NCBI GenBank assembly: GCA_943372255.1
Contig: CALRXZ020000001.1
Location: 9,191-73,190, forward strand
Direction of reading: 5' to 3'
Length of the DNA: 64,000 bases
Source: Chitinophaga pinensis
Lineage (GTDB): Bacteria; Bacteroidota; Bacteroidia; Chitinophagales; Chitinophagaceae
Shown: one piece after another, positions 1 through 64,000 of the stretch
Position numbering within the stretch: position 1 is the first letter of the stretch
Layout of the letters: the number at the start of each line of letters is the position of its first letter
Notes under the pieces: generated by a model
What the model saw: the letters and a program-made list of their open reading frames with translations, nothing else
Databases searched by the model: none
What the model was told of the DNA's origin: nothing
Position numbers and translations under genes: made by a program

Positions 1-1134
1 GAGTTTGTTGAAGCATTAAAAAAGCGAAAAGAACTCAGTGGATTGTTCGCATTTTATTCTGCAAAATATCCGCAGTACGAAATTTTAATTGATAACAGTT
101 TAGCCATGCAAAAAAGTGTATCTATTGGAGAAGCCATGGAGAACTTAAACATTATGGTTGGAAGTACTTATGAGCAAGGGTTTATACGTTTTAACAATTA
201 TTATAAAGTATATACACAAGCTTCTCCAGAATTCAGAAAGCAGCCATCTGATATTTTAAACATGTTTATTAAAAATGAACATGGTGAAATGGTTCCCTAT
301 TCTGCTTTCATGAGTATTAAAAAAACGCAAGGACCTAATGAGATTTCTAGGTATAATCTTTATATCTCCTCCTTAATCAATGGTGTCCCTGCAAAAGGCT
401 ATTCATCTGGTGATGCCATTAATGCCATTAAAGAAGTAGCAAAGACGTCTTTGCCAAGAGGATATGATATAGCATGGGAAGGTATCTCGTTTGATGAATC
501 AAGAAGAGGAAATGAAGCACTTTATATTTTCTTAGTAGTCATCTTCTTTGTATACCTCATCTTATCAGCACAATATGAAAGCTTCTTTTTGCCATTTGCT
601 GTATTGCTTTCTATCTTCCCTGGTGTTTTTGGATCATTCTTCTTATTAAAGGCAATGAATTTGTCTAATGATGTATATGCACAGGTTGGATTGATTATGC
701 TTGTAGGATTGCTGGGCAAGAATGCAGTATTGATTGTTGAGTTTGCGGTGCAAAAACACAATCAAGGAGCAACAGCTTTAGAATCAGCCATTGCAGGTGC
801 TAAAGCGCGTTTTCGCCCAATCCTTATGACTTCCTTTGCATTTATTGCTGGTTTAATTCCACTTGTTTTGGCAAAAGGTCCTGGCGCAGTTGGAAACCAT
901 ACTATTGGTGCATCTGCACTTGGAGGAATGTTGTTCGGGACCATTTTTGGTGTCATAGTTATTCCAGGTCTTTATTACGTTTTTGCAAAACTTCAAGAAG
1001 GCAGATCACTCATTAAAGGAGAAGATTTGAACCCATTGACAGAAGACTATGTAGAAAGCAAAGAAGATACCGCATTAACTAAGCAGATTAAAAACATCAT
1101 TAAAAGAATAAGGAGGACTAACAATGAACAATAA
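1..1134 (+). CDS. Efflux RND transporter permease subunit (AcrB/HAE1-like), C-terminal part; 5' end cut by the window edge
   Basis: Frame 1 is open from base 1 (EFVEALKKRKELSG...). The C-terminal TM bundle motifs LMLVGLLGKNAVLIVEFA and RFRPILMTSFAFIAGLIPL are typical of RND permeases. It overlaps the downstream outer-membrane factor gene by 11 nt. Confidence 0.9.
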   Translation, partial: EFVEALKKRKELSGLFAFYSAKYPQYEILIDNSLAMQKSVSIGEAMENLNIMVGSTYEQGFIRFNNYYKVYTQASPEFRKQPSDILNMFIKNEHGEMVPYSAFMSIKKTQGPNEISRYNLYISSLINGVPAKGYSSGDAINAIKEVAKTSLPRGYDIAWEGISFDESRRGNEALYIFLVVIFFVYLILSAQYESFFLPFAVLLSIFPGVFGSFFLLKAMNLSNDVYAQVGLIMLVGLLGKNAVLIVEFAVQKHNQGATALESAIAGAKARFRPILMTSFAFIAGLIPLVLAKGPGAVGNHTIGASALGGMLFGTIFGVIVIPGLYYVFAKLQEGRSLIKGEDLNPLTEDYVESKEDTALTKQIKNIIKRIRRTNNEQ

Positions 1135-2536
1135 AATTCTAGTCTTATTGGCTATCATCTGTTTTGCTGCCTGTAAAATACCGGCTCTTGTTAGCAAGCA
1201 AGAAAACAAAACAGTACCCGCATATTATAATACACCTCAAGATTCAACCAATATTGCATCCATCAAATGGCGTGAGTACTTTACGGATCCTTATTTGATT
1301 GCCATTATTGATTCTGCAATAAAGAACAATCAGGAATTAAATATTGCACTTAGAGAAATTGAAATTGACAAGAATGAAATTCAAGCACGAAAAGGAGAAT
1401 ATTTACCCTTTGTCAATGTTGCTGGTGCTGCAGGAGTAGATAAAACAGGAAGATACACTTGGGATGGTCTTTCTGAAGAGGATTTAAAAGCTAATCCAGA
1501 TAAAGCACCAAAGCATATTGGTGAGTTTAGGGTTGGAATTTATGCCTCTTGGGAATTAGATGTTTGGAAAAAACTAAGGAATGCAAAAAAATCTGCAACA
1601 TTAAAATACTTTGCAACCATTGAGGGTAGAAATTTTCTTGTAACCAATTTGATTGCAGAGATTTCAAGCTCCTATTATGAATTATTAGCGCTTGACAATA
1701 TGATGTCAATAGTGCAACAGAATATTGAATTGCAAAAAAATGCATTACGGATGGTAAAGCTTGAGAAAGAGGCGGCCAAAGTATCTCAACTAGCAGTAAA
1801 CCGATTTGATGCGCAATTATTGCACACCCAAAATCTGCAGTATAATATACAACAGCAAATTGTAGAAACAGAGAATAAAATAAATTTTCTTGCTGGCAGA
1901 TTTACTAAACATGTTGCAAGAACAAATGCTATGTTCAATGACATCCCAGTTGAAAACGTACAAACTGGTATTCCATCACAATTATTATTAAATAGACCTG
2001 ATATTCGACAAGCAGAATTAGCATTGGCTGCATCTAAGTTGGATGTACAAGTGGCAAGAGCTAATTTTTACCCATCTTTTAGGTTAAGTGCTGGTACCGG
2101 ATTTACGGCATTTAATCCTGGTTTTGTATTCACACCAGAATCATTGCTTTTTAATTTAGTAGGTGATGCAGTTGGACCATTGATTAATAAAAATGGCATC
2201 AAAGCTGCGTATCAAAATGCCAATGAAAAACAGATCATTTCTGCTTATCAATATGAACGTACCATCCTAAGTGCATTCATTGAAGTAGCTAATCATTTAT
2301 CATTCATCAACAATTATAAAAATAGTTACGAGACCAAGGCTAAAGAAGTTGAAATTCTTAATCAGTCTGTAGATATTTCTAACAAATTGTTTATTTCTTC
2401 TAAAGCAGATTATATTGAAGTTTTGCTAACACAAAGGGAAGCCCTTGATTCAAGAATTGAATTAATTGAAACTAAACTAAAGCAATTGCAAGCAAAGGTC
2501 AATATATACCGAGCACTGGGTGGAGGTTGGAATTAA
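1124..2536 (+). CDS. Efflux transporter outer membrane factor lipoprotein (TolC/NodT family)
   Basis: 470 aa with a lipoprotein signal (lipobox FAAC). It has coiled-coil/OEP-type repeat composition and a C-terminal ALGGGW ending typical of NodT-family OMFs. It is coupled to the RND permease. Confidence 0.85.
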   Translation: MNNKILVLLAIICFAACKIPALVSKQENKTVPAYYNTPQDSTNIASIKWREYFTDPYLIAIIDSAIKNNQELNIALREIEIDKNEIQARKGEYLPFVNVAGAAGVDKTGRYTWDGLSEEDLKANPDKAPKHIGEFRVGIYASWELDVWKKLRNAKKSATLKYFATIEGRNFLVTNLIAEISSSYYELLALDNMMSIVQQNIELQKNALRMVKLEKEAAKVSQLAVNRFDAQLLHTQNLQYNIQQQIVETENKINFLAGRFTKHVARTNAMFNDIPVENVQTGIPSQLLLNRPDIRQAELALAASKLDVQVARANFYPSFRLSAGTGFTAFNPGFVFTPESLLFNLVGDAVGPLINKNGIKAAYQNANEKQIISAYQYERTILSAFIEVANHLSFINNYKNSYETKAKEVEILNQSVDISNKLFISSKADYIEVLLTQREALDSRIELIETKLKQLQAKVNIYRALGGGWN

Positions 2537-2638
2537 TACCTGTTTCCCCAACAAACAGGTAAAAGCATAAATAAAATCCTAGAAATCCTGATAGTCAGGG
2601 GGCTTAAGATTATACACTACTAGATCCACTTGTAAATC

Positions 2639-2675
2639 AAGCAGTTATGAAGTAAATTTCATAACTGCTTTTTTA
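2639..2675 (+). terminator. Rho-independent terminator after the efflux operon
   Basis: Perfect 11-13 bp stem (aa)gcagttatgaa / ttcataactgc(tt) at 2639-2651 and 2658-2670, a 6-nt loop, then a T-run at 2669-2675. Confidence 0.65.
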
Positions 2676-2745
2676 TTACTCTAACATCACAAAATTTTAT
2701 ACAATAAATCATTGGCTCTATTAGTTTAAGTCAATAAATGAATAA

Positions 2746-3495
2746 ATGAAACTACATTTCCTATTCCTTTTCATAGTGACCCTATTGTACGGGTCTAATC
2801 TGAATGCCCAACAATATCCTGAAATGATAAAGGTGAAAGGTGGCTCTTTCAAAATGGGTGATGAATTGGGAGTAGGTGAAAAGGATGAACTACCTGTACA
2901 TAGCGTAACTGTAAAAACTTTTGGGCTTGCCAAAACAGAGACTACTGTGTTGCAATGGAAAACCTATTGCAATGAAACTGGTCTTCCTATGCCCAAATCT
3001 CCCCAAGGGGGATGGGTTGATCAAGATCCTATTGCTAATGTAAGCTGGGAAGATGCCATGGCTTATTGTAAATGGTTAAGCAATAAAACCGGAAAGCAAT
3101 ATAGATTACCAACAGAAGTAGAATGGGAGTTTGCAGCTAGGGGTGGCAAAAAAAGCAAGGGCTATCAATATAGTGGGGGACAAAACATAGATACTGTTGC
3201 TTGGAACAAAAACAATAGCAATAATTTGGTTCATGCAGTAGCCCAAAAAAAAGCAAATGAACTAGGTCTTTATGACATGACAGGCAATCTTTGGGAATGG
3301 TGTTTGGACTGGTATATCTTTGAAGCCTATACATTTGCTCAAGACAATAAAAAGGATGATAAAATTAGGGGTACACGTGTAATAAGAGGAGGCTGTGCTA
3401 CTACACCAGCCCTAGGTTGTAGAAATGCTAGCCGTGGTAGTAGCGAACCCGGTTTTCGTTATGCTTACAGCGGTTTTCGGGTGGCCATTCAATGA
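2746..3495 (+). CDS. Formylglycine-generating enzyme (SUMF1/FGE-sulfatase) domain protein, secreted
   Basis: Signal peptide. YRLPTEVEWEFAARGG, LGLYDMTGNLWEWCLDWY and RVIRGG are hallmark FGE-sulfatase domain motifs. Confidence 0.8.
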   Translation: MKLHFLFLFIVTLLYGSNLNAQQYPEMIKVKGGSFKMGDELGVGEKDELPVHSVTVKTFGLAKTETTVLQWKTYCNETGLPMPKSPQGGWVDQDPIANVSWEDAMAYCKWLSNKTGKQYRLPTEVEWEFAARGGKKSKGYQYSGGQNIDTVAWNKNNSNNLVHAVAQKKANELGLYDMTGNLWEWCLDWYIFEAYTFAQDNKKDDKIRGTRVIRGGCATTPALGCRNASRGSSEPGFRYAYSGFRVAIQ

Positions 3496-3524
3496 ATTTT
3501 TAAACTGCATACTATCTTTAAAAT

Positions 3525-3983
3525 ATGAGACTACTAGCCATTCTTCTATTTTGTCTTTCAGTGAGTGCATTAAAAGCACAATTACCTGAAGTGACTACAA
3601 ATTTTAATCAGTCAAATTCAGACGTCAATAATGGCATTGAAAATGAAGGTTGGTTTCTTACAAATAATGGTGAATATAAATGCCGGTTTAGGAATACGCC
3701 AGATGGAGTGAATCACGCATTTGTCAAATTAACAGAATTGATGATCAAGTTCAATGGTAAGGTCAGCAATTTGAATAATTCCAACTTTCAAAAATTGCCT
3801 AAAAAGATAGATGGAACATATGACTTTGATGAGTTTGTCAAATTAACTCAAAATAAGGATAAGGATTTCTATATCAGTAGACGGTTCAGAATGCTTACTG
3901 GGCCATTTAGAGAGATAGAAATCAATAATGTTGAGGGAAGAGAAATCCCATTTTGGACTATTCGCGCAATAAGAGCAAAATAG
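3525..3983 (+). CDS. Hypothetical secreted protein
   Basis: 152-aa ORF with an N-terminal signal peptide (LLFCLSVSALKAQ). No recognisable motif. Confidence 0.4.
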   Translation: MRLLAILLFCLSVSALKAQLPEVTTNFNQSNSDVNNGIENEGWFLTNNGEYKCRFRNTPDGVNHAFVKLTELMIKFNGKVSNLNNSNFQKLPKKIDGTYDFDEFVKLTQNKDKDFYISRRFRMLTGPFREIEINNVEGREIPFWTIRAIRAK

Positions 3984-4100
3984 GTATTTCTTTAATCAAA
4001 CCTGCCCTTGCCTCCCTTCTTCCCAGTCTGCCAATGTTAGTTCTCCCTTTTGCTTCCTCGCTGTTTTTTATTTGTATAAACATTTTGCATAAAAAACCGC

Positions 4101-6518
4101 TTAAAATTTGTAGCTATATCCCAGCCTAAACACCTGGGTTTCCAAATAATCGGAACTCCTTAAAGTAAATCCATTACCTATAATTACTTTGGTCAAAACC
4201 AGTGTATTAAACAAATCGGTTGCATTCAAAAAAAGTTCCCCTTTTCCTTTTTGAATTTGTTTCTTGACACCCAAATCCATTGAAAAACGCGATTCTATTC
4301 TTCCTTGTGGAATAATATCAGGCGCTAACCAGATTGCTGTTAATTGTAAATCTGTTTTTCCTGGTAACTTAAAAAATAAGTTTGCTTTTAGATTCCCCGA
4401 AGTAATAAATGTTTCTTCAATAGAATAAATAGTAGGTACTGGATATTTATTGTTTATGGTAAAAGCATTGATAATATTGTGGTACAATGCCCCGCTTAAA
4501 TTAGCCGTAAAAGATTTTGAAAATTCTTGTTGAAGGAATGTTTCTATGCCGGTTGCGCTACTTTTCCCTGCATTCTGAAAAATATTATAGATTAAAGTAT
4601 TTCCGGGAACAATGGTAGCAATTCTTGTTATAGTAGCATTAACGCTATTGTGATAGATGGAAGTTGTTAAACTTCCATTTGACCAGCCCAATTTGTACCC
4701 AATTTCAAACCTATTTGTGAATTGAGGACGCAATGTTGGGTTTCCAACTTTGAGTAATTCGGGTTCATCATATTTTGGGAAAATTCGAATATCAACTTCA
4801 TTGGGACGATCTACCCGTTGGTTGAAAAATGCGGTTAATTTATTGCGGTTGTTAACCTTGTATCCAAAGCGAATAGTTGGAAAAGGTTTCGCATAATTGT
4901 ATCCATCTGAAGTATATGTAGGATGAGTTGGATTCACTTCATAATCCACTTTAACGTATTCCATGCGGATTCCCGCTTCTAGTTCTATTTTGTTGTTTTC
5001 AAAAACATAGTTCCCATATACTGCTGGAATAGCTTCTTTATAATTGGCCCAACCTCCTGCGTTGCTATCAATTGGTGAGTTCAGTCCTGGGAAAAACTGC
5101 ATGTTAGTAGGAATTGAGCGGTAGCGGAACTTCATGCCTGTTTCAATCCTGCCGTGTTTTAAGGGTCTCACATAATCTACATTTAAATCCGAAACATGTT
5201 CGTCAGATAACAACTTGAAAGCGTCTTGACCAGTAAAAGTAGGCATGATATTGGTGAAGAAATATTGCTCATCTTCCCGGTGAAAAGTGTAATTGAATCC
5301 AGCTGTAAGTTGGTGTCCTGGTTGTTTGAATTTATGCTGATAACTAGCCGATGCTATAGCTGTATATTTAACTTCGTCTTCCAGAAACTGCCACAAGCGT
5401 AAACGTTGTGAAAAGTCTTTGTTGAAATATGGAACATCTCCATCATCCAGAATTTTCTCACGATTAAAATAGCCAGATACCGTTAAGCTGTTAGATGCAT
5501 CCGGTGTCCAGTCAATCCCAGTTTTAACCGTTGCAAAAGTGGTTGTACGGTTCCGCTTTACTTGTTGGTTAATGACTATTCCATTGGAATAAGTTCTTTC
5601 TGAAAATTCGTTTCGGTTCAGGGTCTGTGTATATAACCAATCCCCTTGGAGAAATGTATTGAGTTTATTCTTTCGGTAGTTTAAAGAAATTGATGGATTG
5701 AGTTTTGGTGTTGCACTAAACTGCGGTCTGATTGTTGGCAAATTTGGTTTCCTTTCCCAAAGAGCACCAAGCCCTCCCATAATCCCAATCTTCCCATTAA
5801 AATCTTCCTGTTTATTTTTCTTGTAAATGATATTGATGATGCCTGCATTCCCGTTTGCATCATAAATAGCCGAAGGATTGTTGATGATTTCTATACGTTC
5901 AATTGCCGAAGCTGGTAAATTGTCAAGCCCAGTTTGACCGTTAAAACCCGTAATGGCACTTTGTTTGCCATCAATTAATATAGCAACTTTGTCATTGCCT
6001 CTAAGTTGCACTTTTCCATCTTGAACAGTTACTCCTGGTAGGTTTTGCATGGCTTGCAAAACTGATCCTCCTGCTTGTGAAATGTTATTGCCTACCGCAA
6101 ATACCTTTTTGTCCATTTTTTCATTTACCCCATCTTTCTGCTTAGAAGCTGTAACAATTACATCAGTTAGCTTGTTTACGTTTTCAAACAGTTCAATGTT
6201 ACCAAGGTCTAGATAGGCGCTAAGTGTACCAACAATTATTTCTTGCTGATGCTTAACATAGCCTCCTAACAAAGCTTCCATTAAATAGGTGCCGCTTTTG
6301 ATTCCACTAAGCGTAAACCTTCCCTCCTCGTTAGTGATGGTACCGCCTACAAAACTGCTGTCTTTTTTAGTTTTGATTAGAATGCTTACATAAGATATTG
6401 GGGCTTTGCTTTTACCATGCCTTGTTAAACCTGAAATAGATACACTGGACTGGGCTAAGGCAAAAACCGGGACAAAAAACAAGGCAAGAAAAAATAATAT
6501 TTGATTTTTGTAATTCAT
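4101..6518 (-). CDS. TonB-dependent receptor / outer-membrane beta-barrel with N-terminal CarboxypepD_reg domain
   Basis: 805 aa with a signal peptide. It has a carboxypeptidase-regulatory-like region (GTYLMEALLGGY), a plug-like region (IERIEIINNPSAIYDANGNAGIINI) and a C-terminal aromatic barrel terminus (RLGYSYKF). Confidence 0.8.
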   Translation of the reverse strand: MNYKNQILFFLALFFVPVFALAQSSVSISGLTRHGKSKAPISYVSILIKTKKDSSFVGGTITNEEGRFTLSGIKSGTYLMEALLGGYVKHQQEIIVGTLSAYLDLGNIELFENVNKLTDVIVTASKQKDGVNEKMDKKVFAVGNNISQAGGSVLQAMQNLPGVTVQDGKVQLRGNDKVAILIDGKQSAITGFNGQTGLDNLPASAIERIEIINNPSAIYDANGNAGIINIIYKKNKQEDFNGKIGIMGGLGALWERKPNLPTIRPQFSATPKLNPSISLNYRKNKLNTFLQGDWLYTQTLNRNEFSERTYSNGIVINQQVKRNRTTTFATVKTGIDWTPDASNSLTVSGYFNREKILDDGDVPYFNKDFSQRLRLWQFLEDEVKYTAIASASYQHKFKQPGHQLTAGFNYTFHREDEQYFFTNIMPTFTGQDAFKLLSDEHVSDLNVDYVRPLKHGRIETGMKFRYRSIPTNMQFFPGLNSPIDSNAGGWANYKEAIPAVYGNYVFENNKIELEAGIRMEYVKVDYEVNPTHPTYTSDGYNYAKPFPTIRFGYKVNNRNKLTAFFNQRVDRPNEVDIRIFPKYDEPELLKVGNPTLRPQFTNRFEIGYKLGWSNGSLTTSIYHNSVNATITRIATIVPGNTLIYNIFQNAGKSSATGIETFLQQEFSKSFTANLSGALYHNIINAFTINNKYPVPTIYSIEETFITSGNLKANLFFKLPGKTDLQLTAIWLAPDIIPQGRIESRFSMDLGVKKQIQKGKGELFLNATDLFNTLVLTKVIIGNGFTLRSSDYLETQVFRLGYSYKF

Positions 6519-6627
6519 AGTTCAAAATAAAAAACAAATTCTGTTGCAAATCTGAACTAGGATTTAGTTACGACTTCAGATTCTCTCCAAAATTAAACTG
6601 TATTTTACAACCTTAACTGGGCTGCAA

Positions 6628-7305
6628 TTGAAAATTCTGATTATTGAAGATGAAATTACCTTGAACCAAAGTATGGTGGAGTTCCTAAGTGCGGCTGGTT
6701 ATCTATGTGAATCCGTATTCAGTTACAAAGCTGCGTTAGAAAAAATTGACTATTACAGCTATGATTGTATTGTGTTAGACATTATGCTACCGGGTGGTTC
6801 AGGCCTAGATCTTTTGAATTATCTAAAGCTTGATAAAAAAACAGATGGGGTAATCATCATTTCTGCTCGCGGTACCCTTGAAGACAAAATAGAGGGTTTG
6901 CAGCTTGGAGCCGATGATTATCTGATTAAACCCTTCCATATTGCCGAACTTAGTGTAAGGATAGCCGCGATTATTAGAAGGAAAAACTTTAACGGGCAAT
7001 CTGTTGTAAGCGCAGGTGATATACAGATTGACACTGTTAGTAAATCCGTTATTATATGTAGCAAAACTGTTGAATTAACACAAAAAGAGTTTCAATTACT
7101 TTTGTTCTTAGTCATCAATAAAAACCGGGTACTATCCAAAAATACAATTGCAGAACATCTTTGGGGGGATAGTATGGACTTTCCCGACAACTATGATTTT
7201 ATTTATTCGCATATTAAGAACCTTCGAAAAAAAATTGTTGCTACAGGCGGAGAGGATTGCATCAAATCCATTTATGGGGAAGGATATAAAATGCAGCTAC
7301 TATGA
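6628..7305 (+). CDS. OmpR/PhoB-family response regulator (REC + winged-helix)
   Basis: TTG start giving MKILIIEDE. Phospho-acceptor context VLDIMLPGGSG, then KPF, and C-terminal ELTQKEFQLL...GEGYK DNA-binding motifs. It overlaps the downstream kinase by 4 nt. Confidence 0.9.
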   Translation: MKILIIEDEITLNQSMVEFLSAAGYLCESVFSYKAALEKIDYYSYDCIVLDIMLPGGSGLDLLNYLKLDKKTDGVIIISARGTLEDKIEGLQLGADDYLIKPFHIAELSVRIAAIIRRKNFNGQSVVSAGDIQIDTVSKSVIICSKTVELTQKEFQLLLFLVINKNRVLSKNTIAEHLWGDSMDFPDNYDFIYSHIKNLRKKIVATGGEDCIKSIYGEGYKMQLL

Positions 7306-8570
7306 AATTATTTGACAAATACAATCGGGTTAATTTAACATCTACCATAATTACTTTTGTAGTTGGCAGCATTGCATTCTATTTTGTTCTTGATTATGTA
7401 CTTACTAGTCAACTAGACCGCGGCCTGCTTGTTGAACAATCCGAGATTGTAGACTTTGTTAAGGAACATAAAGAAGTGCCAGAACCACTGACCACAAAAC
7501 ATCAATGGACAGAATATATATTAATCAATAAACCCATTGCCCTTCCCAAAGCAACTACAACAGAAGCTTTCAACAAACTGGAAAATGAAATACAACATGT
7601 TCGACAATTGGTATTTACAATAGCTGCAGGGGGACGCCTATATAGGGTTATTATCAACCAATCTAAAACGGAAACGGAGGATTTGTTACAAATGATCATC
7701 TTGGTGATAATCTTGATGATTGCTTTGATATTACTCTCTAACTATCTGATTAACAGGAAGCTAGTAACTGTATTGTGGAAACCTTTCTATACAACCATTG
7801 GCACCATCAAAGACTATAGGCTGGCTGAAAAGAAAGCCCTTCAACTACCTCGAGAAAAACTTGACGAAATTGATTTACTTAACACTAGCCTAAATTCAAT
7901 GACTGAACGCATTCACCAGGATTATCATGCATTAAAAATGTTCACAGAAAATGCTTCACATGAAATGCAGACACCACTAGCAGTTATACATTCAAAAGTG
8001 GAATCACTCCTTCAACTTAGCCAAGGACAAGAAGCTATGGTTCATCAATTGATGACCATTGAAGATGCAACTTTAAAACTTTCAAGATTGCATCAGTCAT
8101 TGCTTTTACTTGCCAAACTTGAAAACCGCCAATTTGAACTAATTGAACCTGTTAATCTTACTTCTATTTTGCAGTCTAAATTAGAAGAACGTGAATTGAT
8201 TATCAAAGCAAAAGAATTGAAAGTTGCAGTAATTTTAGAAGAAGTTTATTTAAATTTCCACCAGCATTTAGCAGAGATTATGATCAATAACCTGCTTAAC
8301 AATGTGATTCGCTATACTCCTTTGCATGGATCTGTTGGAATATATCTAACAGTCAACGAACTGTCAATTAAAAATTATTCAATTAATGGAGCTTTAGATA
8401 AGCAAAAGTTATTCCAGCGTTTTTATAAGGAAGAACAATCTGCTGAAAGTACAGGTCTTGGACTTGCTATAGTAAATGAAATCTGTACTTTGGCCGGTTT
8501 TAGTATAGAATATAGTTTCATATCTCAGGAACACGTGTTCATGATTTATTTTAATACTCAACCAGCATAA
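7302..8570 (+). CDS. Sensor histidine kinase (two TM segments, HisKA + HATPase_c)
   Basis: H-box NASHEMQTPL, N-box INNLLNNVIRYT and G-box GLGLAIV. ATGA overlap with the response regulator. Confidence 0.85.
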   Translation: MKLFDKYNRVNLTSTIITFVVGSIAFYFVLDYVLTSQLDRGLLVEQSEIVDFVKEHKEVPEPLTTKHQWTEYILINKPIALPKATTTEAFNKLENEIQHVRQLVFTIAAGGRLYRVIINQSKTETEDLLQMIILVIILMIALILLSNYLINRKLVTVLWKPFYTTIGTIKDYRLAEKKALQLPREKLDEIDLLNTSLNSMTERIHQDYHALKMFTENASHEMQTPLAVIHSKVESLLQLSQGQEAMVHQLMTIEDATLKLSRLHQSLLLLAKLENRQFELIEPVNLTSILQSKLEERELIIKAKELKVAVILEEVYLNFHQHLAEIMINNLLNNVIRYTPLHGSVGIYLTVNELSIKNYSINGALDKQKLFQRFYKEEQSAESTGLGLAIVNEICTLAGFSIEYSFISQEHVFMIYFNTQPA

Positions 8571-8598
8571 AATTCAGAATCCCAACAAAATGTAGTGA

Positions 8599-8606
8599 TA
8601 GGTTTG
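8599..8606 (+). promoter_or_regulatory. Candidate Bacteroidota -7 promoter element (TAnnTTTG)
   Basis: Exact TAggTTTG match 12 nt upstream of the 8618 start codon. Motif match only. Confidence 0.25.
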
Positions 8607-8617
8607 AGAAAAAATAA

Positions 8618-9043
8618 ATGATTATGAAGAAAATCTTATTGGTACTTGCTCTTATTATCACAGTAGCAGGTATTGCTCAAAAAAACGATGTTGCCCCCGA
8701 TGCGGCAAAGGCGGCTTTTTCAAAAGCCTATTCCGGAGCCAAAAATGTAAAATGGGAAAAGGAAAATAGTAATTTCGAAGTATCCTTTACATTGAATGGC
8801 CAAGAAGCGTCTGCCATTTATGATTCCAAAGGAACATTGTTAGAGTTTGAACAGGAAATGAAAGTCACTGATCTGCCTACTGTTGTAACAGCTTACATGA
8901 AAGAGCATTACAAAAGGGATACAGTCAAGGGAGCTGCCAAGATTACTAAAGCTGGAGGAGCTGTAAACTATGAAGCGGAAATTAAAGGAAAGGATGTAAT
9001 CTTTGATGAGAAAGGAAAATTTATAAAGGAAGTGAAAGATTAA
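8618..9043 (+). CDS. PepSY-like periplasmic protein (DUF2874-like)
   Basis: Signal peptide. The repeated pattern KAAFSKAYSGAKNVKWEKENSNFEVSF ... VVTAYMKEHY ... YEAEIKGKDVIFDEKGKF is typical of PepSY-like beta-lactamase-inhibitor-fold proteins that sit next to two-component systems. Confidence 0.6.
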   Translation: MIMKKILLVLALIITVAGIAQKNDVAPDAAKAAFSKAYSGAKNVKWEKENSNFEVSFTLNGQEASAIYDSKGTLLEFEQEMKVTDLPTVVTAYMKEHYKRDTVKGAAKITKAGGAVNYEAEIKGKDVIFDEKGKFIKEVKD

Positions 9044-9281
9044 AATTGGCAATATTTCTATTGCCTTACTAGGCCCACTTAAACCATTTATGATTTGTTT
9101 CATAGGTGGTTTTTTATTTTATGCCATGTTCTACCCTTCCTTACAACTTCTTATAAATCTTTATTTCGAAAGCAACCTCCAAAACTTTTTCAAAGTATTA
9201 ATATAGACTTTCGTTATCAACTGCCTTTTGCAAATATGGCTTTTGCCATGCTTAAAACAACTGTTGCACCTGCTTCTATGA

Positions 9282-9766
9282 TTAGTTCAATTTCCGAGGG
9301 GGTATAACCGACCATCATTCAGTTTTTACGAATACTTTGTAAAAATTGATAAAAATATTTTTGATAAAATCAGCTGGAAAATTAAGTTAGGTAGTATAAA
9401 ATTAGTTGTACGTTCTAATGAATTCAGGAATATTGAAATCCCCATTACAGTAATGGCTGAGGTATCGGGTACAGTTTACCAGCAAACAGAAAATGGGAAA
9501 ATCCCAATGGAGCGGATTTATATAGATATTTATAATGAGCAAGGAGTGCTTGCTGCAAAAATATTATCAGAGGCAAATGGATATTATAGTTACTTAGGAT
9601 TACCCCCTGGTATATTTAAATCAGGCCAGATGCAGTTCAATTAAAAAAACTCAACTTACAATTCTCAGAAAGTGAGTTAATATGTATTATTAAATCAAGC
9701 TTTAATGGAAATACTTACCAGAACAATGATTTTATTTTAAAGAAGATTTCTCAATTAGTCCCTTAA
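9282..9766 (+). pseudogene. 3' relic of a larger gene ending in a CarboxypepD_reg-like domain; 5'-truncated and frameshifted
   Basis: The reading frame opens at 9282 with no plausible N-terminus. It reads ...IEIPITVMAEVSGTVYQQTENGKIPMERIYIDIYNEQGVLAAKILSEANGYYSYLGLPPG. The protein-like sequence then continues in another frame after about 9617 (IRPDAVQLKKLNLQFSESELICIIKSSFNGNTYQNNDFILKK, stop 9764-9766). The track ORF 9453..9644 is only the middle piece. Confidence 0.4.
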
Positions 9767-12562
9767 ACCCTCTCCACCCTTCTTCCCAAACTTTCTAGGA
9801 TAATAGGCAAAAGTGAGCATAAAATACTGCTGCAGACCATTGGTGATATTGGTAGATGTACCGTAAGAATTGACAGAGTTGGTAATGTTTTGGTATTGTT
9901 TTAAAATATCCATAGCAGCCAATTTTAGTTCTCCTTGCTGCTTCATGAATCTATAAGTGGCAAATGCATTCCAAAGTACCGTAGGTTTGGCTAGACTTGA
10001 GTTGTTTATATGGTCAAGGGTAGTGCCAATACTAAAATCTTTTGGATAGTTGAGGTTGATGCTAATATTGGTGGTATTGCTACTATTGGTAAAATTGTTG
10101 AGTTGGCTAACCGTTTGACTTACTTGATTAAACTCCAGTCTTTCTGCAATACTGGCTACCAACATAGTTGCTAAAGAAAACTGCAAAGTAATTTGATTAG
10201 ACAACCTTGAGCTTTTACTAATGTTATAGATACCATCAATATAATTGGGTTGATTGCCCAAATTATAGAATCCATTATACATGAGTTGCAAGGTGTTTTT
10301 CTTCATCCGTTTTGAAACATTCACATTGTAATTCAGATTCAAGTTTTTGCTTTGGTCTGCATTAATAAAATAAGTAATCCTTTTTCCGGATAGGGCATTG
10401 ATCACACTGTCTGTAACTGGGTTTTGTGAAAAGTTATAGTTAGCGCCAAAAAAAGCATTGATGCCATAGGGCGATTTCTGGTTCTGTGTATTATAGTTCC
10501 CATTCAAGTTAAGGTTATGGATCACGGTATTTTTAAGGTTGGGATTACCTACGGTGATATTGTAAGCATTGATATCATCTACAATAGTGAATAAAGCATC
10601 TATTGAAGGATATTCAAAATTCTTATTGTAATTCATGGAAAGATTATAATTATTTTTCTGGCTATTGAAACTATTATAGTTGATACTAGCTTCATACCTG
10701 AAAAATTGCATTTGCCTGTTTAGGTTACGCCAGGCTATAGAGGATTGATTATTTTCCCATCTAAAGTCTTCCATGATTTTTGCTTGAATATTCAAATTTT
10801 TATAAACAGATAATCTATTGTTGTTAAAGGATTTTGCTAATGACAAACCAGGTATATAACCCATTGTCTTTCTGTTATTATCATTGGTGAGGTTATTATT
10901 GGTAATAAAGTTTTTGGAGGCACTGTCATAATCACTCACCCTTGAGTTACTATTGGATTGATTAATATTAAAAGATTGGTCAAATCTTAGGTCAATTCCT
11001 CCCAAATTGTATCTCCCAAACAAAAGTCTGCGCAATCCTCTATAAACTAGATTAGCCCTAATTCCAAAATTGCTGTTGTCATTTAGGTAAAGACGGTTAT
11101 AAGAAGTATCCTTATTATTTACTGTAAAAGACTTAAAAACGCTGACTACATTTCTTTCTGAATTGGACTGTGAATTTTGAAGGTTAGCATTAAAACTGAA
11201 GTTAGTCAATGGCTGATCATTGTCAGATTTTGAATAACTCAGATTCAAATTTTGATTATTGGATTGACTAGTTTGTTTGCTTATAACATCATTGGTGCTT
11301 TGAATGGCCCCTTTGGCATCAGCGGTTTCAGTAAGGGTGGTAGAAACAGCTTTTCTATCATTGATACTGGCAGAACCACCTACGTTGAAATTATCATTGT
11401 AGGAATTATTTTTTACATAATTGAATCCAATATTATGATTGTTGCTGTTACTGGCTTGCTGCCCCTCTTCTTTGATCAATTGTTCCGCTCCTGCAACTAT
11501 TCTGTTTTGGATGCGCAGGTTGGTTACCCAACTATCGCCACCACTAAAAGTATAATTGGCAGTGAGACGGTTGTTTTGTCTACTATTGTTTTCATCTTTA
11601 AAATTTTGTGTAAGTGAAAATCCTACTGAATGATTCTTATTTATGCCACTTACCCCAAACCTACCCGTTCTAAACAGGTTGGGATTGTTGGTTCTATAAG
11701 TATTGTTTTGCATCATCTCATCTAGGTTAGCAATATTTTTATTGATATTATTGTATCCACCACCAACACTTAGGCTGAATTTTTTATCATAAGTCTGCAA
11801 AGCAAGGTCAGATTCAAAACGGTCATCCGTTCCCAATCCTGCGCCACCTTTTCCAAAATAGCCTTTCTTGGCAGTCTCCTTTAATTTGATATTCATGGAC
11901 AAGATGGAATCAGTTTGCTGTCTTCCTTGATTTCCAATATTCTCCCTGTCAAATTCTTGGTATAATTGAATTTTATCAATGGCAGATTTAGAAAGGTTTT
12001 GTGTAGCAATTCTAGGATCTGTTGATCCGGCAAAGGGTTTACCGTCTACAAAAACGTTTTGCACTTTTCTACCCGATACTGTGATACTACCATCGGCCCA
12101 AACCGTCATGCCGGGCACTTGGTTTAATAATTCTTCTACAACTTGGTGGTCTTTTAATTTGAATGCAGCAGGGTTAATCTCTAAGGTATCGCCATTCATG
12201 CGCACAGGAATCACACTTTTGACCACAACAGAGCTGCTGTCTTTGGCATTATAAGATAGATAGATATTCAAGCTGTCTTTTCCAGTTACCAGATATGGAG
12301 CATTATAAGTATTGTATCCTACATAACTAATATTGAGTAATAGTTTGGTTTTGAGAGGAAGTTTTTCAAATGAAACCGTTCCATTCTTATCAGATAATTG
12401 ATAGGTGAGTAAACTTGAATCGGGCCTAAACAGACTTACCGTAGCCATTTCAAGCACGGTTTTACTGGTAGAATCATAGACCACCAGTTTTAGTTTTCCT
12501 GTCTGGCCAAAAGCCATCTCAACAGAACCCAGTATAATCAAGAACAGGATAATTTTTTTCAT
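9755..12562 (-). CDS. Outer-membrane beta-barrel protein with N-terminal CarboxypepD_reg domain (TonB-dependent-receptor-like), Asn/Ser-rich
   Basis: The likely start is MKKIILFLIILG at 12562 (signal peptide), 1 nt after the stop of the upstream gene. There is a plug-like segment (VFVDGKPFAGSTDPRIATQNL), long N/S-rich barrel repeats and a C-terminal FMLTFAYYPRKF. Confidence 0.7.
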   Translation of the reverse strand: MKKIILFLIILGSVEMAFGQTGKLKLVVYDSTSKTVLEMATVSLFRPDSSLLTYQLSDKNGTVSFEKLPLKTKLLLNISYVGYNTYNAPYLVTGKDSLNIYLSYNAKDSSSVVVKSVIPVRMNGDTLEINPAAFKLKDHQVVEELLNQVPGMTVWADGSITVSGRKVQNVFVDGKPFAGSTDPRIATQNLSKSAIDKIQLYQEFDRENIGNQGRQQTDSILSMNIKLKETAKKGYFGKGGAGLGTDDRFESDLALQTYDKKFSLSVGGGYNNINKNIANLDEMMQNNTYRTNNPNLFRTGRFGVSGINKNHSVGFSLTQNFKDENNSRQNNRLTANYTFSGGDSWVTNLRIQNRIVAGAEQLIKEEGQQASNSNNHNIGFNYVKNNSYNDNFNVGGSASINDRKAVSTTLTETADAKGAIQSTNDVISKQTSQSNNQNLNLSYSKSDNDQPLTNFSFNANLQNSQSNSERNVVSVFKSFTVNNKDTSYNRLYLNDNSNFGIRANLVYRGLRRLLFGRYNLGGIDLRFDQSFNINQSNSNSRVSDYDSASKNFITNNNLTNDNNRKTMGYIPGLSLAKSFNNNRLSVYKNLNIQAKIMEDFRWENNQSSIAWRNLNRQMQFFRYEASINYNSFNSQKNNYNLSMNYNKNFEYPSIDALFTIVDDINAYNITVGNPNLKNTVIHNLNLNGNYNTQNQKSPYGINAFFGANYNFSQNPVTDSVINALSGKRITYFINADQSKNLNLNYNVNVSKRMKKNTLQLMYNGFYNLGNQPNYIDGIYNISKSSRLSNQITLQFSLATMLVASIAERLEFNQVSQTVSQLNNFTNSSNTTNISINLNYPKDFSIGTTLDHINNSSLAKPTVLWNAFATYRFMKQQGELKLAAMDILKQYQNITNSVNSYGTSTNITNGLQQYFMLTFAYYPRKFGKKGGEGLRD

Positions 12563-12563
12563 G

Positions 12564-13844
12564 TTAATCTTTGAGCTTGAATGCAACTACTAGCAAACCA
12601 TTTTTGTCTGATAGTTTATTTACATCTGCCGCCAATTCTTTAGGAACTTCCACTTCTGGATGTTGTTTTAAAAAGGAACCAATCAGATCTGCTTTTAATA
12701 ACTTATAAAACCGTTGACCAGATCTTACAATATTATATGGAGTTAATAAAGACAGATTGTATTGCATGGCGTCTCCCTTAATTTTGTTGGCATTATAAGC
12801 AGTATGCGTTTGCTTGTCATACACAAATACTTCATAGTGTGAAAAAAAACTGATGGTTAAATAAATCAGTTTAGGCGTTTCATAGAAATCTCGAATTTGA
12901 TGAAATAACCAACCATTGTTTCTTTTAAAATTTTCTCTATCTGCCTTGCTGTCTGGCCTATCAGTGAAAAAATTAGGCGGAAGACTATTCTCAAGCGGCA
13001 TCACCAATTGGTACACAGGGATTAAAACACCTTTTAGGGATTGATAAATGGTATCACAGAAGGGCCTTAACAAATAAGAAAGATCTGGCTTCTCAGTAGG
13101 TGCAATACCGGAAGATTCTTCACTAAATAAAAACTTGGGTTCGTTGACACGATTATAGGGAAAATAGTTTTTGACCAATTGCTCCTTATCATAAACGCTT
13201 AATTCATATCCTACGCTGTCTTTGTATAAGGGACTGGTATTAATTTTTGTTTGAACATACTGGTCAGCATAAAAAGAATAAGCACCAATCAGGTCATATT
13301 TGGTAGGCTTTGCTTTTTTAATTGCAAAACTGGTATCCTGTAAACTGATAACATATTTTTTGAAATACTTGAGGTTATGTTCATTGCTCCAATCTAATTG
13401 AATCTTTACTCTGTCTTTAGATGTAAGTGTATAATTACTGTTATTGCCAAAGAAGATAATCTCATTGGTTTTTGAATTGTAATTAGGATATAGGTTTTTG
13501 ACCTGAGACTTGTAATTGATTTGTTTTAAAAAAGCGCCAGTCTTGGAATAGATGTATAAATAACCTGCCGCATTATCGGTGATCAAAAAGTATTTTTCCG
13601 TTAATCTAACGTTGGCGTATTCATTAAAATCAATCCCTTCAACAGATGCCAATGGCAGAAACTGAATACTGTCTACATAACTGCTTTGTTTTTGAATGGT
13701 GGGATTTTTGGGGTTTAGATAGATTTTTTCAATCGGCTGAGCTTGAATCAGATTTACCCAAAAACAACAACCCATTAAAAGAGCTAAACAGCTTTTTTTT
13801 AAAAAGCAAGAGGATAAAAAACTAGGAAGAATACTATTGGACAA
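12564..13844 (-). CDS. Hypothetical exported protein (possible beta-propeller), partner of the downstream OM barrel
   Basis: 426-aa ORF with a TTG start and a signal-like N-terminus (CLALLMGCCFWVNLIQAQ). Its stop lies 1 nt from the next start. No diagnostic motif recognised. Confidence 0.45.
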   Translation of the reverse strand: MSNSILPSFLSSCFLKKSCLALLMGCCFWVNLIQAQPIEKIYLNPKNPTIQKQSSYVDSIQFLPLASVEGIDFNEYANVRLTEKYFLITDNAAGYLYIYSKTGAFLKQINYKSQVKNLYPNYNSKTNEIIFFGNNSNYTLTSKDRVKIQLDWSNEHNLKYFKKYVISLQDTSFAIKKAKPTKYDLIGAYSFYADQYVQTKINTSPLYKDSVGYELSVYDKEQLVKNYFPYNRVNEPKFLFSEESSGIAPTEKPDLSYLLRPFCDTIYQSLKGVLIPVYQLVMPLENSLPPNFFTDRPDSKADRENFKRNNGWLFHQIRDFYETPKLIYLTISFFSHYEVFVYDKQTHTAYNANKIKGDAMQYNLSLLTPYNIVRSGQRFYKLLKADLIGSFLKQHPEVEVPKELAADVNKLSDKNGLLVVAFKLKD

Positions 13845-13848
13845 AGGA

Positions 13849-13881
13849 TTTAGTTAGTTGGTTATTTCTAAACTAACTAAA
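13849..13881. repeat. Perfect 11-bp inverted repeat just upstream of the 13844 start
   Basis: tttagttagtt (13849-13859), 11-nt spacer, aactaactaaa (13871-13881). AT-rich and not followed by a clear T-run. Confidence 0.3.
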
Positions 13882-13966
13882 AATAGGTACATATACTTAT
13901 TTTGAATGATATTTTATATTAAAGGAAGAATAGGTATTTTAAAAGCGTGAAATCTTATAAAACCTG

Positions 13967-14215
13967 CTATTTTTTGTTGGTTTCTATCAAATCCACTGCT
14001 TCCATAAATTTGATACACTTCTCAGAAACCCTTCCCAAGTCATGGTCTGTAATGGACACTTTAACAAGTGCATACTCAACCAAGAGGCTTGGATGGTGAT
14101 TTTGTCTGTCTGCTATTTGCATGACTTCATTAACAAATGCCATCACCGCTTTGTAATCACTAAAGTGAAATGTTTTTACTTGTTCGTTGTTTTCTAGTAG
14201 CCAGTTATTGTGCAT
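13967..14215 (-). CDS. 4a-hydroxytetrahydrobiopterin dehydratase (pterin-4-alpha-carbinolamine dehydratase, PCD/DCoH)
   Basis: 82 aa. The motif FVNEVMQIADRQNHHPSLLVEYALVKVSITDHD matches the PCD signature (HHP...). Confidence 0.85.
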   Translation of the reverse strand: MHNNWLLENNEQVKTFHFSDYKAVMAFVNEVMQIADRQNHHPSLLVEYALVKVSITDHDLGRVSEKCIKFMEAVDLIETNKK

Positions 14216-14226
14216 TCTAATTTTGG

Positions 14227-14955
14227 TTAATTGTTATTATCTGAAAAAGTCTCTCTTTTCCAATTTACGCTAACAGATGAGCCCTCCGCTAAAAAAATGC
14301 TATCAGGTTGCTGATTGTTCAATTTAGCAAAAGAGCTTCCATACATTTCTCCAAAATCACAATCAACTGCTGTAGTTAATAATTGGTTCGTCAGCCATTT
14401 TGGATGATTAATTCTATAAGACTGGGTTGTATGTTGGTCAATTTTTGTAAAACCAAAATAGCGCTCAAAAATAAATTCTTCCATACTGCCAGAGGTTATT
14501 TGCTTTTGGCGTGCATTGGCTGAAACCTTTATTGAATTCCATTTTTGATTCATTTTCCAGGAGTAACTGATTTTTTTTGGATTACTTAGTTCTATAGAAT
14601 GTTTGGTAGGTATAGAAATATAATGCTCCTTATACAGTTTATTAGCAATAATGGCCACAATTTTAAAGGGAACTGTTTCATTGATAAAAACAACCCCTTT
14701 TTGTATTTTTCTTCCTAAGGTTCTTTTTACATAAAACCTAAGATTTACTTCCTCAAATGATCCAAATAAGGGAATAGGAATGCCAAATAAGCTTGTTTTT
14801 TTGAACAGGAATCCAACAAGACTTACATATGCTTTTTGATTATAATAGTCTAGTTCAACGCCCTTAGGCAGAAGCGGAATTAAAACAGCAGGGTCAACTG
14901 AGTAATTAGCCATGATTAAATTTTCCCAATTGGCTTTTAAAAAAGTATCTGCCAT
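14227..14955 (-). CDS. DUF2071 (YqjF-like) family protein
   Basis: The N-terminus FLKANWENLIMANYSVDPAVLIPLLPKGVELD is the characteristic DUF2071 opening, and the length (242 aa) is typical. Confidence 0.65.
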   Translation of the reverse strand: MADTFLKANWENLIMANYSVDPAVLIPLLPKGVELDYYNQKAYVSLVGFLFKKTSLFGIPIPLFGSFEEVNLRFYVKRTLGRKIQKGVVFINETVPFKIVAIIANKLYKEHYISIPTKHSIELSNPKKISYSWKMNQKWNSIKVSANARQKQITSGSMEEFIFERYFGFTKIDQHTTQSYRINHPKWLTNQLLTTAVDCDFGEMYGSSFAKLNNQQPDSIFLAEGSSVSVNWKRETFSDNNN

Positions 14956-15089
14956 AAATATCAGTTCAGCTGTTAAAACAATCTCTCAGCGTATCAAAAA
15001 GAACAACAATGCATCAGTTCAATTGTTTTAGATTTTGGCCAGTACCTGCAAATTTAAAAAACTTGTAGTTGAATTATAGAAACCCTCTT

Positions 15090-15821
15090 TTAATTCAGTT
15101 CTCCCAACCAAGCTGATAATTCCTTTTTAATAGCCTGCCCAATAATTTTTTGTTTGGCAGGGTCTGTTAATAAAGCCCTACTCATGGCATTGTCTCCAAT
15201 TTCTAACAATACTCTATAAGGCGCTTTGTTTACGTGTTCATCCAAACTATAAAAACTTAATTTGCCAGTTGCAGCACATTTGTAATCATTTCTTCCAGTG
15301 GTACTATCTAATAATACGCCCCTGTTCTCCAAATCAGTTGCAGCAGCAATAGCTTTGATTAATCTAGCAGCCAACACGCGATTAGCAGCTTCATAACTGT
15401 CTCCATAATGTATATAACCCCAAACAGCATTTCTTTTAGTGCCCCCATTGTTGTGAACAGCAATCAATACTTGTGGCTGCAGTTTATTAGCAGCTTCTAT
15501 CTCAAAAGCATAACCCGATATTTTGCCATCTACAACAGCCGATGTTTCTGCAATAGAAGTATTGCTACCCACATTGGCATGATGTACACCGGTCTCTCCA
15601 AAACTCCACACTTTGTATTCCTTTAAATGAGGTTTAGTTTCCATAGCCGCTTCAACAATGGCATTACAAGTGGCAGCTTCGCTAAAATCAACACCCGTAT
15701 TTGTCTGGTGCGATGGCTGCCATACAATCACTGGTTTCTTTTTCTCATCAGCGTTATTGGATTGATAAGACTGATTCAAACAGAAAATAAATAAGAGTAT
15801 TACTAGTTGTGTGCTTTTCAT
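15090..15821 (-). CDS. Secreted Amidase_3-like hydrolase (putative N-acetylmuramoyl-L-alanine amidase fold)
   Basis: Signal peptide. The pattern VIVWQPSHQTNTG ... LIAVHNNGG ... VLLEIGDN ... IGQAIKKEL resembles the Zn-amidase (Amidase_3) scaffold. Weak, by eye only. Confidence 0.35.
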   Translation of the reverse strand: MKSTQLVILLFIFCLNQSYQSNNADEKKKPVIVWQPSHQTNTGVDFSEAATCNAIVEAAMETKPHLKEYKVWSFGETGVHHANVGSNTSIAETSAVVDGKISGYAFEIEAANKLQPQVLIAVHNNGGTKRNAVWGYIHYGDSYEAANRVLAARLIKAIAAATDLENRGVLLDSTTGRNDYKCAATGKLSFYSLDEHVNKAPYRVLLEIGDNAMSRALLTDPAKQKIIGQAIKKELSAWLGELN

Positions 15822-15829
15822 GTAACAGA

Positions 15830-17788
15830 TTATTGATAATTCAAACCTGCACCAAATGGATACAAGGGGTTTTTGGTATCATAAGGTAGGTCTTCTTTTT
15901 GCTTTAAAATTTCTTCCATAGACGATGCCAATTCAAAAGGAAGTTTGCCAACAGGTTTAAACTTGCCTAGTATCAAATCAAGGATCACATTGTCTTGACT
16001 AGAAAAATCCGCAATTAATCCCTTGCTATATTTGTTGATATTGGGGATTACTGCGGGTCTTTGTAAATTAATTACCGTAATGGTTGGCTTTGACTGTATG
16101 ATTTTCAACAATTTTGCTTCTTCTTTTTCAGAGAACGCTAGAGATCCTAGGTTGAATAATTTTTGTAACAAATACTTTTCCTTACCTGCATTATTGGGAG
16201 TGTTTATTTTAAGCACCACAACATCGGCTTCTTCTATATTTTTCACCAGATTGGGATATCCCTTTGTTTCATTCTGATTAAATCCCTGTAAGAAGATCTT
16301 GGTGTTTCCTTTTAAGGGTAAAATATTGGATTCATTTTTTAGTAAAACCAATGATTTTTGCTGTGCTTCAATTCCTTTGGCAGCAAATTCTTTGTTGTTG
16401 ATAATCTTTACGCCTGTTGGATCCAAATAGGGATGTTCAAATAAACCCAAACGGAATTTTTCTTTTAAAATCCTCCTTACAGAACTATCAATTCTTTTTT
16501 CAGTAATCTTTCCTTCTTTAACCAACTCAACAACAATATTTGGAAGCGCTTCTCCTCCAAACATATCGCAGCCTGCGTTAATAATTTTCTCCACTCTTTG
16601 CTTGGCATTTAAATTTTCAACGCCATGTGCAGATGCAGGTTTTAAGGTATATCCAAATACAACCCCATCACTAACTAGCCCCCAATCAGTGCAAACAATT
16701 CCATCATAGTGGTATTGGTTTCTTAGTAAGCCAGTGATAATATCTTTATTATAACTAAAGCCTACATTCTCGCTTGTTTGATTCATGGGTAAACCATAGT
16801 AAGGCATGATTTGTGTAACACCTGCAGCAAATGCACCTTTCTCAAAAGGAATCAAATGGTATTTAAAATTATTACCTGGGTATACTTGATGACCGGGTGG
16901 AAAATGCGCGTCTCTTCCACCTTCCTGAGGTCCGCCACCAGAAAAATGCTTGACCATACACTCCACACTATTTTCATTAATACTATCTCCCTGAAAACCC
17001 AAGATATAGGCCTTGGTCATGAGCGCAGCTAGTTCTGCGTCTTCTCCAAATGTGCCATTGATTCTTCCCCATCTAGGTTCTGTAGCCAAATCTGCCATCG
17101 GAGATAAGGTAAGTCTAAACCCAAGCGCTTTGTATTCCTGTCTGGCAATATCGCCAAAGGCTCTAACCAAATTACTATCTCTTGTTGCAGCAAGTCCAAG
17201 TGTAGAAGGCCAGCTAGAGAAGAAAGGACTATAAATACTTGCTCCTGGTGCATTTGGAACACCATGTCTAGGATCTGTGGCAAGGGTTAAAGGAATCCCC
17301 AGTCTGGTTCTCTCCGCTAATTTTTGAATATTATTATGCCAAATCACCATGGCCTCCGGCGATGTAGATTGCAAAGTATTCAAATGATTCATATGCTTGC
17401 CCAAAACCATGGCTGAGTTGCCTTCAACTACATAAGAAATAGGATTGAAAATGGATTGGGTTTCACTTAAAGAACCATCACTATTCATGGCGGCCATGGT
17501 AATAAACATGGCACCTGCTTTTTCTTCCAAACTCATTTGACCAAGCAGGTTGGTAATCCTGTCTTCAATATTTGCGCGAGCATCCTCGTAAACATCTAGC
17601 TGCCCGTTTTTATTTAAATCCCTAAAATCCTTTCCGTCTATTTTCAGAATTGGCGCTTCTTTACCCAAGCGTTTTGCAGCATCCTGATAAATAAGATAAC
17701 TTTTGATGTATACACCAGTTAAAAAAATGGCAATAAGTACAATAATACTCAATAGGGTATAACCCAAAATCTTGAAGACCTTTTTCAT
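15830..17788 (-). CDS. Glycoside hydrolase family 3 (BglX-type beta-glucosidase/exo-glycosidase), N-terminally membrane anchored
   Basis: 652 aa with an N-terminal TM segment. Motifs are KHFSGGGPQEGGRDAH and a nucleophile context VCTDWG. Confidence 0.9.
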   Translation of the reverse strand: MKKVFKILGYTLLSIIVLIAIFLTGVYIKSYLIYQDAAKRLGKEAPILKIDGKDFRDLNKNGQLDVYEDARANIEDRITNLLGQMSLEEKAGAMFITMAAMNSDGSLSETQSIFNPISYVVEGNSAMVLGKHMNHLNTLQSTSPEAMVIWHNNIQKLAERTRLGIPLTLATDPRHGVPNAPGASIYSPFFSSWPSTLGLAATRDSNLVRAFGDIARQEYKALGFRLTLSPMADLATEPRWGRINGTFGEDAELAALMTKAYILGFQGDSINENSVECMVKHFSGGGPQEGGRDAHFPPGHQVYPGNNFKYHLIPFEKGAFAAGVTQIMPYYGLPMNQTSENVGFSYNKDIITGLLRNQYHYDGIVCTDWGLVSDGVVFGYTLKPASAHGVENLNAKQRVEKIINAGCDMFGGEALPNIVVELVKEGKITEKRIDSSVRRILKEKFRLGLFEHPYLDPTGVKIINNKEFAAKGIEAQQKSLVLLKNESNILPLKGNTKIFLQGFNQNETKGYPNLVKNIEEADVVVLKINTPNNAGKEKYLLQKLFNLGSLAFSEKEEAKLLKIIQSKPTITVINLQRPAVIPNINKYSKGLIADFSSQDNVILDLILGKFKPVGKLPFELASSMEEILKQKEDLPYDTKNPLYPFGAGLNYQ

Positions 17789-17867
17789 GGCGGCAATTAT
17801 TCAATTTTACAAAGAAAGTTCAATGAAATCCTTGTAAAATGTAGAACAATTTTTTAAAATAGCCTCA

Positions 17868-18245
17868 CTAATTTGCCCAATAATCAAATACGGTTACTGC
17901 CGTTGGCGATGGTTTCAGAGCTGCCACAAATGCCTTATGATCAGGATGAATTAAATAGGCGTCCCTGTCTGCTTCACTGTAAAAACTAAGCGTAAAGCAA
18001 TGGGTTAATCCCTTGTTCAAATTTTCAGGGCTATTATTAGTGCCCCATTCAAAGGCTTTGATTAATTTAATCTTTGCTGGTAATGCTCTAAAAGCATTAA
18101 CTACTTTATTTACATCATTGCTATCTACTCCCTTGTCCCATCCAAACATGACCACATGTCTCAATACCTTTTTTTCCATTTTTTGCGCATTTATAAAGTT
18201 GCTGCTAAGCAGGAGGATCATGGAGAAGAAAAATGCTTTTTTCAT
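17868..18245 (-). CDS. Dabb (stress-responsive alpha/beta-barrel) family protein, secreted
   Basis: Signal peptide. VLRHVVMFGW...AFEWGTNNSPENLNKGLTHCFTLSFYSEADRDAYLIHPDHKAFV is the Dabb signature. Confidence 0.8.
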   Translation of the reverse strand: MKKAFFFSMILLLSSNFINAQKMEKKVLRHVVMFGWDKGVDSNDVNKVVNAFRALPAKIKLIKAFEWGTNNSPENLNKGLTHCFTLSFYSEADRDAYLIHPDHKAFVAALKPSPTAVTVFDYWAN

Positions 18246-18505
18246 AACGACAGTTGAATGATAACAGAATTTTTTAGAAAATGTATTCCAAAATTCTCAA
18301 ATAGTCAAACTAAATGTTTCAGAGAATATTCAAGATGGAACTAAAAGTAGCTTTCAAGATGTTTTAATCCTTTGGGATTCCCTTTTAAGTCAAAAAATAA
18401 TTTTACTATATTCAAGATTTCTGATATATTTAATATACCCCCCATTTTAATAGCTCAGCAAGATTCTTTGTTGAACCAACTTGTTAATATTTTATTCTAC
18501 AAGCA

Positions 18506-19276
18506 ATGATTAAAAGAAGCATTCTTTTAGGGGTATTTGTTGCAATGAATTTTGTGGGTAAAGCTCAAAATGCCAATCCATTATTTGGAAGGATTGAATA
18601 CAAATCAACATTAAGACAAGGGTTATATATTGAGAGTGGGTCAGATGTCTCAAAGAATATGATTGTATATTTTTCTGATACAAGTTCTTCCTTTCATATT
18701 GATCAATCAAACGATTTTACTAAAGAAGATTTAAAGAAAAAATTGAATTTAAAAGATGATCAGTTATTTGAAGATGTCTATCTAAAATTGCAACCTCAAA
18801 TAGCAAAAAGGTCAAAACCTAATACTTATCATCATAAAATCGGGTCCAATGTTTTTGTTAATTCTTGGTTAGATCCACGCGAAATTACTTATTGCGTTGC
18901 AGATAGTATTAAAGAATACGATTGGACTCTTTTGCCAGATACAACTAGAATCTTGGGTTTTTTGTGTTACAAAGCGTCATGTAAAGCCGCCATAATGGAT
19001 GGTGCAGTTAGAAATTATACGGTTTGGTATACTCCCGAAATTCCAATTCCTGTAGGACCAAATAAATTCTACGGTTTGCCTGGGTTGATTTTAGGGGTAG
19101 AAGAGAAGTATTATAGTTTAATGGCAAAGTCAATCAATTTAAATGCCAACAGAGCAGAAACAGGTTTTTTAAAATGCTGTTCGGAAGGGAAAATAATCTC
19201 AACCAAACAATATAAAGCGCTTCTTGGAAAACAATCTGATGATTTTTCTAATATGCAATTTTTGAATAAAAATTAG
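18506..19276 (+). CDS. GLPGLI family protein
   Basis: The eponymous motif is present (FYGLPGLILGVEE). It has a signal peptide and is about 250 aa. Confidence 0.85.
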   Translation: MIKRSILLGVFVAMNFVGKAQNANPLFGRIEYKSTLRQGLYIESGSDVSKNMIVYFSDTSSSFHIDQSNDFTKEDLKKKLNLKDDQLFEDVYLKLQPQIAKRSKPNTYHHKIGSNVFVNSWLDPREITYCVADSIKEYDWTLLPDTTRILGFLCYKASCKAAIMDGAVRNYTVWYTPEIPIPVGPNKFYGLPGLILGVEEKYYSLMAKSINLNANRAETGFLKCCSEGKIISTKQYKALLGKQSDDFSNMQFLNKN

Positions 19277-19277
19277 G

Positions 19278-22025
19278 TTGGCTGCTTTACAACATATCAA
19301 TTATTACATCCAGTCTTTTAAATATTGCATTTTACTAGTACTGTTATTATCTTCATTCTTTCATGCGGATGCTCAAGTAAAGCGGAGAATGGAAGGAACC
19401 ATTATCAATCAAAATAACCAGCCATTCCCCAATGTCATTGTTAGTTTGAAAACCAACCCCAAGGGGCAGCCTTTTGCATTTGCCTTTTCAAATGCATCGG
19501 GAAAATATGTCATCAGCCATCAAAACATTGATTCATTTTTCTATGCAGAGTTTAAATTTTTAGGATATAAAACTGTTCTAAACAAAATCACGAATGCAGT
19601 TTTGGTTACCCATGATTTAAAAATCTCTTCAGATACAGTTGAGCTCAATGCCATTATTTTAAATACGCGCCAGCCTATTACGGTCAATGGAGATACTACC
19701 AGTTTTAGGGTAGATTATTTTAAACAGGGCAATGAATCTTCCGTGGGGGATTTGGTTTCAAATATGCCTGGGTTTTCAGTTGAAAATGGGAAGATCAGGT
19801 ATAATGACCGGATAGTAGATAGGGTACTCATAGAAGGTGACGACCTTTTTGGTAGGGACTATAGCACAGTTACCAAGAATGTAAACCCAAACGGATTAGA
19901 GAAAGTAGACTTGGTTAAAAATTACTCGGATAAGTCTTATCTGAAAAACACCATGGATAAAGGACAAGAGCAAGTGGTAAATCTCAGGTTTAAGAAATCC
20001 TATCAATCCAAGATATTTGGAACGGAGGAACTTGGTGCAAGTGGTAATCTAGAATATGGGAGTTTACAAGGGAATCTTATCTCTTTGATTCCTAAAGTCA
20101 AATTTGTTACCACCAATAATTTTAATAATACTGGCGCTTTGGCCTCAGAACTATTGAACAAAAACAACCTGATGGCACAATTGGGTTTTAAAAGTGAAGA
20201 ATCTATTGATTTTGACCTACGTCTAAGAATGAATGCCAATCAACTTCTATCCTTGCCCGAAAAGCAGACTAGTATATTAGAAAAGAAAGACTATCATTTT
20301 AATCAAACGGGGTTGATTACCAACAATATGTATTTTAAACCCTCTAAAAAAATCTTTGTCAAAAACAATATTCAATTATATCTAGACCAAGATCAGGTTA
20401 GAAATACAAGAGATGAATTCTATGAAATAACAGGTGGGGCAGCATTTAAATATGCCGAAACGCTTGATATGAATAATACCAGTAAGTACTTGAATGTTTT
20501 AAATGAAATTGCATACACCGCAAATCCCAAACACCAATTGATTCTCAAAACACAGATTAATACCCAAGTTAATGATGGGAATAGTTTGGGTTTTGTACAA
20601 GCAAATAAAAATGTACAGGGCTTAGTAAATGACCACCAGATTTTTCGGAATCAATTGAGTTGGATAAATGTTTTGTCTAGAAGAAGAAGTATTGAAATGA
20701 ATATTCAATACAGTAGATCAAAATTTCAAGAGAACTTATCTTTTTCACCAGCCAAAACAATTTATCACTATACCAAGGATTCCTTGTATGAGCAATTGTC
20801 TTCTCAAGCAAACCATTTACACAAAGAATTGAATCTAGAATTTAAGTACACCAAAAAAACAGAAAAAGGTAGCTATTATCTTTCTTCCAATTTTTCAACT
20901 GGAAATATTGTTTTCAATTCCCAAGTGAATCTTTTTAATGTTAAAGACCAAACTACTCCCTCCATCAACGATAGCTTAAAAAATGTAAATAATTATCAAG
21001 GTCAATCAGTGAACTTGATTTTCTTTTTTAGAAGGGAGTTGTCTGAAAAATTAGACATCAGTTTTTTGAATAAATTGGAACTGAATCAACTAAAAGATAA
21101 GCAGCAATTAAATATAGACGCTACTTACTTGCAATACTTGCCAACCCTAAATTTGTCTTATAAAATCAACAATCAATCACTGCTTAGCACCAACATCCAA
21201 ACCAATAATAAGTTGCCGGTTTTGAATGAACTGCTATCTAACTATGTAATCTCTGACTACCGAACAATCATCCGCGGTACCAACCAATCCTTTATCAATT
21301 CCGATAAATCCATCTCCTTGAATTATAGCTATGCAGCTATAGCCAGTAAGAAAATGTTCTTTAATGCAGCCATCATACTTGCTAATAGTCAGAATGGTTA
21401 TATAGACAATTCCTTAGTTGACTATTATTATATTACCAGGGTCAAAGAAATCTATGACAACCAGTTTAAGTCTCTATTTGGCTATTTGAATTATCAGCAA
21501 TACGCAAGGATCATCAAATCCAATATTAAAATCAATTTTAGTTATGCAAATAACAGATCCAATTTTTTGAACAATAGTGTTCTATTTGCACTGCGTCTGA
21601 ATTCTTATAATTATGGTATCAATTTCAAAACGGCTGTACATAAAAATCTGGTGATAGGGTATGCTTTTAGATTTACCGATAGTTATCAATCTTCTACCAG
21701 TAAAACGCTTAGCACTTCCAATCACCAAACCCTTTCTAAATATTCAATTGACTGGAATCTGAAAGCACTCAAACGCTGGTCCTTTTTTGGCAACATTGAT
21801 TATATTCATTCAAGACAAGCTAATAACCAAAGTAAAATTGCTCTGGGTACTATGTCAATGAGGTATAATTTAAAAAATCAAAAGTCATACTTCACAGCAA
21901 CAGTGAATAATATCTTTAACAATGACGCACTAGAATATTATTCACTTTCGCCCATTTCTACTATTTCTGAAAAAATAATGATGCTCCCCCGGTATCTGAT
22001 CATAAAATATGCGGTCCCTTTTTAA
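19278..22025 (+). CDS. Outer-membrane beta-barrel protein with CarboxypepD_reg domain (TonB-dependent-receptor-like)
   Basis: 915 aa with a TTG start 2 nt after the GLPGLI stop and a signal peptide ending HADAQ. It has a CarboxypepD_reg-like start (MEGTIINQNNQPFPNVIVSL) and a barrel terminus IIKYAVPF. Confidence 0.7.
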   Translation: MAALQHINYYIQSFKYCILLVLLLSSFFHADAQVKRRMEGTIINQNNQPFPNVIVSLKTNPKGQPFAFAFSNASGKYVISHQNIDSFFYAEFKFLGYKTVLNKITNAVLVTHDLKISSDTVELNAIILNTRQPITVNGDTTSFRVDYFKQGNESSVGDLVSNMPGFSVENGKIRYNDRIVDRVLIEGDDLFGRDYSTVTKNVNPNGLEKVDLVKNYSDKSYLKNTMDKGQEQVVNLRFKKSYQSKIFGTEELGASGNLEYGSLQGNLISLIPKVKFVTTNNFNNTGALASELLNKNNLMAQLGFKSEESIDFDLRLRMNANQLLSLPEKQTSILEKKDYHFNQTGLITNNMYFKPSKKIFVKNNIQLYLDQDQVRNTRDEFYEITGGAAFKYAETLDMNNTSKYLNVLNEIAYTANPKHQLILKTQINTQVNDGNSLGFVQANKNVQGLVNDHQIFRNQLSWINVLSRRRSIEMNIQYSRSKFQENLSFSPAKTIYHYTKDSLYEQLSSQANHLHKELNLEFKYTKKTEKGSYYLSSNFSTGNIVFNSQVNLFNVKDQTTPSINDSLKNVNNYQGQSVNLIFFFRRELSEKLDISFLNKLELNQLKDKQQLNIDATYLQYLPTLNLSYKINNQSLLSTNIQTNNKLPVLNELLSNYVISDYRTIIRGTNQSFINSDKSISLNYSYAAIASKKMFFNAAIILANSQNGYIDNSLVDYYYITRVKEIYDNQFKSLFGYLNYQQYARIIKSNIKINFSYANNRSNFLNNSVLFALRLNSYNYGINFKTAVHKNLVIGYAFRFTDSYQSSTSKTLSTSNHQTLSKYSIDWNLKALKRWSFFGNIDYIHSRQANNQSKIALGTMSMRYNLKNQKSYFTATVNNIFNNDALEYYSLSPISTISEKIMMLPRYLIIKYAVPF

Positions 22026-22044
22026 AAGAGCTTGCATAAAAAAC

Positions 22045-22075
22045 AAAACCCACTTACATCAGGTAAGTGGGTTTT
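22045..22075. terminator. Bidirectional rho-independent terminator between convergent genes
   Basis: 13-bp perfect stem aaaacccacttac / gtaagtgggtttt with loop atcag. It is flanked by an A-run and a T-run, so it can act on both strands. Confidence 0.65.
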
Positions 22076-22093
22076 GACTAGATCACATCTTAT

Positions 22094-23659
22094 TTAGTAT
22101 TTCGCTGGCTGATCTGCTTTAGGCAAAGTCTTCTTAATAAAATTGCGCAAGCTTTGGTTGCTGCTTTCTAGGTCTGGTTTGCGCAGGTACATCATGTGTC
22201 CGCTTCTATATCCTTCCCAACTAAGTCTGTCTTTTAGCCTGCCACTGGGGTCCATTTGCCACATGCTGTATTTGGCGTTGAAATAATCACAAGCACCATC
22301 GTAATAACCAGATTGAATCAGCACATGCAAGTAGGGGTTTTCTGCCATGGCAAGTCTTAGGTTCTCACCACTTTTGTCTCCTGTTCTATCCCAAGGGCTT
22401 ACTGGTCCAAACATATAGTAGCGCAAATCGGTTTTGTATTTTAACTCATCCCTCAAATAGATATTAATGGCTGGTGTAAAAGAATGTAGCCAAGAAGTGA
22501 GTTCTGAATTATAATCAGGTGCTTCACCTGCGTCTTTTCCATCAATGCCTTTGTATCTTGAATCCAAACGGCCAACGGTATAGCCTTTATCGCGCAGCAA
22601 TTCCTTCCAAAACAAATTGGTAGAAACATTCAGGTTGTTTTGTAGCCATACTTTTTCTGCAATGCCAGAATAGCGAGCCATTTTAGCGGCTATCTCTTTG
22701 CGTTTTGCATCTTCTAAAAATCCTCCTTTTGAAATAGCCGGAATCAGTTCATTAATGGTAAACTGTTCTACTTCTGGTAGCATGGCAGTTAAGTCCTTTG
22801 TCTGCAAATCTGAAGGAAGTGCTTTATGGTACCAAGCTGTTGCTGCATAATAAGGCAACCTAAGTGCAATGTCTACAGGTCCTTCTCTCTCAATCCCCAA
22901 ATTGGTGGGCGATACCAAGATCACGCCATTCAAATACATCCAATGCGTATTCTGTAATTCTAAGGCCATGGCCGATACCCTGCCTGTGCCATAACTCTCT
23001 CCAATCAAATATTTTGGCGATGCCCATCTGTTCATTCTAGATACAAATGTGTTTACCCATTCTGAGAGATACTTTACATCGGCCTTAACGCCAAAAAAGC
23101 GGGTAGTAGGAATGTCTTTACTCACGGGTCTAGAAAATCCGGTGTTCACTGGGTCTACATACACAATATCGGCAACGTCTAAAATGGATTGTGAGTTATC
23201 GTGTAAGCCATAGGGTTGTACTGGATACCCCTCGTCATCTACATTTAATACCCTGGGTCCGGTATAACCCAATTCCATCCATACAGATGGTGTGCCTGGG
23301 CCGCCATTAAATGAAATCACCAAGGGTCTGCTGGCGCGATCTTTAACATCGGATCTTTCATAGTAAGTAAAAAATACTCCAGCCTGTACTTTACCATCTT
23401 CATCCCAAACCGGCATCATGCCTGTTACTGTTTTGTATGGAACCTTGATACCCTTGATGCTTACTTCATGCTCACTGCTTACAGTTTGGTCTGGGTTAAA
23501 AGGAATATTGTAACTAGCCGTTTTAGCGTCCTGCGCTGCTGCAGGGGCTGCTGGTGCTGCAGTTCCGGAATTTGGAGCGCCACCATTGCCTCTTTGGCCT
23601 TGGGCTATTGCTGTTAATACAAGTGAAAGGCTTAGAGCCGATAAGAGCATTTTTCTCAT
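22094..23659 (-). CDS. Peptidase S10 (serine carboxypeptidase) family, secreted
   Basis: Signal peptide plus a low-complexity linker. Motifs are SFNGGPGTPS and the catalytic-Ser motif LIGESYGTGRV. Confidence 0.8.
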   Translation of the reverse strand: MRKMLLSALSLSLVLTAIAQGQRGNGGAPNSGTAAPAAPAAAQDAKTASYNIPFNPDQTVSSEHEVSIKGIKVPYKTVTGMMPVWDEDGKVQAGVFFTYYERSDVKDRASRPLVISFNGGPGTPSVWMELGYTGPRVLNVDDEGYPVQPYGLHDNSQSILDVADIVYVDPVNTGFSRPVSKDIPTTRFFGVKADVKYLSEWVNTFVSRMNRWASPKYLIGESYGTGRVSAMALELQNTHWMYLNGVILVSPTNLGIEREGPVDIALRLPYYAATAWYHKALPSDLQTKDLTAMLPEVEQFTINELIPAISKGGFLEDAKRKEIAAKMARYSGIAEKVWLQNNLNVSTNLFWKELLRDKGYTVGRLDSRYKGIDGKDAGEAPDYNSELTSWLHSFTPAINIYLRDELKYKTDLRYYMFGPVSPWDRTGDKSGENLRLAMAENPYLHVLIQSGYYDGACDYFNAKYSMWQMDPSGRLKDRLSWEGYRSGHMMYLRKPDLESSNQSLRNFIKKTLPKADQPAKY

Positions 23660-23692
23660 ACTATAGAATTGATTTGAAAATTATTTTAAAGA

Positions 23693-24370
23693 TTAGCCAG
23701 CATAAATATAACCACATCCGTGTTCCTGTGCCCTACCTAGAGCCCAAACACCTGATGGAACTAATTGAATACCGGGAAGCAAATGATTGATCCATTCTGC
23801 ATAAACATCTGCTGGATCCAATTTCATTTTTGCAGCCATGTTTTTGGTTAATTTTTTGGTAGCTAAATCGCATACGCAGAACAATGCTCCTCTAGCTTGA
23901 AGATTTTTAATTCCGTCTACTTCAGGCAATGGAAAATCACCTTCCTTGGGTTCGTAGTAAAGATTTCTGATACTGTGTTTTTGGGTGTGCGTATCCGTGA
24001 TTTTGAAATAAGATCCCAATTCATATTTTTCCCAAATACTATTGTCGTAAGCTAATCCAGTGGCCCCATGTCTTAAAACGGTCATGGCAGTTATTTCGTG
24101 ATCTTTTGAACCAGTTTGATTGTTAGAGGCATAATAGGCCCAATTCCAGATAATGGGTAAGCCGCTATTCACATTTGCACCATCATATACAATTCTATGT
24201 TTTCCTTTGATATTTTTGAACCAAGCATCTGCATGATCTAATTGATTTGGAAAAAATCGTTCATCACTGGCATACAATGGATTGGTTAAAATAGACAAGC
24301 TGCTGGCAGTAACGCCCATAGCCATGGCACTGATAAAATTTCTGCGGGTGTTGGAAGAGTCTGTTTTCAT
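23693..24370 (-). CDS. Hypothetical Tat-exported protein
   Basis: Twin-arginine signal TRRNFISAMAMGV. 225 aa. No diagnostic motif recognised. Confidence 0.45.
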   Translation of the reverse strand: MKTDSSNTRRNFISAMAMGVTASSLSILTNPLYASDERFFPNQLDHADAWFKNIKGKHRIVYDGANVNSGLPIIWNWAYYASNNQTGSKDHEITAMTVLRHGATGLAYDNSIWEKYELGSYFKITDTHTQKHSIRNLYYEPKEGDFPLPEVDGIKNLQARGALFCVCDLATKKLTKNMAAKMKLDPADVYAEWINHLLPGIQLVPSGVWALGRAQEHGCGYIYAG

Positions 24371-24505
24371 GCTACTGAATAATTGACCCTGTTAATGTAA
24401 GAAATTATCAACAAAGCAAAAGCCCTTTAAAGCTTCAATTCTATTTATTTGTACATTCAGACTAGCACTTATTAAAACCTGATCGGAACTCATGACTGTA
24501 GTAGG

Positions 24506-25663
24506 TCAAAAATGAAGTTTTTGTTTTAAAGATTTGAATCGGAAGACCACTAGTTCAATCCAAAACTGTTTAAATATTTTGCGGATAAGTGCGTGATCAT
24601 GAAAAGGAATAAATCTCCAATACCCCTTAGTATTAAAAACCCATGTTAAAAGGCCTTTGAAATCTTTATTCCAAGAAATTCTGCGAATGTCTTTATAGAA
24701 TAATGCTACTTCTATTTGAGGCTTATTCATGGTATAGCCTTTGAATCCAGATATATAATCACCATTGACTATCCTTTTTACAGCAGCAACAAAATCATTG
24801 TTTGTTAGAAATTTTGAATAAACCATCCATGAATTGGGTCTTGGATCTATTTCTATTAAATGATATTTTCCTGATTGCTTGTCATGGATGTAGAGAATAT
24901 TTGCAAATGCATTTAATCCCAGTTTATTACCCATGTCTATTAAAAGTGGGGCAATGTCATTATTCTGATAGAATATTCTTTTTGTTGTATAACTGAATTC
25001 ATTTGAACCATATTGCAATGCATTGGAACTATGATAGTGTAGTAAATTTCCTTTGTAAAAAAGGGCCTCCACAAAAATAACTTCCCCTACAATATATTCT
25101 TGCAATAAAATATCCTGTTTTGTATCTGACTTTGCTAAATGATTTTGAAGCTCTTCAAAATTATAACATACCGCCATATTAACCCCTCCATAACTCAGGT
25201 CTTGTTTGCTTACAAGAGGAAATTGTAAATCTGAAATTAAAGATTCAAGGTTATTTTGGTGCTGGTAAACAGCATACCCTGGGGTGTCTATTCCGTTATT
25301 CAAGCAAAAATTTGACAAACCTTTTTTTGAACTAAGTGAGCTTTTGTTTTGAATTAATTCTACAGGCAAAATCATGGCACACAAGCCCTGATTATCAATT
25401 GCGTCTGCCACATGTTTGATTAATAAGTCATCAGCCAGAATAACCCATTGGTAGTGATTGTTTTTTACATGATCCACCAATCTGTTGACATAGCCTTCAT
25501 CTGCTTTTCCACTATCAAATAAATTGTCTACATAATCAGTTTTTGTGAGCCAAGATAATTCTCCACAAAACGCATCAACTGTACAACCTGCTTTTTTTAG
25601 CATGGAAGGGATTTCTGAAATGGTATCCCAATTATCAAAACAGGCTATTAGAACTTTGAACAT
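24506..25663 (-). CDS. ATP-grasp domain protein (unknown ligase)
   Basis: The likely start is MFKVLIACFDNW at 25663, and the track's upstream extension looks spurious. It has a pre-ATP-grasp Rossmann-like N-terminus, LLQEYIVGE, and HLIEIDPRPNSW (E-x-N/D-P-R ATP-grasp motif). Confidence 0.6.
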   Translation of the reverse strand: MFKVLIACFDNWDTISEIPSMLKKAGCTVDAFCGELSWLTKTDYVDNLFDSGKADEGYVNRLVDHVKNNHYQWVILADDLLIKHVADAIDNQGLCAMILPVELIQNKSSLSSKKGLSNFCLNNGIDTPGYAVYQHQNNLESLISDLQFPLVSKQDLSYGGVNMAVCYNFEELQNHLAKSDTKQDILLQEYIVGEVIFVEALFYKGNLLHYHSSNALQYGSNEFSYTTKRIFYQNNDIAPLLIDMGNKLGLNAFANILYIHDKQSGKYHLIEIDPRPNSWMVYSKFLTNNDFVAAVKRIVNGDYISGFKGYTMNKPQIEVALFYKDIRRISWNKDFKGLLTWVFNTKGYWRFIPFHDHALIRKIFKQFWIELVVFRFKSLKQKLHF

Positions 25664-25727
25664 TGTATATAATAACTTAGAATATGAAGTTAAGGCAATG
25701 TTTGTACATTTGATACAAAGAATTATC

Positions 25728-26228
25728 ATGAAAAAGATTGCTGGAATCATAGCCATATTCATCCTATTTGACTTCTCTGTAGAGGCCCAGTGTAAAATTT
25801 CACAGGTTAAAAATGCAGATGGATCTTTATTTCTTTCAACAGAAAATAGCCTTATGTACCAGACTTCTAAAAAGAAATTGGTAGAAAGATTGGCTACTGA
25901 TAATGAACACTATTTTCTAGAAATTCTGCCTACTCCTTTTTTGCCAAAACCAGCGGGTTCAAAGGTCAAAAAAGACCTAACTGTAACGTTGAGCAATAAA
26001 AAGACCTATACCCTGAAGCACTTTGATTCTAGGTATTTAGACAAGGATAGCAGTTTCTCTTTACTATACTTATTCAATAGTAAAGACATTCCAGATTTTA
26101 AGCAATATAAAATCAATAGCATTGTCTTAAATGATGGCACTGCAGAGAATGCCACCTATAAATTGGTATTGCATCCAGATGCTATTCAAAAGCAGTTGGC
26201 TTGTTTTAATGACAACAAAAAGAAATAG
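25728..26228 (+). CDS. Hypothetical secreted protein
   Basis: The start MKKIAGIIAIFILFDFSVEAQ (signal peptide) is at 25728. The longer track ORF from 25545 overlaps the divergent ATP-grasp gene and is unlikely to be translated. Confidence 0.45.
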   Translation: MKKIAGIIAIFILFDFSVEAQCKISQVKNADGSLFLSTENSLMYQTSKKKLVERLATDNEHYFLEILPTPFLPKPAGSKVKKDLTVTLSNKKTYTLKHFDSRYLDKDSSFSLLYLFNSKDIPDFKQYKINSIVLNDGTAENATYKLVLHPDAIQKQLACFNDNKKK

Positions 26229-26237
26229 AAGACTGGT

Positions 26238-27074
26238 TTAATTCCCATTGTCTACACTATGCATTTCCCGGGATTTGTTTTTATCCTTGTATTTGCGGAA
26301 TAGATCTGTAAAAGAAAAATTAATCTGATAAGTATTGTATACCAAATTGCCTGAAGACCTTGGCAACCATTCATTGCTAAACAATAATTCAACTTGTGTG
26401 TCATCAGTGAGTGCATAGCCGCCCCCAAGGGTCAATCTATTTCTGTCAAAAAAGTCTTTTCCTGTTATGGCAGCCTGTGTTTTCACAAATAATTCATCAG
26501 AAGCTACCGCATAATAAATACCTTTTCTAATCACTTTTCCATTTATTGGTTGGGTGTATTTTAATTGGGTACGCAAACGATAATAGGCTTCAAAGGTCTT
26601 AGCATCATTCTGGATTCGGCGGTCTTCAATTCTAAATCGCGTTAGCAGAGAATACCCAATTTTGTTAATATAATAAGTGCCCTGAAAAGCAGATCTAATT
26701 TCAAAATTCTTTGACTGTTCAATATCTGGTATAGACACATTGCCAAATAAAGCAAAAAAATAAGATAGTTTCCACCTAGAACTGGGATAGTAATGAGCCC
26801 AACCGCGTACATAAAACTGTGATGCTTTGGCAAAAGGACTATGGTTGTTTGGCGGGATGCTGGTATAACTTTGACCCAGATTAAATTCCAGAGTCCATTT
26901 TTTGCCTAGTGATTCAACGTCCGCAAATTCATTTGAAAACTGCTGATAACGCGTAGTTGTTTGGCCAATTGCGCTATTCCAATTAAATAAGATAGATAGC
27001 ACTAATACTACACTGTACCCAATTTTCCTATAAATGAAAGCCTGATTTATTTTTAAAATGGGCAACTGTTGCAT
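26238..27074 (-). CDS. Putative outer-membrane beta-barrel protein (DUF2490-like)
   Basis: 278 aa with a signal-like N-terminus. It shows alternating aromatic beta-strand patterning and a terminal aromatic-rich strand. The family assignment is tentative. Confidence 0.35.
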   Translation of the reverse strand: MQQLPILKINQAFIYRKIGYSVVLVLSILFNWNSAIGQTTTRYQQFSNEFADVESLGKKWTLEFNLGQSYTSIPPNNHSPFAKASQFYVRGWAHYYPSSRWKLSYFFALFGNVSIPDIEQSKNFEIRSAFQGTYYINKIGYSLLTRFRIEDRRIQNDAKTFEAYYRLRTQLKYTQPINGKVIRKGIYYAVASDELFVKTQAAITGKDFFDRNRLTLGGGYALTDDTQVELLFSNEWLPRSSGNLVYNTYQINFSFTDLFRKYKDKNKSREMHSVDNGN

Positions 27075-27188
27075 AATTAGAAATCTTCATCCTATTTGAT
27101 ACTATTTTTAAAATTACAAATAAGTACTTGATTTTGAAATTCCTTTATTTTTTCTGTACCTTATCCTTCTAAATTCAAGCTTGCATAT

Positions 27189-28193
27189 ATGAAATCAAAT
27201 CAATCTCGACGCAGTTTTTTGCGCAATAGTAGTTTTGCCACTCTAGCTTTGATTTGTTCCGGCCAATCAGCATCAGCAAATTCTTTTAGTAGTTTATTTG
27301 ACGGCAAACCTAATTCAAAAATCAAAGGCGTGCAGATTGGCGCTATTACTTATTCTTGGAGAAGTATGCCAGGATCGGTTGATCAATTGCTGCAGTATTG
27401 CGTTGACTGTAATATCAGTGCCATTGAACTCATGGGTGATGCAGTAGAAGATTATGCTGGCAAACCTGTTAATCCTGTAAAGTTTGCCCCAGGTCAACCA
27501 AGACAACTCAACGATGAGCAAAAAGCACAAATGGCCCAATACCAAAAAGACGTAGCTGCATGGCGTGCTTCTGTTGGGATGGAAAAATTTGAAGCTTTGC
27601 GCAAGCAATATCAAAAAGCAGGTGTTAGTATTTATGCTTTTAAACCAAATGCTCTTAATCCAAATAATACCGATGCAGAAATTGAGTACGCATTAAAAGC
27701 CGCTAAAGCACTAGGGGCTGCAAGTGTAACTGTAGAATTACCTACTAAACCAGAACATTCAGAAAGATTGGGAAAATTGGCAGAGAAACACAAAGTCTAT
27801 ATTGGTTATCATGCACACACGCAGGCAACCGATACTGCTTGGGATTTAGCTTTGAGCCAATCTGCTTATAATTCCATGAACCTTGATTGCGGTCACTATA
27901 TTGCGGCGGGCGGCAAGAATACCAAAGAGTCTTTATTGGCATTAATAGAGGCCAAACATGATAGAATTACCAGCATGCATATCAAGGATAGAAAATCAAA
28001 AGAGAATGGGGGTGCCAATATGGTTTGGGGAAATGGCAACACTCCTCTCAAAGAAATTTTGAATTTGCTAAAAGAAAAGAAATACAAAATTCCAGCTACC
28101 ATTGAATTAGAATATGATATTCCAGCTGGATCAGACGCGGTGAAAGAAACCAAAATCTGTTTTGACTATGCTAAGAAATTATTAGAAGCATAA
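27189..28193 (+). CDS. Tat-exported sugar phosphate isomerase/epimerase (xylose-isomerase-like TIM barrel)
   Basis: Twin-arginine signal SRRSFLRNSSFATLAL. The TIM-barrel family pattern reads ...VELP...GYHAH...LDCGHY...HIKD...ELEYD. Confidence 0.8.
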   Translation: MKSNQSRRSFLRNSSFATLALICSGQSASANSFSSLFDGKPNSKIKGVQIGAITYSWRSMPGSVDQLLQYCVDCNISAIELMGDAVEDYAGKPVNPVKFAPGQPRQLNDEQKAQMAQYQKDVAAWRASVGMEKFEALRKQYQKAGVSIYAFKPNALNPNNTDAEIEYALKAAKALGAASVTVELPTKPEHSERLGKLAEKHKVYIGYHAHTQATDTAWDLALSQSAYNSMNLDCGHYIAAGGKNTKESLLALIEAKHDRITSMHIKDRKSKENGGANMVWGNGNTPLKEILNLLKEKKYKIPATIELEYDIPAGSDAVKETKICFDYAKKLLEA

Positions 28194-28208
28194 TTCTTTT
28201 AACTGCAT

Positions 28209-28241
28209 AAAAAAGGGGCTCCATTTAGAGCCCCTTTTTTT
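28209..28241. terminator. Bidirectional rho-independent terminator
   Basis: GC-rich stem ggggctc / gagcccc (28215-28221 and 28228-28234) with loop cattta. It is flanked by aaaaa and ttttttt, between convergent genes. Confidence 0.75.
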
Positions 28242-28261
28242 GTTTTATAGCTTAGTAGTTA

Positions 28262-30970
28262 CTAGTCTTGACCAAACAATTGGTTAAACAGCATTTTATA
28301 AGTACCATGTGTTTGTCCTCTGAAAGTTATTTCTGGCCCATAGACAAAGAGTTTGCCCTTGCCAACTTTGGCACTAAATCCAGCAACCCCATCTAACAAA
28401 TAAGACTGTCCAAACGCCCATCCACTTCTCAAGGTTTTTTCTGATGCATACCAAGCAAGCGGTGTCACTTCTTCTCTTGATATGGCATCTGGTTGAATTT
28501 TAAATACGGGGCTAGCGCTAAAATAAACATCGGCCTTTTGGCCCAATCCCCAGTTGGCTTTTTGGCGCGTATCAATGCTTACTTGCATCACGGATCCTGG
28601 AATATAAAATTTCTCTCCAGGTAAAGCTTTCTCTTTTCCAGCCACCATTTCTACCAAGGCATTGCGTACAGGAAGTTTTAAATGATAAGCCAGATTGGAA
28701 GAGCTACCAATAGTAACAATAGTACCTCCTGCCTCTAAGAATTCTTTGAGCGCAGGAATAGATTTAGCAGGGGTGATTCTACCCAATTGTGAGTGGAATT
28801 CTGCAGGTATATCTTCTGTTTTGGGTTCTCTTCCCTCAAATCCGCCAAAGCCTCCTCCAGGGCCACCGGCTCCCTCTGTTCTAAGAGCAGGAATGGCACC
28901 TCCTACAAACACAATTACGTCATACTTATTTTTCAATGAGCCTCCATCAATTTCTTTGGCATAGATAAGATTGAATGGGAAATGATGCTGCTCTAAAATC
29001 CATCTAAGCCAGCCTGATGGCATTGATCCGCCATAATTATCCCAAAGTGCAATGCGCTTGGCACTAAGATTGCTTGCTTTTGCTGGGGCATCAGAAGCTT
29101 TTAAGATAACCCCATTAGTACTTGCTGCTTTTTCTAAAATAGGAGTGCTTGTAACACTATTGGCTACATAAAACTGATCGGCTGTTTTTGTTACTGGCAC
29201 ATCCGCTTTCAAAAGGTCATTCAACAAAATAAAACTAGCATTATCCTTAGTAGAAAAACTAAATCCGGTAGTGGTAGCCGTCTTTTCAATGGCTCCTTTT
29301 GCAGTTTGAACACTGCCATAAGGAATGGTTTCAAATGGGCCATTAAAACTATTTAATACCCTTGTGAATTGAATACCCATGGTATAAGCTGGAGTCCATC
29401 CTGCTGCATCATAGGGGCGTACTGGCGGGCCTCCTGGATACTGAAAATCATTGGGGTGATCCTGTGGCTCAAACATATCTATTACGTGTGCTCTAAATGC
29501 CTGATTGGTTTTAACAATATAGGATCCAGCTGGATAATTCTGACCTTCTACACTAAAATCACTGGTGGCTTTTTCAACTTTAATACCACTATTGATTAAA
29601 ATATTGGCAAAGGCTGTGGCCGATGTGGTTTGATTTGCTGGAATAATATAACCCCTAGCATCGCGCAGCTCTGGTTTCCTATATATTTTATTGTAATACT
29701 CTAATGGTAGGGTATCTCCACGCATTTCTTTTTTATCTTCTTTATACAAATCAGTGACCATTTCAACCTTATTGGGAGAAAGTGTCCAATGGTCTGTATT
29801 GCCAGCTGCAATAGCGTTTTTCCCCATGGTATAAATATTCATCAGAAGTTCGTCCTTATATCTTGCTGCATAATTAAGTACTGCGTAGTTGAGTGAAAGC
29901 GAGTAGTCAATAGAATTTTTAAAATACCATTGCTGGGGTGCAATTGGATAAGGTGTACCACTATTGGGTATTAACCTATTGGGTACAAAATTAATCTTGG
30001 ACGGTGTTGGACTACCAATGATTTCGGTTAAAAGACCAATAATATTATGGTAATAGGCCGTTGTTCTCAAACCGCCATTCCACCAAGTACTATATACAGA
30101 ACCACTTTTCATGGTGTAACCGGGTTTGCCCTCTGCATTTAGTCTGCTACTCATAGCAGCACCCATGGCATCAATTCCTGTAATCAATAATGGGTCATAT
30201 ACATAGTTAAATGGATCTCTATAAGGAGGCCCTGCTACTACGGTACCTGCTGGCCCTGTTTGGTGGTGGTTATACAAGATCTGAGGCATCCACTCAATAT
30301 ATTGTTGACGGCTCATATTGCGTGATTCACTCATGTTCATCATGTAGAAATCACGGTTGTTGTCATGCCCAATATATTTTTGGTAGAGCCTGGGAAGGTT
30401 ATCTGTTGTACGTTTCAGCGTATCTGCATTGCGCATATACCAATTTGACACCAATTCTTGTCCGTCTGGGTTGGCGTGTACAAATAGGATGATGGTAGAT
30501 TTTAAGATTCTATTGGTTTCTTCATCTGTTCTAGTAATAATTTGATAGAGGGTTTCTATCCATTGATGTATGCCCACTACTTCGGTTGCATGTAATCCAC
30601 CATCAATCCAAACAACAGCTTTTCCTTCTGCAGCCAATGTTTTGGCATCAGCATCACTTAGGCCTTCTGCCCTAGCCATGCGTTGTGAGATAGACTTGTA
30701 TTTGTCTAGTTTGGCCAAATTGGCTGGATCAGAAACTACCACCATGTACTGGCTTCTTCCTTCTTCCGTATTCCCAATACTCATCAGTTTCATTTTTTTT
30801 GAAACTGCCGCCAATTTTTTCAGGTAAGCTTCTGTTTGTGTAAATGTGGCTAAATGATAGTTGTCTCCAATAGCAAAACCAAAATGTGATTTTGGATTGG
30901 GAACGTTCTGGGCCATGGTAGTTGACATGGTTACCGTGAATAGCAAAAAGAATAAAGCAATCCTACGCAT
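28262..30970 (-). CDS. M14-family zinc carboxypeptidase, large secreted multidomain form
   Basis: 902 aa with a signal peptide. It has the zinc-binding HATE (GGLHATEVVG) and the second ligand region VHANPDG. Confidence 0.8.
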   Translation of the reverse strand: MRRIALFFLLFTVTMSTTMAQNVPNPKSHFGFAIGDNYHLATFTQTEAYLKKLAAVSKKMKLMSIGNTEEGRSQYMVVVSDPANLAKLDKYKSISQRMARAEGLSDADAKTLAAEGKAVVWIDGGLHATEVVGIHQWIETLYQIITRTDEETNRILKSTIILFVHANPDGQELVSNWYMRNADTLKRTTDNLPRLYQKYIGHDNNRDFYMMNMSESRNMSRQQYIEWMPQILYNHHQTGPAGTVVAGPPYRDPFNYVYDPLLITGIDAMGAAMSSRLNAEGKPGYTMKSGSVYSTWWNGGLRTTAYYHNIIGLLTEIIGSPTPSKINFVPNRLIPNSGTPYPIAPQQWYFKNSIDYSLSLNYAVLNYAARYKDELLMNIYTMGKNAIAAGNTDHWTLSPNKVEMVTDLYKEDKKEMRGDTLPLEYYNKIYRKPELRDARGYIIPANQTTSATAFANILINSGIKVEKATSDFSVEGQNYPAGSYIVKTNQAFRAHVIDMFEPQDHPNDFQYPGGPPVRPYDAAGWTPAYTMGIQFTRVLNSFNGPFETIPYGSVQTAKGAIEKTATTTGFSFSTKDNASFILLNDLLKADVPVTKTADQFYVANSVTSTPILEKAASTNGVILKASDAPAKASNLSAKRIALWDNYGGSMPSGWLRWILEQHHFPFNLIYAKEIDGGSLKNKYDVIVFVGGAIPALRTEGAGGPGGGFGGFEGREPKTEDIPAEFHSQLGRITPAKSIPALKEFLEAGGTIVTIGSSSNLAYHLKLPVRNALVEMVAGKEKALPGEKFYIPGSVMQVSIDTRQKANWGLGQKADVYFSASPVFKIQPDAISREEVTPLAWYASEKTLRSGWAFGQSYLLDGVAGFSAKVGKGKLFVYGPEITFRGQTHGTYKMLFNQLFGQD

Positions 30971-31110
30971 AAGGTCAGTTTTGTTTGGATTGAATGTAAA
31001 CCAAGAATTTTAATTCACTGCAATTTTTACAGGAATAGTGTAAGGTTTACTGAGTAATGCCTAAAAAGGCAATAATCTTGTTTCAATTTTGTAATAAAAT
31101 ATTCAAAAAG

Positions 31111-31143
31111 TCAATAACTATCAATAATCCGTCAATTTCAATA
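31111..31143. promoter_or_regulatory. Phased TCAATA(A) repeat array upstream of the NRPS-like gene
   Basis: TCAATAA at 31111, TCAATAA at 31121, TCAAT at 31132 and TCAATAA at 31138, with 10-11 bp phasing for the first three. The array lies 63-95 nt upstream of the ATG at 31206. Confidence 0.3.
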
Positions 31144-31205
31144 AGGTAATTTTTTATATTTAACTTCGTTAACATTTAGTTTTATTTTCTTTAAGATTTC
31201 CTTGT

Positions 31206-33821
31206 ATGAATATGGCAATTTTTGATCAAACGCCTATCTATCAATTGATTAGCAACCAAGCATTGTTGCATCCCAATAAAGTAGCCATTAAGTACAATGG
31301 AAAATCCATTACTTATGCTGAATTGGTTAAATCCGCTAATCAGTTTGCCAGCTTTATGGCTCAGAAAGCTGTTAAAAGAAATGAGATTGTGGTAGTTGCC
31401 ATGGATAGGTCTATTGAAATGGTAATAGCTATGATTGGGTTATTAAAATCCGGGATTACTTATTTGCCTATTTTACCCGATTATCCAAAAGATAGGCTCA
31501 ACTATATTTTAGAAAATAGCAACACGGGTCATATTTTATCTACTTATAAGTTCAAGGAACAATACGGTAAATATGCGGGTGCCATTTTTGTAGAAGAATT
31601 CTTAGAAGTTAAAGATAGTTTAGAAGAAAAACCTGATGATGGCATTGATCATTCAGACGATACTGCTTTTGCTTTATATACTTCAGGTTCAACTGGTTTA
31701 CCAAAAGGTGTAGAGATTGCACAGAAAAGTTTTTTAAACCACTTGCTGAGTATGCAATTGGTTCCAGGCATCACTAAGGATGATATTGTTTTAAACATTA
31801 CCACCATCACTTTTGATATTGCCCAATTAGAATTATTCCTGCCGTTGATTAGCGGTGCTCAGTTGTTTATTACTGATATGGATGAGTCCAGAGATGGTAG
31901 ATTATTATTAGAAACTATTGAGAAAGAACAAATTACCATTGTACAAGCAACACCATTTAACTGGCAAATTTTAATTGAATCAGGTTGGCAGAAAAAAATG
32001 CCAATTAAGGCACTGTGTGGTGGAGAGGCATTGAGCATGGACTTGGCTAAAAAACTTTGTTCAAGAGTACAGGAGTTGTGGAATGTATACGGTCCAACAG
32101 AAGCAACTATTTGGGCAACAGTGAAACAAATTCATTCAACAGACCACATCATTACTATTGGAAAACCAATGCATAATGTAGACGTTTATATACTCAATGA
32201 ACAGTTACAAGAAATGCCGGTGGATGAAGTGGGAGAAATTTATATTTCAGGCATTCAAGTAGGTAAGGGTTATATTAATAGACCTGAACTAACTGAAAAA
32301 GCATTTTTAAATGACCCTATTTCTAAAGATCCTGGCACAAGAATGTATAAAACCGGGGATCTAGGAAAGAGATTACCCAATGGAGAAATTCAATGTTTAG
32401 GAAGAATTGATCACCAAATCAAGATTAGAGGTAATAGGGTTGAGACAGAGGAAATAGAATTTCAAATTAAACAATACGATCAAGTTAAAAACGCCATAGT
32501 TGTTGGTCACAAAGATCATGTAGACAATATGCGTTTGGTAGCATACATAGAATTAGACAACCCAATTCCTGTTAATCAAGAACCTGAATTATTCAAAGCA
32601 ATTAAAGCATCCTTAGGTGCTACGTTGCCAGAGTATATGATTCCTACAGACTATATGGTTATTCAGGAAGTACCACTCATGTCTAATGGAAAAGTGAATA
32701 GAAAGGCTTTACCAGCACCAGTGCTTCAAGTGATTGACAGAGAAATTATTGCTCCTGAAACAACCCTTGAAAACCTGATGTTAACCATTTGGTCTAGAAA
32801 TTTAGGGCTGGAGAAAATTAGTGTGGAGGACAATTTCTTTGACCTAGGTGGGAATTCTTTAATAGCAACCAAGATCATGTTGCAGGTAGAACAGGAAACT
32901 GGTAAAAGATTACCTAATGCAACACTTTTCCAATACCAATCTATCAAAGATCTTTGTAAGGTTATTGAAAATAATATAGCTGAGAGTCCTTATAAAGTAT
33001 TGGTGCCAATGAAACCAACTGGTTCCAAAATGCCCATCTATATTGTACATGCCATTGGTTTGAACTTGATGTTCTTACGCAATGTTGTATTGTTGATGGA
33101 TGAAGATCAACCGGTATATGGTTTGCAAGCGCTTGGGTTAAATGGAATAGATGAGCCATTAGATAATATGGAAGCAATTGCTAGTTTTTACAACAATGAA
33201 ATCTTATTACATAATCCAAACGGTCCTTATATCATTGCCGGTTATTCCTTTGGGGGATATATTGCTTGGGAAATGGTGCGTCAATTAAAAGCAATGGGAA
33301 AAGATGTTCGCATGTTGGCAATGATGGATACCAATATTCAAGAACCATTATACCAGAAACCATTGCTAGAGCGATTTAGTAAAAAACTATTCCGCCAATG
33401 GAAAAAATTAATTTTTAGACTGGGTACTAGTTTCACATATCCAGCCGATACTTTGGATTATTTGAAAACTATTTATACCCATAGGTACAAGAAATTGCAA
33501 GATCAAGATTATGATTCTGAAAATATGCCCGTTTTCATGATGCGGATTGCAGACAAAATGGAACACGCATATTATCATTATTATTTTAAACCTCAGCACA
33601 TAAAAATTGATCAATTTATTTCTGAAAAAAGGATGTTCTTCATAGACGATCCAAAATATATGGGTTGGAAGAAGTTAGCCTTAGATGGAATTGAACAACA
33701 CCATATTCCTGGCGATCATAAAGACATGTTGTTCCCTCCCAATGACAAATTTTTTGCTCAGACCTTGCAAAAGAAGTTAAATCAGCTAAATCAGGAGCTT
33801 GCAAACCAGCAAACAACCTAA
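31206..33821 (+). CDS. Stand-alone NRPS-like enzyme: adenylation (glycine-like code) - peptidyl carrier - thioesterase (A-T-TE), no condensation domain
   Basis: All A-domain core motifs are present (LYTSGSTGLPKGV, FDIAQ, NVYGPTE, YKTGDL, GRIDHQIKIRGNRVE, NGKVNRK). The carrier motif is DNFFDLGGNSLI. The TE has GYSFGG, MMDT and GDH. Confidence 0.9.
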   Translation: MNMAIFDQTPIYQLISNQALLHPNKVAIKYNGKSITYAELVKSANQFASFMAQKAVKRNEIVVVAMDRSIEMVIAMIGLLKSGITYLPILPDYPKDRLNYILENSNTGHILSTYKFKEQYGKYAGAIFVEEFLEVKDSLEEKPDDGIDHSDDTAFALYTSGSTGLPKGVEIAQKSFLNHLLSMQLVPGITKDDIVLNITTITFDIAQLELFLPLISGAQLFITDMDESRDGRLLLETIEKEQITIVQATPFNWQILIESGWQKKMPIKALCGGEALSMDLAKKLCSRVQELWNVYGPTEATIWATVKQIHSTDHIITIGKPMHNVDVYILNEQLQEMPVDEVGEIYISGIQVGKGYINRPELTEKAFLNDPISKDPGTRMYKTGDLGKRLPNGEIQCLGRIDHQIKIRGNRVETEEIEFQIKQYDQVKNAIVVGHKDHVDNMRLVAYIELDNPIPVNQEPELFKAIKASLGATLPEYMIPTDYMVIQEVPLMSNGKVNRKALPAPVLQVIDREIIAPETTLENLMLTIWSRNLGLEKISVEDNFFDLGGNSLIATKIMLQVEQETGKRLPNATLFQYQSIKDLCKVIENNIAESPYKVLVPMKPTGSKMPIYIVHAIGLNLMFLRNVVLLMDEDQPVYGLQALGLNGIDEPLDNMEAIASFYNNEILLHNPNGPYIIAGYSFGGYIAWEMVRQLKAMGKDVRMLAMMDTNIQEPLYQKPLLERFSKKLFRQWKKLIFRLGTSFTYPADTLDYLKTIYTHRYKKLQDQDYDSENMPVFMMRIADKMEHAYYHYYFKPQHIKIDQFISEKRMFFIDDPKYMGWKKLALDGIEQHHIPGDHKDMLFPPNDKFFAQTLQKKLNQLNQELANQQTT

Positions 33822-34664
33822 ATGAAACTAGCCCATTTGATATTGGCATACCATGAACCAGTTCAATTGGAACGTTTAATTAGAAGATTAATGACGGCTA
33901 ATGCCGATATTTATATACAGCTAGACATCAAAGCCAATATGGCTGATTTTCAACACTTGGGTCAGTTGCATCAGGTTCAGTTTGTAAAAAATAGGTTGAA
34001 TGTGACCTGGGGCTTATACAGCATGGTAGAAGCAACCATACAGGGATATAAGCAAATTTTAGCATCCGGTCAGTCCTACACCCATATTAATCTAATGAGT
34101 GGTCAGGACTATCCTTTGAAAGCCGCAAAAACCATTGAGGATTTCTTTTTTTCAAATCAGGGTAAATCTTTCATGAAATTCAAACCCATATTTGAAGAAT
34201 GGCCTGAATCTATTAGAAGAATTACAAAATATGATATGGGAGATTATCAATTTCCTTTTCGATATCAATTACAAGGGATACTAAATAAGTGGATGCCAAA
34301 CAGGAAGATGCCACTTGGAATGAAGCCTTATGGCTTTTCTCAATGGATGACTATTTCCTTTGATGCTGCTGCCTATATTGTCAATTTTTTAGACAAAAAT
34401 TTTTTAGCAAAACATTTTTTTAAAATGACATTCTGTGTAGATGAATTAATCTTTCAAACCATCTTACTAAATTCTCCTTTTAAGAATACCATTGTTAATG
34501 ACCACTTGCGCGTAATCAAATTTCTAAAAGGATCTTATAGACCTAGAACCCTTTTAATCTCTGACGCTGAAATGCTAATTTCTTCAGGAAAATTCTTTGC
34601 TAGAAAATTTGTACCTGAAGAAGATACTGCCATACTAGATTATTTAGATAGTCACGCAACCTAA
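33822..34664 (+). CDS. Glycosyltransferase family 14 (core-2/I-branching beta-1,6-GlcNAc-transferase-like)
   Basis: The N-terminus MKLAHLILAYHEPVQLERLIRRL and NLMSGQDYPLK are characteristic of the Branch/GT14 domain. Its ATG directly abuts the NRPS-like stop codon (TAAATG). Confidence 0.8.
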   Translation: MKLAHLILAYHEPVQLERLIRRLMTANADIYIQLDIKANMADFQHLGQLHQVQFVKNRLNVTWGLYSMVEATIQGYKQILASGQSYTHINLMSGQDYPLKAAKTIEDFFFSNQGKSFMKFKPIFEEWPESIRRITKYDMGDYQFPFRYQLQGILNKWMPNRKMPLGMKPYGFSQWMTISFDAAAYIVNFLDKNFLAKHFFKMTFCVDELIFQTILLNSPFKNTIVNDHLRVIKFLKGSYRPRTLLISDAEMLISSGKFFARKFVPEEDTAILDYLDSHAT

Positions 34665-34764
34665 AATTTGACAATTTGAGTATTTGGTAACAATCTGGTA
34701 AAACTATCTTAACATTCTGGTTACTTACAGCTTTTAATTTGCGGTATCTCTTAAACCGCCCAAC

Positions 34765-34866
34765 ATGAAAAAGCTGTCCTATTTTCTACAGCAAATGCTA
34801 GTGGATCTAAGTATCCCCTTTTTGTTAAATGGATATTTGGGTTACAAATTCCATAAAATCCATTAA
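34765..34866 (+). CDS. Candidate 33-aa upstream small ORF coupled to the LpxH-family gene
   Basis: MKKLSYFLQQMLVDLSIPFLLNGYLGYKFHKIH. Its TAA stop (34864-34866) shares one base with the ATG at 34866 (TAATG). It is too short for the ORF track and there is no homology evidence. Confidence 0.2.
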   Translation: MKKLSYFLQQMLVDLSIPFLLNGYLGYKFHKIH

Positions 34867-35714
34867 TGGAGCAGAAAAGAAGAAAGCTTGATATACTTGT
34901 CTTATCAGACATACATCTTGGCACTTATGGCTGCCACGCAAAAGAACTACTCCATTACTTGAAGTCTGTAAAACCCAAAACCGTTATTTTAAACGGCGAT
35001 ATTATTGATATATGGCAATTCAGTAAAAGGTACTGGCCAAAATCACACATGAAAGTGGTAAAACACTTGATGCACTGGATGAGTAAGGGTGTAAAAATCT
35101 ATTATATCCCTGGCAACCATGATGAGATGCTTAGAAAATTCACGGGATGGCAATTGGGAAGTTTGAAAATAGTCAATAAGGTTGTACTGGATTTACCCAA
35201 CGATGGAAAAGCATGGTTTTTTCATGGAGATGTTTTTGATGTAACCATGCAGCATAGTAAGTGGTTGGCAAAATTGGGTGCTGTTGGATACGATACTTTG
35301 ATTTTAATTAATCGTTTGGTAAACTTTATTTCGGAAAGAGTTTTTGGGAAAGGCAAAATTTCATTGTCTAAAAAAATTAAAAACAGTGTAAAGTCAGCTG
35401 TTAAGTTCATCAATAATTTTGAGGAAACAGCTGCTGATATTGGTATTAGTAATCAATACAAGTACGTGGTTTGCGGCCATATTCACCAGCCGGAAATGAG
35501 AAAGATTGAAAATCAAGAAGGTGAAATCATGTATCTCAATAGCGGTGACTGGATTGAAAATCTTACTTCTCTGGAATATGTAAATGGTCAATGGACTATT
35601 TATAAGTTTAATCATGAACAATGGAAACAGGAGATAGAAACAGAAGAAGAGGAACCAGATAATCAACAGCTCTTTGACAGCTTGTTGGAAGAATTCAATT
35701 TAATGAAACAGTAA
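34866..35714 (+). CDS. LpxH-family metallophosphoesterase (UDP-2,3-diacylglucosamine pyrophosphatase-like)
   Basis: The calcineurin-like motifs occur in order: LSDIHLG, NGDIIDIW, GNHDE, FHGD and CGHIH. The size and N-terminus match the LpxH/COG2908 family. Confidence 0.8.
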   Translation: MEQKRRKLDILVLSDIHLGTYGCHAKELLHYLKSVKPKTVILNGDIIDIWQFSKRYWPKSHMKVVKHLMHWMSKGVKIYYIPGNHDEMLRKFTGWQLGSLKIVNKVVLDLPNDGKAWFFHGDVFDVTMQHSKWLAKLGAVGYDTLILINRLVNFISERVFGKGKISLSKKIKNSVKSAVKFINNFEETAADIGISNQYKYVVCGHIHQPEMRKIENQEGEIMYLNSGDWIENLTSLEYVNGQWTIYKFNHEQWKQEIETEEEEPDNQQLFDSLLEEFNLMKQ

Positions 35715-36805
35715 TGAGAATTTTATACGCCATTCAAGGAACTGGAAACGGTCATGTTAGCAGGGCAAGGGATATTATTCCATATTTACAGGAAAAGGGA
35801 TCAGTAGACCTTTTAATTAGCGGAATTCAGTCTGATGTTAATCTGCCTTATGAAATCAAGTATCAATTTAAGGGCTTAAGTTTCATCTTTGGTAAGAAGG
35901 GCGGAATAGACCTATTAGATACCTATAGAAAAAGCAATTTAAAAAGATTGTATCAAGAGATTCAATCGCTACCGGTTGAAGATTATGACTTGGTAATCAG
36001 TGATTTTGAACCAGTTAGTTCTTGGGCATGTAAATTGAAAAATAAACCATGTATTGGATTAAGTCATCAATCTGCAGTAATCAATAAGAAATCTCCCAAG
36101 CCTAAAAAAACAGATATGGTTGGCAAGGCCGTTCTGAATAATTATGCTCCAGTAGACATTTCTTATGGATTTCATTTTAAACAATACGATAAACAAATAT
36201 TCACACCTGTAATCAGAAGTCAAATTCGTCAGGCTAGTCCTGAAGACGCCGGACACTATACGGTATATCTACCGGCTTATAATGACGAGAGATTGTTGAA
36301 AGTCTTGACACAAATACCATTGGTAAAATGGCAGGTATTCAGTAAGCATACTAAAAAAGATTATAAGGTTAAAAATGTGCATATTCAACCCATCAATAAT
36401 GAGTTATTTGTTGAGAGTATGGTTAGTTGTACTGGGATACTTTGCGGAGCCGGATTTGAAACTCCAGCAGAGGCTTTGTTCCTGAAAAAAAAGCTAATGG
36501 TCATTCCTATGAAGGGTCAGTATGAGCAACACTGTAATGCAGCGGCGCTAAAAGAATTGGGTGTGCCCGTGATTAAATCATTAAAGCAAAAACATATTGG
36601 ATCAATAGAACAATGGATCAGACTTGAAAAGAAAATAATACTTGATTTTCCTGATCAAACGGAGCAAATTATTAATATTCTGGTAAAGGCAAATTATCAG
36701 AAATCAAGCGTTTCTCTCAAGGTACTGGGTCAGGGAATAAGTACTTGGAAACAATTCAAGCACCGCAGTTTTGGGAATATTCTCAGGCAACTTACCGAAC
36801 AATAG
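35714..36805 (+). CDS. GT-B glycosyltransferase of the MJ1255/TIGR00661 type (GT1/GT28-like)
   Basis: The N-terminus MRILYAIQGTGNGHVSRARDIIPYL is the family hallmark. The C-terminal half has GAGFETPAEAL, a nucleotide-sugar-binding motif. TAATG overlap with the LpxH-family gene. Confidence 0.75.
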   Translation: MRILYAIQGTGNGHVSRARDIIPYLQEKGSVDLLISGIQSDVNLPYEIKYQFKGLSFIFGKKGGIDLLDTYRKSNLKRLYQEIQSLPVEDYDLVISDFEPVSSWACKLKNKPCIGLSHQSAVINKKSPKPKKTDMVGKAVLNNYAPVDISYGFHFKQYDKQIFTPVIRSQIRQASPEDAGHYTVYLPAYNDERLLKVLTQIPLVKWQVFSKHTKKDYKVKNVHIQPINNELFVESMVSCTGILCGAGFETPAEALFLKKKLMVIPMKGQYEQHCNAAALKELGVPVIKSLKQKHIGSIEQWIRLEKKIILDFPDQTEQIINILVKANYQKSSVSLKVLGQGISTWKQFKHRSFGNILRQLTEQ

Positions 36806-36807
36806 AA

Positions 36808-38163
36808 ATGAATATTTCAGTAAAGGATTTTGGACCCAATTTTCACTGGGGAGTATCAACAGCCGCGTATCAAATAGAAGGTGCTCATGATAAATATGGG
36901 AAAGGGGCTTCAATCTGGGACCAATTTGTATTGAAAAAAAAGAAGATTCTAAATAATCATTCAGGAGAAATAGCATGCGATTTTTATCATAGATATGCTA
37001 ATGATTTGACCTTGGTTAAGAGACTGAATATTCCTAATTACAGGTTTTCCATTTCATGGTCTAGAATTCTTCCAAAGGGCATTGGCCAAGTAAACCAAGC
37101 AGGGATAGACTATTATCATCGTGTTATAGATTTTTGTATTGAATTAGGCATTGAGCCTTGGGTAACCTTATATCATTGGGATTTGCCCCAATGTTTGCAA
37201 GACAAAGGTGGCTGGACCAATAGAGATATCATACAATGGTTTAGTGTTTTTGTAGAAACCTGCGTTAAACATTTTGGGTCAAAAGTGAAGCATTGGATGG
37301 TTTTAAATGAACCCATGGTTTTTACAGGTGCAGGATACTTTTTGGGGGTGCACGCGCCTGGTAAGCGGGGACTAAATAATTTTTTGGCCGCAGCTCATCA
37401 TGCGTCACTTTGTCAAAGTGAGGGAGGGAGAATTTTAAAGTCAATTCAATCCAATCTAAAAGTAGGAACTACATTTTCTTACTCCCATATAGAGCCTTTA
37501 TTAGAAAGCAGCGAGAAAGATTGTAAAGCAGCTATAAAAGTAGATGCCCTTTTGAATAGACTTTTTCTAGAACCTTTATTGGGTTTGGGTTATCCAACAA
37601 AAGAACTGAAATTACTATCTAGGATTGAAAAATTCATGAAGCAACATGATGAAAACCTTTTACCGTTTTCTATGGATTTTATAGGGCTTCAAAATTATAC
37701 CAGAGAAAAAGTATCTCATTCTTACCTAATTCCCTTCTTACAGGCTAAAATTATAAAAGCTAATAAACGAGGTGTGCCAAGTACCCTAATGAATTGGGAA
37801 GTTCATCCTCCCAGTATTTTTAATGCACTTAAACGTTATGATTCATATGCTCAAATCAAAGAGATTATTGTAACAGAAAATGGAGCTTCTTTTGAAGATC
37901 AATTAGTAAACAATCAAGTCAATGATACTCAACGAACCTTGTATTTGCAGGAACATATAGAACAAGTTAGTTTAGCCAAGCAAATGGGTGTTCGAGTTAA
38001 TGGGTATTTTGTTTGGACACTCATGGATAATTTTGAATGGGCAGAAGGATTTCATCCCCGTTTTGGTTTGGTGCATGTTGATTTTATGACACAGAAACGA
38101 ACCATTAAAATGTCTGGAAATTGGTACAAACAATTTTTGTCTAATCTTACTGGGCTAGAATAA
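36808..38163 (+). CDS. Glycoside hydrolase family 1 (beta-glucosidase type)
   Basis: The likely start is MNISVKDFGPNFHWGVSTAAYQIEGA at 36808, 2 nt after the upstream stop. The acid/base motif is LNEP and the nucleophile motif is VTENG. Confidence 0.9.
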   Translation: MNISVKDFGPNFHWGVSTAAYQIEGAHDKYGKGASIWDQFVLKKKKILNNHSGEIACDFYHRYANDLTLVKRLNIPNYRFSISWSRILPKGIGQVNQAGIDYYHRVIDFCIELGIEPWVTLYHWDLPQCLQDKGGWTNRDIIQWFSVFVETCVKHFGSKVKHWMVLNEPMVFTGAGYFLGVHAPGKRGLNNFLAAAHHASLCQSEGGRILKSIQSNLKVGTTFSYSHIEPLLESSEKDCKAAIKVDALLNRLFLEPLLGLGYPTKELKLLSRIEKFMKQHDENLLPFSMDFIGLQNYTREKVSHSYLIPFLQAKIIKANKRGVPSTLMNWEVHPPSIFNALKRYDSYAQIKEIIVTENGASFEDQLVNNQVNDTQRTLYLQEHIEQVSLAKQMGVRVNGYFVWTLMDNFEWAEGFHPRFGLVHVDFMTQKRTIKMSGNWYKQFLSNLTGLE

Positions 38164-38173
38164 TTATAATTCT

Positions 38174-40096
38174 TTAAAACTTTGGAATGGTAAAACACAT
38201 AGTAGTTCCATGCTTTTCTTTACTTTCTATATGAAATTTACCTCCATTTTTTTCTACAAATTCTTTGACCAATTGCAAGCCTAAGCCACTACCTTTTTCT
38301 CCAGCTGTTCCCGTTGTACTTTTAATTATTTCGTTCTTATTGATTTTCCCTAGTAGATCGGCTGGTAAACCTACACCATGATCTATGATCCTTAACTCAA
38401 TTTTGTTACCATGGTCAAACCCATCTATTTCAATTATAGAATTTGGGTATGAAAATTTGATGGCATTGTTTAATAAATTACGCAAAATCACGTCTAAGTG
38501 ATTTTTGTCTACAAATACTTCAAAGTCAGGACAATTGTTTTTAGTAGTTATTTTTTTCAAAGTCATTTGTTCCTCAAAAAGCGCCAAATTTTCAAGTATT
38601 CTTTGATTCATATTTAATTGTTCTGGCACTAATTGAATGCCACTCTTAGACATAGACCATGTTAGCAAATTATCCAAAGTATTGCTTAGGTTATTCGTAT
38701 TCTTGACAATTCCAGGAAGTAGGGTTTCAAAATCTTTAAATGGAATCCTTTTTTCTGAAAATGCCTTCATCAAAGCTTGAATGGTAGATATTGGCCCTCT
38801 TAAATCATGGCTGATAATAGAAAATAAAAGATCCTTATCGGCATTGGCTTTCTCTAATCTGTGATTCTGTTCATTAATGATGTTGTTTTTTTCATTCAAA
38901 CTTTTGTTAGCTTTTGAAACCTTCCTAACTAAGAATAGAATAGCAATTAATGTGAGGCCAAGGATAATACTAATTAAAATAATTTGATTAATCTGTTGTT
39001 GTTTTTCTTTGATTTTAGCATTCAACTCACCAACTTCAGCCATTTGTTTGTCAAACTGAAAACTTTGTAAAACATCTGTAAAATCTCCAATCCTATTTAA
39101 TTGGCTTAAGGAATCGCCTAATACTATTGATTGGGCAAGATATTTGTTAGAATTAATCAAGTCGGCTTCTTCAAAATAGAGCATCCCCAAAATTTTTGCT
39201 ACACTATACCGCTCATTTAAAAAGTATCTAAAATTTTTAAAATTAATTTTTGTCAATAAGTCTATATGACTTCTTGCACTATCAACATATTGAAAAGCTT
39301 TTTGTTTGTCCTTTTTTGCCTGATAAATTTCAGCAAGGGCAATTTCTGAATTGATGGCACTTCCTAATTCAAAAGATTGTTTACTTAATAAAATGTCTTT
39401 TTCAAAAAGTGGAATAGCTTCATCATACCTTTTATTAAGTACTAAACTATAAGCTAAATTGCCAAAACTAATCCCAACCCAGGCATCTTGTTTTTTTGCT
39501 TTGGCACTGTCAATGATGACTTTAAATTTATTAATAGCATCTTCCAATTTGTTTTGATTCTGATCAATCAAGGCAGATATCGTCATTATATTTAGTATCT
39601 CTTTATCATGCTCATGAGTCAATGATATAGATTTAGCGTTTTTCAGATATAGTTTGCAGTATTTTTCTGCATAGTAATATTCTTTTAAATGATAGAAATA
39701 ACTGGCGTAATAATATTGTAATTGGATTTGTAAAGCTGGTTTTAAAAAATTGGTATTATTTTCTAGCATCAACAACATAACTAAAAATGGTTGTTCTAAT
39801 TTTCTAGCTTTAACTTGCTCGGAATAATAAAACAACATATCATTTAGTAAGCTCGGTGAAAAGTCTGCAACGGATGCTTTTTCCAAGGATTCTTTAAAAA
39901 AAGCAATTAAGTTTTCATTGTCCTGATGATTGGCTATCTCATAAATTTGGTAAAGAGTAGCGGCTTTATTTTCACTACTGCTGTTGGCAATTTTATTAAT
40001 CAATGTTTGCAAACTATCATTTTGTGCAAATGCACTAAAATGCATATAACATAACAAGTATCCTATAAACAAAATTTGTTTCAGATTCTTTTGCAT
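38174..40096 (-). CDS. Orphan sensor histidine kinase with periplasmic/extracytoplasmic TPR-like region
   Basis: Signal peptide, then helical TPR-like repeats, one TM segment (LISIILGLTLIAILFLV), a coiled coil, the H-box ISHDLRGPI, the N-box LRNLLNNAIKF and the G-box GSGLGL. There is no adjacent response regulator. Confidence 0.8.
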   Translation of the reverse strand: MQKNLKQILFIGYLLCYMHFSAFAQNDSLQTLINKIANSSSENKAATLYQIYEIANHQDNENLIAFFKESLEKASVADFSPSLLNDMLFYYSEQVKARKLEQPFLVMLLMLENNTNFLKPALQIQLQYYYASYFYHLKEYYYAEKYCKLYLKNAKSISLTHEHDKEILNIMTISALIDQNQNKLEDAINKFKVIIDSAKAKKQDAWVGISFGNLAYSLVLNKRYDEAIPLFEKDILLSKQSFELGSAINSEIALAEIYQAKKDKQKAFQYVDSARSHIDLLTKINFKNFRYFLNERYSVAKILGMLYFEEADLINSNKYLAQSIVLGDSLSQLNRIGDFTDVLQSFQFDKQMAEVGELNAKIKEKQQQINQIILISIILGLTLIAILFLVRKVSKANKSLNEKNNIINEQNHRLEKANADKDLLFSIISHDLRGPISTIQALMKAFSEKRIPFKDFETLLPGIVKNTNNLSNTLDNLLTWSMSKSGIQLVPEQLNMNQRILENLALFEEQMTLKKITTKNNCPDFEVFVDKNHLDVILRNLLNNAIKFSYPNSIIEIDGFDHGNKIELRIIDHGVGLPADLLGKINKNEIIKSTTGTAGEKGSGLGLQLVKEFVEKNGGKFHIESKEKHGTTMCFTIPKF

Positions 40097-40281
40097 TGTA
40101 ATCGTATTTCTTATATGGCAATTTCAAAATCAAACAGTTAGATTAAAGGCAAATCATCTACAATCTTGATCTTGCTTTTACAATTTATTCTATAATAACC
40201 TAATCTCTAATTATTTTAATTATTTTCATATAGATTAAAATGTTTCATAGATAGTTTCTATTGGAACATTTGCAAAGTACT

Positions 40282-41877
40282 ATGAAAGAAGCAAATTTGG
40301 ACATTAGTGGCGTAAATGATCAAAGAGTCAATTGTATTAATGAAATCAAGAAAATTGACAAAATTTGGGATTTGGTGGTTATTGGGGGTGGTGCTACAGG
40401 ATTGGGGATTGCACTAGATGCTACTACCCGTGGTTATGCTGTTTTATTAGTTGAACAATCCGATTTTGCCAAGGGCACTTCTAGTAGAAGTACAAAATTG
40501 GTGCATGGGGGGGTTAGGTATTTGGCCAATGGAGAAATCAAATTGGTCAGAGAAGCTAGTATTGAAAGAGGAAGATTATATCAAAATGCCCCACATTTAG
40601 TCAAAGATCAATTATTTATAATACCAGTTTATTCTCTGTGGGAGCGGATAAAATATACCATTGGCTTAAAATGTTATGATTGGGTAGCTGGAAAAATGCG
40701 TTTGGGTTCTTCACATTTTATTTCAAAGGAAGAGACATTGGCCTTGATGCCAGGAATTAAAAAAGAAAACTTGGTAGGGGGTGTTGTTTATCATGATGGT
40801 CAATTTGATGACGCAAGACTGGCATTGAATTTAGCACAGACCATTTGGGATCATGGTGGTTATGCCATTAATTATTGTTCCGTAGTCAATTTACTTAAAA
40901 ACCAAGAACAGCAAATTTGCGGTGTTACATTAAAAGATATGGAAACGGGGATTGGTTATCCCATTCATTCAAAATCCGTAGTTAATGCTACTGGTGTATT
41001 TGCTGATGCGATACTTCAAATGGACAACCCAAATAATAGGAAAACCTTGAGTGTAAGTCAGGGTGTACATCTTGTATTGGACAAGTCTTTTTATCCTTCA
41101 AGCGAAGCGCTAATGATTCCTGAGACCAGTGATGGAAGGGTGCTTTTTGCCGTTCCTTGGCATGGAAAACTGGTAGTTGGTACTACGGATACTCCTGTTA
41201 ATGACGCTTCCTTAGAACCTATCGCTTTAGAAAAAGAAATAGCATTTATTTTAGATACTGCAGGTCTTTATTTAAACAAAAAGCCAACTAGGGCAGATGT
41301 CTTGAGTGTATTTGCTGGGCTTAGACCACTGGCATCTCCGGAACAGGGAAAACAGAAAACCAAAGAAATTTCCAGAGGCCACAGAATATTAGTATCGCCT
41401 TCAGGCTTATTTACCATTATTGGTGGAAAATGGACCACTTACCGTAAAATGGGTGAAGACATGGTCAATAGAATAGAGCAAAAGTTGCAATGGTCTTCAA
41501 GACCAACCGTAACAAAAACACTTCCCATTCATGGTTCTTCAATAACCACAGATTGGGATGACCTTTTTTATTTTTATGGTTCTGAAGCAACTAGCTTATG
41601 CAAGTTGATGAAGGAATCTCCTAATAATTGGATCAGTGAATCTTTACATATACATGAAGTGCAGATAGTCTGGGCCGTTAGACATGAAATGGCTAGAACA
41701 TTGGAAGATGTACTTTCTAGAAGAACCAGAACCTTATTATTAGATGCAAAAGAAAGTATAAGAATTGCTAGGCCTGTTGCTGAAATTATGGCAAGAGAAT
41801 TGGGTAATGATGAAAATTGGGCCAACAGTCAAGTAGAAGCGTATTTGCAATTGGCAGAGAAGTATACACTGCATTGA
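40282..41877 (+). CDS. glpD: FAD-dependent glycerol-3-phosphate dehydrogenase
   Basis: VIGGGATGLGIALDATTRGYAVLLVEQSDFAKGTSSRSTKLVHGGVRYL is the classic GlpD N-terminus. ATG at 40282, with an alternative TTG at 40261. Confidence 0.85.
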   Translation: MKEANLDISGVNDQRVNCINEIKKIDKIWDLVVIGGGATGLGIALDATTRGYAVLLVEQSDFAKGTSSRSTKLVHGGVRYLANGEIKLVREASIERGRLYQNAPHLVKDQLFIIPVYSLWERIKYTIGLKCYDWVAGKMRLGSSHFISKEETLALMPGIKKENLVGGVVYHDGQFDDARLALNLAQTIWDHGGYAINYCSVVNLLKNQEQQICGVTLKDMETGIGYPIHSKSVVNATGVFADAILQMDNPNNRKTLSVSQGVHLVLDKSFYPSSEALMIPETSDGRVLFAVPWHGKLVVGTTDTPVNDASLEPIALEKEIAFILDTAGLYLNKKPTRADVLSVFAGLRPLASPEQGKQKTKEISRGHRILVSPSGLFTIIGGKWTTYRKMGEDMVNRIEQKLQWSSRPTVTKTLPIHGSSITTDWDDLFYFYGSEATSLCKLMKESPNNWISESLHIHEVQIVWAVRHEMARTLEDVLSRRTRTLLLDAKESIRIARPVAEIMARELGNDENWANSQVEAYLQLAEKYTLH

Positions 41878-41939
41878 GATTAGAATAAAATAGACTTGAG
41901 GTAATTATATTGATTAACATGCGGCCTCAAAATCATAAC

Positions 41940-42524
41940 ATGAAACTGGAAGCGGAAATCCTCAAAAGAAGTGATAACAAATGTGAGCTCTGTGCATCAA
42001 CTGCATCTGTAAGCGTTTATGAAGTGCCGCCTCAGGATAAAACCAGTCATGATAATTGCATGGCAGTATGTGCCAATTGCTTAAGTCAAATTGATAAAAA
42101 GATTGCCCTAGACCAAGCCCATTGGAAATGTCTGAACGATGCTATGTGGAGCGAGGTTCCGGGGGTACAAGTTGTGGCTTGGCGCATGTTGAATAGGTTA
42201 AGAGAAGAGAGTTGGGCTGCTGATTTATTAGATATGATTTATTTGACAGATGAAAATCTTGCTTGGGCCAAAGCAACTGGTGACCATGAAAATGACGCTT
42301 CTGTAGATTTACATAAAGACAGTAATGGTACGCAACTGTTACAGGGAGATACCATTGTTTTGACTAAGTCTTTGGATGTAAAAGGGTCTACCTTAAATGC
42401 CAAAATGGGAACTGTTGTCAAGAATATTAGATTAGTTGAAAACAATACAGAACAAATTGAAGGTAAAATAGAGGGACAAACCATTGTGATCTTGACCAAA
42501 TATGTAAGAAAACAAGGGGTTTAG
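41940..42524 (+). CDS. phnA: PhnA domain protein
   Basis: N-terminal zinc ribbon (CELC...CANC) and the C-terminal PhnA beta-domain DSNGTQLLQGDTIVLTKSLDVKGSTLNAKMGTVVKNIRLV. Start chosen at MKLEAEILKRS. Confidence 0.75.
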   Translation: MKLEAEILKRSDNKCELCASTASVSVYEVPPQDKTSHDNCMAVCANCLSQIDKKIALDQAHWKCLNDAMWSEVPGVQVVAWRMLNRLREESWAADLLDMIYLTDENLAWAKATGDHENDASVDLHKDSNGTQLLQGDTIVLTKSLDVKGSTLNAKMGTVVKNIRLVENNTEQIEGKIEGQTIVILTKYVRKQGV

Positions 42525-42616
42525 TGTAAAAAGGCATATTGGCAAAGTTGACATAGATTTAAAGAAGAATTAGTAAATTGTAGTTCTAACAATTCTTACC
42601 ATTAAAGTCAACCCAA

Positions 42617-43948
42617 ATGAGCTCTCGCAAAAAATTTCTCCAGCAGTCCTCGCTATTAATGGGAGGAGCTGCACTAGCTTCTGCTTTTGATAACCGCGCA
42701 TTTGCCTATTTCAAAAACCGGATCATGCCTTCTGACCAGTTGAATATTGGTGCCATTGGCATTAATGGAATGGGATGGAGTAATGTGAGGGCTGCCTTAA
42801 AAGTGGCTGGTGTGAATCTAGTAGCCGTTTGCGATATAGATGAATCGGTGATTCAAAAAAGATTAAAAGAGTTATCGGATAAGGGAACCAATGTTTCCTC
42901 CATTAAAGTGTACAAAGACTATAGAAAACTATTAGAACAAAAAGATATTGATGCAGTTATCATAGGCACTCCTGATCATTGGCATGCATTACAAATGATT
43001 CATGCCTGTCAAGCAGGTAAAGATGTTTATGTAGAAAAACCAGTTGGTAATTCAATTGTAGAATGCCGCACCATGGTAGCTGCCCAACAAAAATACAATC
43101 GGGTGGTACAGGCTGGTCAATGGCAAAGAAGCCAACAACATTTTAAAGATGCTGTAGATTATGTACATAGTGGTCAACTAGGAAATATTCGCATGACCAA
43201 GGTTTGGTGCTACCAAGGCTGGATGCGACCTCAGCCTGTTGTTCCAGATTCAGCCCCTCCTGCTGGTGTAGATTACCAACAATGGTTGGGCCCAGCTAAA
43301 ACATTGCCATTTAATGCAAGTAGGTTTCATTTTCATTTTAGGTGGTTCTGGGATTATGCAGGTGGACTCATGACCGATTGGGGTGTTCATTTATTGGACT
43401 ATGCATTAATAGGCATGAAGGCCGAATTGCCCAAAACCATTGATGGAATGGGAGGAAAGTTTGCCTATCCAGAATTAGCAGAAGAAACACCTGATACCTT
43501 AACAACATTATACGAATTCAAAGACTTCAACTTGGTATGGGATTCAGCTATGGGTATTGATAATGGGTCTTATAATAGAGACCATGGAATAGCATTTATT
43601 GGTAATAATGGTACCCTTATTCTAAATAGAGGTGGATGGGAAGTAATTGAAGAAAAACAAGGCAAAAACAAAGTGAGTGTTCCATTCCAAAAATCTTCAG
43701 ATAATGGATTAGAAAAACACTGGGTGAACTTTGTAGACGTAGTCAAATCTAGGAAGATGCAAGATTTGCATTGTTCCATCCAAGACGGAGCACATGTGGC
43801 TACTGTGGCGCAAATGGGGAATATTTCATTTAGGTCTGGGAAGAAATTACAATGGGATAAGTCCAAAATGGAATTTACTGATCAGCAAGTAAATAAAGAT
43901 TATCTCATGAAGCCTTATCATAATGGGTATAGTTTGCCAAAAATATAA
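42617..43948 (+). CDS. Tat-exported Gfo/Idh/MocA-family oxidoreductase
   Basis: Tat-like signal SRKKFLQQSSLLMGGAALA. The Rossmann N-terminus is IGAIGINGMG, and VYVEKP is the family motif. Confidence 0.85.
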   Translation: MSSRKKFLQQSSLLMGGAALASAFDNRAFAYFKNRIMPSDQLNIGAIGINGMGWSNVRAALKVAGVNLVAVCDIDESVIQKRLKELSDKGTNVSSIKVYKDYRKLLEQKDIDAVIIGTPDHWHALQMIHACQAGKDVYVEKPVGNSIVECRTMVAAQQKYNRVVQAGQWQRSQQHFKDAVDYVHSGQLGNIRMTKVWCYQGWMRPQPVVPDSAPPAGVDYQQWLGPAKTLPFNASRFHFHFRWFWDYAGGLMTDWGVHLLDYALIGMKAELPKTIDGMGGKFAYPELAEETPDTLTTLYEFKDFNLVWDSAMGIDNGSYNRDHGIAFIGNNGTLILNRGGWEVIEEKQGKNKVSVPFQKSSDNGLEKHWVNFVDVVKSRKMQDLHCSIQDGAHVATVAQMGNISFRSGKKLQWDKSKMEFTDQQVNKDYLMKPYHNGYSLPKI

Positions 43949-44007
43949 TTACTCTAACAAAAAGATTGAAGGGGTTGCACAAGATTAATCTTGGTCAAAA
44001 AAACTAA

Positions 44008-44601
44008 TTATTTCCAAATTTTTAAATTGATCCTGAACCGGCGATCTCTTAATAGACTGCGCCAATCAATAAAAAGAAATGACGCCACCAAAAAAAGTCC
44101 AAACAAAAATCCTGTAATGGATTGCCATGAAACTACACCATCCAAAACTTCATTGGCATGTTCTGTAGCAAATTTGCCCATAAAAACGGCAATGGCATCG
44201 CTGATAAATTTGCCTACAATAAAGGCGGGAATAATGTAAATGGGTTTCATATTAGCCATACCACCGGCAATAAATAATGGAGTAGTGGGCAGTGGAAGTA
44301 AGGAATAACTCAAAATAGCCACTTGGCTTTTCCAACCTTTTTCTTTGAGTTTTTTTCCTAGGTATTGTACGTCTTCGTTCTTGTCAGGTTTAAAAATTCG
44401 ATGGGCAATTTTTGGAATATATAAAGTAAGTATATACCTACCCAATACAGAACCAGCAACCCCAATGATGATAACGGGCCAAACCTCTAAATTAAAATGA
44501 ATTTGTAATAAAATCATTACTACAAATGCTGGTGGAAGCGGGAGAGGCACAATATCTACTGCAGCACTGGCAAGAAAAACATATAGGTACTTCAACCACA
44601 T
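44008..44601 (-). CDS. YqaA/DedA-like (VTT/SNARE-associated domain) inner-membrane protein
   Basis: 197 aa with about 5 TM segments. The YqaA-like pattern is VDIVPLPLPPAFVVM ... GRYILTLY ... LLPLPTTPLFIAGG. Confidence 0.55.
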   Translation of the reverse strand: MWLKYLYVFLASAAVDIVPLPLPPAFVVMILLQIHFNLEVWPVIIIGVAGSVLGRYILTLYIPKIAHRIFKPDKNEDVQYLGKKLKEKGWKSQVAILSYSLLPLPTTPLFIAGGMANMKPIYIIPAFIVGKFISDAIAVFMGKFATEHANEVLDGVVSWQSITGFLFGLFLVASFLFIDWRSLLRDRRFRINLKIWK

Positions 44602-44654
44602 AAAACGTTATTAGTATAAATTTACTCAATATTTTTGGGTTGATATAAAGTTGT

Positions 44655-45695
44655 TTATTTAGTAGCATATTCTAATAATTCTAACATTAACTCAGACAGG
44701 CTAACAGAAGCAGCTGCTATACGTGAATCTGCTGCACCATAATAGATATATAGTCTGTCTTCAAATAAGGCTGTCCCAGTTGGGAAACACACATTATTTA
44801 CTTCTCCATTTTTTTCCCATTCTAATTCTGGTATAAATAAAGGATATGGGAGCCTGCAAATTTCTTTTTGTGGATTGTTCAATTCTAATAAGGCTGCACA
44901 AGCAGCGTATACATAACCGTTAATAGTGTCGTGCACACTATGATAAATAATTAACCATCCGTCTTTGGTTTCAATTGGGGGGCAGCCACCACCAACATAA
45001 CTTACTTCATGCGGGTATTTAGGCGTTAGTACTATACAACTATCAAAATTCAGTAAATAATTTTTCCAAAATGCAGGTGTTAAATCAGTAATTTCTTCAA
45101 CGCCTGCTACAATTTGTATATCTGGTTTAATTCTATGAAGGAAGAACAGTTTTCCTTCTATTCTTCTTGGAAAGAAAATCAAATTCTTATCCCAAAGTAA
45201 TCGATCCTGGAATTCATCTAGCTCAAGTACCCTATTGTGTTCATTATACCTTGGATATTTTGCATTGAGGCCAACATTACAACCAGCCAAATCCTGAAAT
45301 TCTGTATAAGTAATCTGAGGAACAACTATTCCTTTCTTTTCCCAGTGAATTAAATCCTTTGAAATGGCCAATGCACCAAGTGCATTAATACCATCATAAG
45401 CAGTATAGCTTAAGTAATAAGTATCTTCTATTTTTACAATTCTAGGATCTTCTACTCCATGAGACTCATAATCAAATTCAGGAACCACCATTGGTTCATT
45501 GTTTCTTTCCAGCAAGGTTAAGGGGCCGGTGAATTTACAATACCCAATGGTGGAATAATTTCCGGAAGCAACAGCTCTATAAAACATATGTACTGTTTCA
45601 GCTTCTTTGATAACGCCGGGATTCAAAACCCCTTCTTCTTCAAATTCCAATTGGCTTTTAGAAAGCACAATGCCTTCTTTTTTTATTGATATCAT
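44655..45695 (-). CDS. Glycoside hydrolase family 130-like glycosidase/phosphorylase (5-bladed beta-propeller)
   Basis: The pattern EEGVLNPGVI...MFYRAV...HGVEDPRIVKIEDTYYLSYTAYDG...YYGAADSRIAAA is typical of GH130/DUF377-type enzymes. Confidence 0.7.
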   Translation of the reverse strand: MISIKKEGIVLSKSQLEFEEEGVLNPGVIKEAETVHMFYRAVASGNYSTIGYCKFTGPLTLLERNNEPMVVPEFDYESHGVEDPRIVKIEDTYYLSYTAYDGINALGALAISKDLIHWEKKGIVVPQITYTEFQDLAGCNVGLNAKYPRYNEHNRVLELDEFQDRLLWDKNLIFFPRRIEGKLFFLHRIKPDIQIVAGVEEITDLTPAFWKNYLLNFDSCIVLTPKYPHEVSYVGGGCPPIETKDGWLIIYHSVHDTINGYVYAACAALLELNNPQKEICRLPYPLFIPELEWEKNGEVNNVCFPTGTALFEDRLYIYYGAADSRIAAASVSLSELMLELLEYATK

Positions 45696-45878
45696 TTGCT
45701 AAATTTGAAAAGGGAATGTTTAATATGTATTGAAAACATTAGTTAAGTATTAATGCAAAGGTGGTTAGTTTTAAGGGAGATAATTAATAGATTAATACCT
45801 TGTATTTGTAAGATTTACTGTTAAAATGCTCCTGGGTCATAGATTAAACAATAATCTTTTGTAGAAATAATCAAGCAG

Positions 45879-47519
45879 ATGGGAGTGTATTTTCCTTATA
45901 GTAAGAAAATAGTATTACTAGTAATTCAAGTACTAGTATTTGTTAATTTGTTTGCACAACAAAATTTATTAACAAGCTCTAACTTGCCTATTGTGGTTAT
46001 TAATACCGGTGGACAGACCATTTTGGATGATCCTAAAATAACGGCAGATCTAGGAATTATTTACAATGGCACTGGACAGAGAAATGCTTTGACTGATGCA
46101 TTTAACCATTACAATGGGAAAATTGGTATTGAAATAAGGGGTCAGTCATCGCAGATGTTTCCTATGAAATCATATAGTATTGAATTGCGTTTGGCGGATG
46201 GTTCAAGTAATAATCAATCATTATTGGGAATGCCATCAGAAAGCGACTGGGTATTATATGCGCCATATACAGACAAAACTTTGATGCGTAATGTACTTGC
46301 TTATGGCATTAGTAATAGTTTGGGAAGGTATGCTGCGCGATGTAGGTATGTTGAATTAATACTAGATAATGATTATAAGGGTTTCTATGTATTAATGGAA
46401 AAAATCAAACCTGGAAGAGTTGGTATTGTGAAAATGAAAAAATCGGATATTGATGGTGATGCTTTGACGGGTGGATATATTTTTAGTTTGGACAAACAAC
46501 CCAATGCTTGGTATTCTTCTTTTCCTGCACTAAAGTCAATGAATCAAAGCTTTCCCCATTTCTCATATGTTTATCCAAAAGAGACTGATATAGTTCAACA
46601 ACAAAAAACCTATATCAAAAAGCAAGTAGATGATTTTGAAGCGGCATTGAATAGTAGCAATTTTCAAGACCCTTTGATTGGTGTAAGAAAATATGCAGAC
46701 TTGAATTCATTTATGGATTATTTTATTGTCAATGAAATTAGTAGAAATGTTGATGGCTATAGACTAAGTAGTTATTTTAATAAAGATAGAGATAGCAAAA
46801 ATTCCTTAATAAAGGCGGGCCCTGTATGGGATTATGATTTGGCATTTAGAAACGCCAATTATTGTAATGGAAGCAATGTGAATGGATGGGCATTTCAATT
46901 CAATTATGTCTGTCCTGGTGATGGCGCTGGTCTTGTACCGTTTTGGTGGGAAAAATTGTTTACAGATAGTAACTATGTTAAAGATTTGCATAAGCGGTGG
47001 ACTCAGCAAAGAACTACTGTATTAAAAACAGCTAATTTGAATCAAGTAATTGACTCAATTGTTCAATTAACCGATGAAGCAAGACAAAGGCATTTTAAAC
47101 GTTGGCCCATTTTGGGTCAATATATTTGGCCAAACCCCAATCCTATACCAAATTCATATACTGAAGAAATAAGCTATTTGAAAGTATGGCTAGATCAAAG
47201 ATTATTATGGATTGATCAAAATTTACCCAAACAAATTAAACCTAATTGGCCTGAGTCTAATACAGGAACAATGCAGATAAATGTTTTTCCCAATCCTATC
47301 AATAGCCGTTCTGTAATTCAGATTTTAGCAAAAGAAGAGCAAGAGATAAGTGTGGAATTATTTCAAGTAAATGGTAAGTTAGTTTTTTCTACAAAGAAAT
47401 TAATGGTCGCAGGCTTGAATCAAATTGACCAGAATTTGTCTTATTTATCTTCTGGAGTTTATTTATTAGTAATTAAAAATGGATCGGGTGAAAAAATAAT
47501 TACCAAACTAATTAAGTGA
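45879..47519 (+). CDS. CotH kinase-family protein with T9SS C-terminal sorting domain
   Basis: The CotH-type core includes LPIVVINTGGQTILDDPKI, GQSSQMFPMKSYSIEL and VNEISRNVDGYRLSSY. The C-terminal roughly 80 aa (VFPNPINSRSVIQI...GVYLLVIKNG) is a T9SS type A sorting domain. Confidence 0.8.
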   Translation: MGVYFPYSKKIVLLVIQVLVFVNLFAQQNLLTSSNLPIVVINTGGQTILDDPKITADLGIIYNGTGQRNALTDAFNHYNGKIGIEIRGQSSQMFPMKSYSIELRLADGSSNNQSLLGMPSESDWVLYAPYTDKTLMRNVLAYGISNSLGRYAARCRYVELILDNDYKGFYVLMEKIKPGRVGIVKMKKSDIDGDALTGGYIFSLDKQPNAWYSSFPALKSMNQSFPHFSYVYPKETDIVQQQKTYIKKQVDDFEAALNSSNFQDPLIGVRKYADLNSFMDYFIVNEISRNVDGYRLSSYFNKDRDSKNSLIKAGPVWDYDLAFRNANYCNGSNVNGWAFQFNYVCPGDGAGLVPFWWEKLFTDSNYVKDLHKRWTQQRTTVLKTANLNQVIDSIVQLTDEARQRHFKRWPILGQYIWPNPNPIPNSYTEEISYLKVWLDQRLLWIDQNLPKQIKPNWPESNTGTMQINVFPNPINSRSVIQILAKEEQEISVELFQVNGKLVFSTKKLMVAGLNQIDQNLSYLSSGVYLLVIKNGSGEKIITKLIK

Positions 47520-48511
47520 TGTCTTTTCAAAATAAAAATCTCTTAAATCAATATTATTCAATCCAATATGTTTTACAAATTGGCTTATTGTTTTGTTTTT
47601 TTTCATCTTTTTCACAATCAAAAGAAATAGTAAAAGGCTCATTTAGTAAAGATTCCATTTATTTGAAAATACTTGGAATTGCACAAGATGGTGGCTATCC
47701 ACAATTGGGTTGTACTAAAGCTTGTTGTTCTGCTATTAAGCAAGGAAAAGAGACTAGGAAAAAGGTAGTTTCACTTGGTTTGGTGCATAATCAGCAATAC
47801 TGGCTTTTTGAAGCAACCCCTGATATGACTATGCAGATTGACCTGCTTCAAAATGAAATCAAACCAAAAAAATTTCAATTACCAGAAGGGATTTTTATTT
47901 CTCACGCCCATATGGGTCATTATACTGGTTTGCAGTTTTTGGGAAGGGAGGCGCTTGGAGCATCCAATATTCCAGTATATACCATGCCTAGAATGGAGCA
48001 GTTTTTAAGAAATAATGGACCCTGGAGCCAGTTGGTGCAGTTGAACAATATTGTCTTAAAACCTATTCAACACCAACAATCCATCAAACTGGATGATCAG
48101 CTATCTGTTAGACCAATTTTAGTACCACATAGAGATGAGTTCTCGGAGACTATTGGATTTGTAATACAATCAAACCGAAAGTCAATATTATTTATCCCAG
48201 ATATAGATAAATGGGAAAAATGGCAAGAACAGATTGAAGCAATGGTTAAGTCTGTAGACTTGGCCTTGATTGATGGCACGTTTTTTCAAAATGGGGAACT
48301 GCCAAATAGAGATATGAAAGAAGTGCCACATCCCTTTGTAGAGGAGACTGTTAAACGATTTGCCAATTTCTCTCAAAAGGAAAAATCCAAAATCTGTTTT
48401 ATCCACTTTAATCATACCAATCCATTGATTAAAAAATGGTCTCCGCAAAAAGCAATGTTAATCAAACAAGGATTCCAAGTAGCAGAAGAAGGAATGCAGA
48501 TTACTCTATAG
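47516..48511 (+). CDS. MBL-fold metallo-hydrolase (PqqB/PhnP-like), secreted
   Basis: Signal peptide. GIAQDGGYPQLGC and the metal motif SHAHMGHYTG are present. 4-nt overlap with the CotH gene. Confidence 0.7.
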   Translation: MMSFQNKNLLNQYYSIQYVLQIGLLFCFFSSFSQSKEIVKGSFSKDSIYLKILGIAQDGGYPQLGCTKACCSAIKQGKETRKKVVSLGLVHNQQYWLFEATPDMTMQIDLLQNEIKPKKFQLPEGIFISHAHMGHYTGLQFLGREALGASNIPVYTMPRMEQFLRNNGPWSQLVQLNNIVLKPIQHQQSIKLDDQLSVRPILVPHRDEFSETIGFVIQSNRKSILFIPDIDKWEKWQEQIEAMVKSVDLALIDGTFFQNGELPNRDMKEVPHPFVEETVKRFANFSQKEKSKICFIHFNHTNPLIKKWSPQKAMLIKQGFQVAEEGMQITL

Positions 48512-50915
48512 AGAATTTGTTCTCCATTAATTTTTCTTTGAAACTAGATCCAAATGTGAGGGCATAGGTTAGCATGACGGCACGTGTATCTGATTTTGAA
48601 ATTCTATAGCCACTAAAATTGGTGCCGTATGTATTACTACCATTTTGTAAAGTGTTGAAGATATCGGTTATTACCAAACCTAACCTGCTATTTCCCTTGC
48701 CTAGTTTTTGTTGAAAGCCCATGTCTACATTATAATTGGCCAATCGTTCACCTTGAGGAGCGGCAATTGGGGAATTGTAAATCCCTGTTATTTGTAATTT
48801 ACCTCCAGACCAAATTTGAAAATTATTGATGAACTTGCCATTCCAACTAAATACATCTGTTACTAAGTCTGTGTTTACATTCTCCCCACTATACTGTTGT
48901 TTGAATAGTGTAAGACTTAGGTTAAAATCGTAAACTTTAAATGGCTTAGCCGTAAAAATATTTTCTAATCCATAAGTAGTGGCATTGCCAAAGTTTACAG
49001 GGGTTCTAATAGCCACTCCATTGGGTTGTACTATTGTCTGCTCCCTAATAGCATTGGTAGCATTTCTATAAAACAAGGCACTATAAAAACTATAATTTGA
49101 CCACTCTTTACTAAAACCAAGTTCAAACGCGTTTACTAATTCTGGTTTTAAATAGGGGTTACCACCATGTTGGTTTAATGAGTCAGTAATATCTATGAAG
49201 GGATTTAATTGTCCAAAGCCAGGGCGATTAATCCTTCTGTTATAACCAATTTTCCAAAACTGTTCTGCACTGTTGTAAAACACCAAACTGGCAGTTGGAA
49301 AAAGATTAAAATACTTGTTGTCAAAAGCTACATTTTGACTAATGGTTTTTCCATTATTATTAATAGCTTCTGCTCTCAAACCAATATCGTATTTAAAACG
49401 CGGGTTCCCTTTCTCACCAACGGATGAACTAATCTGCACATAAGCTGCGTGCACCTGCTCACGGAATTGGAAAACATTACTTGCTTTTGCGTTAGGAACA
49501 TAAATGCCATTGGTTAAATCATAAGATTGAAAATCTGCATCTAAAGAACGAATAATGCCTTTGTAACCAGTTTCTATTTTTGAATGATTAGACAATGGAT
49601 AAGAATAATCTGTTTTCATATTCACCACTAGTGCATCTTCATAGTTATGTGTTTTCTGATAAAAGATGCTGCCAATCTGAGAACCATTTTCAGTTAAGTT
49701 GATAGAATTGATATCGGTATTCTCTCTATCCATATTAAAAGAACTACTAACATTGGCAGTTAGCAATGCTCCTGTTCCAATAGATTTATGGCTAAAGTTG
49801 GCAGCATACTCAGCAATTTTAGACCTAGCAATCTCAATAGACTGTCTTTGAGATTTTGTATTGAATTTATTGGCAGATGTAGTGGTAGTACTGGTAAGAG
49901 TTTCATTATTGTCCTGACCTTCACCGCTAAAAATGGCTTCAAAACCTAGGCTGGTATTTTTGCTAGGGGAATAGTCGGCACTTAACCTTAGATTTTGTAA
50001 AGACTCAAGACGATCATCAAATCTAAATTGTCTTATTTGATATTGATCTGGAGAATTAAAATTGGTTCTGAGACCATCAATAGTACGGTCCCTACCCGCA
50101 AACCGATTGTCATAAGCTAGTCCCAAGTTCCATTTCTCGGTTTTATGGTTGAGCAAAAGTGAACTATTCACCCTTCCCTTAGCACCAAAACCAGTTCCAA
50201 TTGCCAATGCCCCATTGGTTCCTGATTGTTTGCCTTTTTTCAATTTGATATTGATAATGCCACCTTCAGCATCGGCATCATAATTGGCACCAGGACTGTT
50301 GATGATTTCTATACTTTCAATAGAAGAAGCAGCAATTTGGTCTGTGTTTGTAATACTAGAATTTCTGCCATTGATCAGGATCATAGGCGTTTTACCTCGC
50401 ATGGTAATAGTACCTTCGGCATCAACCAAAACAGTAGGAGTATTTCTAAGTAAATCAGTAGCGGTACCTCCAAGTTGAGTGATACTCGCTGATGCATTGA
50501 CTACAAAACCCTGACTAGTTCTTTGTATAAGTTTTTTCTCAGCAGTTACAGTAACTGATTTGAGGGTTTCACCAGCATCATTCAAGTTGATGTTTCCTAG
50601 GTTCAGGACTTTGTTGGCCGATGTAATTTCTAGATCCAATGTTTTGGGTAAAAAGCCAATAGAGCGGATATTTAAATGATACTTTCCAACAGCCATACCG
50701 CTTAATTCAAAAAAGCCTAAGCTATCAGAAATGGTATTGGAAATGGGTTTTAATGAGTCATTTGAAGCATAAAGCAACAGACTTGCAAAAGCAATAGGGT
50801 TATTCTGTTTTACCAATTTTCCACTAATGCTGGCCTTTGGTTGGGCCAAAATACTGGTATAGGAAAATAAAAAATAACAAAAGCAGCAAACCCAACCAAT
50901 TCTGTACCTATTCAT
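48501..50915 (-). CDS. TonB-dependent receptor with CarboxypepD_reg domain
   Basis: The likely start is MNRYRIGWVCC at 50915. It has a CarboxypepD_reg-like region (GKYHLNIRSIGF), a plug (IESIEIINSPGANYDADAEGGIINIKL) and a barrel terminus. Confidence 0.85.
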   Translation of the reverse strand: MNRYRIGWVCCFCYFLFSYTSILAQPKASISGKLVKQNNPIAFASLLLYASNDSLKPISNTISDSLGFFELSGMAVGKYHLNIRSIGFLPKTLDLEITSANKVLNLGNINLNDAGETLKSVTVTAEKKLIQRTSQGFVVNASASITQLGGTATDLLRNTPTVLVDAEGTITMRGKTPMILINGRNSSITNTDQIAASSIESIEIINSPGANYDADAEGGIINIKLKKGKQSGTNGALAIGTGFGAKGRVNSSLLLNHKTEKWNLGLAYDNRFAGRDRTIDGLRTNFNSPDQYQIRQFRFDDRLESLQNLRLSADYSPSKNTSLGFEAIFSGEGQDNNETLTSTTTTSANKFNTKSQRQSIEIARSKIAEYAANFSHKSIGTGALLTANVSSSFNMDRENTDINSINLTENGSQIGSIFYQKTHNYEDALVVNMKTDYSYPLSNHSKIETGYKGIIRSLDADFQSYDLTNGIYVPNAKASNVFQFREQVHAAYVQISSSVGEKGNPRFKYDIGLRAEAINNNGKTISQNVAFDNKYFNLFPTASLVFYNSAEQFWKIGYNRRINRPGFGQLNPFIDITDSLNQHGGNPYLKPELVNAFELGFSKEWSNYSFYSALFYRNATNAIREQTIVQPNGVAIRTPVNFGNATTYGLENIFTAKPFKVYDFNLSLTLFKQQYSGENVNTDLVTDVFSWNGKFINNFQIWSGGKLQITGIYNSPIAAPQGERLANYNVDMGFQQKLGKGNSRLGLVITDIFNTLQNGSNTYGTNFSGYRISKSDTRAVMLTYALTFGSSFKEKLMENKFSIE

Positions 50916-51085
50916 AACAGTACTTTGAATAAAGGTATACAAAGCCATTGGCCACACTCATTAAAAGCAGCTGAATATAGGTCAGAACCCGATTAAAGAG
51001 GGTGAGGAAGAGAAGCATGCTTTTATAGTTGACACAATATTTTGTATTTTAAGACTGTTTATAGATATATCCCATGAATTATACC

Positions 51086-51108
51086 CAATCACTACTTTTT
51101 AGTGATTG
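51086..51108. promoter_or_regulatory. Perfect 9-bp inverted repeat in the divergent promoter region (operator or 5'-UTR hairpin)
   Basis: caatcacta (51086-51094), ctttt, tagtgattg (51100-51108). It ends 32 nt upstream of the ATG at 51140, between the divergent TBDR and T9SS-cargo genes. Confidence 0.35.
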
Positions 51109-51139
51109 TATTTGACAACCAAATACCAATGCTAGATTC

Positions 51140-53941
51140 ATGAGAATTTTTTACTGCTTATTGGCAATGATTATCTGTTCAGAAGCCATTTCCCAACCCT
51201 TTGCTGCCTTGCCTTCTAGTCCTGCTGCCGTTACCAAAACGGGTAGATTGGGTCTGCGATATACATTTGTCAGCAGCACTTTATTACAACCGGCTATAGA
51301 CAACGAGCCCAATCACCGAGTAAAAGTGGAAAATATTGGTCCTAACGCTAAGACCAATGTTAGGGTCAGTTACACGGGATTAAATGCAGATAGTTCTGTG
51401 CCTACTTTAAGTGGTGGCGGTTTTGCAGCATTCCCAAATGGTGGTTCAGTAAACTTGGCTTCAAGAGATACTACCATTGTTCAAGGATGGTCAAGTGGAT
51501 GGAGAGAGTGTAGTTGTATCAATGATGGCAATAACAATAAATTAGTCAGATTCATATTTGCCTACGATTCTACCTTTTATGGTCCGGATGGTTTACCCGA
51601 TGGTACCATCGCGCTAGCAGATACCATTATCCAACCCTTGGTGATTGTTCAAAGATCTCAATCACAACAAACACAAATTGCTGTCATTCAAACTTCTGCC
51701 ACACAAAGTTTAAGAGGACAATTTATTATACCTGGATATATAAAAAGTCTTGTTTCGCTAAACACAGTATCCATTGCAACTAATGGACTAACCTGGGCCT
51801 TTTATCCCAATACCCCTTCCTCTATTACAACAGTTGATAGTATCGGAAATAGATATTATAGATTTAATATCACGGTAGACCCTAGATCTGATTATAGAAT
51901 TGAAGCAAAGTTCAATTCTACAAATACTTCTTTATTAGTACCTGCAACAACCATTGTAGTGCCAAATTCCGCATCAAATGATACATTAAGAGCAACGGTT
52001 CTGCCCTATGGAAAAGCATCGTTTACCATTGACTCTGTGATCACGCATGAAACAGAAGTAGGATTTTGGAGAACGATTTTTGCGCCTGGCGATAGCACAA
52101 TTACGGTATTCCCCGGCCAAGAAAACTGGTTCGGAGCTACTAATACTGAACGCAATGCCAATAGGGCCAAATCAAAAATTATCAAGTACAAAGCAGACTG
52201 GGCGGGCTTTGGAACCAAGCTTTGGGAATTTGCTTTGCCTACAGAATCTTGGGGTGGAGGCGTGAGTAAAGATGGTAAACATGTAGTTTATATGATTAAC
52301 CAAAAAGGTAGAGAAAGTGGATTAGAAAATGATCCAACAGTAGATTGGGTGGGTGTTTTGGATGGAACAACAGGACAAAAAAAATGGGGTTTAAGAGGTA
52401 ACCAACAAATACAAGAAGGGTTAGAAGTTGCCATTTCCTCAACTGGAACTTATATAGCCATGGGAACTACTGGAAGTGGTAGATTTTCTGTCTATAAAAA
52501 CAATGGTAATAGTGGAACACTTCTATGGAGTAATCCAGCAGACTTTGCAAATGGCAATAAGGATATTGGACAAATTAGGAAGATTGTTTTTTCTGACAAT
52601 GACCAATATGTATATGCTGGTTGTGGAGACATGTATTTGAGAAAGTATAAAATTGCAGACAGTAGTTTGGTTTGGAAGGCCTATATAGGTGGATGGCCAT
52701 TTGTAAATGGATTAGTCATTGCCAACGGTTACGTGATTACTGGAACCAAGTCAAAAGATAGAACCGTAATTAGAGATTCCGATGGTGCAGTACAATACTT
52801 TGCAGGTTCATTTGGATATGATGCAACTGTAGATAGTTCATTTACTGGTCCGGTATTTGGCTTTGGACCAATTGTAACCGAAAGAACATCGGGCAGGGCC
52901 ATTGCAAGTGTAGGAAGTAATTCTGTGAAGCATAGTATTCTCAATGGAAGTTTTGTTTTAAGTGCTGATAGAACGGTAGATGTGTATTCCCGTTATGGTG
53001 GCAACAGTTTGGCTAATCGTGCTACCTATATGGGAGCAGGATCAGGAGAACAATCACAATCCGGATGGGCAAGTGCATCAGGAGATAGAATAGTTGTTGC
53101 TGCAAGAGATTTGACAACAGGTGTTTTTCCTAGAAAGACTGCAGCCTTTTATAAAATCAATAGAAGTATTAATAGATATCCAACCATGGATTCTATTGGC
53201 GCAAAATCTTTTACAAAATTTGATACGCTAAGGTTAAAAATTAGCTATCGCGATTTCAACGATTATAATACCGCAAATACGCAATTGTCTTTAACAGCAA
53301 CTGCAGAAACTGCCGATCTAAAAACCATTGTGCGGGGCGATTCTGTGATAGTTTATGGGGCTTCAGGTTTTAATGGACTAGCAGCCATCACCGTGTCAAT
53401 TGCAGAAACAGCAACCACTGAAAAATGGACGGTTTCTGAGCGAATTCCTGTTACGGTTAATTGCAATACTATAGCTACACCTACCATTACTAAAGACATT
53501 GACAACTTCTTAGTATCATCATCATTGTATAATAATACTTGGTACAAAGACAATGTGCTTATGACTGATACTACTCAGAAAATCAAACCCATATCCAGTG
53601 GTAATTATTCTGTAAAAATAGTTCAAGGTGGTTGTAGCTCAACCCTATCTTCGGCTACCAGTTATATTCCAACTGCCCTAGTTAATTTAAGTGCAGGCCA
53701 ATTTATTAAAACCTTTCCAAACCCGGTACATAGTGAATTACATATTCAGTATCAGTTAAATGGTATCACCACAATGAAAGCGCTTTTGTATGATGTGTCT
53801 GGTAAATTGATATTGCAGCAGAACAGTCTTTCCAATGGTGGTAGTTTGCCCATGGGAAATCTTATCAGGGGTTCATATCTTTTAAGATTATATGACAAAA
53901 ATGGAAAACTGTTGCACACAGAAATATTAATCAAGGATTGA
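51140..53941 (+). CDS. Large T9SS-secreted protein with beta-propeller-like central region and T9SS type A sorting domain
   Basis: 933 aa with a signal peptide. The central repeats have a PQQ/WD-like pattern (KKWG..., LLWSN..., LVWKAY...). The C-terminal FPNPVHSELHIQY...GSYLLRLYDKNGK is a Por secretion tail. Confidence 0.7.
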   Translation: MRIFYCLLAMIICSEAISQPFAALPSSPAAVTKTGRLGLRYTFVSSTLLQPAIDNEPNHRVKVENIGPNAKTNVRVSYTGLNADSSVPTLSGGGFAAFPNGGSVNLASRDTTIVQGWSSGWRECSCINDGNNNKLVRFIFAYDSTFYGPDGLPDGTIALADTIIQPLVIVQRSQSQQTQIAVIQTSATQSLRGQFIIPGYIKSLVSLNTVSIATNGLTWAFYPNTPSSITTVDSIGNRYYRFNITVDPRSDYRIEAKFNSTNTSLLVPATTIVVPNSASNDTLRATVLPYGKASFTIDSVITHETEVGFWRTIFAPGDSTITVFPGQENWFGATNTERNANRAKSKIIKYKADWAGFGTKLWEFALPTESWGGGVSKDGKHVVYMINQKGRESGLENDPTVDWVGVLDGTTGQKKWGLRGNQQIQEGLEVAISSTGTYIAMGTTGSGRFSVYKNNGNSGTLLWSNPADFANGNKDIGQIRKIVFSDNDQYVYAGCGDMYLRKYKIADSSLVWKAYIGGWPFVNGLVIANGYVITGTKSKDRTVIRDSDGAVQYFAGSFGYDATVDSSFTGPVFGFGPIVTERTSGRAIASVGSNSVKHSILNGSFVLSADRTVDVYSRYGGNSLANRATYMGAGSGEQSQSGWASASGDRIVVAARDLTTGVFPRKTAAFYKINRSINRYPTMDSIGAKSFTKFDTLRLKISYRDFNDYNTANTQLSLTATAETADLKTIVRGDSVIVYGASGFNGLAAITVSIAETATTEKWTVSERIPVTVNCNTIATPTITKDIDNFLVSSSLYNNTWYKDNVLMTDTTQKIKPISSGNYSVKIVQGGCSSTLSSATSYIPTALVNLSAGQFIKTFPNPVHSELHIQYQLNGITTMKALLYDVSGKLILQQNSLSNGGSLPMGNLIRGSYLLRLYDKNGKLLHTEILIKD

Positions 53942-53959
53942 TTTGGATATGTTTGTATT

Positions 53960-54985
53960 ATGAATACTGCAAATCTACATTCAGAAGAAAAACTTAATTC
54001 CATAAAATGGGGCATCATAGGATGTGGCAATGTAACAGAAGTAAAAAGCGGTCCTGCATTTAATAAAGTAGCTAATAGTAGCTTGGTAGCTGTGATGAGA
54101 AGAGACGCAAGTCTAGCGGAAGATTATGCAAAAAGACATGCTGTACCTAAATGGTATAACAATGCCATTGAATTGATCAAAGACCCAGAAATCAATGCTA
54201 TTTATATTGCTACTCCACCCAAACAACACGAGGAATATGCCATTGCGGCCATGCAAGCTGGAAAACCTGTGTATGTAGAAAAGCCCATGGCATTGGATTT
54301 GGTAGCATGTAGACGCATGGAACAAGTTTCAAAAGAAACAGGTATAAAATTGGTGGTAGCACACTATAGAAGGGCATTACCTCTTTTTATAAGAGTCAAG
54401 GAATTGCTAGAACAGCAAGCTATTGGAGATATTCGTTTTGCAAGAATCAGTTTGCTACAACCAGACCAATCTGCCATGATTGCCAAAACTGGGAATAATT
54501 GGCGTGTGGATCCCGCACTTGCTGGTGCTGGATTATTCTATGATTTAGCTCCACACCAATTAGACCTGCTGATCCATTTTTTGGGTAAACCAACAGATTC
54601 TATTGGTATAGCTGTAAACCAAGCCGGATTGTATGCAGCTGAGGATTTGGTGGTTGGAGTTGCACAATTACCCAATCAGGTATTGTTTAATGGAACTTGG
54701 TGTTTTACCACACCAGCGGGAAAGGAAGAAGATTTGTTTGAAATTCAAGGTTCAACAGGAAGTTTACGTTTTGCCGTATTTGGGCATGAATTAACCATTG
54801 AGCGCAATGGAATGATTGAAACAGAAAAATTTGAACCTCCACAGCATATTCAACAACCCATGATTGAAAAAATTGTCCCATACTTTTTAGGAAATGCAGA
54901 CAACCCTTGTTCTGCTGCAGATGCCATTCAATCAATGGAGATGATGGAGCAATTTGCATATGGAACTAACCAAACATCTAAATAA
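53960..54985 (+). CDS. Gfo/Idh/MocA-family oxidoreductase (cytoplasmic)
   Basis: Rossmann N-terminus WGIIGCGNV and the family motif VYVEKP. Confidence 0.85.
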   Translation: MNTANLHSEEKLNSIKWGIIGCGNVTEVKSGPAFNKVANSSLVAVMRRDASLAEDYAKRHAVPKWYNNAIELIKDPEINAIYIATPPKQHEEYAIAAMQAGKPVYVEKPMALDLVACRRMEQVSKETGIKLVVAHYRRALPLFIRVKELLEQQAIGDIRFARISLLQPDQSAMIAKTGNNWRVDPALAGAGLFYDLAPHQLDLLIHFLGKPTDSIGIAVNQAGLYAAEDLVVGVAQLPNQVLFNGTWCFTTPAGKEEDLFEIQGSTGSLRFAVFGHELTIERNGMIETEKFEPPQHIQQPMIEKIVPYFLGNADNPCSAADAIQSMEMMEQFAYGTNQTSK

Positions 54986-54991
54986 GCATCC

Positions 54992-56350
54992 ATGAAATTG
55001 TTGAAAGTCTTGGTAAAAAGCATCATGTTGCTGATAGCGCTGATGATGATCTTACTGCCCTTGTTTATTCGTAGGGCCGATAGGACACCTTTTGAGCAAT
55101 CAGGATTTCATGCAGAAATGCTTGCTTTATTAGATAGTGCAAAAGAACATGCTCCCAAAATAGACACCAGCACCATATTGCTGGCAGGTTGGTCCAAAGC
55201 CAATATCACTCCCGCCAAACCTATGCCCACTGCGGGTTATGGCAAAAGAGAAGGCAAGCCTTACTTAACCATTCATGATAGTATTTATGCTAGGGCCATT
55301 TATTTGCAACAGGGACAAACCCAAGCAGCCATTGTTAGTTGTGACTTACTCATTATTCCACCCGAGCTAACCCTGGTTTTAAAACAGTTGATGCCAAGTA
55401 TTGGATTAGATTTTTCGCAAGTTTATATTGGTGCCACCCACTCACACAATAGCATTGGTGGATGGGGCAAGCGATATATTGGAGAATTGTTTGCGGGTAA
55501 ATATGATTCCTTGATGGTGCAGGAATTGGCAACAAAAATTGTCCATGCAGTAAACATCGCCAAAGGCAAAGCAAGGCCCATGCAATTGTCTTATGCTAGC
55601 ATAGCCAAACCCGAACTGGTAAAAAATAGAACGGTAGGCGATAAAGGAACAGAAGATCCTTTTCTGCGCATGATCTATTTACAAGGCTTAGAGCCTAGTG
55701 CACCCAAAGCCATTCTTACTTCTTTTGCAGCACACGCTACCACGCTGAGTGATTCGGTCATGCGTTTGAGCAGAGACTATCCAGGTCAATTGGTAGATGG
55801 CTTAGAGCAACATCTTGGTTTTGACCAAGCCATGTATTTGGCAGGGGCAGTAGGTAGCATGGGTCCAGAAGAAGAAGGGAATACAGATTGGGATCAATTA
55901 TCTTATTTGGCAACTGGTCTTGAAACTGCCATTCAAGAAAATAGGAACATCACTGCACTAAAACCAAATTTGCAAGTCATGACCCTACACTTACCCATGC
56001 GTGAGCCACAATGGCGATTTGCAAAAGACTGGTGTTTTAGACATTGGCTATGGACCAAGCTTTATGGTGATTATGACAATGAAGTAAAAATGTTGCGCCT
56101 AGGAAATTTGGTCATGGTGGGATTACCCTGCGATTTTAGTGGAGAGCTCATGAAAGACCTAACAGATTATGGTGCCACCAAGGGTAAACAATTAATGGTT
56201 ACCAGTTTTAATGGAGGCTATGTGGGTTATATTACCAAAGACAATTATTATGATGAGCCAGGTTATGAAACCAGGATCATGAATTGGTTTGGTCCAGGCA
56301 ATGCAGCTTATTTTAGTGAAGTAGTTCGCAAATTGGTTGATCTACCTTAA
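54992..56350 (+). CDS. Neutral/alkaline non-lysosomal ceramidase N-terminal-domain family protein, membrane anchored
   Basis: N-terminal TM segment. [28 protein letters not shown] and [12 protein letters not shown] match the neutral ceramidase N-terminal domain pattern. Confidence 0.65.
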
Positions 56351-56396
56351 ACTGTTTGCTATTGCTTATCAACCGTTATCTTCGCTCAAAAAAGAT

Positions 56397-56621
56397 ATGG
56401 CAACCAAGATTACGATTAACGATAATGGCTCTATGAAAGTAGAAGGTGATTTTAGCATTGTAGACAGAGAAGGAAATGTCTATGATTTAGCTGGAAGAGA
56501 AGTAGTGGGTTTGTGCCGTTGTGGTCTTAGTAAAAACAAACCCTTCTGCGATGGGTCGCACAAGGGTGAGTTTCAGCATGAGGCAAAGGCATTTGCCCTT
56601 CCTCCTAAAAAGACTTTGTAA
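56397..56621 (+). CDS. CDGSH-type iron-sulfur domain protein
   Basis: The start [11 protein letters not shown] is at 56397. It has the exact CDGSH cluster motif [16 protein letters not shown]. Confidence 0.85.
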
Positions 56622-57068
56622 TTAGATCAGTTCTACTTTGGTCATTACATCGCCACCTTTAATTTGGTCTAAAACATCCAAACCATCGGTGAGTTTGCCA
56701 AAGCAAGTGTGAACACCATCTAAATGTCTAACACCAGCACGGTTGTGGCAGATGAAAAACTGAGAACCTCCGGTATTTCTGCCACGGTGTGCCATAGACA
56801 GAACGCCGCGGTCATGTATTTGCTTTGCTCCGCTGGTTTCACACTGAATGGAATAACCTGGGCCACCGGCACCAGTACCATCGGGGCAACCACCTTGGAT
56901 CATGAAATTGGGGATCACACGGTGAAACGTAAGACCATTATAATAGCCTTCGTTGATTAATTTTTTAAAGTTGGCAACAGCAATGGGTGCGTCATCATCG
57001 TAGAGTTCAAAACTCATGATGCCCTTTGCAGTATGGATCTGGCCCTTTGTTAAGATTTGTTCGCTCAT
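56622..57068 (-). CDS. Cyclophilin-type peptidyl-prolyl cis-trans isomerase
   Basis: Motifs FHRVIPNFMIQGGCP, SMAHRGRNTGGSQFFI and LDGVHTCFGK. Confidence 0.9.
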   Translation of the reverse strand: MSEQILTKGQIHTAKGIMSFELYDDDAPIAVANFKKLINEGYYNGLTFHRVIPNFMIQGGCPDGTGAGGPGYSIQCETSGAKQIHDRGVLSMAHRGRNTGGSQFFICHNRAGVRHLDGVHTCFGKLTDGLDVLDQIKGGDVMTKVELI

Positions 57069-57127
57069 GGAATTTATTTTTTGCGAAACTAATCTATCAA
57101 AGGCATTTTACCATCATTTGAGCGATT

Positions 57128-57754
57128 ATGGAATCAATTGCAGCAGACTTACAGGAATTTAAATTGGGCAATCAAATATTAAAGATTTGGGTGCCCAATT
57201 TTCAAGCCTTACAAACAAGTCATCAATTAAATGCCTACGGCGATGCCCCTTTTTGGGGAAGGGCATGGCCTTCTGCACTGGCCATGATTCAATTCTTAGA
57301 AGCAAATCCTATCTATATTAAGGACAAAAAAATAGTAGAAATAGCAGCAGGATTGGGGCTTCCCGCTTTTTATGCAAGCCAATTTGCTTTGCAAACCATT
57401 GTGTCTGACTATGCTAAAGACGCAGTGCAATGGTTGGAAAAAAACATAGAACTCAATCAGTTTGAAAACATAAAAGCCAAACAAATTAATTGGCATCAGT
57501 TGCCCTCAGACCTTCACGCAGATACGCTCTTGCTCTGCGATGTGAATTATGACCCCAGTCAATTTGAAGCATTGCTTAAAATGATCCATCATTTTTTAGC
57601 AAAGGGTACCACCATTCTACTATCTACCCCTCAACGTTTGGTGGGAAGATCCTTTATCAGTTCCTTTTTGGAACATGTATCAATAAATGAAGTCTTGGAA
57701 ATTCAGCAAGATGAAAAAATACACTTGATAAATGTGTTGGTCTTGGTACAATAG
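57128..57754 (+). CDS. Class I SAM-dependent methyltransferase (Methyltransf_16/lysine-MTase-like)
   Basis: WPSALAM...KKIVEIAAGLGLPAFYAS (motif I), then VSDY and LLCDVNYD (post-I and motif II). Confidence 0.6.
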   Translation: MESIAADLQEFKLGNQILKIWVPNFQALQTSHQLNAYGDAPFWGRAWPSALAMIQFLEANPIYIKDKKIVEIAAGLGLPAFYASQFALQTIVSDYAKDAVQWLEKNIELNQFENIKAKQINWHQLPSDLHADTLLLCDVNYDPSQFEALLKMIHHFLAKGTTILLSTPQRLVGRSFISSFLEHVSINEVLEIQQDEKIHLINVLVLVQ

Positions 57755-57755
57755 T

Positions 57756-57763
57756 TATATTTG
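57756..57763 (+). promoter_or_regulatory. Candidate Bacteroidota -7 promoter element for the oxygenase/sensor operon
   Basis: Exact TAtaTTTG match to TAnnTTTG, 73 nt upstream of the ATG at 57836. A TTG lies about 17 bp upstream (57736-57738). The ATTTGAAT core recurs at 57796-57803. Confidence 0.3.
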
Positions 57764-57835
57764 AATTCTCCCCCCTATTTATCATTATTTACTTAATTTG
57801 AATCTCATTTTTACTGAGTCCCTTAAATCGTTTTC

Positions 57836-60001
57836 ATGAGAAAAACAGCGCTAACCTATGCTTCAAGAGAAGAGATAGAAGTTGATTTGCAATGTATAGA
57901 AGGCGAAGTGCCAACAGACATGGATGGATTTGTATTCATCAATTCCCCTGTTGGAACGGTAAACAGTAGTACACCCATCCCAAAAAAGAACCCAGATGGA
58001 ACGGATAATCCAGAGTGGGGGCAAATGGTTTTTAATGGAGACGGGATGTTGTTCCGATTTGATTGCAGTGTGCCCGGAAAAGTAAGGGTAAAATCGGCAC
58101 TGCTAAAAACACCTTGTTATTTTGCAGATGAAGCAAGTAAGTGGGGAACAGATTATTATAAAAAAGGTATTTTTTTCAAGAGCAAAGGAATTGCACGCAC
58201 TTCATCTACTTTGGGATCTCGCAACCAAGCAAACACCTCTATAGCTGCCTTTAAATTTCCAGGAGATCAGCATACTAGGATTACTGTCAATTTTGATGCG
58301 GGACGTCCTTTTGAAGTGGATCCAAAATCTATGAAAGTGCTTACTGCCATTGGTTATAATAAAGAATGGAGTGAATCATTGTCCTTTGTAATACAAGAAG
58401 ATGTTTTTGAATTAATACAATCCTCTGCACACCCTTGCTATGATCCGGTGACCCAGGAATTTTTTACGGTTTGTTTTAGAAAGAACATGAATAATTTGGT
58501 CTTCACCAGTATTTTCAGTTTAGACCTTACCAGAATTTGGCATGTTACCAATCGCTTTTTTAAGAAGGTCTATCGTTTTTTACAATCTATTGTGCGATGG
58601 ATTGGTAAATTATTTAGAGGCGTTGCTAGGGCTTTCATGGGTTTTGTTTTCCCAGCCTATGTGCAGCAATTAAAGGCAGATGATACAAGTCCCAATGAAG
58701 AGAAACAGGAAGACATTTTTGGAATGGTCAATTCTGTTAGTATCCTAAAATGGACAGGTAAAGGAAAACTACAAAGCTGGAATATAGTTGGCCCCGAAGG
58801 CAAAAATTTGGTGATTTATCAGACCATGCACCAAACCGCATTGAGCAAGGATTTTATCATTTTGGTAGATAGTTCTCTCAAGTTTGCGCTGGATATTATG
58901 ACCAATATGCCTTTCCCAAAATTTCCCATACTCAATAATATCATACGTTGGTGTGTAGCAAAAGCCATGGAACCTAATACCCCTCTGTATTTGGTTAAAA
59001 GAGCTGATTTAGTGGAGGGTGTAACAGATGTAAAAGCACGAAAAGTAATGGTTGATTTAGAAACCGTGCACTATTCTGTTGAGTATGAGAATCCTAATAA
59101 TGATATTACTATTTATACATCGCATAATGCGGCATCCTGTGCGGCAGAATGGGTAAGACCCTATGATACCTTGGGCATTGATTCAACCAAACCGGTTTTG
59201 GAAAATACCATCGGCCTTATGGCCAGTGGAGAAATGGATATTGGCAGAGCGGGTAAGTATGTCATTAATGGAAACACTGGTGCCCAAAGGGAGTCCGTAA
59301 AAATCTGGCAAAAGGGGTTTGAGGGAGACGATACTACCCAACTCAAAGAAGCACATACTTGGGCAGTAGGGCTCAATACCTTTAGAGACATGGCATCAGC
59401 TGATACACCTACTAATACAATTCCCTATATATTTTGGCAGTCTTACGGATTAGACTATAGACTGCTAACCACTTTTATTCGGAAAATGTATAGCAAATAC
59501 CAACACCGAAAAATTCCGGTTAAGAAAATGTTGGAATATACCAAGAAGGGTGTGCCATTCTGTTTGAGTAGAATGAATACAGCTACTATGGAATTTGAAG
59601 ACTGGTTTCATTTTGAGATGAACCAGAACCTTAGATCCCTGCAGTTTGTACCAAAGAAAAATGCTTCTCCCAACTTGCCTCCAGAACTAAATGGTTATAT
59701 CTTGTGTACCATGGTCAATGGAACGGAAGATCTTGTGGCAGATGAATATACCCGTGAAATTTGGTTCTTTGATGCTGCAAATTTAAAACAGGGTCCTGTT
59801 TGTAAAATGGCGCATGATGCACTCCAATTTGCTTTTACCATACACTCCGTATGGATTCCAGATTGCGAACCATCACCGGCAGATTATCTGGTTGATCCTG
59901 TAGAAGATTATACAGAGGTGTTGAATAGATTCACTAACCTTGAAAAAAAGGAATGGCTGGAAACTTTTATGAAAAAAGAAGTATTTCCACACTATCAATA
60001 A
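57836..60001 (+). CDS. Carotenoid oxygenase (CCD/RPE65/lignostilbene dioxygenase) family protein, enlarged (721 aa)
   Basis: Four candidate iron-ligand His contexts occur in family order: SSAHPCYDP (H199), TMHQTALSKDFIIL (H332), ETVHYSVEYE (H412) and FAFTIHSVWIP (H670). The N-terminus GEVPTDMDGFVFINSP is typical of the family. Confidence 0.7.
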   Translation: MRKTALTYASREEIEVDLQCIEGEVPTDMDGFVFINSPVGTVNSSTPIPKKNPDGTDNPEWGQMVFNGDGMLFRFDCSVPGKVRVKSALLKTPCYFADEASKWGTDYYKKGIFFKSKGIARTSSTLGSRNQANTSIAAFKFPGDQHTRITVNFDAGRPFEVDPKSMKVLTAIGYNKEWSESLSFVIQEDVFELIQSSAHPCYDPVTQEFFTVCFRKNMNNLVFTSIFSLDLTRIWHVTNRFFKKVYRFLQSIVRWIGKLFRGVARAFMGFVFPAYVQQLKADDTSPNEEKQEDIFGMVNSVSILKWTGKGKLQSWNIVGPEGKNLVIYQTMHQTALSKDFIILVDSSLKFALDIMTNMPFPKFPILNNIIRWCVAKAMEPNTPLYLVKRADLVEGVTDVKARKVMVDLETVHYSVEYENPNNDITIYTSHNAASCAAEWVRPYDTLGIDSTKPVLENTIGLMASGEMDIGRAGKYVINGNTGAQRESVKIWQKGFEGDDTTQLKEAHTWAVGLNTFRDMASADTPTNTIPYIFWQSYGLDYRLLTTFIRKMYSKYQHRKIPVKKMLEYTKKGVPFCLSRMNTATMEFEDWFHFEMNQNLRSLQFVPKKNASPNLPPELNGYILCTMVNGTEDLVADEYTREIWFFDAANLKQGPVCKMAHDALQFAFTIHSVWIPDCEPSPADYLVDPVEDYTEVLNRFTNLEKKEWLETFMKKEVFPHYQ

Positions 60002-60004
60002 CGC

Positions 60005-63000
60005 ATGGATCTAGGTAAAATAAAAGAAACAAAAATGCTGGAAACCATCCATGCTCACTTCTTTCAAAAGACGGTGGATGGCAGTGTTGTGTTGTTAAAA
60101 GCCTATAAGTCTCCATGGCCTGGCATGGCAGATAAAGAATTGGACAATGCCAAAATGCTCCCTTTAAATGGGCGTTTTTTTACGCCTATTGGTAAAGACG
60201 GGGAAGCTGGATTATATTATCCTTATTTTCAATTACAATCACTTGATCAGTGGATAGAAAGCCAACAAATTGACCGAGTATATACTAGAAAAGCTTTTGC
60301 CATTGCCAAACAATTAATACAGATTGTTGCTCAATTACATAAGGCAAAGTATTTACACGGGGCTATAAACCCACACCATTTACTAATAGATAAAAATGAT
60401 CAACTTCACTTGAGTGAATGGACATTTTTATCCGATGCTCGAAAGCCTAGGTTATTAGAAAAGGAGCGCTATCTTTCAATTGGATTGATTCACTATATAG
60501 CACCAGAACAAACTGGTAGGTATAATGTAAAGCCTGGCTATTATACAGATATGTATGGCATTGGTACTACACTATACAAACTTTTCACAGGGGTAGTGCC
60601 ATTTGATGGAAACGATACCATGGGTATCATTTACAAGCACCTCACTTTTGAGCCGGTTGCTGCCTTTGAGCGAAACCCTTTTATGGGTAAAGCCATTTCA
60701 GGTCTCATTGCTGGTTTAATAAACAAGGATCCCCAAAAAAGATTAATGGGTTCTGAAGCGGCATTGTTTGCAATAGAACAGGCCAAACAAATTTTTGAAA
60801 AAGGAGACTTAGAAGAAGAGTTGGGTATTGTGAATAGTTCACAACAACAACATTTTATACTTACCCATCATTTCCCATCTGTTTTTGAAAATAAAGCAAC
60901 TTATTTTCAAAGCCATTACCATCAATCAGTAGAAGGGGGTGAATGTTTTTTGTTTTTTGTAGAAGGGGTAAAAGGCTCGGGGAAACAATATGCAGTTAAT
61001 CATTTTTGTGAATTGGTTGCCAATAGAAAAAATTTGGTAGTAGATGCCATTTTTCTCAAAGATGATCCTGTACCGTATGATGCATTCAAAAATATTCTAG
61101 ACCAGATTACCAATTATTATCTTTCACAAAGTCAAGAAGAGTTGAATGCATTTATCAATGCCTGTAAAGAACATTTAGGAACAGCTTCCAATATCTTGAT
61201 TGACATTTGCCCAGACATAAAACAGATTATTCCCTATGTAAAACAATACAAGGAAGAAGGTCCCTTGGAATTACAGAACCAATTGATCTATGCTTTTGCT
61301 ACATTTTTGAAAACATTTCTAGCAATGGATAAGCGTTTGCTCATCTGTTTAAGAGATATTCATCATGCGGCCCCACCTGTTTTAAAAATTATTCAAGGTT
61401 TTCTAAATGAGTTTCCTGCAACTAGAATCAATTTCATCTTTACTTATGAAAACCATAAACTAAGTCAGGAACAAATAACCTATATACACAAGTGGCAGAA
61501 TGTAGAAGAACAGGGTTTTGTAAAAGCAAAAATCAACTTACTGCCCCTAACCGCCATCCAAACTATTCAATTGCTTTCTATGGCAGGCCTATGTGAAAAA
61601 GACCTTGAACCAACCACAGCATTGTTAATGCCCAAAACCAGTGGTTTGGTGAATCTCATAGACAAAGCATGTGAAAAATTGCTTGAAACGGGAGGCCTAG
61701 CTTTTGATTATGAAAAGGGTTGTTGGAAGCTGAATAAAGATCTTGCGCTTAGTACCAATATCAATTTCAATAATCCTGCTTCTTATTATGAGGTCTTAAT
61801 TTCTAGACTTACCAATGAAGAATTAATCTTACTTACTTATGCTGCTGCATTTGGAAACACCTTTTGGTTTGAAGTAGTTAAAACAGCCATTAAAAATGAA
61901 AGACTTGCCATTAATTTACTAGACCAGCTTTTGCACAAAGGCATATTAATGCCAGCAGGTAAACATGGATTCTATACATTCAGTGAAATGGAGTTGGCTT
62001 CCTTTCTTTTGCGTAATAGCCCAGATGCAAGTTTACAAGAGATTTATTTGTCCATTATTGCCGCTTATACTAGCCTTCCAGAATCTTCAGAAATGGAGGA
62101 AGAGTTTTTTGTATTGCTAGACAAATTATTGAATGTTCCAGCAAGGTGTTGCAAACCTTTTGAACAAATGCTTTGGAAGGGAATTGAAAAGGCACAAAAG
62201 ATTGCGCTATTTGAAGTCAATTTTCGCTGTTACCGTCATTTAATAGAGATGCTAACACCATTAGATTGGCAGCAACGTTCAGATGAATTGATTGATTTAT
62301 ACATGGAGTACATTAAAGCGGCATCGCTTGTACTAAAATTTGATATTTGCGAAAGCACGTATCAGTTTTTAAGACAAAAGGAATTGACTTCTTTGCAGTT
62401 GGGGAATCTTGGATATTACTATGCCAATGCACTTTTTGTACAGCAGGATTTTAGAAAATCTATACAAGTAATAGCTGAAATTCTACACGCTTTAGATCTA
62501 ACTATTAGTACCCAGCCCAGTTTGACAAAAATTATTTTTTCCATGATAAGCTTGCAAAAAGACATGCGTGGAAAAGACATGGCATTTATTGAGCAATTAC
62601 CAACCGTGTCTGATAGTGTGGCTTTGGTCAAAATTAAGTTGTTACAGAATGCCATGGGGGCAGCTTATTTGTATGCACCCAAAATGATACCAGAACTCAC
62701 TTCTAAGCAACTCTCATTATCCATTAAAAGTGGTGCTTCAGATTTGTTTGGTCTATGTTTGGCTTGCTATGGTTTTATACTGAGTATGTATAGTAATAAA
62801 CCCAAGGAAGCGCAAAAGACCTATGAGATTGCAGTAACCATGAATGAGCGTTTTTCTGATTCGGTTTCCATTGCCACAACTGAATTCTTATACGCCACAT
62901 TTATTGGCATCAACCATCTTTCATGGAAGCAGTGTAGTGAGCGGTTATATGAGAATTACATTTTTAGTAGACAGATTGGTCAAATCAACATTGCCTTTTT

Positions 63001-64000
63001 TAGCCTGATTACCCATTTTAGTAACCGATTTTATGCTGAATCCAATTTGGAGAAAATGCTAGAATCATTGGCAGAAATATTGCCCATTGTTGCTTCAAAT
63101 AAGCAACAGAATGCATTAGAATATTTTGAAATTTTGCGGGCCTTTACTCAAGATTTGATGGGAGAAGAATTTCCTAGTCAGGCCATGGTACAGCACTTGC
63201 CCAATATTAATAGTATAAAAGAAAAAGCCTTTTTGGATGTAGAATATACTGCCCTGAATCATATTCATATTTTGGAAGAAATGCATGATTTCTTTTCAGG
63301 TAATTATGAAGTAGCCAAAAAAAGGGTACAGTTAATGCTTACCATGAAAGATCAATTAGGCATGGTGAACAGTTTTGTGGTACACCATTTTTTCTTGGCC
63401 TTGAAAATGTTGAAGCTAGATAGGTCTTTGCATTTTTGGGAGTATAGATTTGTTAGTAAGACCATTCAATTAATGCAATCATGGGCAAAACAGCAATCAG
63501 AAAACCATTTAGCAAAATCCTGGTTACTCAAGGGTATGTTGGCAGCAAGAAAAAAGCAAACGGCCCAAACCATATTTTATTTACAGAAATCTTTTGATAC
63601 TGCTATCAAGTATGAGCAATACATGACAGCGGGCATTGCTACAAAAGCATTAGCCGAATGCTATCAAAAGCAAGGAATGGTTGAGTTGGAGAAAACTTAT
63701 ATAAGACATGCCCATACCCAATTCAATTTTTGGGGAGCCAAACTCTTAGTTAGACAATTAGAAAAGGAGTATCCATTTTTGATTACAGGTAAAGAGGGTT
63801 ATACTACTCAACGTTTGCACGTAGCATTGGATAATGATTTTCAGAGTTTTATCAAAGCTTCTAATAGCATTGCTTCAGAAATCAATCTAGAAAAGTTATT
63901 GTCTAAACTCATCAGTGTGCTCATTGAAAATGCCGCTGCAGAAAATGCTTTTTTTATTATCCCTGATGCCAATGGGCAGTTTACCATTTATGCTTCTAAA
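60005..64000 (+). CDS. Large multidomain sensor protein (kinase-like domain, AAA_16-like P-loop region, helical/TPR-like region, GAF start); 3' end beyond the window. Not in the supplied ORF track
   Basis: I translated the first 1.2 kb and last 0.2 kb codon by codon and read the rest by eye. An uninterrupted frame runs from the ATG at 60005 to base 64000 (1332 codons). The APE-like motif HYIAPEQTGR and KDPQKRL mark a protein-kinase fold. GVKGSGKQ sits at the Walker A position. The C-terminal DFQSFIKASNSIASEINLEKLLSKLISVLIENAAAENAFFII is the typical GAF entry of the Ser/Thr-kinase, AAA, GAF, His-kinase family. Confidence 0.85.
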   Translation, partial: MDLGKIKETKMLETIHAHFFQKTVDGSVVLLKAYKSPWPGMADKELDNAKMLPLNGRFFTPIGKDGEAGLYYPYFQLQSLDQWIESQQIDRVYTRKAFAIAKQLIQIVAQLHKAKYLHGAINPHHLLIDKNDQLHLSEWTFLSDARKPRLLEKERYLSIGLIHYIAPEQTGRYNVKPGYYTDMYGIGTTLYKLFTGVVPFDGNDTMGIIYKHLTFEPVAAFERNPFMGKAISGLIAGLINKDPQKRLMGSEAALFAIEQAKQIFEKGDLEEELGIVNSSQQQHFILTHHFPSVFENKATYFQSHYHQSVEGGECFLFFVEGVKGSGKQYAVNHFCELVANRKNLVVDAIFLKDDPVPYDAFKNILDQITNYYLSQSQEELNAFINACKEHLGTASNILIDICPDIKQIIPYVKQYKEEGPLELQNQLIYAFATFLKTFLAMDKRLLICLRDIHHAAPPVLKIIQGFLNEFPATRINFIFTYENHKLSQEQITYIHKWQNVEEQGFVKAKINLLPLTAIQTIQLLSMAGLCEKDLEPTTALLMPKTSGLVNLIDKACEKLLETGGLAFDYEKGCWKLNKDLALSTNINFNNPASYYEVLISRLTNEELILLTYAAAFGNTFWFEVVKTAIKNERLAINLLDQLLHKGILMPAGKHGFYTFSEMELASFLLRNSPDASLQEIYLSIIAAYTSLPESSEMEEEFFVLLDKLLNVPARCCKPFEQMLWKGIEKAQKIALFEVNFRCYRHLIEMLTPLDWQQRSDELIDLYMEYIKAASLVLKFDICESTYQFLRQKELTSLQLGNLGYYYANALFVQQDFRKSIQVIAEILHALDLTISTQPSLTKIIFSMISLQKDMRGKDMAFIEQLPTVSDSVALVKIKLLQNAMGAAYLYAPKMIPELTSKQLSLSIKSGASDLFGLCLACYGFILSMYSNKPKEAQKTYEIAVTMNERFSDSVSIATTEFLYATFIGINHLSWKQCSERLYENYIFSRQIGQINIAFFSLITHFSNRFYAESNLEKMLESLAEILPIVASNKQQNALEYFEILRAFTQDLMGEEFPSQAMVQHLPNINSIKEKAFLDVEYTALNHIHILEEMHDFFSGNYEVAKKRVQLMLTMKDQLGMVNSFVVHHFFLALKMLKLDRSLHFWEYRFVSKTIQLMQSWAKQQSENHLAKSWLLKGMLAARKKQTAQTIFYLQKSFDTAIKYEQYMTAGIATKALAECYQKQGMVELEKTYIRHAHTQFNFWGAKLLVRQLEKEYPFLITGKEGYTTQRLHVALDNDFQSFIKASNSIASEINLEKLLSKLISVLIENAAAENAFFIIPDANGQFTIYASK

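Follow-up and report, generated by a model that had tools for sequence, protein, structure and literature searches.

Two gene units that adjoin in one Chitinophagaceae lineage

The six genes at 31206-38163 of the window, by which we mean the whole 64,000-nucleotide stretch of Chitinophaga pinensis DNA that was analysed, make up two separate transcription units that adjoin each other only in this Chitinophagaceae lineage. Our explanation of the locus as a whole, which we consider reasonably probable, is that a glycylation cassette (unit 1, 31206-34664) lies beside a lipid-renovation operon of the PlcP-glycosyltransferase type (unit 2, 34687-38163), and that the two would work independently.

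The six ORFs called on the window are all on the + strand and densely packed. Unit 1 comprises a gene for an NRPS-like tridomain A(Gly)-T-TE protein (A-T-TE; 31206..33821, 871 aa) and a gene for a GT14 (Branch family) glycosyltransferase (33822..34664, 280 aa), whose start abuts the A-T-TE stop as TAAATG (ACAACCTAAATG). Unit 2 contains an sORF of 33 aa (34765..34866; MKKLSYFLQQMLVDLSIPFLLNGYLGYKFHKIH), followed by genes for a metallophosphoesterase that we assign to the PlcP family (34866..35714, 282 aa), a GT-B glycosyltransferase (35714..36805, 363 aa) and a cytoplasmic GH1 beta-glucosidase (36808..38163, 451 aa counted from ATG). As taken straight from the window sequence, the junctions on either side of the metallophosphoesterase gene are TAATG overlaps (CATTAATGG and CAGTAATGAG), and 2 nt separate the GT-B and GH1 genes (TAGAAATG). 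ORF calls, Pfam and NCBIfam searches and a check of the sequence thus bore out the ORFs, domains and tight junctions that had been predicted. The gap between the GT14 and metallophosphoesterase genes is 200 nt (34665-34865), the last 101 nt of which are the sORF. Shortly 3' of the locus, the window carries GlpD and PhnA/YjdM, and the related genome L005 has a GDPD gene shortly downstream, neighbours in keeping with the lipid-renovation reading of unit 2.

The original prediction had joined all six genes in a single system: two glycosyltransferases and an LpxH paralog would build a diacylglucosamine-type glycolipid, which the A-T-TE protein would esterify with glycine. The genes do share one strand and tight junctions, the 200-nt gap that follows the GT14 gene yielded no predicted terminator, so that read-through from unit 1 into unit 2 is possible, and the six genes are kept together in L005, L006 and L173. 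These are the window's close relatives, however, and only there were the five genes and the sORF found together; in every more distant genome examined (L001-L004, L088, L089, L170 and L172) the halves lie apart. The A-T-TE and GT14 genes occur without those of unit 2 in Chitinophagaceae, Mucilaginibacter and metagenomes (a Chitinophagaceae MAG, L001; Mucilaginibacter corticis, L002; L088 and L089). The sORF and the metallophosphoesterase, GT-B and GH1 genes recur without A-T-TE at the locus in Ferruginibacter-type genomes (L003 and L004), and the metallophosphoesterase-glycosyltransferase pair reaches Parabacteroides and Aureibacter. Of 80 metagenomic loci encoding a relative of the TE domain, none had the LpxH-like, GT-B or GH1 genes within 10 kb. 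Divergence is also unequal between the units, identity being 79-83% for the PlcP-like protein in L003 and L004 and 66% for the closest A-T-TE beyond the lineage to which the window belongs, which supports their independence. Since, in addition, the gap has a conserved promoter-like region of its own and the metallophosphoesterase is of PlcP rather than LpxH type, we regard a single six-gene system as very improbable. The six-gene order is confined to close relatives, and the locus being a juxtaposition of two modules, the earlier interpretation holds only in part.

Conserved repeats and an sORF at the head of unit 2

Three hexamers (GTAACA, GTAAAA and TTAACA) with 11-bp spacing lie on the + strand at 34687..34714 and are conserved in register in four relatives (L003, L004, L005 and L006), whereas the intergenic sequence around them has diverged. 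A conserved A-TTTG element follows on their 3' side, some 25 nt before the sORF begins. Allowing at most one mismatch, the hexamer pattern was observed once in the window against 0.39 expected, so the repeats alone are not significant; taken with the A-TTTG element, they are a candidate site for an OmpR/PhoB-type regulator together with a putative promoter of unit 2. In the window, as in L004, the nearby two-component systems belong to the PorY type and not to PhoBR.

The sORF is common to five genomes, in which it has equal length, a peptide beginning MK(K/N)..YF and ending KF(H/Y)KIH, and the TAATG overlap; in L003 and L004 the ends of the peptide are kept and most of its middle differs. It had no match in Pfam or NCBIfam, and we suggest that the 33-aa peptide may be a membrane-associated accessory.

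Unit 1 is a candidate for glycylation of a glycan

Pfam places three domains in the A-T-TE protein, all encoded on the + strand: an A domain (about 31254-32693; AMP-binding, 1e-74), a carrier domain (about 32781-32963; PP-binding, 2e-14) with Ser551 at 32856-32858, and a thioesterase-fold domain (about 33036-33731; Thioesterase, 2e-15) with a Ser681/Asp708/His838 triad. Ser551 and the triad are invariant among 25 homologues, and the T and TE active sites are therefore intact, as predicted. Against NCBIfam, the TIGR01733 amino-acid adenylation model exceeded its cut-off (391 bits versus 317), and DltA models also matched the A domain. Its Stachelhaus code, extracted by hand from the sequence, is DILQLGVIWK, compared with the canonical glycine code DILQLGLIWK, which agrees with the Gly-type domain that had been proposed and makes glycine specificity plausible. 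The closest single-A-domain structures in the PDB were 5U89 and 4ZXH, both of which we take to be glycine-activating; AB3403 (4ZXH) was the only full-length match and also the best for the TE domain, among whose top structure matches was the Pks13 TE.

The GT14 protein matches the whole PF02485 (Branch) model (1.6e-19), lacks an N-terminal membrane anchor and has human xylosyltransferase 1 as its closest solved structure (8e-8). Its gene lies directly 3' of A-T-TE in every relative of at least 50% identity (L001, L002, L005, L006, L088, L089 and L173). Among the 27 standalone A-T-TE relatives that have downstream sequence, about 18 are followed by a GT14 or GT2 gene (GT-A fold) starting at most 40 nt from the A-T-TE stop. 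Distant relatives mostly sit within Wzx-type polysaccharide clusters with a GT2 directly next, about 20 relatives show a Hexapep-Wzx-GT4-GT2-[A-T-TE]-GT2-GT2 arrangement, and in M. corticis (L002) the A-T-TE and GT14 pair itself is part of an EPS cluster that also encodes an initiating transferase and a PPTase.

We propose that unit 1 is a two-gene cassette in which the A domain would activate glycine and load the fused carrier domain, a step that would require a phosphopantetheinyl transferase encoded elsewhere. Ser681 of the alpha/beta-hydrolase TE domain would then receive the glycyl group, which would be passed on to an acceptor instead of extending a peptide. This acceptor may be a sugar in a glycan of the envelope or the extracellular space, and the translationally coupled GT14 probably puts that sugar on.

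Alternatively, the A-T-TE and GT14 proteins could make a small diffusible metabolite, for instance a glycosylated glycine derivative or a TE-released glycine oligomer or cyclodimer. Glycan-assembly genes are missing near the pair in the window and in L001, and the window as a whole contains no glycan cluster, flippase or PPTase; related C-A-T-TE proteins follow FAAL-PKS megasynthases in a lipo-amino-acid-like setting, as with AB3403; and a minority of the distant A-T-TE relatives lack a glycosyltransferase neighbour, having other genes beside them. Most standalone relatives nevertheless have glycosyltransferases on both sides and, close by, a Wzx flippase and an acetyltransferase, a signature of lipid-linked repeat-unit assembly, and the pair studied here is not accompanied by the transporter or tailoring genes that one expects around a metabolite pathway, so that we think a metabolite unlikely. 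Unit 1 is instead best described as an uncharacterised candidate for the carrier-dependent glycylation of a glycan. The literature searched contained no glycine-substituted glycan from this bacterial group, and we know of none. Aminoacylation of an envelope glycoconjugate by a fused A-T-TE, as originally put forward, stays viable for the A-T-TE and GT14 pair and is not supported for all six genes, whose adjacency is not conserved.

Unit 2 resembles PlcP-glycosyltransferase operons

The metallophosphoesterase carries a Pfam Metallophos domain, and its best matches in NCBIfam and the PDB are LpxH; the NCBIfam score is 46.6 bits where the cut-off stands at 134, and the protein stays well short of the thresholds of both curated LpxH models. 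By BLASTP it shares 38% identity with P. aeruginosa PA3219 (181 bits) and 38% with S. meliloti SMc00171 (152 bits), the two being characterised PlcP enzymes, versus 23% with E. coli LpxH (37 bits). It has GNHD in place of GNR and lacks a 9-residue LpxH segment after HGD. The protein is very strongly conserved, as housekeeping enzymes are. Its BLASTP and NCBIfam scores place it in the clade of PlcP (phospholipase C, formerly "LpxH2"), and it is not the LpxH paralog first proposed. The substrates of characterised PlcP relatives are phospholipids, which they convert to diacylglycerol, rather than UDP-diacylglucosamine (PMC4796936, PMC8528852). As the metallophosphoesterase is PlcP-type, any glycolipid product here is more likely to be a glycosyl-diacylglycerol than the diacylglucosamine-type lipid originally suggested.

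The GT-B protein is a member of the MJ1255/VC2487 family (PF13528, 1e-33; TIGR00661, 165 bits, below the cut-off of 195.9). The Parabacteroides glycosyltransferase whose gene overlaps a PlcP-like gene is a full-length homologue (21% identity, E 2e-11; 66.7 bits against TIGR00661), as is that of Aureibacter (56%). The structures nearest to an AF2 model of GT-B (pLDDT 69) are MurG and inverting GT1 UDP-glycosyltransferases, and such a fold fits a beta-glucosidase partner. The GH1 protein scores above the TIGR03356 cut-off (522 bits versus 478) and shows NEP and TENG catalytic motifs; its gene directly follows the glycosyltransferase gene in L003, L004, L005 and L173, and is absent beside the pair in Parabacteroides and Aureibacter.

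Operons of PlcP and a glycosyltransferase serve the bacterial exchange of phospholipids for glycolipids under phosphate scarcity, and we suggest that unit 2 is their Bacteroidota form. The PlcP-type enzyme would strip the phospho-head group from membrane phospholipid to leave diacylglycerol, from which the inverting GT-B, using a UDP-sugar, would form beta-glycosyl-diacylglycerol; the GH1 beta-glucosidase may be able to take the sugar head group off again. Unit 2 would have a promoter to itself, controlled by an OmpR/PhoB-type regulator, with phosphate limitation as the most likely trigger.

In P. aeruginosa, PA3219 overlaps the glycosyltransferase gene Agt1 exactly as the window pair does (PMC8528852). 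The pair is already known in Bacteroidetes: Sebastian et al. 2015 tabulated PlcP beside an 'uncharacterised glycosyltransferase' in about 40 of them (PMC4796936), which makes the claim of an undescribed Bacteroidota architecture wrong for the half formed by PlcP and its glycosyltransferase. In Dokdonia, a gene of the PlcP family was induced under P starvation (RT-PCR), and the P-starved cells were reported with aminolipids only and no glycolipid. F. johnsoniae Fjoh_4577, a gene linked to PlcP by its annotation, was strongly induced on Pi depletion, with a log2 fold change of 8.6.

The metallophosphoesterase could also be read as the housekeeping UDP-2,3-diacylglucosamine hydrolase of lipid A synthesis, the glycosyltransferase having an unrelated or lipid-A/LPS-linked role. 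Such a role would fit its 79-97% identity across Chitinophagaceae, its best database matches and the presence of the metallophosphoesterase-glycosyltransferase pair in a gut Parabacteroides, but sits poorly with the much higher score against PA3219 than against E. coli LpxH, with the wide shortfall from the curated cut-offs and with the lack of Arg80 and of the insert bearing Asp122, residues that we presume to be important in LpxH. The GNHD motif is itself no bar, since chlamydial LpxG, which performs the UDP-2,3-diacylglucosamine reaction, also carries it. In P. gingivalis, Opiyo et al. had only an LpxH2-type candidate with no LpxH or LpxI, so that the PlcP clade might instead, or also, perform the lipid A step. 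By contrast, P. aeruginosa LpxH2 failed to complement E. coli lpxH according to the statement quoted in PMC3087551, induction of the Flavobacterium and Dokdonia genes by P starvation would be odd for a constitutive essential step, and two members of the family are listed for Dokdonia (PMC4796936). We hold a lipid A role to be a possibility of some weight, yet a doubtful one.

Comparison with known systems

The closest counterparts of unit 2 are the PlcP-Agt operons of S. meliloti (SMc00171), Phaeobacter MED193, SAR11 HTCC7211 and P. aeruginosa (PA3219-PA3218), with which it shares a metallophosphoesterase of the same clade, translational coupling to a downstream glycosyltransferase, and upstream direct repeats whose 11-bp spacing is that of Pho boxes. 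It differs in having an inverting, GT1/MurG-like MJ1255/VC2487-family enzyme rather than a GT4 Agt, and in adding the conserved sORF and GH1 gene; for the Bacteroidota members the lipid product is putative. With LpxH, the metallophosphoesterase has in common the calcineurin-like fold, a lid inserted between HGD and GHxH, and all metal-binding motifs; its low identity, its GNHD instead of GNRD and the missing segment after HGD set it apart.

Unit 1 recalls the Dlt system (D-alanylation of teichoic acids) and V. cholerae AlmEFG (glycine on lipid A), in which an adenylating enzyme, glycine-using in AlmE, loads a phosphopantetheinyl carrier and the amino acid is destined for an envelope glycoconjugate, as it may be here. 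Unlike in those systems, a single polypeptide comprises the ligase, the carrier and the putative transferase, and GT14 is the partner, with no MBOAT-type (DltB) or LpxL-type (AlmG) transferase nearby. Among solved structures, a match spanning the A, T and TE domains (residues 11-856) came solely from AB3403, the C-A(Gly)-T-TE termination module of Acinetobacter baumannii (PDB 4ZXH/4ZXI). AB3403 includes a condensation domain and belongs to a lipopeptide-type pathway, whereas the window protein lacks a C domain and has a glycosyltransferase as its partner. The mycobacterial Pks13 TE is a distant relation (E 1e-8 over about 100 residues) and moves a mycolyl chain, not an aminoacyl group, but it too is a TE fold at the end of a carrier-protein enzyme, and it delivers its acyl chain to a hydroxyl of the sugar trehalose rather than to water, as we propose that the window TE may do.

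A lineage-specific juxtaposition of two conserved modules

The interval holds six open reading frames, all on the + strand: an A-T-TE gene (31206-33821; 871 aa), a GT14/Branch gene (33822-34664; 280 aa), a small ORF (sORF, 34765-34866; 33 aa), a metallophosphoesterase gene (34866-35714; 282 aa), a GT-B glycosyltransferase gene (35714-36805; 363 aa) and a GH1 gene (36808-38163; 451 aa counted from the first ATG). Positions and strand agree with the original prediction, each of its domain calls was backed by profile searches, and the tight junctions it described were borne out on reading the sequence. In gene order, these junctions are TAAATG, TAATG, TAATG and TAGAAATG, and the sole real gap across the six genes spans 200 nt (34665-34865). 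Base composition is uniform throughout the interval.

The original prediction had treated all six genes as one glycolipid glycylation/glycosylation system centred on an LpxH paralog. To test this unity, we gathered gene neighbourhoods for relatives of both halves. A-T-TE has many relatives in Chitinophagaceae, Mucilaginibacter, Pedobacter and Puia. Two of these, from a Chitinophagaceae MAG (L001; 66% identity) and from Mucilaginibacter corticis (L002; 52% identity), have a Branch gene directly after A-T-TE, and the metallophosphoesterase, GT-B and GH1 genes are all absent within 10 kb. Relatives of the metallophosphoesterase are far better conserved, sharing 79-97% identity in Ferruginibacter-type genomes; two such loci (L003 and L004) have the same GT-B and GH1 genes after the metallophosphoesterase gene and neither A-T-TE nor Branch upstream. 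It is only in close relatives of the window that the five genes and the sORF are found in one place, namely L005, L006 and a syntenic contig of Chitinophagaceae bacterium BSSC1 (L173), where the counterparts of the six proteins are 86-97% identical. This contig (NKJC01000001.1; GCA_002256435.1) is collinear with the window over ~26.2-45.7 kb, from a DUF2490 gene to a GH130 gene.

A metagenome scan with the TE domain alone yielded 80 loci, none of which (0/80) carried the metallophosphoesterase, GT-B and GH1 trio within 10 kb. A contig scan with the full A-T-TE alignment was anchored on YTSGSTGxPK, the A3 motif found universally; the matches listed were for the most part NRPS genes of no relation, and no Branch, PlcP-like, GT-B or GH1 gene was among them.

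Since the adjacency on which the original prediction had made its case depend is not kept beyond close relatives, and the trio is missing from the metagenome loci, the six genes are best read as two modules rather than one, and the combined system, whose halves occur apart in more distant relatives, is unsupported. Two conserved modules stand side by side here in a lineage-specific arrangement, with the 200-nt gap as their boundary, and it is highly probable that the two are independent. The full functional statement for both modules commands less assurance, although we lean towards it.

Elsewhere in the window lie genes for a RimK-like ATP-grasp protein (24506-25762), a CotH-type kinase with a T9SS sorting tail (45879-47519), a neutral/alkaline ceramidase-like protein (54992-56350) and an RPE65-family oxygenase (57836-60001), none of which is linked to the locus by the evidence here.

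A glycine-type A-T-TE protein coupled to a Branch glycosyltransferase

Profile searches identified AMP-binding, PP-binding and Thioesterase domains in the A-T-TE protein, and its A domain passes the amino-acid adenylation model TIGR01733 (391 bits vs 317). The carrier serine S551, the TE triad S681/D708/H838 and the A10 lysine K496 are invariant in 25 homologues. By hand mapping, the specificity code comprises D204, I205, L208, Q247, L270, G272, V294, I302, W303 and K496, giving DILQLGVIWK, which matches nine of the ten residues of the canonical glycine code (DILQLGLIWK) at the GrsA-numbered positions. With a code one residue off that for glycine, the glycine-type A domain of the original prediction appears well founded. 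AB3403 (4ZXH) was the only solved protein to match across A, T and TE and also the best TE match, and 5U89 was the best single-A-domain match in the core region; both are glycine-activating. The top PDB match, LgrA, was discarded as support for glycine: it ranks first because the scores of two A domains add up, and its Val and Gly modules score nearly equally.

A condensation domain (PF00668) was not found in the A-T-TE protein, nor did a scan covering 36 of the 41 window ORFs with 150 aa or more turn up another NRPS gene. With neither seen in these searches, the recipient of the glycyl group from the TE would have to be water or a non-peptide acceptor. Judged from its sequence, A-T-TE appears able to load glycine and to lack a peptide partner. 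No PPTase is encoded in the 64-kb window. The adjoining GT14 protein matches PF02485 (Branch) over model positions 1-237 of 250 (70.9 bits vs 23.4), and its only PDB matches were XT1 and C2GnT.

All A-T-TE relatives with at least 50% identity have GT14 directly downstream (L001, L002, L005, L006, L173 and two further loci of this type, L088 and L089). The M. corticis pair is part of an EPS cluster that also encodes a PPTase, a flippase and a phosphoglycosyl transferase of the initiating type. Some 20 more distant standalone A-T-TE genes share one cluster, in the order hexapeptide acyltransferase, Wzx-type flippase, GT4, GT2, A-T-TE, GT2, GT2, the final GT2 bearing a GT21-like signature. Downstream sequence is available for 27 standalone relatives, and in ~18 of these a gene for a GT-A-fold glycosyltransferase begins within 40 nt after A-T-TE ends. 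Where a condensation domain is present, the gene comes after one for a FAAL-PKS protein and precedes a PPTase gene, often with GT2, GT2 and Branch genes, or with polysaccharide genes, thereafter.

The highly conserved cluster of the standalone genes, with the Hexapep acetyltransferase first and A-T-TE amid glycosyltransferases, was seen in L093-L112 and in similar metagenome loci, and clusters of the L093-L112 type are probably from Mucilaginibacter. Six metagenome loci (L129, L130, L134, L135, L141 and L147) encode FAAL-PKS, C-A-T-TE, PPTase, GT2 (GT21-like), GT2 and Branch/GT14, a cluster that would fit a glycosylated lipo-glycine product, with a logic like that of glycopeptidolipid loci.

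Because the recurrent theme of these neighbourhoods is glycoconjugate assembly, we propose that the TE may pass glycine to a sugar, which the coupled GT14 would probably have installed. Glycine substituents are common on bacterial glycans, and few of the enzymes that add them are known. The main rival, that A-T-TE and GT14 make a small metabolite, has to be set beside this glycoconjugate context, and a minority of A-T-TE relatives have unrelated neighbours. The broader form of the glycylation proposal is that the fused A(Gly)-T-TE and the next glycosyltransferase represent a new single-polypeptide type of carrier-dependent glycan glycylation, widespread in Chitinophagia and Sphingobacteriia, in which the TE would act as the glycyl transferase, with a sugar on a Wzx-dependent polysaccharide or glycolipid as its acceptor; we offer this tentatively, as possible but doubtful. 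A literature search found no description of A-T-TE in polysaccharide clusters, and the question raised is whether a fused glycine-activating A-T-TE puts glycine on polysaccharides.

The metallophosphoesterase groups by sequence with PlcP

The metallophosphoesterase is calcineurin-like, and LpxH is both its best named profile match and its best solved-structure match, the latter at an E value of only 1e-6. It failed both LpxH equivalogs (NCBIfam NF003743/TIGR01854), with 46.6 bits vs a cut-off of 134 and 38.9 vs 190.35. In block 3, where GNR, with its Arg, sets LpxH apart from 'LpxH2' (Opiyo 2010; PMC3087551), the window protein has GNHD and not GNR(D), and an alignment to E. coli LpxH revealed a 9-residue deletion after HGD.

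A translated search of a plasmid collection matched mislabelled chromosomal records of P. aeruginosa and S. meliloti. The S. meliloti match adjoins genes for an acyl-homoserine-lactone synthase and a LuxR-type regulator, and we take it to be SMc00171. In P. aeruginosa, the matched gene overlaps one for a family-1 glycosyltransferase, the arrangement described for PA3219-PA3218 (PMC8528852). In BLASTP comparisons, the window protein was 38% identical to PA3219 (181 bits), 38% identical to the S. meliloti protein (152 bits) and 23% identical to E. coli LpxH (37 bits). Motifs common to the window protein and PlcP include GDIIDxW, GNHDE, HGDxFDV, VKxAVxFIxxFE and CGHIH, and many PlcP-shared motifs are absent from LpxH in the alignment. 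The bit scores, the PlcP-shared motifs and the 9-residue deletion place the metallophosphoesterase, by sequence, in the PlcP clade, closer to characterised PlcP than to LpxH. Given these scores and the two missed cut-offs, the notion of an LpxH paralog is not supported; the automated name 'UDP-2,3-diacylglucosamine diphosphatase' on these Bacteroidota proteins reflects distant resemblance, and by sequence they are PlcP-type. No second LpxH/PlcP homologue was found within the 64-kb window.

Characterised PlcP enzymes are Mn-dependent phospholipases C that free diacylglycerol under phosphate limitation (PMC4796936, PMC8528852, PMC9239053). A plcP gene adjoining an 'uncharacterised glycosyltransferase' is listed for ~40 Bacteroidetes (PMC4796936 Supplementary Table S2); the existence of the second module in Bacteroidetes is thus already on record, and a literature search found no follow-up on the PlcP-linked glycosyltransferase of this group. 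In Dokdonia, a gene of the PlcP family was induced on P starvation, and P-starved cells accumulated aminolipids, not glycolipids (PMC4796936). An F. johnsoniae gene, known as PlcP by annotation only, showed a log2 fold change of 8.6 under Pi depletion (PMC8115612). Dokdonia sp. MED134 appears twice in Supplementary Table S2 of PMC4796936, once with and once without a neighbouring uncharacterised glycosyltransferase, which suggests two PlcP/LpxH2-family genes in one flavobacterial genome.

PlcP operons are recognized by an accompanying lipid-synthesis gene, typically a glycosyltransferase, and in the window a TAATG overlap couples the metallophosphoesterase gene to GT-B. The pair is kept in L003-L005, L170, L172 and L173, a set that takes in Parabacteroides distasonis and Aureibacter; the Parabacteroides genes overlap, and their glycosyltransferase is homologous over its full length. 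At L170 (P. distasonis NZ_OY725790.1, 4992-6913), the PlcP-clade gene that overlaps an MJ1255-family glycosyltransferase is annotated as a lipid A enzyme, and the presence of the pair in a gut Bacteroidales genome prompts one to ask which Bacteroidota protein carries out the LpxH step.

Under one rival reading, which is compatible with a phospholipase role, the PlcP-clade enzyme would be the UDP-diacylglucosamine hydrolase that is missing from the lipid A pathway of Bacteroidota. In P. gingivalis, a search for LpxH and LpxI by Opiyo et al. yielded neither, and an LpxH2-type candidate was all that they found; chlamydial LpxG is a GNHD enzyme able to hydrolyse UDP-diacylglucosamine, and both the very high conservation of the PlcP-clade protein and its presence in gut Parabacteroides would suit a housekeeping enzyme. 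We consider this rather unlikely and retain the PlcP-type phospholipase as the working assignment.

A putative route to a beta-glycosyl-diacylglycerol

The GT-B protein matches only PF13528, which it passes (117 bits vs 25), and TIGR00661, the MJ1255/VC2487 family model. Its TIGR00661 score of 165 bits falls below the cut-off of 195.9, yet this is the best model by far and PF13528 is passed, so we regard GT-B as a divergent member of the MJ1255/VC2487 family. No sequence relative was found among PDB structures. An AlphaFold model built from 25 homologues was of moderate quality (mean pLDDT 69), with the C-terminal domain well predicted, and in Foldseek searches this model matched GT1 UDP-glycosyltransferases whose acceptors are hydrophobic aglycones (YojK, YjiC, OleD and sterol glucosyltransferase) as well as MurG. 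GT1 UDP-glycosyltransferases and MurG are inverting enzymes, and GT-B would therefore be expected to convert a UDP-alpha-sugar into a beta-glycoside. PA3218, unlike the window GT-B, matches GT4-type models.

The predicted beta-glycoside product would fit the downstream GH1 beta-glucosidase, which exceeds the TIGR03356 equivalog cut-off (522.5 bits > 478.5), carries both catalytic Glu motifs (LNEP and TENG) in its translation, and directly follows GT-B in all Chitinophagaceae examples. In the pathway that we propose, the PlcP-type enzyme would convert phospholipid to diacylglycerol, GT-B would beta-glycosylate the diacylglycerol, and GH1 would take the head group off once it was no longer needed. 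The question raised is whether membrane renovation in Bacteroidota relies on a beta-glycosyl-diacylglycerol that a non-Agt glycosyltransferase produces, with a conserved micro-protein and a beta-glucosidase as its partners.

Just downstream of the module (40261-42524) lie genes for a GlpD-type glycerol-3-phosphate dehydrogenase and PhnA/YjdM. In the related locus L005 (14401-16947), a glycerophosphodiester phosphodiesterase gene with a SusC/D pair is also present. GlpD, PhnA/YjdM and the L005 glycerophosphodiesterase have a flavour of phosphorus or head-group salvage and weakly support the lipid-renovation proposal.

The intergenic gap and the small ORF

Sequences preceding the metallophosphoesterase gene were aligned for five genomes. 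The hexamers GTAACA/GTAAAA/TTAACA, at 11-bp spacing (34687-34714), are in register across L003-L006, and after them comes an A-TTTG element that is invariant and similar to the Bacteroidota -7 box. The hexamer repeat pattern has a single occurrence in the window and is not significant taken alone, so that its weight comes from conservation and not from pattern statistics. OmpR/PhoB-type regulators bind direct repeats with a one-turn period, and the hexamers and A-TTTG together form a candidate regulator site and promoter of the sORF-PlcP-GT-GH1 operon. A sigma-70 promoter/terminator scan, which is uninformative for this phylum, found no terminator-like site in the 34665-34865 gap; read-through from the first module into the second could thus occur. 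Rfam searches were negative for riboswitches, a glycine riboswitch ahead of A-T-TE among them, and for other RNAs.

No PhoB was identified near the second module. The window encodes a TonB-dependent receptor (OMP_b-brl_3), an OmpR-type response regulator and a PorY-family histidine kinase at 4101-8570, and L004 has the same three genes directly upstream of its PlcP-like gene, with the regulator 53% identical. The regulator and kinase (6628-8570 in the window; upstream of the trio in L004) were considered as PhoBR and rejected, since in NCBIfam the kinase belongs to the PorY family and the response regulator falls below the Bacteroidota PhoB cut-off.

The sORF has 33 codons in all five Chitinophagaceae genomes, starts with MK(K/N)..YF and ends with KF(H/Y)KIH, and its stop overlaps the next start codon as TAATG in 5/5, whereas its hydrophobic middle diverges strongly between lineages. 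Such constancy of length, ends and TAATG coupling around a diverging middle indicates that the sORF is translated into a micro-protein, which is probably located in the membrane; the sORF belongs to the second module. The sORF is absent upstream of the Parabacteroides PlcP-like homologue.

Comparison with known systems

Of the original prediction, the domain assignments, the predicted glycine specificity and, in general form, the proposal for the first two genes survive, while a unified locus and an LpxH paralog at its centre find no support. Splitting the locus averts a false lead, that of a glycine-modified lipid-A-like glycolipid system.

The second module resembles the PlcP-Agt operon, passing the PlcP tests of sequence and synteny, and would work alike; it differs in having another glycosyltransferase family, the sORF and GH1. 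Proteobacterial Agt is a retaining GT4 enzyme, whereas the GT-B protein is predicted from its structural model to be closest to inverting GT1/MurG enzymes.

The first module is putatively alike in principle to Dlt and AlmEFG. These systems use a separate small carrier and a dedicated membrane transferase, whereas the carrier of A-T-TE is fused, and no DltB MBOAT or AlmG family member was found among the scanned neighbours. The Pks13 TE, which is among the TE matches of A-T-TE, hands an acyl group to trehalose and offers a mechanistic precedent for transfer of glycyl to a sugar. Overall, neither module is a new kind of system.

Follow-up and report, generated by a model that had tools for sequence, protein, structure and literature searches.

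A single-module A-T-TE enzyme with a predicted glycine specificity is encoded next to a GT14 glycosyltransferase gene in Chitinophaga pinensis

Introduction

Activation of a small amino acid by an ANL-family enzyme does not necessarily lead to a peptide. In the Dlt system (DltA/DltC/DltB/DltD; D-alanylation of teichoic acids) and in the AlmE/AlmF/AlmG system of Vibrio cholerae (glycine modification of lipid A), the amino acid is activated, loaded onto a carrier protein and finally esterified to an envelope glycoconjugate (PMC4278540). Both systems rely on separate adenylation and carrier proteins and on a membrane acyltransferase. In Porphyromonas gingivalis and Tannerella forsythia, members of the Bacteroidota, the Wbp/Vim pathway with VimA and VimE yields an N-seryl or N-glycyl amino sugar whose free amine anchors T9SS cargo to A-LPS; VimA is annotated as a putative N-acetyltransferase and not as an NRPS-like enzyme (PMC7468200). 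N-linked amino acids on amino sugars are furthermore found in many O-antigens (PMC10609480). Single-module enzymes without a condensation (C) domain, whose terminal domain determines the product, are represented by the fungal A-T-TE "NRPS-like" enzymes (e.g., aryl-pyruvate dimerising synthetases) and by Drosophila Ebony, which possesses an amine-selecting domain behind its A and T domains. The thioesterase (TE) domain of Pks13 from Mycobacterium tuberculosis provides a precedent for a TE that transfers its acyl group to a sugar (trehalose) instead of water. The closest structurally characterized protein to the enzyme studied here is AB3403 of Acinetobacter baumannii (ABBFA_003403; PDB 4ZXH/4ZXI), a glycine-activating single-module NRPS with the domain order C-A-T-TE.

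Here, we analyzed a 64,000-nucleotide stretch of the C. pinensis assembly GCA_943372255.1 (contig CALRXZ020000001.1, positions 9,191 to 73,190; referred to as the window), for which a stand-alone A-T-TE enzyme with a glycine-like specificity code and without a C domain had been proposed from the sequence alone.

Results

The predicted A-T-TE enzyme is intact and possesses a glycine-type binding pocket

The observation put forward in the original prediction is confirmed by our analysis: the open reading frame exists, it encodes an 871-amino-acid A-T-TE protein starting with ATG, and every motif and coordinate that had been listed for it was recovered (Table 1). All ten adenylation core motifs (A1-A10) are readable in the translation, and the score of the A domain against the amino-acid adenylation model TIGR01733 (391 bits, cut-off 317) places it among the NRPS-type adenylation domains. 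In contrast, the DltA models scored below their cut-offs (307.6 against 476 bits, and 295 against 560 bits). The protein begins only 16 residues before the A domain, and no C domain (PF00668) was detected in it by Pfam. The carrier serine and the three residues of the TE triad are invariant in 120 of 120 homologues. These features are far beyond what can be expected by chance.

Table 1. Features of the A-T-TE locus (coordinates refer to the 64,000-nucleotide window)
Position (nt)	Strand	Feature	Residues and key sites	Evidence
31206..33821	+	A-T-TE NRPS-like enzyme	871 aa	ORF and translation; Pfam and NCBIfam domains; homologues of 93%, 89% and 87% identity in metagenomes
31254..32273	+	Adenylation domain, N-terminal core	17-356; D204, I205, L208, Q247, L270, G272, V294, I302, W303	PF00501 (AMP-binding), E 1e-74; code extraction; pocket alignments to AB3403 and DhbF-A1
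32451..32693	+	Adenylation C-terminal subdomain	416-496; A10 lysine K496 (equivalent to GrsA K517, nt 32691-32693)	PF13193 (AMP-binding_C); NGKVNRK motif
32781..32963	+	Carrier (T/PCP) domain	526-586; phosphopantetheine site Ser551 (nt 32856-32858)	PF00550 (PP-binding), 53.8 bits, cut-off 20.8; DLGGNSL motif
32991..33785	+	Type I thioesterase-fold domain	596-860; Ser681 (nt 33246-33248, GYSFGG), Asp708 (nt 33327-33329), His838 (nt 33717-33719)	PF00975 (residues 635-842), 58.2 bits, cut-off 26.4; AlphaFold2 model, pLDDT 91.7; Foldseek matches to NRPS/PKS TEs (probability 1.0)
33822..34664	+	GT14 ("Core-2/I-branching", Branch) family glycosyltransferase	280 aa	PF02485, E 1.6e-19, 70.9 bits, cut-off 23.4; xylosyltransferase-1 (6EJ7), E 8e-8
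34866..38163	+	LpxH-like metallophosphoesterase, MJ1255-family glycosyltransferase and GH1 beta-glucosidase genes		Pfam and NCBIfam

To assess the substrate specificity of the A domain, we extracted the ten code residues by motif anchoring. This gave DILQLGVIWK, the code that had been proposed. The equivalents of Asp235 and Lys517, the residues binding the alpha-amino and carboxylate groups of an amino acid, are present as D204 (in FDIAQLE) and K496 (in SNGKVNRK), and the spacing from Asp235 to position 278 is exactly 43 residues. The assignment of the code rests on this motif anchoring and on HMMER alignments to two structures listed with glycine ligands in a review table, AB3403 (4ZXH/4ZXI) and DhbF-A1 (5U89), which were the best matches to the binding-pocket segment. 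As read from these alignments, the pocket of AB3403 is DILQLGVVW and that of DhbF-A1 is DILQLGLIW, compared to DILQLGVIW in the window protein; hence, each of the nine pocket residues compared also occurs at the same position in one or the other of these two domains. DI(L/E)Q-type codes are carried by 120 of 120 homologues. The presence of D204 and K496 together with a glycine-type pocket sets the protein apart from the fungal A-T-TE enzymes, which activate alpha-keto or aryl acids and lack Asp235, while Ebony differs in that its C-terminal domain is not a TE.

AB3403 is the only PDB chain that aligned with the window protein across A, T and TE (query residues 11-856, E 9.5e-122), and it was the best match to the pocket segment (E 6e-29). 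However, AB3403 carries an N-terminal C domain and acylates the glycine amine, and its genomic partners differ from those found here. When we compared the AlphaFold2 model of the TE domain with known structures by Foldseek, the TEs of AB3403 and Pks13 were among the best matches. The Pks13 TE shares the type I TE fold with a Ser-Asp-His triad and a helical lid (E about 1e-14, TM about 0.66), but the sequence identity is only about 17-18%, and its substrate is a very long mycolic chain from a PKS. Since cyclising, hydrolysing and sugar-acylating TEs matched equally well (TM about 0.67 for all), this comparison does not separate transferases from hydrolases or cyclases, and Pks13 serves as a mechanistic precedent, not as evidence of shared function. 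A profile search (E<=1e-30) returned 6,355 representatives of this TE subtype, and it terminates many ordinary multimodular NRPS and PKS proteins; the TE is therefore not a context-specific marker.

Genes for A-T-TE enzymes without a C domain mostly lie next to glycosyltransferase genes

The original prediction would have been called into question by a C-domain partner encoded nearby. A tblastn search with seven C domains from C-A-T-TE relatives gave no hit better than E 0.19 anywhere in the 64 kb, and the window contains no second A, T or TE domain. No C, KS or other carrier-dependent gene lies within about 31 kb on the left or 30 kb on the right, and no NRPS partner is present in the loci of relatives with 65-67% identity. 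We also searched the window with proteins from related loci for a phosphopantetheinyl transferase (PPTase), Wzx, Wzy, the GT2 pair, FdtA and DegT; apart from the A-T-TE and the GT14, nothing was found. Likewise, the window holds no priming transferase or amino-sugar genes, and no AlmG-, DltB- or MprF-type membrane acyltransferase is adjacent to the A-T-TE gene, as judged from the Pfam-annotated neighbours. No Wbp or Vim genes were identified in it, although this did not include a direct search for VimA.

The TAA stop codon of the A-T-TE gene is directly followed, without any spacer, by the ATG start codon of the GT14 gene. The encoded glycosyltransferase keeps the SGQDYP motif, D207-E208 and A260-R261-K262-F263, which are conserved across the 13 aligned orthologues with most of these positions being invariant; catalytic roles can be assigned to them by analogy with C2GnT and XT1. 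This gene pair is the only neighbourhood shared with relatives of 43-67% identity. It is found in the loci of the two 65-67% relatives (L001 and L003), where it sits among unrelated metabolic genes, and it recurs in four Mucilaginibacter loci (L002, L006, L010 and L059), in one of which (L002) it is embedded among GT2, GT4, Wzx, Bac_transf and PPTase genes.

We then inspected 80 related genome loci. A glycosyltransferase gene lies immediately adjacent to 37 of 41 A-T-TE genes lacking a C domain, compared to 2 of 32 C-A-T-TE genes. Three clades use three different glycosyltransferase families: GT14, GT2 within Wzc/Wzy/Wzx clusters, and a GT-B-like gene. Among cultivable carriers, Mucilaginibacter corticis MAH-19 and M. 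myungsuensis KCTC 22746 carry the GT14-linked form, and M. flavus CECT 7857 carries the EPS-cluster form. Many of these genes are found inside Wzx/Wzy polysaccharide clusters, while the C-A-T-TE relatives instead follow a FAAL-PKS-aminotransferase gene. Many of the 41 loci stem from closely related Mucilaginibacter genomes, so that the effective number of independent associations is about three clades, as judged from a neighbor-joining tree without bootstrap support. To test whether the GT14 protein is a dedicated partner, we scanned metagenomes with a Branch alignment. Only 7 of 80 Branch homologues (35-55% identity) have an A-T-TE gene within 6 kb; others lie in EPS-type clusters or beside FdtA and DegT amino-sugar genes. 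This reciprocal association is weak and led us to abandon the idea of an obligate two-protein family; the A-T-TE rather looks like an optional add-on to GT14- and GT2-containing glycan loci.

A putative glycyl-transfer cassette for surface glycoconjugates

The interpretation offered in the original prediction, namely aminoacyl transfer to a non-peptide acceptor or the priming of another pathway, is supported, and the genomic context favours the first of these options. Its statement that such an enzyme cannot make a peptide is slightly too strong, because a TE can oligomerise, and priming of another pathway is not excluded since no PPTase lies in the window and other parts of the pathway must be encoded elsewhere. 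With moderate confidence, we suggest that the gene encodes a cytoplasmic, self-contained glycyl-transfer enzyme. In this view, the A domain would adenylate glycine and load it onto the phosphopantetheine arm at Ser551, installed by a PPTase encoded outside of the window; the glycyl group would then move to Ser681, and the TE domain would act as an acyltransferase and not as a hydrolase, delivering it to a hydroxyl or amino group of a sugar acceptor. This acceptor would be a nucleotide-sugar, a lipid-linked oligosaccharide or a glycolipid, made or extended by the putatively co-transcribed GT14 enzyme, and the product would be an O- or N-glycyl sugar with a free amine on a surface glycoconjugate. 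Hydrolysis of the glycyl thioester would only regenerate the substrate at the cost of ATP; we therefore infer that a fused TE makes sense only as a transferase or oligomerase. Our data establish the domain architecture, the intact catalytic residues, the glycine-type pocket, the absence of a C domain and the conserved adjacency to glycosyltransferase genes, whereas glycine as the true substrate, transfer catalyzed by the TE and the sugar nature of the acceptor are inferred from context and logic only. The set of genes in the window does not allow the target glycan to be named, and full-text literature searches revealed neither a paper on this family nor a biochemically or genetically characterized member. 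The proposed logic is that of Dlt and AlmEFG, but here A, T and a TE-fold transferase are fused in one soluble protein, and the genetic partner is a glycosyltransferase.

Other readings appear unlikely but cannot be dismissed. The enzyme might be a trans-acting loading or terminal module whose glycyl thioester is the substrate of a condensation or other tailoring enzyme encoded elsewhere in the genome, for instance in a lipo-amino-acid pathway like that of the PKS-linked C-A-T-TE relatives, with the GT14 acting later on that product or being unrelated. Relatives of about 45% identity indeed carry an N-terminal C domain and follow a FAAL-KS-AT-ACP-aminotransferase megasynthase, a C-A-T-TE and an A-T-TE gene lie on overlapping loci of one contig in Mucilaginibacter flavus (L070 and L072), and the lack of a PPTase gene in the window shows that the system already depends on distant genes. 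However, a fused TE marks a releasing enzyme and not a donor module, no carrier-dependent partner was found in the window or in the loci of the 65-67% relatives, and the only conserved neighbour is a glycosyltransferase. Equally doubtful is a self-contained small-molecule synthase unrelated to glycans, in which the TE would couple glycyl units to each other (diketopiperazine or oligoglycine) or, in the manner of Ebony, to a small soluble amine or alcohol. TE domains can oligomerise and cyclise, the Foldseek matches include cyclising and dimerising TEs, the TE subtype is common in ordinary NRPSs, and in L001 and L003 the pair sits among unrelated metabolic genes. Yet such an activity explains neither why three separate clades of A-T-TE enzymes each sit next to a different glycosyltransferase family or inside Wzx/Wzy clusters, nor the abutting stop and start codons of the A-T-TE and GT14 genes.

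An AlmEFG- or MprF-like aminoacylation of lipid A or of a membrane lipid hydroxyl group, lowering the negative surface charge, seems somewhat less likely still. AlmE (4OXI; listed as Gly / LPS modification) provides the precedent for placing glycine on lipid A (PMC4278540), an LpxH-like phosphoesterase gene and an MJ1255-family glycosyltransferase gene follow on the same strand in the window and in its 89-93% relatives, and a GT21-like GT2 accompanies many relatives. These two downstream genes are, however, not conserved with the A-T-TE beyond close relatives, a membrane acyltransferase is missing from the neighbourhood, the enzyme itself shows no membrane domain, and the conserved partners are glycosyltransferases.

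Amino acids attached to bacterial surface sugars change charge, antigenicity and resistance to cationic peptides, and for most such decorations the enzymes are unknown. If this family is a fused glycylation enzyme that activates, carries and transfers its substrate, it would provide a genetic marker for glycine-bearing glycans in at least 513 related loci in bacterial genome assemblies, add a third architecture to the Dlt and Alm paradigm, and give a second example, after Pks13, of a TE domain used to acylate a sugar. It would also warn genome miners that many "NRPS-like" hits in Bacteroidota are cell-envelope tailoring genes and not natural-product synthetases. A more speculative and, in our view, unlikely possibility is that the A-T-TE/glycosyltransferase cassettes, together with the larger FAAL-PKS / C-A-T-TE / Wzx-Wzy superclusters seen in Mucilaginibacter and Spirosoma, represent a previously unrecognized, carrier-protein-dependent route, independent of tRNA and of VimA, for placing a glycyl group with a free amine on surface glycans of environmental Bacteroidota. 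The glycyl sugar might then serve as the nucleophilic linking sugar to which T9SS cargo is amide-bonded, as a non-orthologous replacement for the Wbp/Vim pathway of Porphyromonas and Tannerella. The window organism encodes T9SS cargo, but the link to the Vim pathway is purely by analogy.

Genes and signals flanking the A-T-TE/GT14 pair

Scans for sigma-70 promoters and terminators, models that do not suit Bacteroidota, gave results no better than those for shuffled sequence and were set aside. The three genes downstream of the GT14 gene were considered as further components of the system, but they are probably not part of the conserved cassette: they are absent from L001, L003 and all other loci inspected except those of the 89-93% relatives (L083 and L084), where they are syntenic. 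In the window, a gap of 200 bp follows the GT14 gene before this group of same-strand genes begins.

Domain architecture and substrate specificity code of the A-T-TE protein

In silico analysis of the window showed that it contains an uninterrupted open reading frame with an ATG start codon that encodes a protein of 871 amino acids. Pfam searches placed four domains on this protein, and there is no condensation (C) domain. The amino-acid adenylation model TIGR01733 of NCBIfam scored 391 bits, against a cut-off of 317. Each of the motifs reported in the original prediction is present in the translated sequence, and Ser551 and Ser681 map to the nucleotides that had been assigned to them (32856-32858 and 33246-33248); the observation on which our study was based is therefore correct. 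The positions of the features that we considered are compiled in the table below.

Positions of the A-T-TE gene, its domains, and other features of the window and of related loci
Feature	Location	Strand	Remarks
A-T-TE gene	31206-33821	+	871 aa, ATG start
AMP-binding	residues 17-356		Pfam, E 1e-74
AMP-binding_C	residues 416-496		Pfam
PP-binding	residues 526-586		Pfam
Thioesterase	residues 635-842		Pfam
S10 serine carboxypeptidase-like protein	22094-23659	-	
ATP-grasp protein	24506-25762	-	RimK-like, weak hit
M14 carboxypeptidase	28262-30970		
GH1 beta-glucosidase ORF	36745-38163	+	472 aa, TTG start
T9SS cargo protein with CotH-kinase domain	45879-47519	+	ends in a Por_Secre_tail sorting domain
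T9SS cargo protein	51140-53941	+	933 aa; ends in a Por_Secre_tail sorting domain
L070, Mucilaginibacter flavus locus	NZ_JAUFPS010000012.1, 18511-39320		overlaps L072
L072, Mucilaginibacter flavus locus	NZ_JAUFPS010000012.1, 32787-53578		overlaps L070
Additional gene in L084, locus of an 89% relative	8700-9851		383 aa, no Pfam match

To derive the specificity code of the adenylation domain, we anchored the sequence on FDxxxxE, the ITxxQ strand, GGE, YGPTE and NGK. This yielded D204, I205, L208, Q247, L270, G272, V294, I302, W303 and K496, which reads DILQLGVIWK, and the spacing between the Asp residue and position 278 is gap-free at 43 residues. As an independent check, we searched the PDB with the pocket segment alone; its best matches are AB3403 (4ZXH, E 6e-29) and DhbF-A1 (5U89, E 2e-26), both of which are listed with glycine ligands in the table of a 2024 review (PMC11253843). 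Read from these alignments, the pockets of the two proteins are DILQLGVVW and DILQLGLIW, and every one of the nine corresponding residues of the window protein therefore occurs at the same position in one of the two glycine binders. Among 120 homologues, the code is always of the DI(L/E)Q type, and the carrier serine and the Ser-Asp-His triad are invariant. Glycine is thus well supported as the predicted substrate, albeit from sequence alone.

The protein begins only 16 residues before the adenylation domain, and the 235 bp upstream of its gene are intergenic and face a divergently transcribed M14 peptidase gene. When we used seven C domains from C-A-T-TE relatives as tblastn queries, nothing better than E 0.19 was found in the 64 kb, and there is no second A, T or TE domain. 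Likewise, no PPTase, Wzx, Wzy or amino-sugar gene was found in the window. The surrounding genes are ordinary Bacteroidota housekeeping, carbohydrate and T9SS-cargo genes.

Family and genomic context of A-T-TE proteins

The protein belongs to a large family in Bacteroidota. Its relatives comprise metagenomic proteins of 93%, 89% and 87% identity, a protein from a Chitinophagaceae MAG at 66%, many Mucilaginibacter, Pedobacter, Puia and Spirosoma proteins at 45-52%, and C-A-T-TE proteins of about 1,340-1,440 aa at about 45%. A scan of one genome per species with an alignment of the TE domain returned at least 513 confirmed relatives. To study their genomic context in more detail, we called and clustered the ORFs of the 80 best loci (designated L001 and so forth) and annotated the recurrent neighbors with Pfam.

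Four contexts emerged from this analysis. In context A, the A-T-TE gene is followed or preceded by a GT14 'Branch' gene; this group comprises the window, the loci L001 and L003 of the 65-67% relatives, and L002, L006, L010 and L059. Context B is represented by about 25 Mucilaginibacter loci with the gene order Wzc-like, Wzy, hexapeptide acyltransferase, Wzx, GT4, GT2, A-T-TE, GT2, GT2, which is a Wzx/Wzy polysaccharide cluster. In context C (about 30 Spirosoma, Cytophagales and Mucilaginibacter loci), a FAAL-KS-AT-ACP-aminotransferase megasynthase precedes a C-A-T-TE, often with a Sfp-type PPTase, Wzx, GTs and T9SS-tail proteins nearby. In Spirosoma-type loci of this kind (e.g., L019, L022, L027 and L028), proteins with T9SS C-terminal sorting domains (Por_Secre_tail, about 783 aa; CHU_C, about 335 aa) are conserved inside the PKS/C-A-T-TE/Wzx/GT cluster, about 1-9 kb downstream of the C-A-T-TE. 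Context D consists of a YbaK-type deacylase, DUF6875, the A-T-TE and a GT-B-like gene. In the Pedobacter and Mucilaginibacter loci L011, L012, L029, L032, L035 and L036, a YbaK/ProX-type aminoacyl-tRNA editing-domain protein (PF04073) and a DUF6875 protein are encoded immediately upstream as conserved, divergently transcribed neighbors of a distinct A-T-TE clade with the code DIEQFGMICK, and a GT-B-like gene lies downstream. An editing-domain homologue beside a carrier-loading enzyme could proofread mis-loaded amino acids.

The overlapping loci L070 and L072 from M. flavus, and also L052 and L066, appear to represent one supercluster of about 35 kb. Its gene order is a FAAL-KS-AT-ACP-aminotransferase megasynthase, C-A-T-TE (Gly-type), Sfp-type PPTase, three small genes, Wzc-like, Wzy, hexapeptide acyltransferase, Wzx, GT4, GT2, A-T-TE (Gly-type), GT2, and a GT21-like GT2. 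This is a hybrid lipo-amino-acid/Wzx-Wzy polysaccharide locus with two glycine-loading enzymes as judged from their codes, of which we found no description.

A neighbor-joining tree, calculated without bootstrap, groups the GT14-linked proteins together, next to clade D, and places the A-T-TEs of the EPS clusters as sister to the PKS-linked C-A-T-TEs. This implies that the C domain was lost or gained more than once. Counting only full-length genes, 37 of 41 C-less A-T-TEs have a glycosyltransferase gene immediately adjacent, compared to 2 of 32 C-A-T-TEs. Since many of these loci are closely related, the independent support amounts to roughly three clades, each with a different GT family.

The A-T-TE/GT14 gene pair

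In the window, the stop codon (TAA) of the A-T-TE gene is followed directly by the ATG of the GT14 gene. This pair is the only neighborhood shared with the 65-67% relatives L001 and L003, while in Mucilaginibacter corticis it lies among GT2, GT4, Wzx, Bac_transf and PPTase genes. The GT14 protein matches Pfam Branch (E 1.6e-19) and human xylosyltransferase-1 (E 8e-8), and it keeps the SGQDYP, DE and ARKF motifs. We considered whether the downstream LpxH-like, MJ1255-GT and GH1 genes belong to the same conserved unit, but they travel with the pair only in relatives of 89-93% identity and we therefore do not count them as part of it. The GH1 ORF as called in the window overlaps the MJ1255 glycosyltransferase gene by about 60 nt; in the 89-93% relatives this gene is called at 451 aa and starts just after the GT stop codon, so that the real start is probably an internal ATG near 36808. 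In L084, an additional gene sits between the M14 peptidase and the A-T-TE. It is absent from the window and from L083, another locus of a close relative, and hence represents a recent insertion or deletion at the promoter-proximal side of the cassette.

To assess the association from the side of the glycosyltransferase, we scanned metagenomes with a Branch alignment. Only 7 of 80 homologues (35-55% identity) have an A-T-TE within 6 kb. The others lie in similar EPS-type clusters (Wzy, GT4, Wzx and the same GT2 pair) or next to FdtA and a DegT aminotransferase, the two enzymes that make 3-amino-3,6-dideoxyhexoses. The GT14 family is therefore a general glycan-assembly enzyme, and the A-T-TE looks like an optional tailoring module added to such loci. 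In the metagenome loci L091, L093, L098, L100, L101, L137-L139, L143, L157, L162 and L165, Branch/GT14 homologues are repeatedly followed by FdtA (WxcM-like 3,4-ketoisomerase) and a DegT/EryC1 aminotransferase, often without an obvious N-acetyltransferase. In L137-L139 and L143, an A-T-TE or C-A-T-TE and a PPTase are present in the same locus, which hints at an amino-sugar amine as the glycyl acceptor in those organisms.

Predicted structure of the TE domain

An AlphaFold2 model of residues 596-860 is confident (pLDDT 91.7) and corresponds to a type I thioesterase with a two-helix lid. Foldseek ranked a cyclising/epimerising TE (7CRN), AB3403-TE, Pks13-TE and FAS-TE about equally, at TM about 0.67. 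A profile of this TE found 6,355 representative proteins at E<=1e-30, including many large synthetases. The predicted fold confirms a competent acyl-enzyme catalyst but does not reveal the acceptor.

Proposed function and comparison with known systems

Our analysis directly establishes an intact glycine-type A domain, a carrier serine, a TE triad, the lack of a C domain, and a conserved glycosyltransferase neighbor; the use of glycine as substrate and everything that concerns the mechanism are inferred. Hydrolysis of Gly-S-T would be a futile, ATP-consuming cycle, and in this view the TE must pass glycine to another nucleophile. The consistent GT and polysaccharide context makes a sugar hydroxyl or amino group the most likely one. 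Since all proteins lack signal peptides or membrane segments on inspection, the acceptor should be cytoplasmic, either a nucleotide sugar or a lipid-linked intermediate. We consider this reading about as likely as not. The preferred interpretation of the original prediction, transfer of the aminoacyl group to a non-peptide acceptor, gains real support from these data, although the sugar acceptor, the product and any phenotype are conjectural on present evidence.

Alternatively, the enzyme might serve a trans-acting partner encoded elsewhere in the genome, or the TE might couple glycine to itself or transfer it to a small molecule; we regard both possibilities as unlikely. A lipid acceptor, as in AlmEFG, appears slightly less likely still.

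By homology, the closest known system is AB3403, a glycine C-A-T-TE, and the window protein is essentially that enzyme without its C domain. By its inferred logic it works like DltABCD and AlmEFG, systems that activate an amino acid, carry it and place it on an envelope glycoconjugate (PMC4278540). It is not a member of those families, because the DltA models score below their cut-offs, the carrier is fused and there is no membrane acyltransferase among the Pfam-annotated neighbors. Pks13-TE, which is among the fold matches, provides the precedent for a TE that acylates a sugar. Glycine N-linked to amino sugars is known chemically in O-antigens (PMC10609480) and, in the same phylum, N-glycyl and N-seryl sugars serve as the T9SS linking sugar made by VimA (PMC7468200). 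Carrier-dependent aminoacylation of envelope glycoconjugates is an established process, of which the putative A-T-TE/glycosyltransferase system would be a further form; we found no description of this family in full-text literature searches, which is not proof of its absence. It is also conceivable, but improbable, that these cassettes supply an amine-bearing linking sugar for T9SS cargo or, more broadly, a new route to glycyl-glycans.

Other genes in the window

The presence of two T9SS cargo genes in the window indicates that the organism has a type IX secretion system. About 6-9 kb upstream of the A-T-TE gene, an ATP-grasp protein and an S10 serine carboxypeptidase-like protein are encoded and, together with the M14 carboxypeptidase, they form a local concentration of peptide-ligase and carboxypeptidase genes with no established relation to the cassette.

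Follow-up and report, generated by a model that had tools for sequence, protein, structure and literature searches.

The window, a stretch of 64,000 nucleotides, closes inside a large gene that is cut off by its end and not by a stop. Translated from the ATG at 60005, the frame yields 1332 codons and zero stops up to the last base, and its closest upstream in-frame stop is a TAA at 59999-60001. At the composition of the window (36% GC, p_stop 0.071), a random open frame of this length has p ~4e-43. A 78-aa antisense ORF at 62419-62655 is the sole entry of the ORF listing in the last 4 kb; the long frame is missing from that listing because frames running off the end go unlisted. On the open frame, the lone antisense ORF and the reason for the omission, an earlier sequence-only reading of this DNA had been right. 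The rest of the gene can be read from a genome with conserved synteny, L011, to which the frame aligns colinearly and free of gaps (96.1% nucleotide and 97.2% amino acid identity) and where the gene is intact and encodes 1865 aa. This 1865-codon frame is unbroken in at least seven genomes; the copy in the metagenome-assembled genome L012 is frameshifted. No transmembrane segment is predicted (Kyte-Doolittle, 19-residue window, maximum mean 1.51), and the product is a soluble signalling protein, hereafter the sensor, of a freshwater Chitinophagaceae bacterium. Its clade is a small freshwater group of that family, represented by nine orthologues at 49-94% identity. The locus sits in housekeeping synteny kept across genomes (PPIase, methyltransferase ... 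rimP-nusA-infB), and the HAD and methyltransferase neighbours are conserved only inside the clade.

Table 1. Features of the sensor locus, with positions counted in the window (residue numbers refer to the sensor).
Feature	Position	Strand	Basis
RPE65/carotenoid-oxygenase-like gene, long (721 aa), divergent	57836..60001	+	Pfam RPE65; stop 3 nt before the sensor ATG
Sensor gene, N-terminal part (~71%, 1332 codons of a ~1865-aa cytosolic signalling protein)	60005..64000	+	Truncated by the window end
Pseudokinase domain, CP1-type (aa 1-262)	60005..60790	+	Pfam Pkinase, AF2 fold, Foldseek PknB, dN/dS 0.055-0.093
Beta3 Lys32 (60098-60100) and alphaC Glu45 (60137-60139), retained	60098..60139	+	Clade-invariant
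Catalytic-loop equivalent YLHGAINPHHLL (aa 116-127)	60350..60385	+	phmmer/PDB, MAFFT/PknB and 150-representative alignments
DFG equivalent S137-E138-W139-T140 (Asp to Glu138)	60413..60424	+	phmmer/PDB and MAFFT alignments
Degenerate STAND/AAA_16 P-loop domain (aa 301-480)	60905..61444	+	Pfam AAA_16, AF2 model, dN/dS 0.035-0.056
Walker A GVKGSGKQ (aa 321-328), Ser/Thr to Gln328 (CAA)	60965..60988	+	Clade and family alignments
Walker B LICLRDIHH, first Asp to Arg450, Asp451 retained	61340..61366	+	Clade and family alignments
Long conserved arm (aa 481-1280), matching the COG3899-type region of relatives	61445..63844	+	Homology, dN/dS 0.044-0.076
GAF, first 39 residues (aa 1294-1332)	63884..64000	+	Homology with orthologues (Pfam GAF 1294-1434)

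Is the N-terminal domain a kinase? Its AF2 model (pLDDT 84) shows a complete bilobal kinase fold with PknB as the top Foldseek match (target TM 0.78-0.80), and Pfam Pkinase matches aa 70-249 (E 1.4e-14), in keeping with the kinase-like fold proposed earlier by eye. We checked the register of its motifs in three independent alignments: a phmmer comparison with PDB kinases, which sets HGAINPHH opposite HRDIKPQN and S-E-W-T opposite F-D-F-G, a MAFFT alignment with PknB and 119 homologues, and an alignment of 150 family representatives, the latter two giving the same register. All three place Ala120 (codon GCT, 60362-60364) at the HRD Asp and His125 at the catalytic-loop Asn, just as the sequence-only reading had it, and realignment restores no Asp at the catalytic position. 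The HG[A/S]...H loop is fixed in 9/9 clade members. The DFG position does read SEWTF (aa 137-141), with S137, E138 and W139 invariant in the clade, and the APE motif is indeed kept as IAPEQ (aa 165-169). A Gly-rich loop is absent, as had been noted, the beta1-beta2 loop KMLETIHAH being devoid of glycine; Lys32 and Glu45 are the sole canonical ATP-site residues left. A pseudokinase is defined here by sequence, as a kinase fold without at least one of the beta3 Lys, the HRD Asp and the DFG Asp, and this fold lacks both aspartates. As judged from alignment and model, the domain is a true kinase fold without the catalytic Asp, the catalytic-loop Asn and the DFG Asp.

The second module shows a similar combination of retained fold and replaced residues. 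Pfam AAA_16 matches aa 305-472 (E 9.5e-8), and the AF2 model contains a beta-strand, P-loop and helix at 314-338 with parallel strands at 343-349, 444-450 (Walker B), 475-481 and 505-512, that is, the P-loop alpha/beta fold of STAND/AAA_16 proteins. The Gln that the sequence-only reading had placed in Walker A proved correct in residue and position. Every clade member reads GK-Q, whereas nearly all other homologues read GK[ST]; the Ser/Thr is intact in 148/151 representatives, and the sensor thus departs from GxxxxGK[S/T]. Its Walker B departs from hhhhDD/E as well, the clade having L[R/K/M]D where 142/151 representatives have LDD. This change from LDD to L[R/K/M]D had been overlooked before. 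Both Mg2+-coordinating positions of the P-loop are replaced, and the phosphate-binding Gly and Lys residues stay. By alignment, such a degenerate P-loop is a rare trait in the family, present in at most 3% of representatives.

The arm, of which our fold model of the N-terminus covers the part up to aa 520, aligns lengthwise with family members (92-100% query coverage). The sequence-only reading had called it TPR-like; Pfam models find no match within aa 481-1280, and no TPR at E <= 1. The GAF domain does begin near the window end, as had been claimed, with its start at 63884 by orthologue homology and not at about 63830. Inspection of this GAF did not find the cNMP-binding NKFDE signature. The output domains lie outside the window and are read from L011, 96% identical, and from the orthologues, on which Pfam finds GAF at 1294-1434, Guanylate_cyc at 1486-1668 and HD at 1698-1794; a weak HNOBA match at 1412-1478 corresponds to the signalling helix. 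GAF, class III cyclase and HD form the C-terminal end of all nine orthologues and of L011, and none of these proteins has HisKA/HATPase. The canonical cyclase residues (two metal Asp, substrate Lys/Asp, transition-state Asn/Arg) are present in P0001-P0007 and L011, in the motifs FTDF... (FTDFVDFT in L011), KTIGDAY and YDIWGDTVNTAARM; the set is incomplete in P0008 and P0009. Going by the orthologues, the sensor almost certainly acts by making cAMP and not as a histidine kinase.

What might the HD domain contribute? Its metal motif H...HD...D is invariant in the orthologues (H1694/H1698, H1731-D1732, D1792/D1794/D1796; Pfam HD E ~1e-5). AF2 models the C-terminus of the sensor at low confidence (pLDDT 63), and the closest solved relatives of the domain, Lin1889 and YedJ, are both uncharacterised. 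Stand-alone HD proteins of Bacteroidota, ~50% identical to the domain, adjoin cNMP-binding genes in 17/80 loci; in at least 10/80, HD relatives form fusions with class III cyclases. Guilt by association suggests that the fused domain probably hydrolyses cyclic nucleotide; the protein would then be a synthase/hydrolase that limits itself.

The architectures of homologues agree with the kinase-AAA_16-GAF-output superfamily in which the protein had been placed. Within it, the sensor matches the published CP1 kinases, which are always fused to a COG3899 ATPase and of which ~40% are pseudokinases (O'Boyle, Kannan et al. 2025, PMC12599244); we base this membership on architecture and on homology to relatives with the loop HKDxxPxN, which is that of active CP1 kinases and of the wider family of the sensor. 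Like CP1 proteins, it joins a cytosolic kinase-like domain (Pfam Pkinase) to a COG3899 ATPase (Pfam AAA_16), has no transmembrane region, belongs to a group in which GAF/PAS sensors often follow, and is one of the large fraction without at least one catalytic motif; JGI annotates an 85%-identical orthologue as 'class 3 adenylate cyclase/predicted ATPase'. Because ~40% of CP1 kinases are pseudokinases, the dead kinase is a trait of that family, and the HxD Asp is missing in about a quarter of our 150 representatives. The emphasis that the sequence-only reading put on the lost kinase residues was therefore misplaced; the P-loop changes are rarer. CP1 was described chiefly from cyanobacteria and proteobacteria, whereas the sensor clade belongs to Bacteroidota and combines a degenerate ATPase with a cyclase and HD output and a dioxygenase partner, features of which the CP1 review makes no mention (PMC12599244). 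Cyanobacterial HstK/cbSTKIII proteins share the STK-like N-terminus, long linker, GAF and C-terminal output, and a cyclase-output variant, Tery_2857 (STK-GAF-CYCc), was listed among them in 2007 (PMC2176072). Their outputs, unlike that of the sensor, are in most cases HisKA/HATPase, and they were regarded as active kinases; neither an HD domain nor P-loop degeneration, both found here, was reported or analysed for them (PMC2176072).

The RPE65-type gene lies directly upstream of the sensor in every clade genome with intact cyclase motifs, as well as upstream of the deep relatives P0121 and P0123 and of the L172 sensor. Five lineages were sampled; in the four besides the clade, the dioxygenase is followed by pseudokinase-GAF-PP2C (L169), by pseudokinase-AAA_16 ... 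GAF-cyclase split by an insertion sequence (L170), by a membrane PP2C (L171), or by Pkinase-AAA_16-GAF-HisKA_3-HATPase (L172); in all four long partners the catalytic Asp is missing and the P-loop is aberrant. Our neighbour-joining tree unites the clade with P0121 and P0123 in 100/100 bootstraps, a monophyly of fast-evolving sequences that may reflect long-branch attraction. The dioxygenase profile has invariant His199, His332 and His670, which align with motifs 1, 2 and 4 of the four iron-ligand His motifs of a NOV1-type oxygenase; the third ligand is unaligned, with His412 and His430 as invariant candidates. We found no published report of an RPE65-type dioxygenase paired with this type of sensor. 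Could the adjacency be mere inherited synteny, the sensor responding to an unrelated GAF ligand? The P0008 lineage (L003, L015) keeps the sensor without the dioxygenase, the sample comprises five lineages only, and other neighbours, the HAD and methyltransferase genes, are conserved no further than the clade. Yet the pairing survives at 24-30% identity between sensors (16% for that of L172) and 35-58% between dioxygenases, in wholly different flanks and with four different outputs (cyclase, PP2C and His-kinase among them), always on one strand and with gaps from overlapping codons to ~100 nt, and we regard uncoupled synteny as unlikely. The dioxygenase is a conserved partner of the sensor lineage and may supply its signal.

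Do the kinase and P-loop modules still catalyse? Purifying selection acts on both as strongly as on the cyclase (dN/dS: pseudokinase 0.055-0.093, P-loop domain 0.035-0.056, cyclase 0.03-0.06, HD 0.04-0.09), and the replacement residues in their motifs are clade-fixed over 49-94% identity. Sequence-defined pseudokinases can still bind ATP or catalyse non-canonically, as WNK, CASK and SelO do. An atypical yet active kinase, P-loop or both, working with relocated or replacement residues such as Glu138 in place of the DFG Asp or Gln328 as Mg ligand, would also fit the selection, and the Lys32/Glu45 pair, Glu138, APE, the Walker A Gly/Lys and Asp451 are all kept and invariant. However, no conserved acidic residue lies near the catalytic base, where HG[A/S] is fixed and Asp129 varies in P0008; the kinase domain also lacks its Gly-rich loop and catalytic-loop Asn; and both Mg-coordinating P-loop positions have changed jointly, to Gln and a basic residue. 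Retained catalysis strikes us as distinctly improbable.

A STAND-like architecture with a nucleotide cyclase recalls antiphage proteins of the Avs or Pycsar kind, and PADLOC gives weak matches to PD-T4-6 kinases and PycC. These matches are at domain level only, the locus lies in the housekeeping synteny described above, and the cyclase carries the ATP-specifying Lys/Asp pair, all of which makes a defence role very hard to credit. The sequence-only reading had expected a Ser/Thr-kinase, AAA_16, GAF, His-kinase 'multi-kinase' with HisKA/HATPase just past the window, the classic HstK/cbSTKIII form (PMC2176072) and an architecture seen in many distant homologues (20-25% identity); the cyclase-HD ends of the orthologues and of L011 effectively refute it for this gene. 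Several lost catalytic motifs, the frameshifted L012 copy and one relative interrupted by a transposase might suggest a decaying relic, a notion hardly worth entertaining against the intact frames, dN/dS of 0.04-0.09 across every domain and substitute residues that are themselves invariant.

The full protein runs from a CP1-type pseudokinase through the P-loop (AAA_16/COG3899), arm, GAF and signalling helix to the cyclase and HD. We favour, at a probability of roughly 0.65, a joint reading in which a pseudokinase and degenerate P-loop scaffold with dioxygenase-linked input governs a cAMP output fitted with an HD domain. From their motifs we infer that neither the kinase nor the NTPase module is catalytic any longer and that both would act in regulation and assembly, possibly with nucleotide binding kept. 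The scaffold proposed in the sequence-only reading is plausible; the His-kinase output it was to serve gives way to cyclase and HD.

How might such a protein work? In animal receptor guanylyl cyclases a kinase-homology domain and a coiled coil precede a class III cyclase, and the pseudokinase gates the cyclase. The sensor likewise has a dead kinase fold upstream of a signalling helix and class III cyclase; unlike those receptors it is soluble, predicted to be ATP-specific, interposes STAND and GAF and appends HD, and the homology is at domain level only. MalT, M. tuberculosis PknK and Rv0386-type AAA/TPR-LuxR cyclases are STAND-type proteins whose usual switch is nucleotide-dependent oligomerisation. 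They share with the sensor an AAA_16-type P-loop, then a long arm, and fusion to a kinase or cyclase; since the Walker A Ser/Thr and first Walker B Asp are replaced in the sensor, a classical ATP-hydrolysis switch is unlikely there. Cyanobacterial CyaB1/CyaB2, GAF-regulated class III adenylate cyclases, have the same series of GAF, helical linker and cyclase with Lys/Asp substrate-specifying residues; unlike them, the sensor lacks NKFDE in its GAF and bears a 1290-residue pseudoenzyme scaffold before it and HD at the end.

In the scheme we propose, the scaffold and the GAF ligand pocket would together control dimerisation of the cyclase via the signalling helix, by a gating logic like that of the animal receptors. 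The cyclase would make cAMP, and the HD domain would degrade cyclic nucleotide and limit the protein's own signal. The input probably comes from the long, putatively co-transcribed RPE65-type dioxygenase, as a cleavage product or the enzyme itself; the pair is conserved across sensors of 24-30% identity with different outputs. The pairing of dioxygenase and sensor offers a functional hypothesis that can be tested.

The plus-strand frame that opens with the ATG at position 60005 runs through 1332 codons without a stop and reaches the window's final base; the random chance of such a frame is about 4e-43 at the window's composition (36% GC). The nearest in-frame stop 5' of this ATG, the TAA at 59999-60001, is the terminator of the preceding gene. 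The mechanical ORF list holds only a 78-aa antisense ORF here, since it leaves out frames that continue past the window end. The sequence-only reading had pointed out the uncalled frame, and every motif that it quoted was located where it had been placed; its observation stands, and its interpretation holds in part, for the losses in the kinase domain and not for the predicted output. We propose, at a probability of roughly 0.3, that the encoded sensor forms one half, the receptor, of a so far unrecognised two-gene module of Bacteroidota, in which a long dioxygenase makes a cue, a doubly inactivated kinase/STAND sensor receives it and cAMP is the output.

Locations of the features discussed in the text (nucleotide positions of the window, amino acids of the sensor, or positions within fetched loci)
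Feature	Location	Remarks
Upstream block	51140-57754	T9SS-tailed 933-aa protein, GFO/IDH/MocA oxidoreductase, ceramidase-like, cyclophilin (minus strand), Methyltransf_16
RPE65/carotenoid-oxygenase-like gene	57836-60001	721 aa, highly divergent; upstream of sensor, stop 3 nt before its ATG
Sensor, protein-kinase domain	aa 70-249	Pfam, E 1.4e-14
Sensor, AAA_16	aa 305-472	Pfam
Sensor, GAF	aa 1294-1434	in homologues at 49-94% identity
Sensor, class III cyclase	aa 1486-1668	in homologues at 49-94% identity
Sensor, HD	aa 1698-1794	in homologues at 49-94% identity
P0008-lineage sensor	L003:8001-13595
Sediminibacterium MAG, sensor orthologue	L012:4001-9592
P0121 locus	L170:4001-9993	DDE transposase at 7320-8264
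Marivirga arenosa (CP129970.2) gene pair	L171:8001-11755
HD-family loci	L089-L168; L085:5001-6030; L086:5001-6037	L089-L168 metagenomic

Solved carotenoid oxygenases are about 230 residues shorter than the RPE65-like protein, whose sequence match to them is marginal (E 0.004) and which carries a poorly conserved, partly amphipathic insertion at about aa 215-300. Of the four iron-ligand positions, three hold an invariant His in the long dioxygenases, and the fourth has invariant candidates. Is the conserved pairing of this gene with the sensor a coincidence of synteny? Within the clade of nine sensor orthologues (49-94% identity), the RPE65-like gene is found in all genomes whose cyclase motifs are intact, and is missing from two with a degenerate-cyclase sensor (L003 and L015, the lineage of orthologue P0008). 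Beyond the clade, only two representatives, P0121 and P0123, combine a dead kinase with a degenerate P-loop; they group with the clade in 100/100 neighbour-joining bootstraps, for which long-branch attraction is possible. Immediately before each of them, on the same strand, lies an RPE65-like gene of 727-736 aa. P0123 ends in a PP2C phosphatase; in P0121, a transposase has cut a GAF-cyclase sensor in two, and the representative is its front part. Between lineages in which sensor identity is 24-30%, the dioxygenases retain 54-58%. The long RPE65-like genes (about 720-760 aa) fall into 147 clusters. Two further members of this family, at greater distance (35% and 39% identity), were sampled, and in both the next gene downstream encodes a signalling protein. 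One is a Pkinase-AAA_16-GAF-HisKA_3-HATPase protein with no catalytic Asp in its kinase and with Arg in place of the Walker A Lys; the other is a membrane PP2C protein. These distant pairs speak against coincidental synteny, the best placed of the alternatives. No report of a dioxygenase-sensor pairing was found in the literature.

Some details of these loci are recorded here. At the P0121 locus, the transposase separates the pseudokinase/P-loop part from the GAF-cyclase remainder, and just 5' of the RPE65-like gene are two further genes, one for a stand-alone HD protein and one for a receiver-cyclase. In Marivirga arenosa, the gene after the long RPE65-like one encodes a multi-TM protein that combines a coiled coil with a PP2C domain, the latter 38% identical to the P0123 output; a partner that sits in the membrane hints that the signal is lipophilic. 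Parts of the block upstream of the window pair are syntenic in related genomes, and one of them (L002) holds it entire. HAD hydrolase and Methyltransf_16 were set aside as functional partners, being kept only in the local synteny of the clade and absent from the distant pairs. Dioxygenase and sensor share a frame in the window, with only TAA-CGC (59999-60007) between them; stop-codon read-through was considered and rejected, because in L002 the two genes share a 4-nt overlap and lie in different frames, which makes a meaningful fusion by read-through unlikely.

Could the kinase be atypical and still an active enzyme? The AlphaFold2 model of aa 1-520 (mean pLDDT 84) has a complete bilobal kinase fold followed by the P-loop alpha/beta domain, and its top Foldseek matches are kinase domains of M. 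tuberculosis PknB (target TM about 0.8); NCBIfam returned partial kinase-domain matches alone, far under family cut-offs. No membrane segment is predicted. The motif register was taken from phmmer against PDB kinases, from MAFFT with PknB and 119 homologues, and from an alignment with 150 family representatives. All three concur in the losses previously read by eye: Ala120 occupies the position of the HRD Asp, His125 that of the catalytic-loop Asn, and E138-W139-T140 that of DFG, and the beta1-beta2 loop lacks glycine. Canonical elements still in place are K32 (the beta3 Lys), E45 (the alphaC Glu) and APE. The substitutes are themselves fixed, as HG[A/S]...H and SEW, across the nine orthologues. 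In the neighbouring P-loop domain, Walker A reads GxxGxGKQ in all clade members, in contrast to GK[S/T] in essentially all other homologues, and Walker B, a change overlooked before, reads L[R/K/M]D where the family has LDD. A kinase and an attached ATPase that are both disabled for catalysis and still strongly conserved point to a role that is purely allosteric or one of scaffolding, which we would prefer to residual activity.

The frequency of these losses in the wider family was taken from the 150 representatives, which came out of an exhaustive search through 1.84 billion cluster representatives. About a quarter of the 150 lack the HxD Asp, whereas the S/T of Walker A is preserved in 148/151 and the DD of Walker B in 142/151; a dead kinase is therefore a common state of the family and a degenerate P-loop a rare one. 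By architecture and homology, the sensor fits the CP1 family, whose members are cytosolic and always fused to a COG3899 predicted ATPase, frequently carry GAF- or PAS-type domains, are pseudokinases in about 40% of cases and have an almost wholly unknown role (PMC12599244, a 2025 review). Cyanobacterial surveys list the same architecture as the dual kinases HstK/cbSTKIII, and even include an STK-GAF-cyclase variant (PMC2176072).

Gene decay would likewise leave catalytic motifs degenerate. We determined dN/dS per domain from codon alignments of the window gene with its orthologues, and found purifying selection throughout: 0.055-0.093 in the pseudokinase, 0.035-0.056 in the P-loop domain, 0.044-0.076 in the arm, 0.03-0.06 in the cyclase and 0.04-0.09 in HD. 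The "dead" domains are therefore functional modules with no sign of erosion. For aa 481-1280, Pfam gives no support for the earlier description as TPR-like. The Sediminibacterium MAG has two apparent frameshifts in its sensor orthologue (near gene nt 3500-3617 and 4816-4846), which are probably assembly errors.

The window ends first, and an exact-match search with the 721-aa upstream protein, meant to lead to the DNA beyond, had no hits; the C-terminus was therefore taken from the orthologues, which are 1864-1868 aa long, and from one species-representative genome (L011; 96.1% DNA identity across the window's final 7 kb, 97.2% protein identity), whose sensor gene encodes 1865 aa. The window gene is accordingly expected to continue for about 533 codons to a C-terminal AIQAKLNK, with a HAD hydrolase gene after it. 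The predicted histidine-kinase output, which does occur in many relatives at 20-25% identity, is wrong for the window gene, because these sequences have no HisKA/HATPase and run from GAF into a class III cyclase and HD. The L011 cyclase keeps both metal Asp, the Lys/Asp pair and the Asn/Arg pair, whose catalytic roles (e.g. ATP specificity for Lys/Asp) we take from established knowledge of class III cyclases. The most distant orthologues, P0008 and P0009, have a cyclase without a metal Asp and without the Arg. The motifs in the P0008 lineage (L003, L015) and P0009 read FVEF and NGAY, with Arg changed to Val/Met and the HD motif kept; such sensors would be triple pseudoenzymes. A CopD-like segment (Pfam PF05425) replaces the HD domain of P0009 part-way, in the C-terminal ~80 aa, which suggests a chimeric contig or rearrangement. 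The AF2 model of cyclase-HD (pLDDT 63) was left out of the fold search.

The sensor HD shares about 50% identity with a stand-alone Bacteroidota family that is very large and whose proteins, of about 195 aa, are annotated only as HD phosphohydrolases. A small cNMP-binding gene lies right next to the stand-alone gene in Rufibacter and Daejeonella, and such a gene adjoins it in 17 of 80 metagenomic loci. A class III cyclase occurs in 25 of the 80, in one frame with HD in at least 10 of these, and the fusions carry quite different N-terminal sensors, including propeller/TM sensors. A protein of ~920 aa neighbours the HD gene in about 45 of the 80 loci. Cyclase-HD is thus an output cassette that recurs, and these contexts link the HD subfamily to signalling by cyclic nucleotides. 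A single-sequence search of the domain against the PDB gave nothing meaningful, and a profile search reached just uncharacterised HD proteins. The nearest solved relatives, Lin1889 and YedJ, are themselves uncharacterised, so that a function as cNMP phosphodiesterase is inferred. The evidence suggests that the family is an uncharacterised HD-type cyclic-nucleotide hydrolase, and the fused sensor HD may be an undescribed bacterial one.

In receptor guanylyl cyclases, pseudokinase domains control cyclase dimer activity via a signalling helix. By analogy, the kinase and NTPase modules of the sensor would be non-catalytic regulatory scaffolds which, together with GAF, set cyclase dimer activity through such a helix; the output would be cAMP, limited by HD. 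The dioxygenase would supply the input, as an apocarotenoid-like cleavage product or through its own O2/Fe-dependent state. The sensor would bind this cue via the repurposed kinase pocket, the arm or the GAF domain, and convert it to cAMP through a self-limiting cyclase/HD-phosphodiesterase cassette, with PP2C or a histidine kinase as the output in sister lineages. A role in antiphage defence was rejected, since PADLOC gave just domain-level hits. Literature searches returned nothing on pseudokinase+AAA+GAF proteins, cyclase-HD fusions or CCO-linked signalling in Bacteroidetes, and no report of bacterial signalling by apocarotenoid-type oxidative-cleavage products.

The locus is a new variant within a known family. 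Its read-out would be a defined enzymatic one, cAMP synthesis, and its conserved genomic partner, a long RPE65-type dioxygenase, suggests the source of the signal. If the coupling is true, it would be an instance of bacterial signalling by oxidative-cleavage (apocarotenoid-type) products, and the CP1-type pseudokinases would gain their first functional context; the main value of the finding is that it gives a pseudokinase family otherwise without a function a hypothesis open to test.
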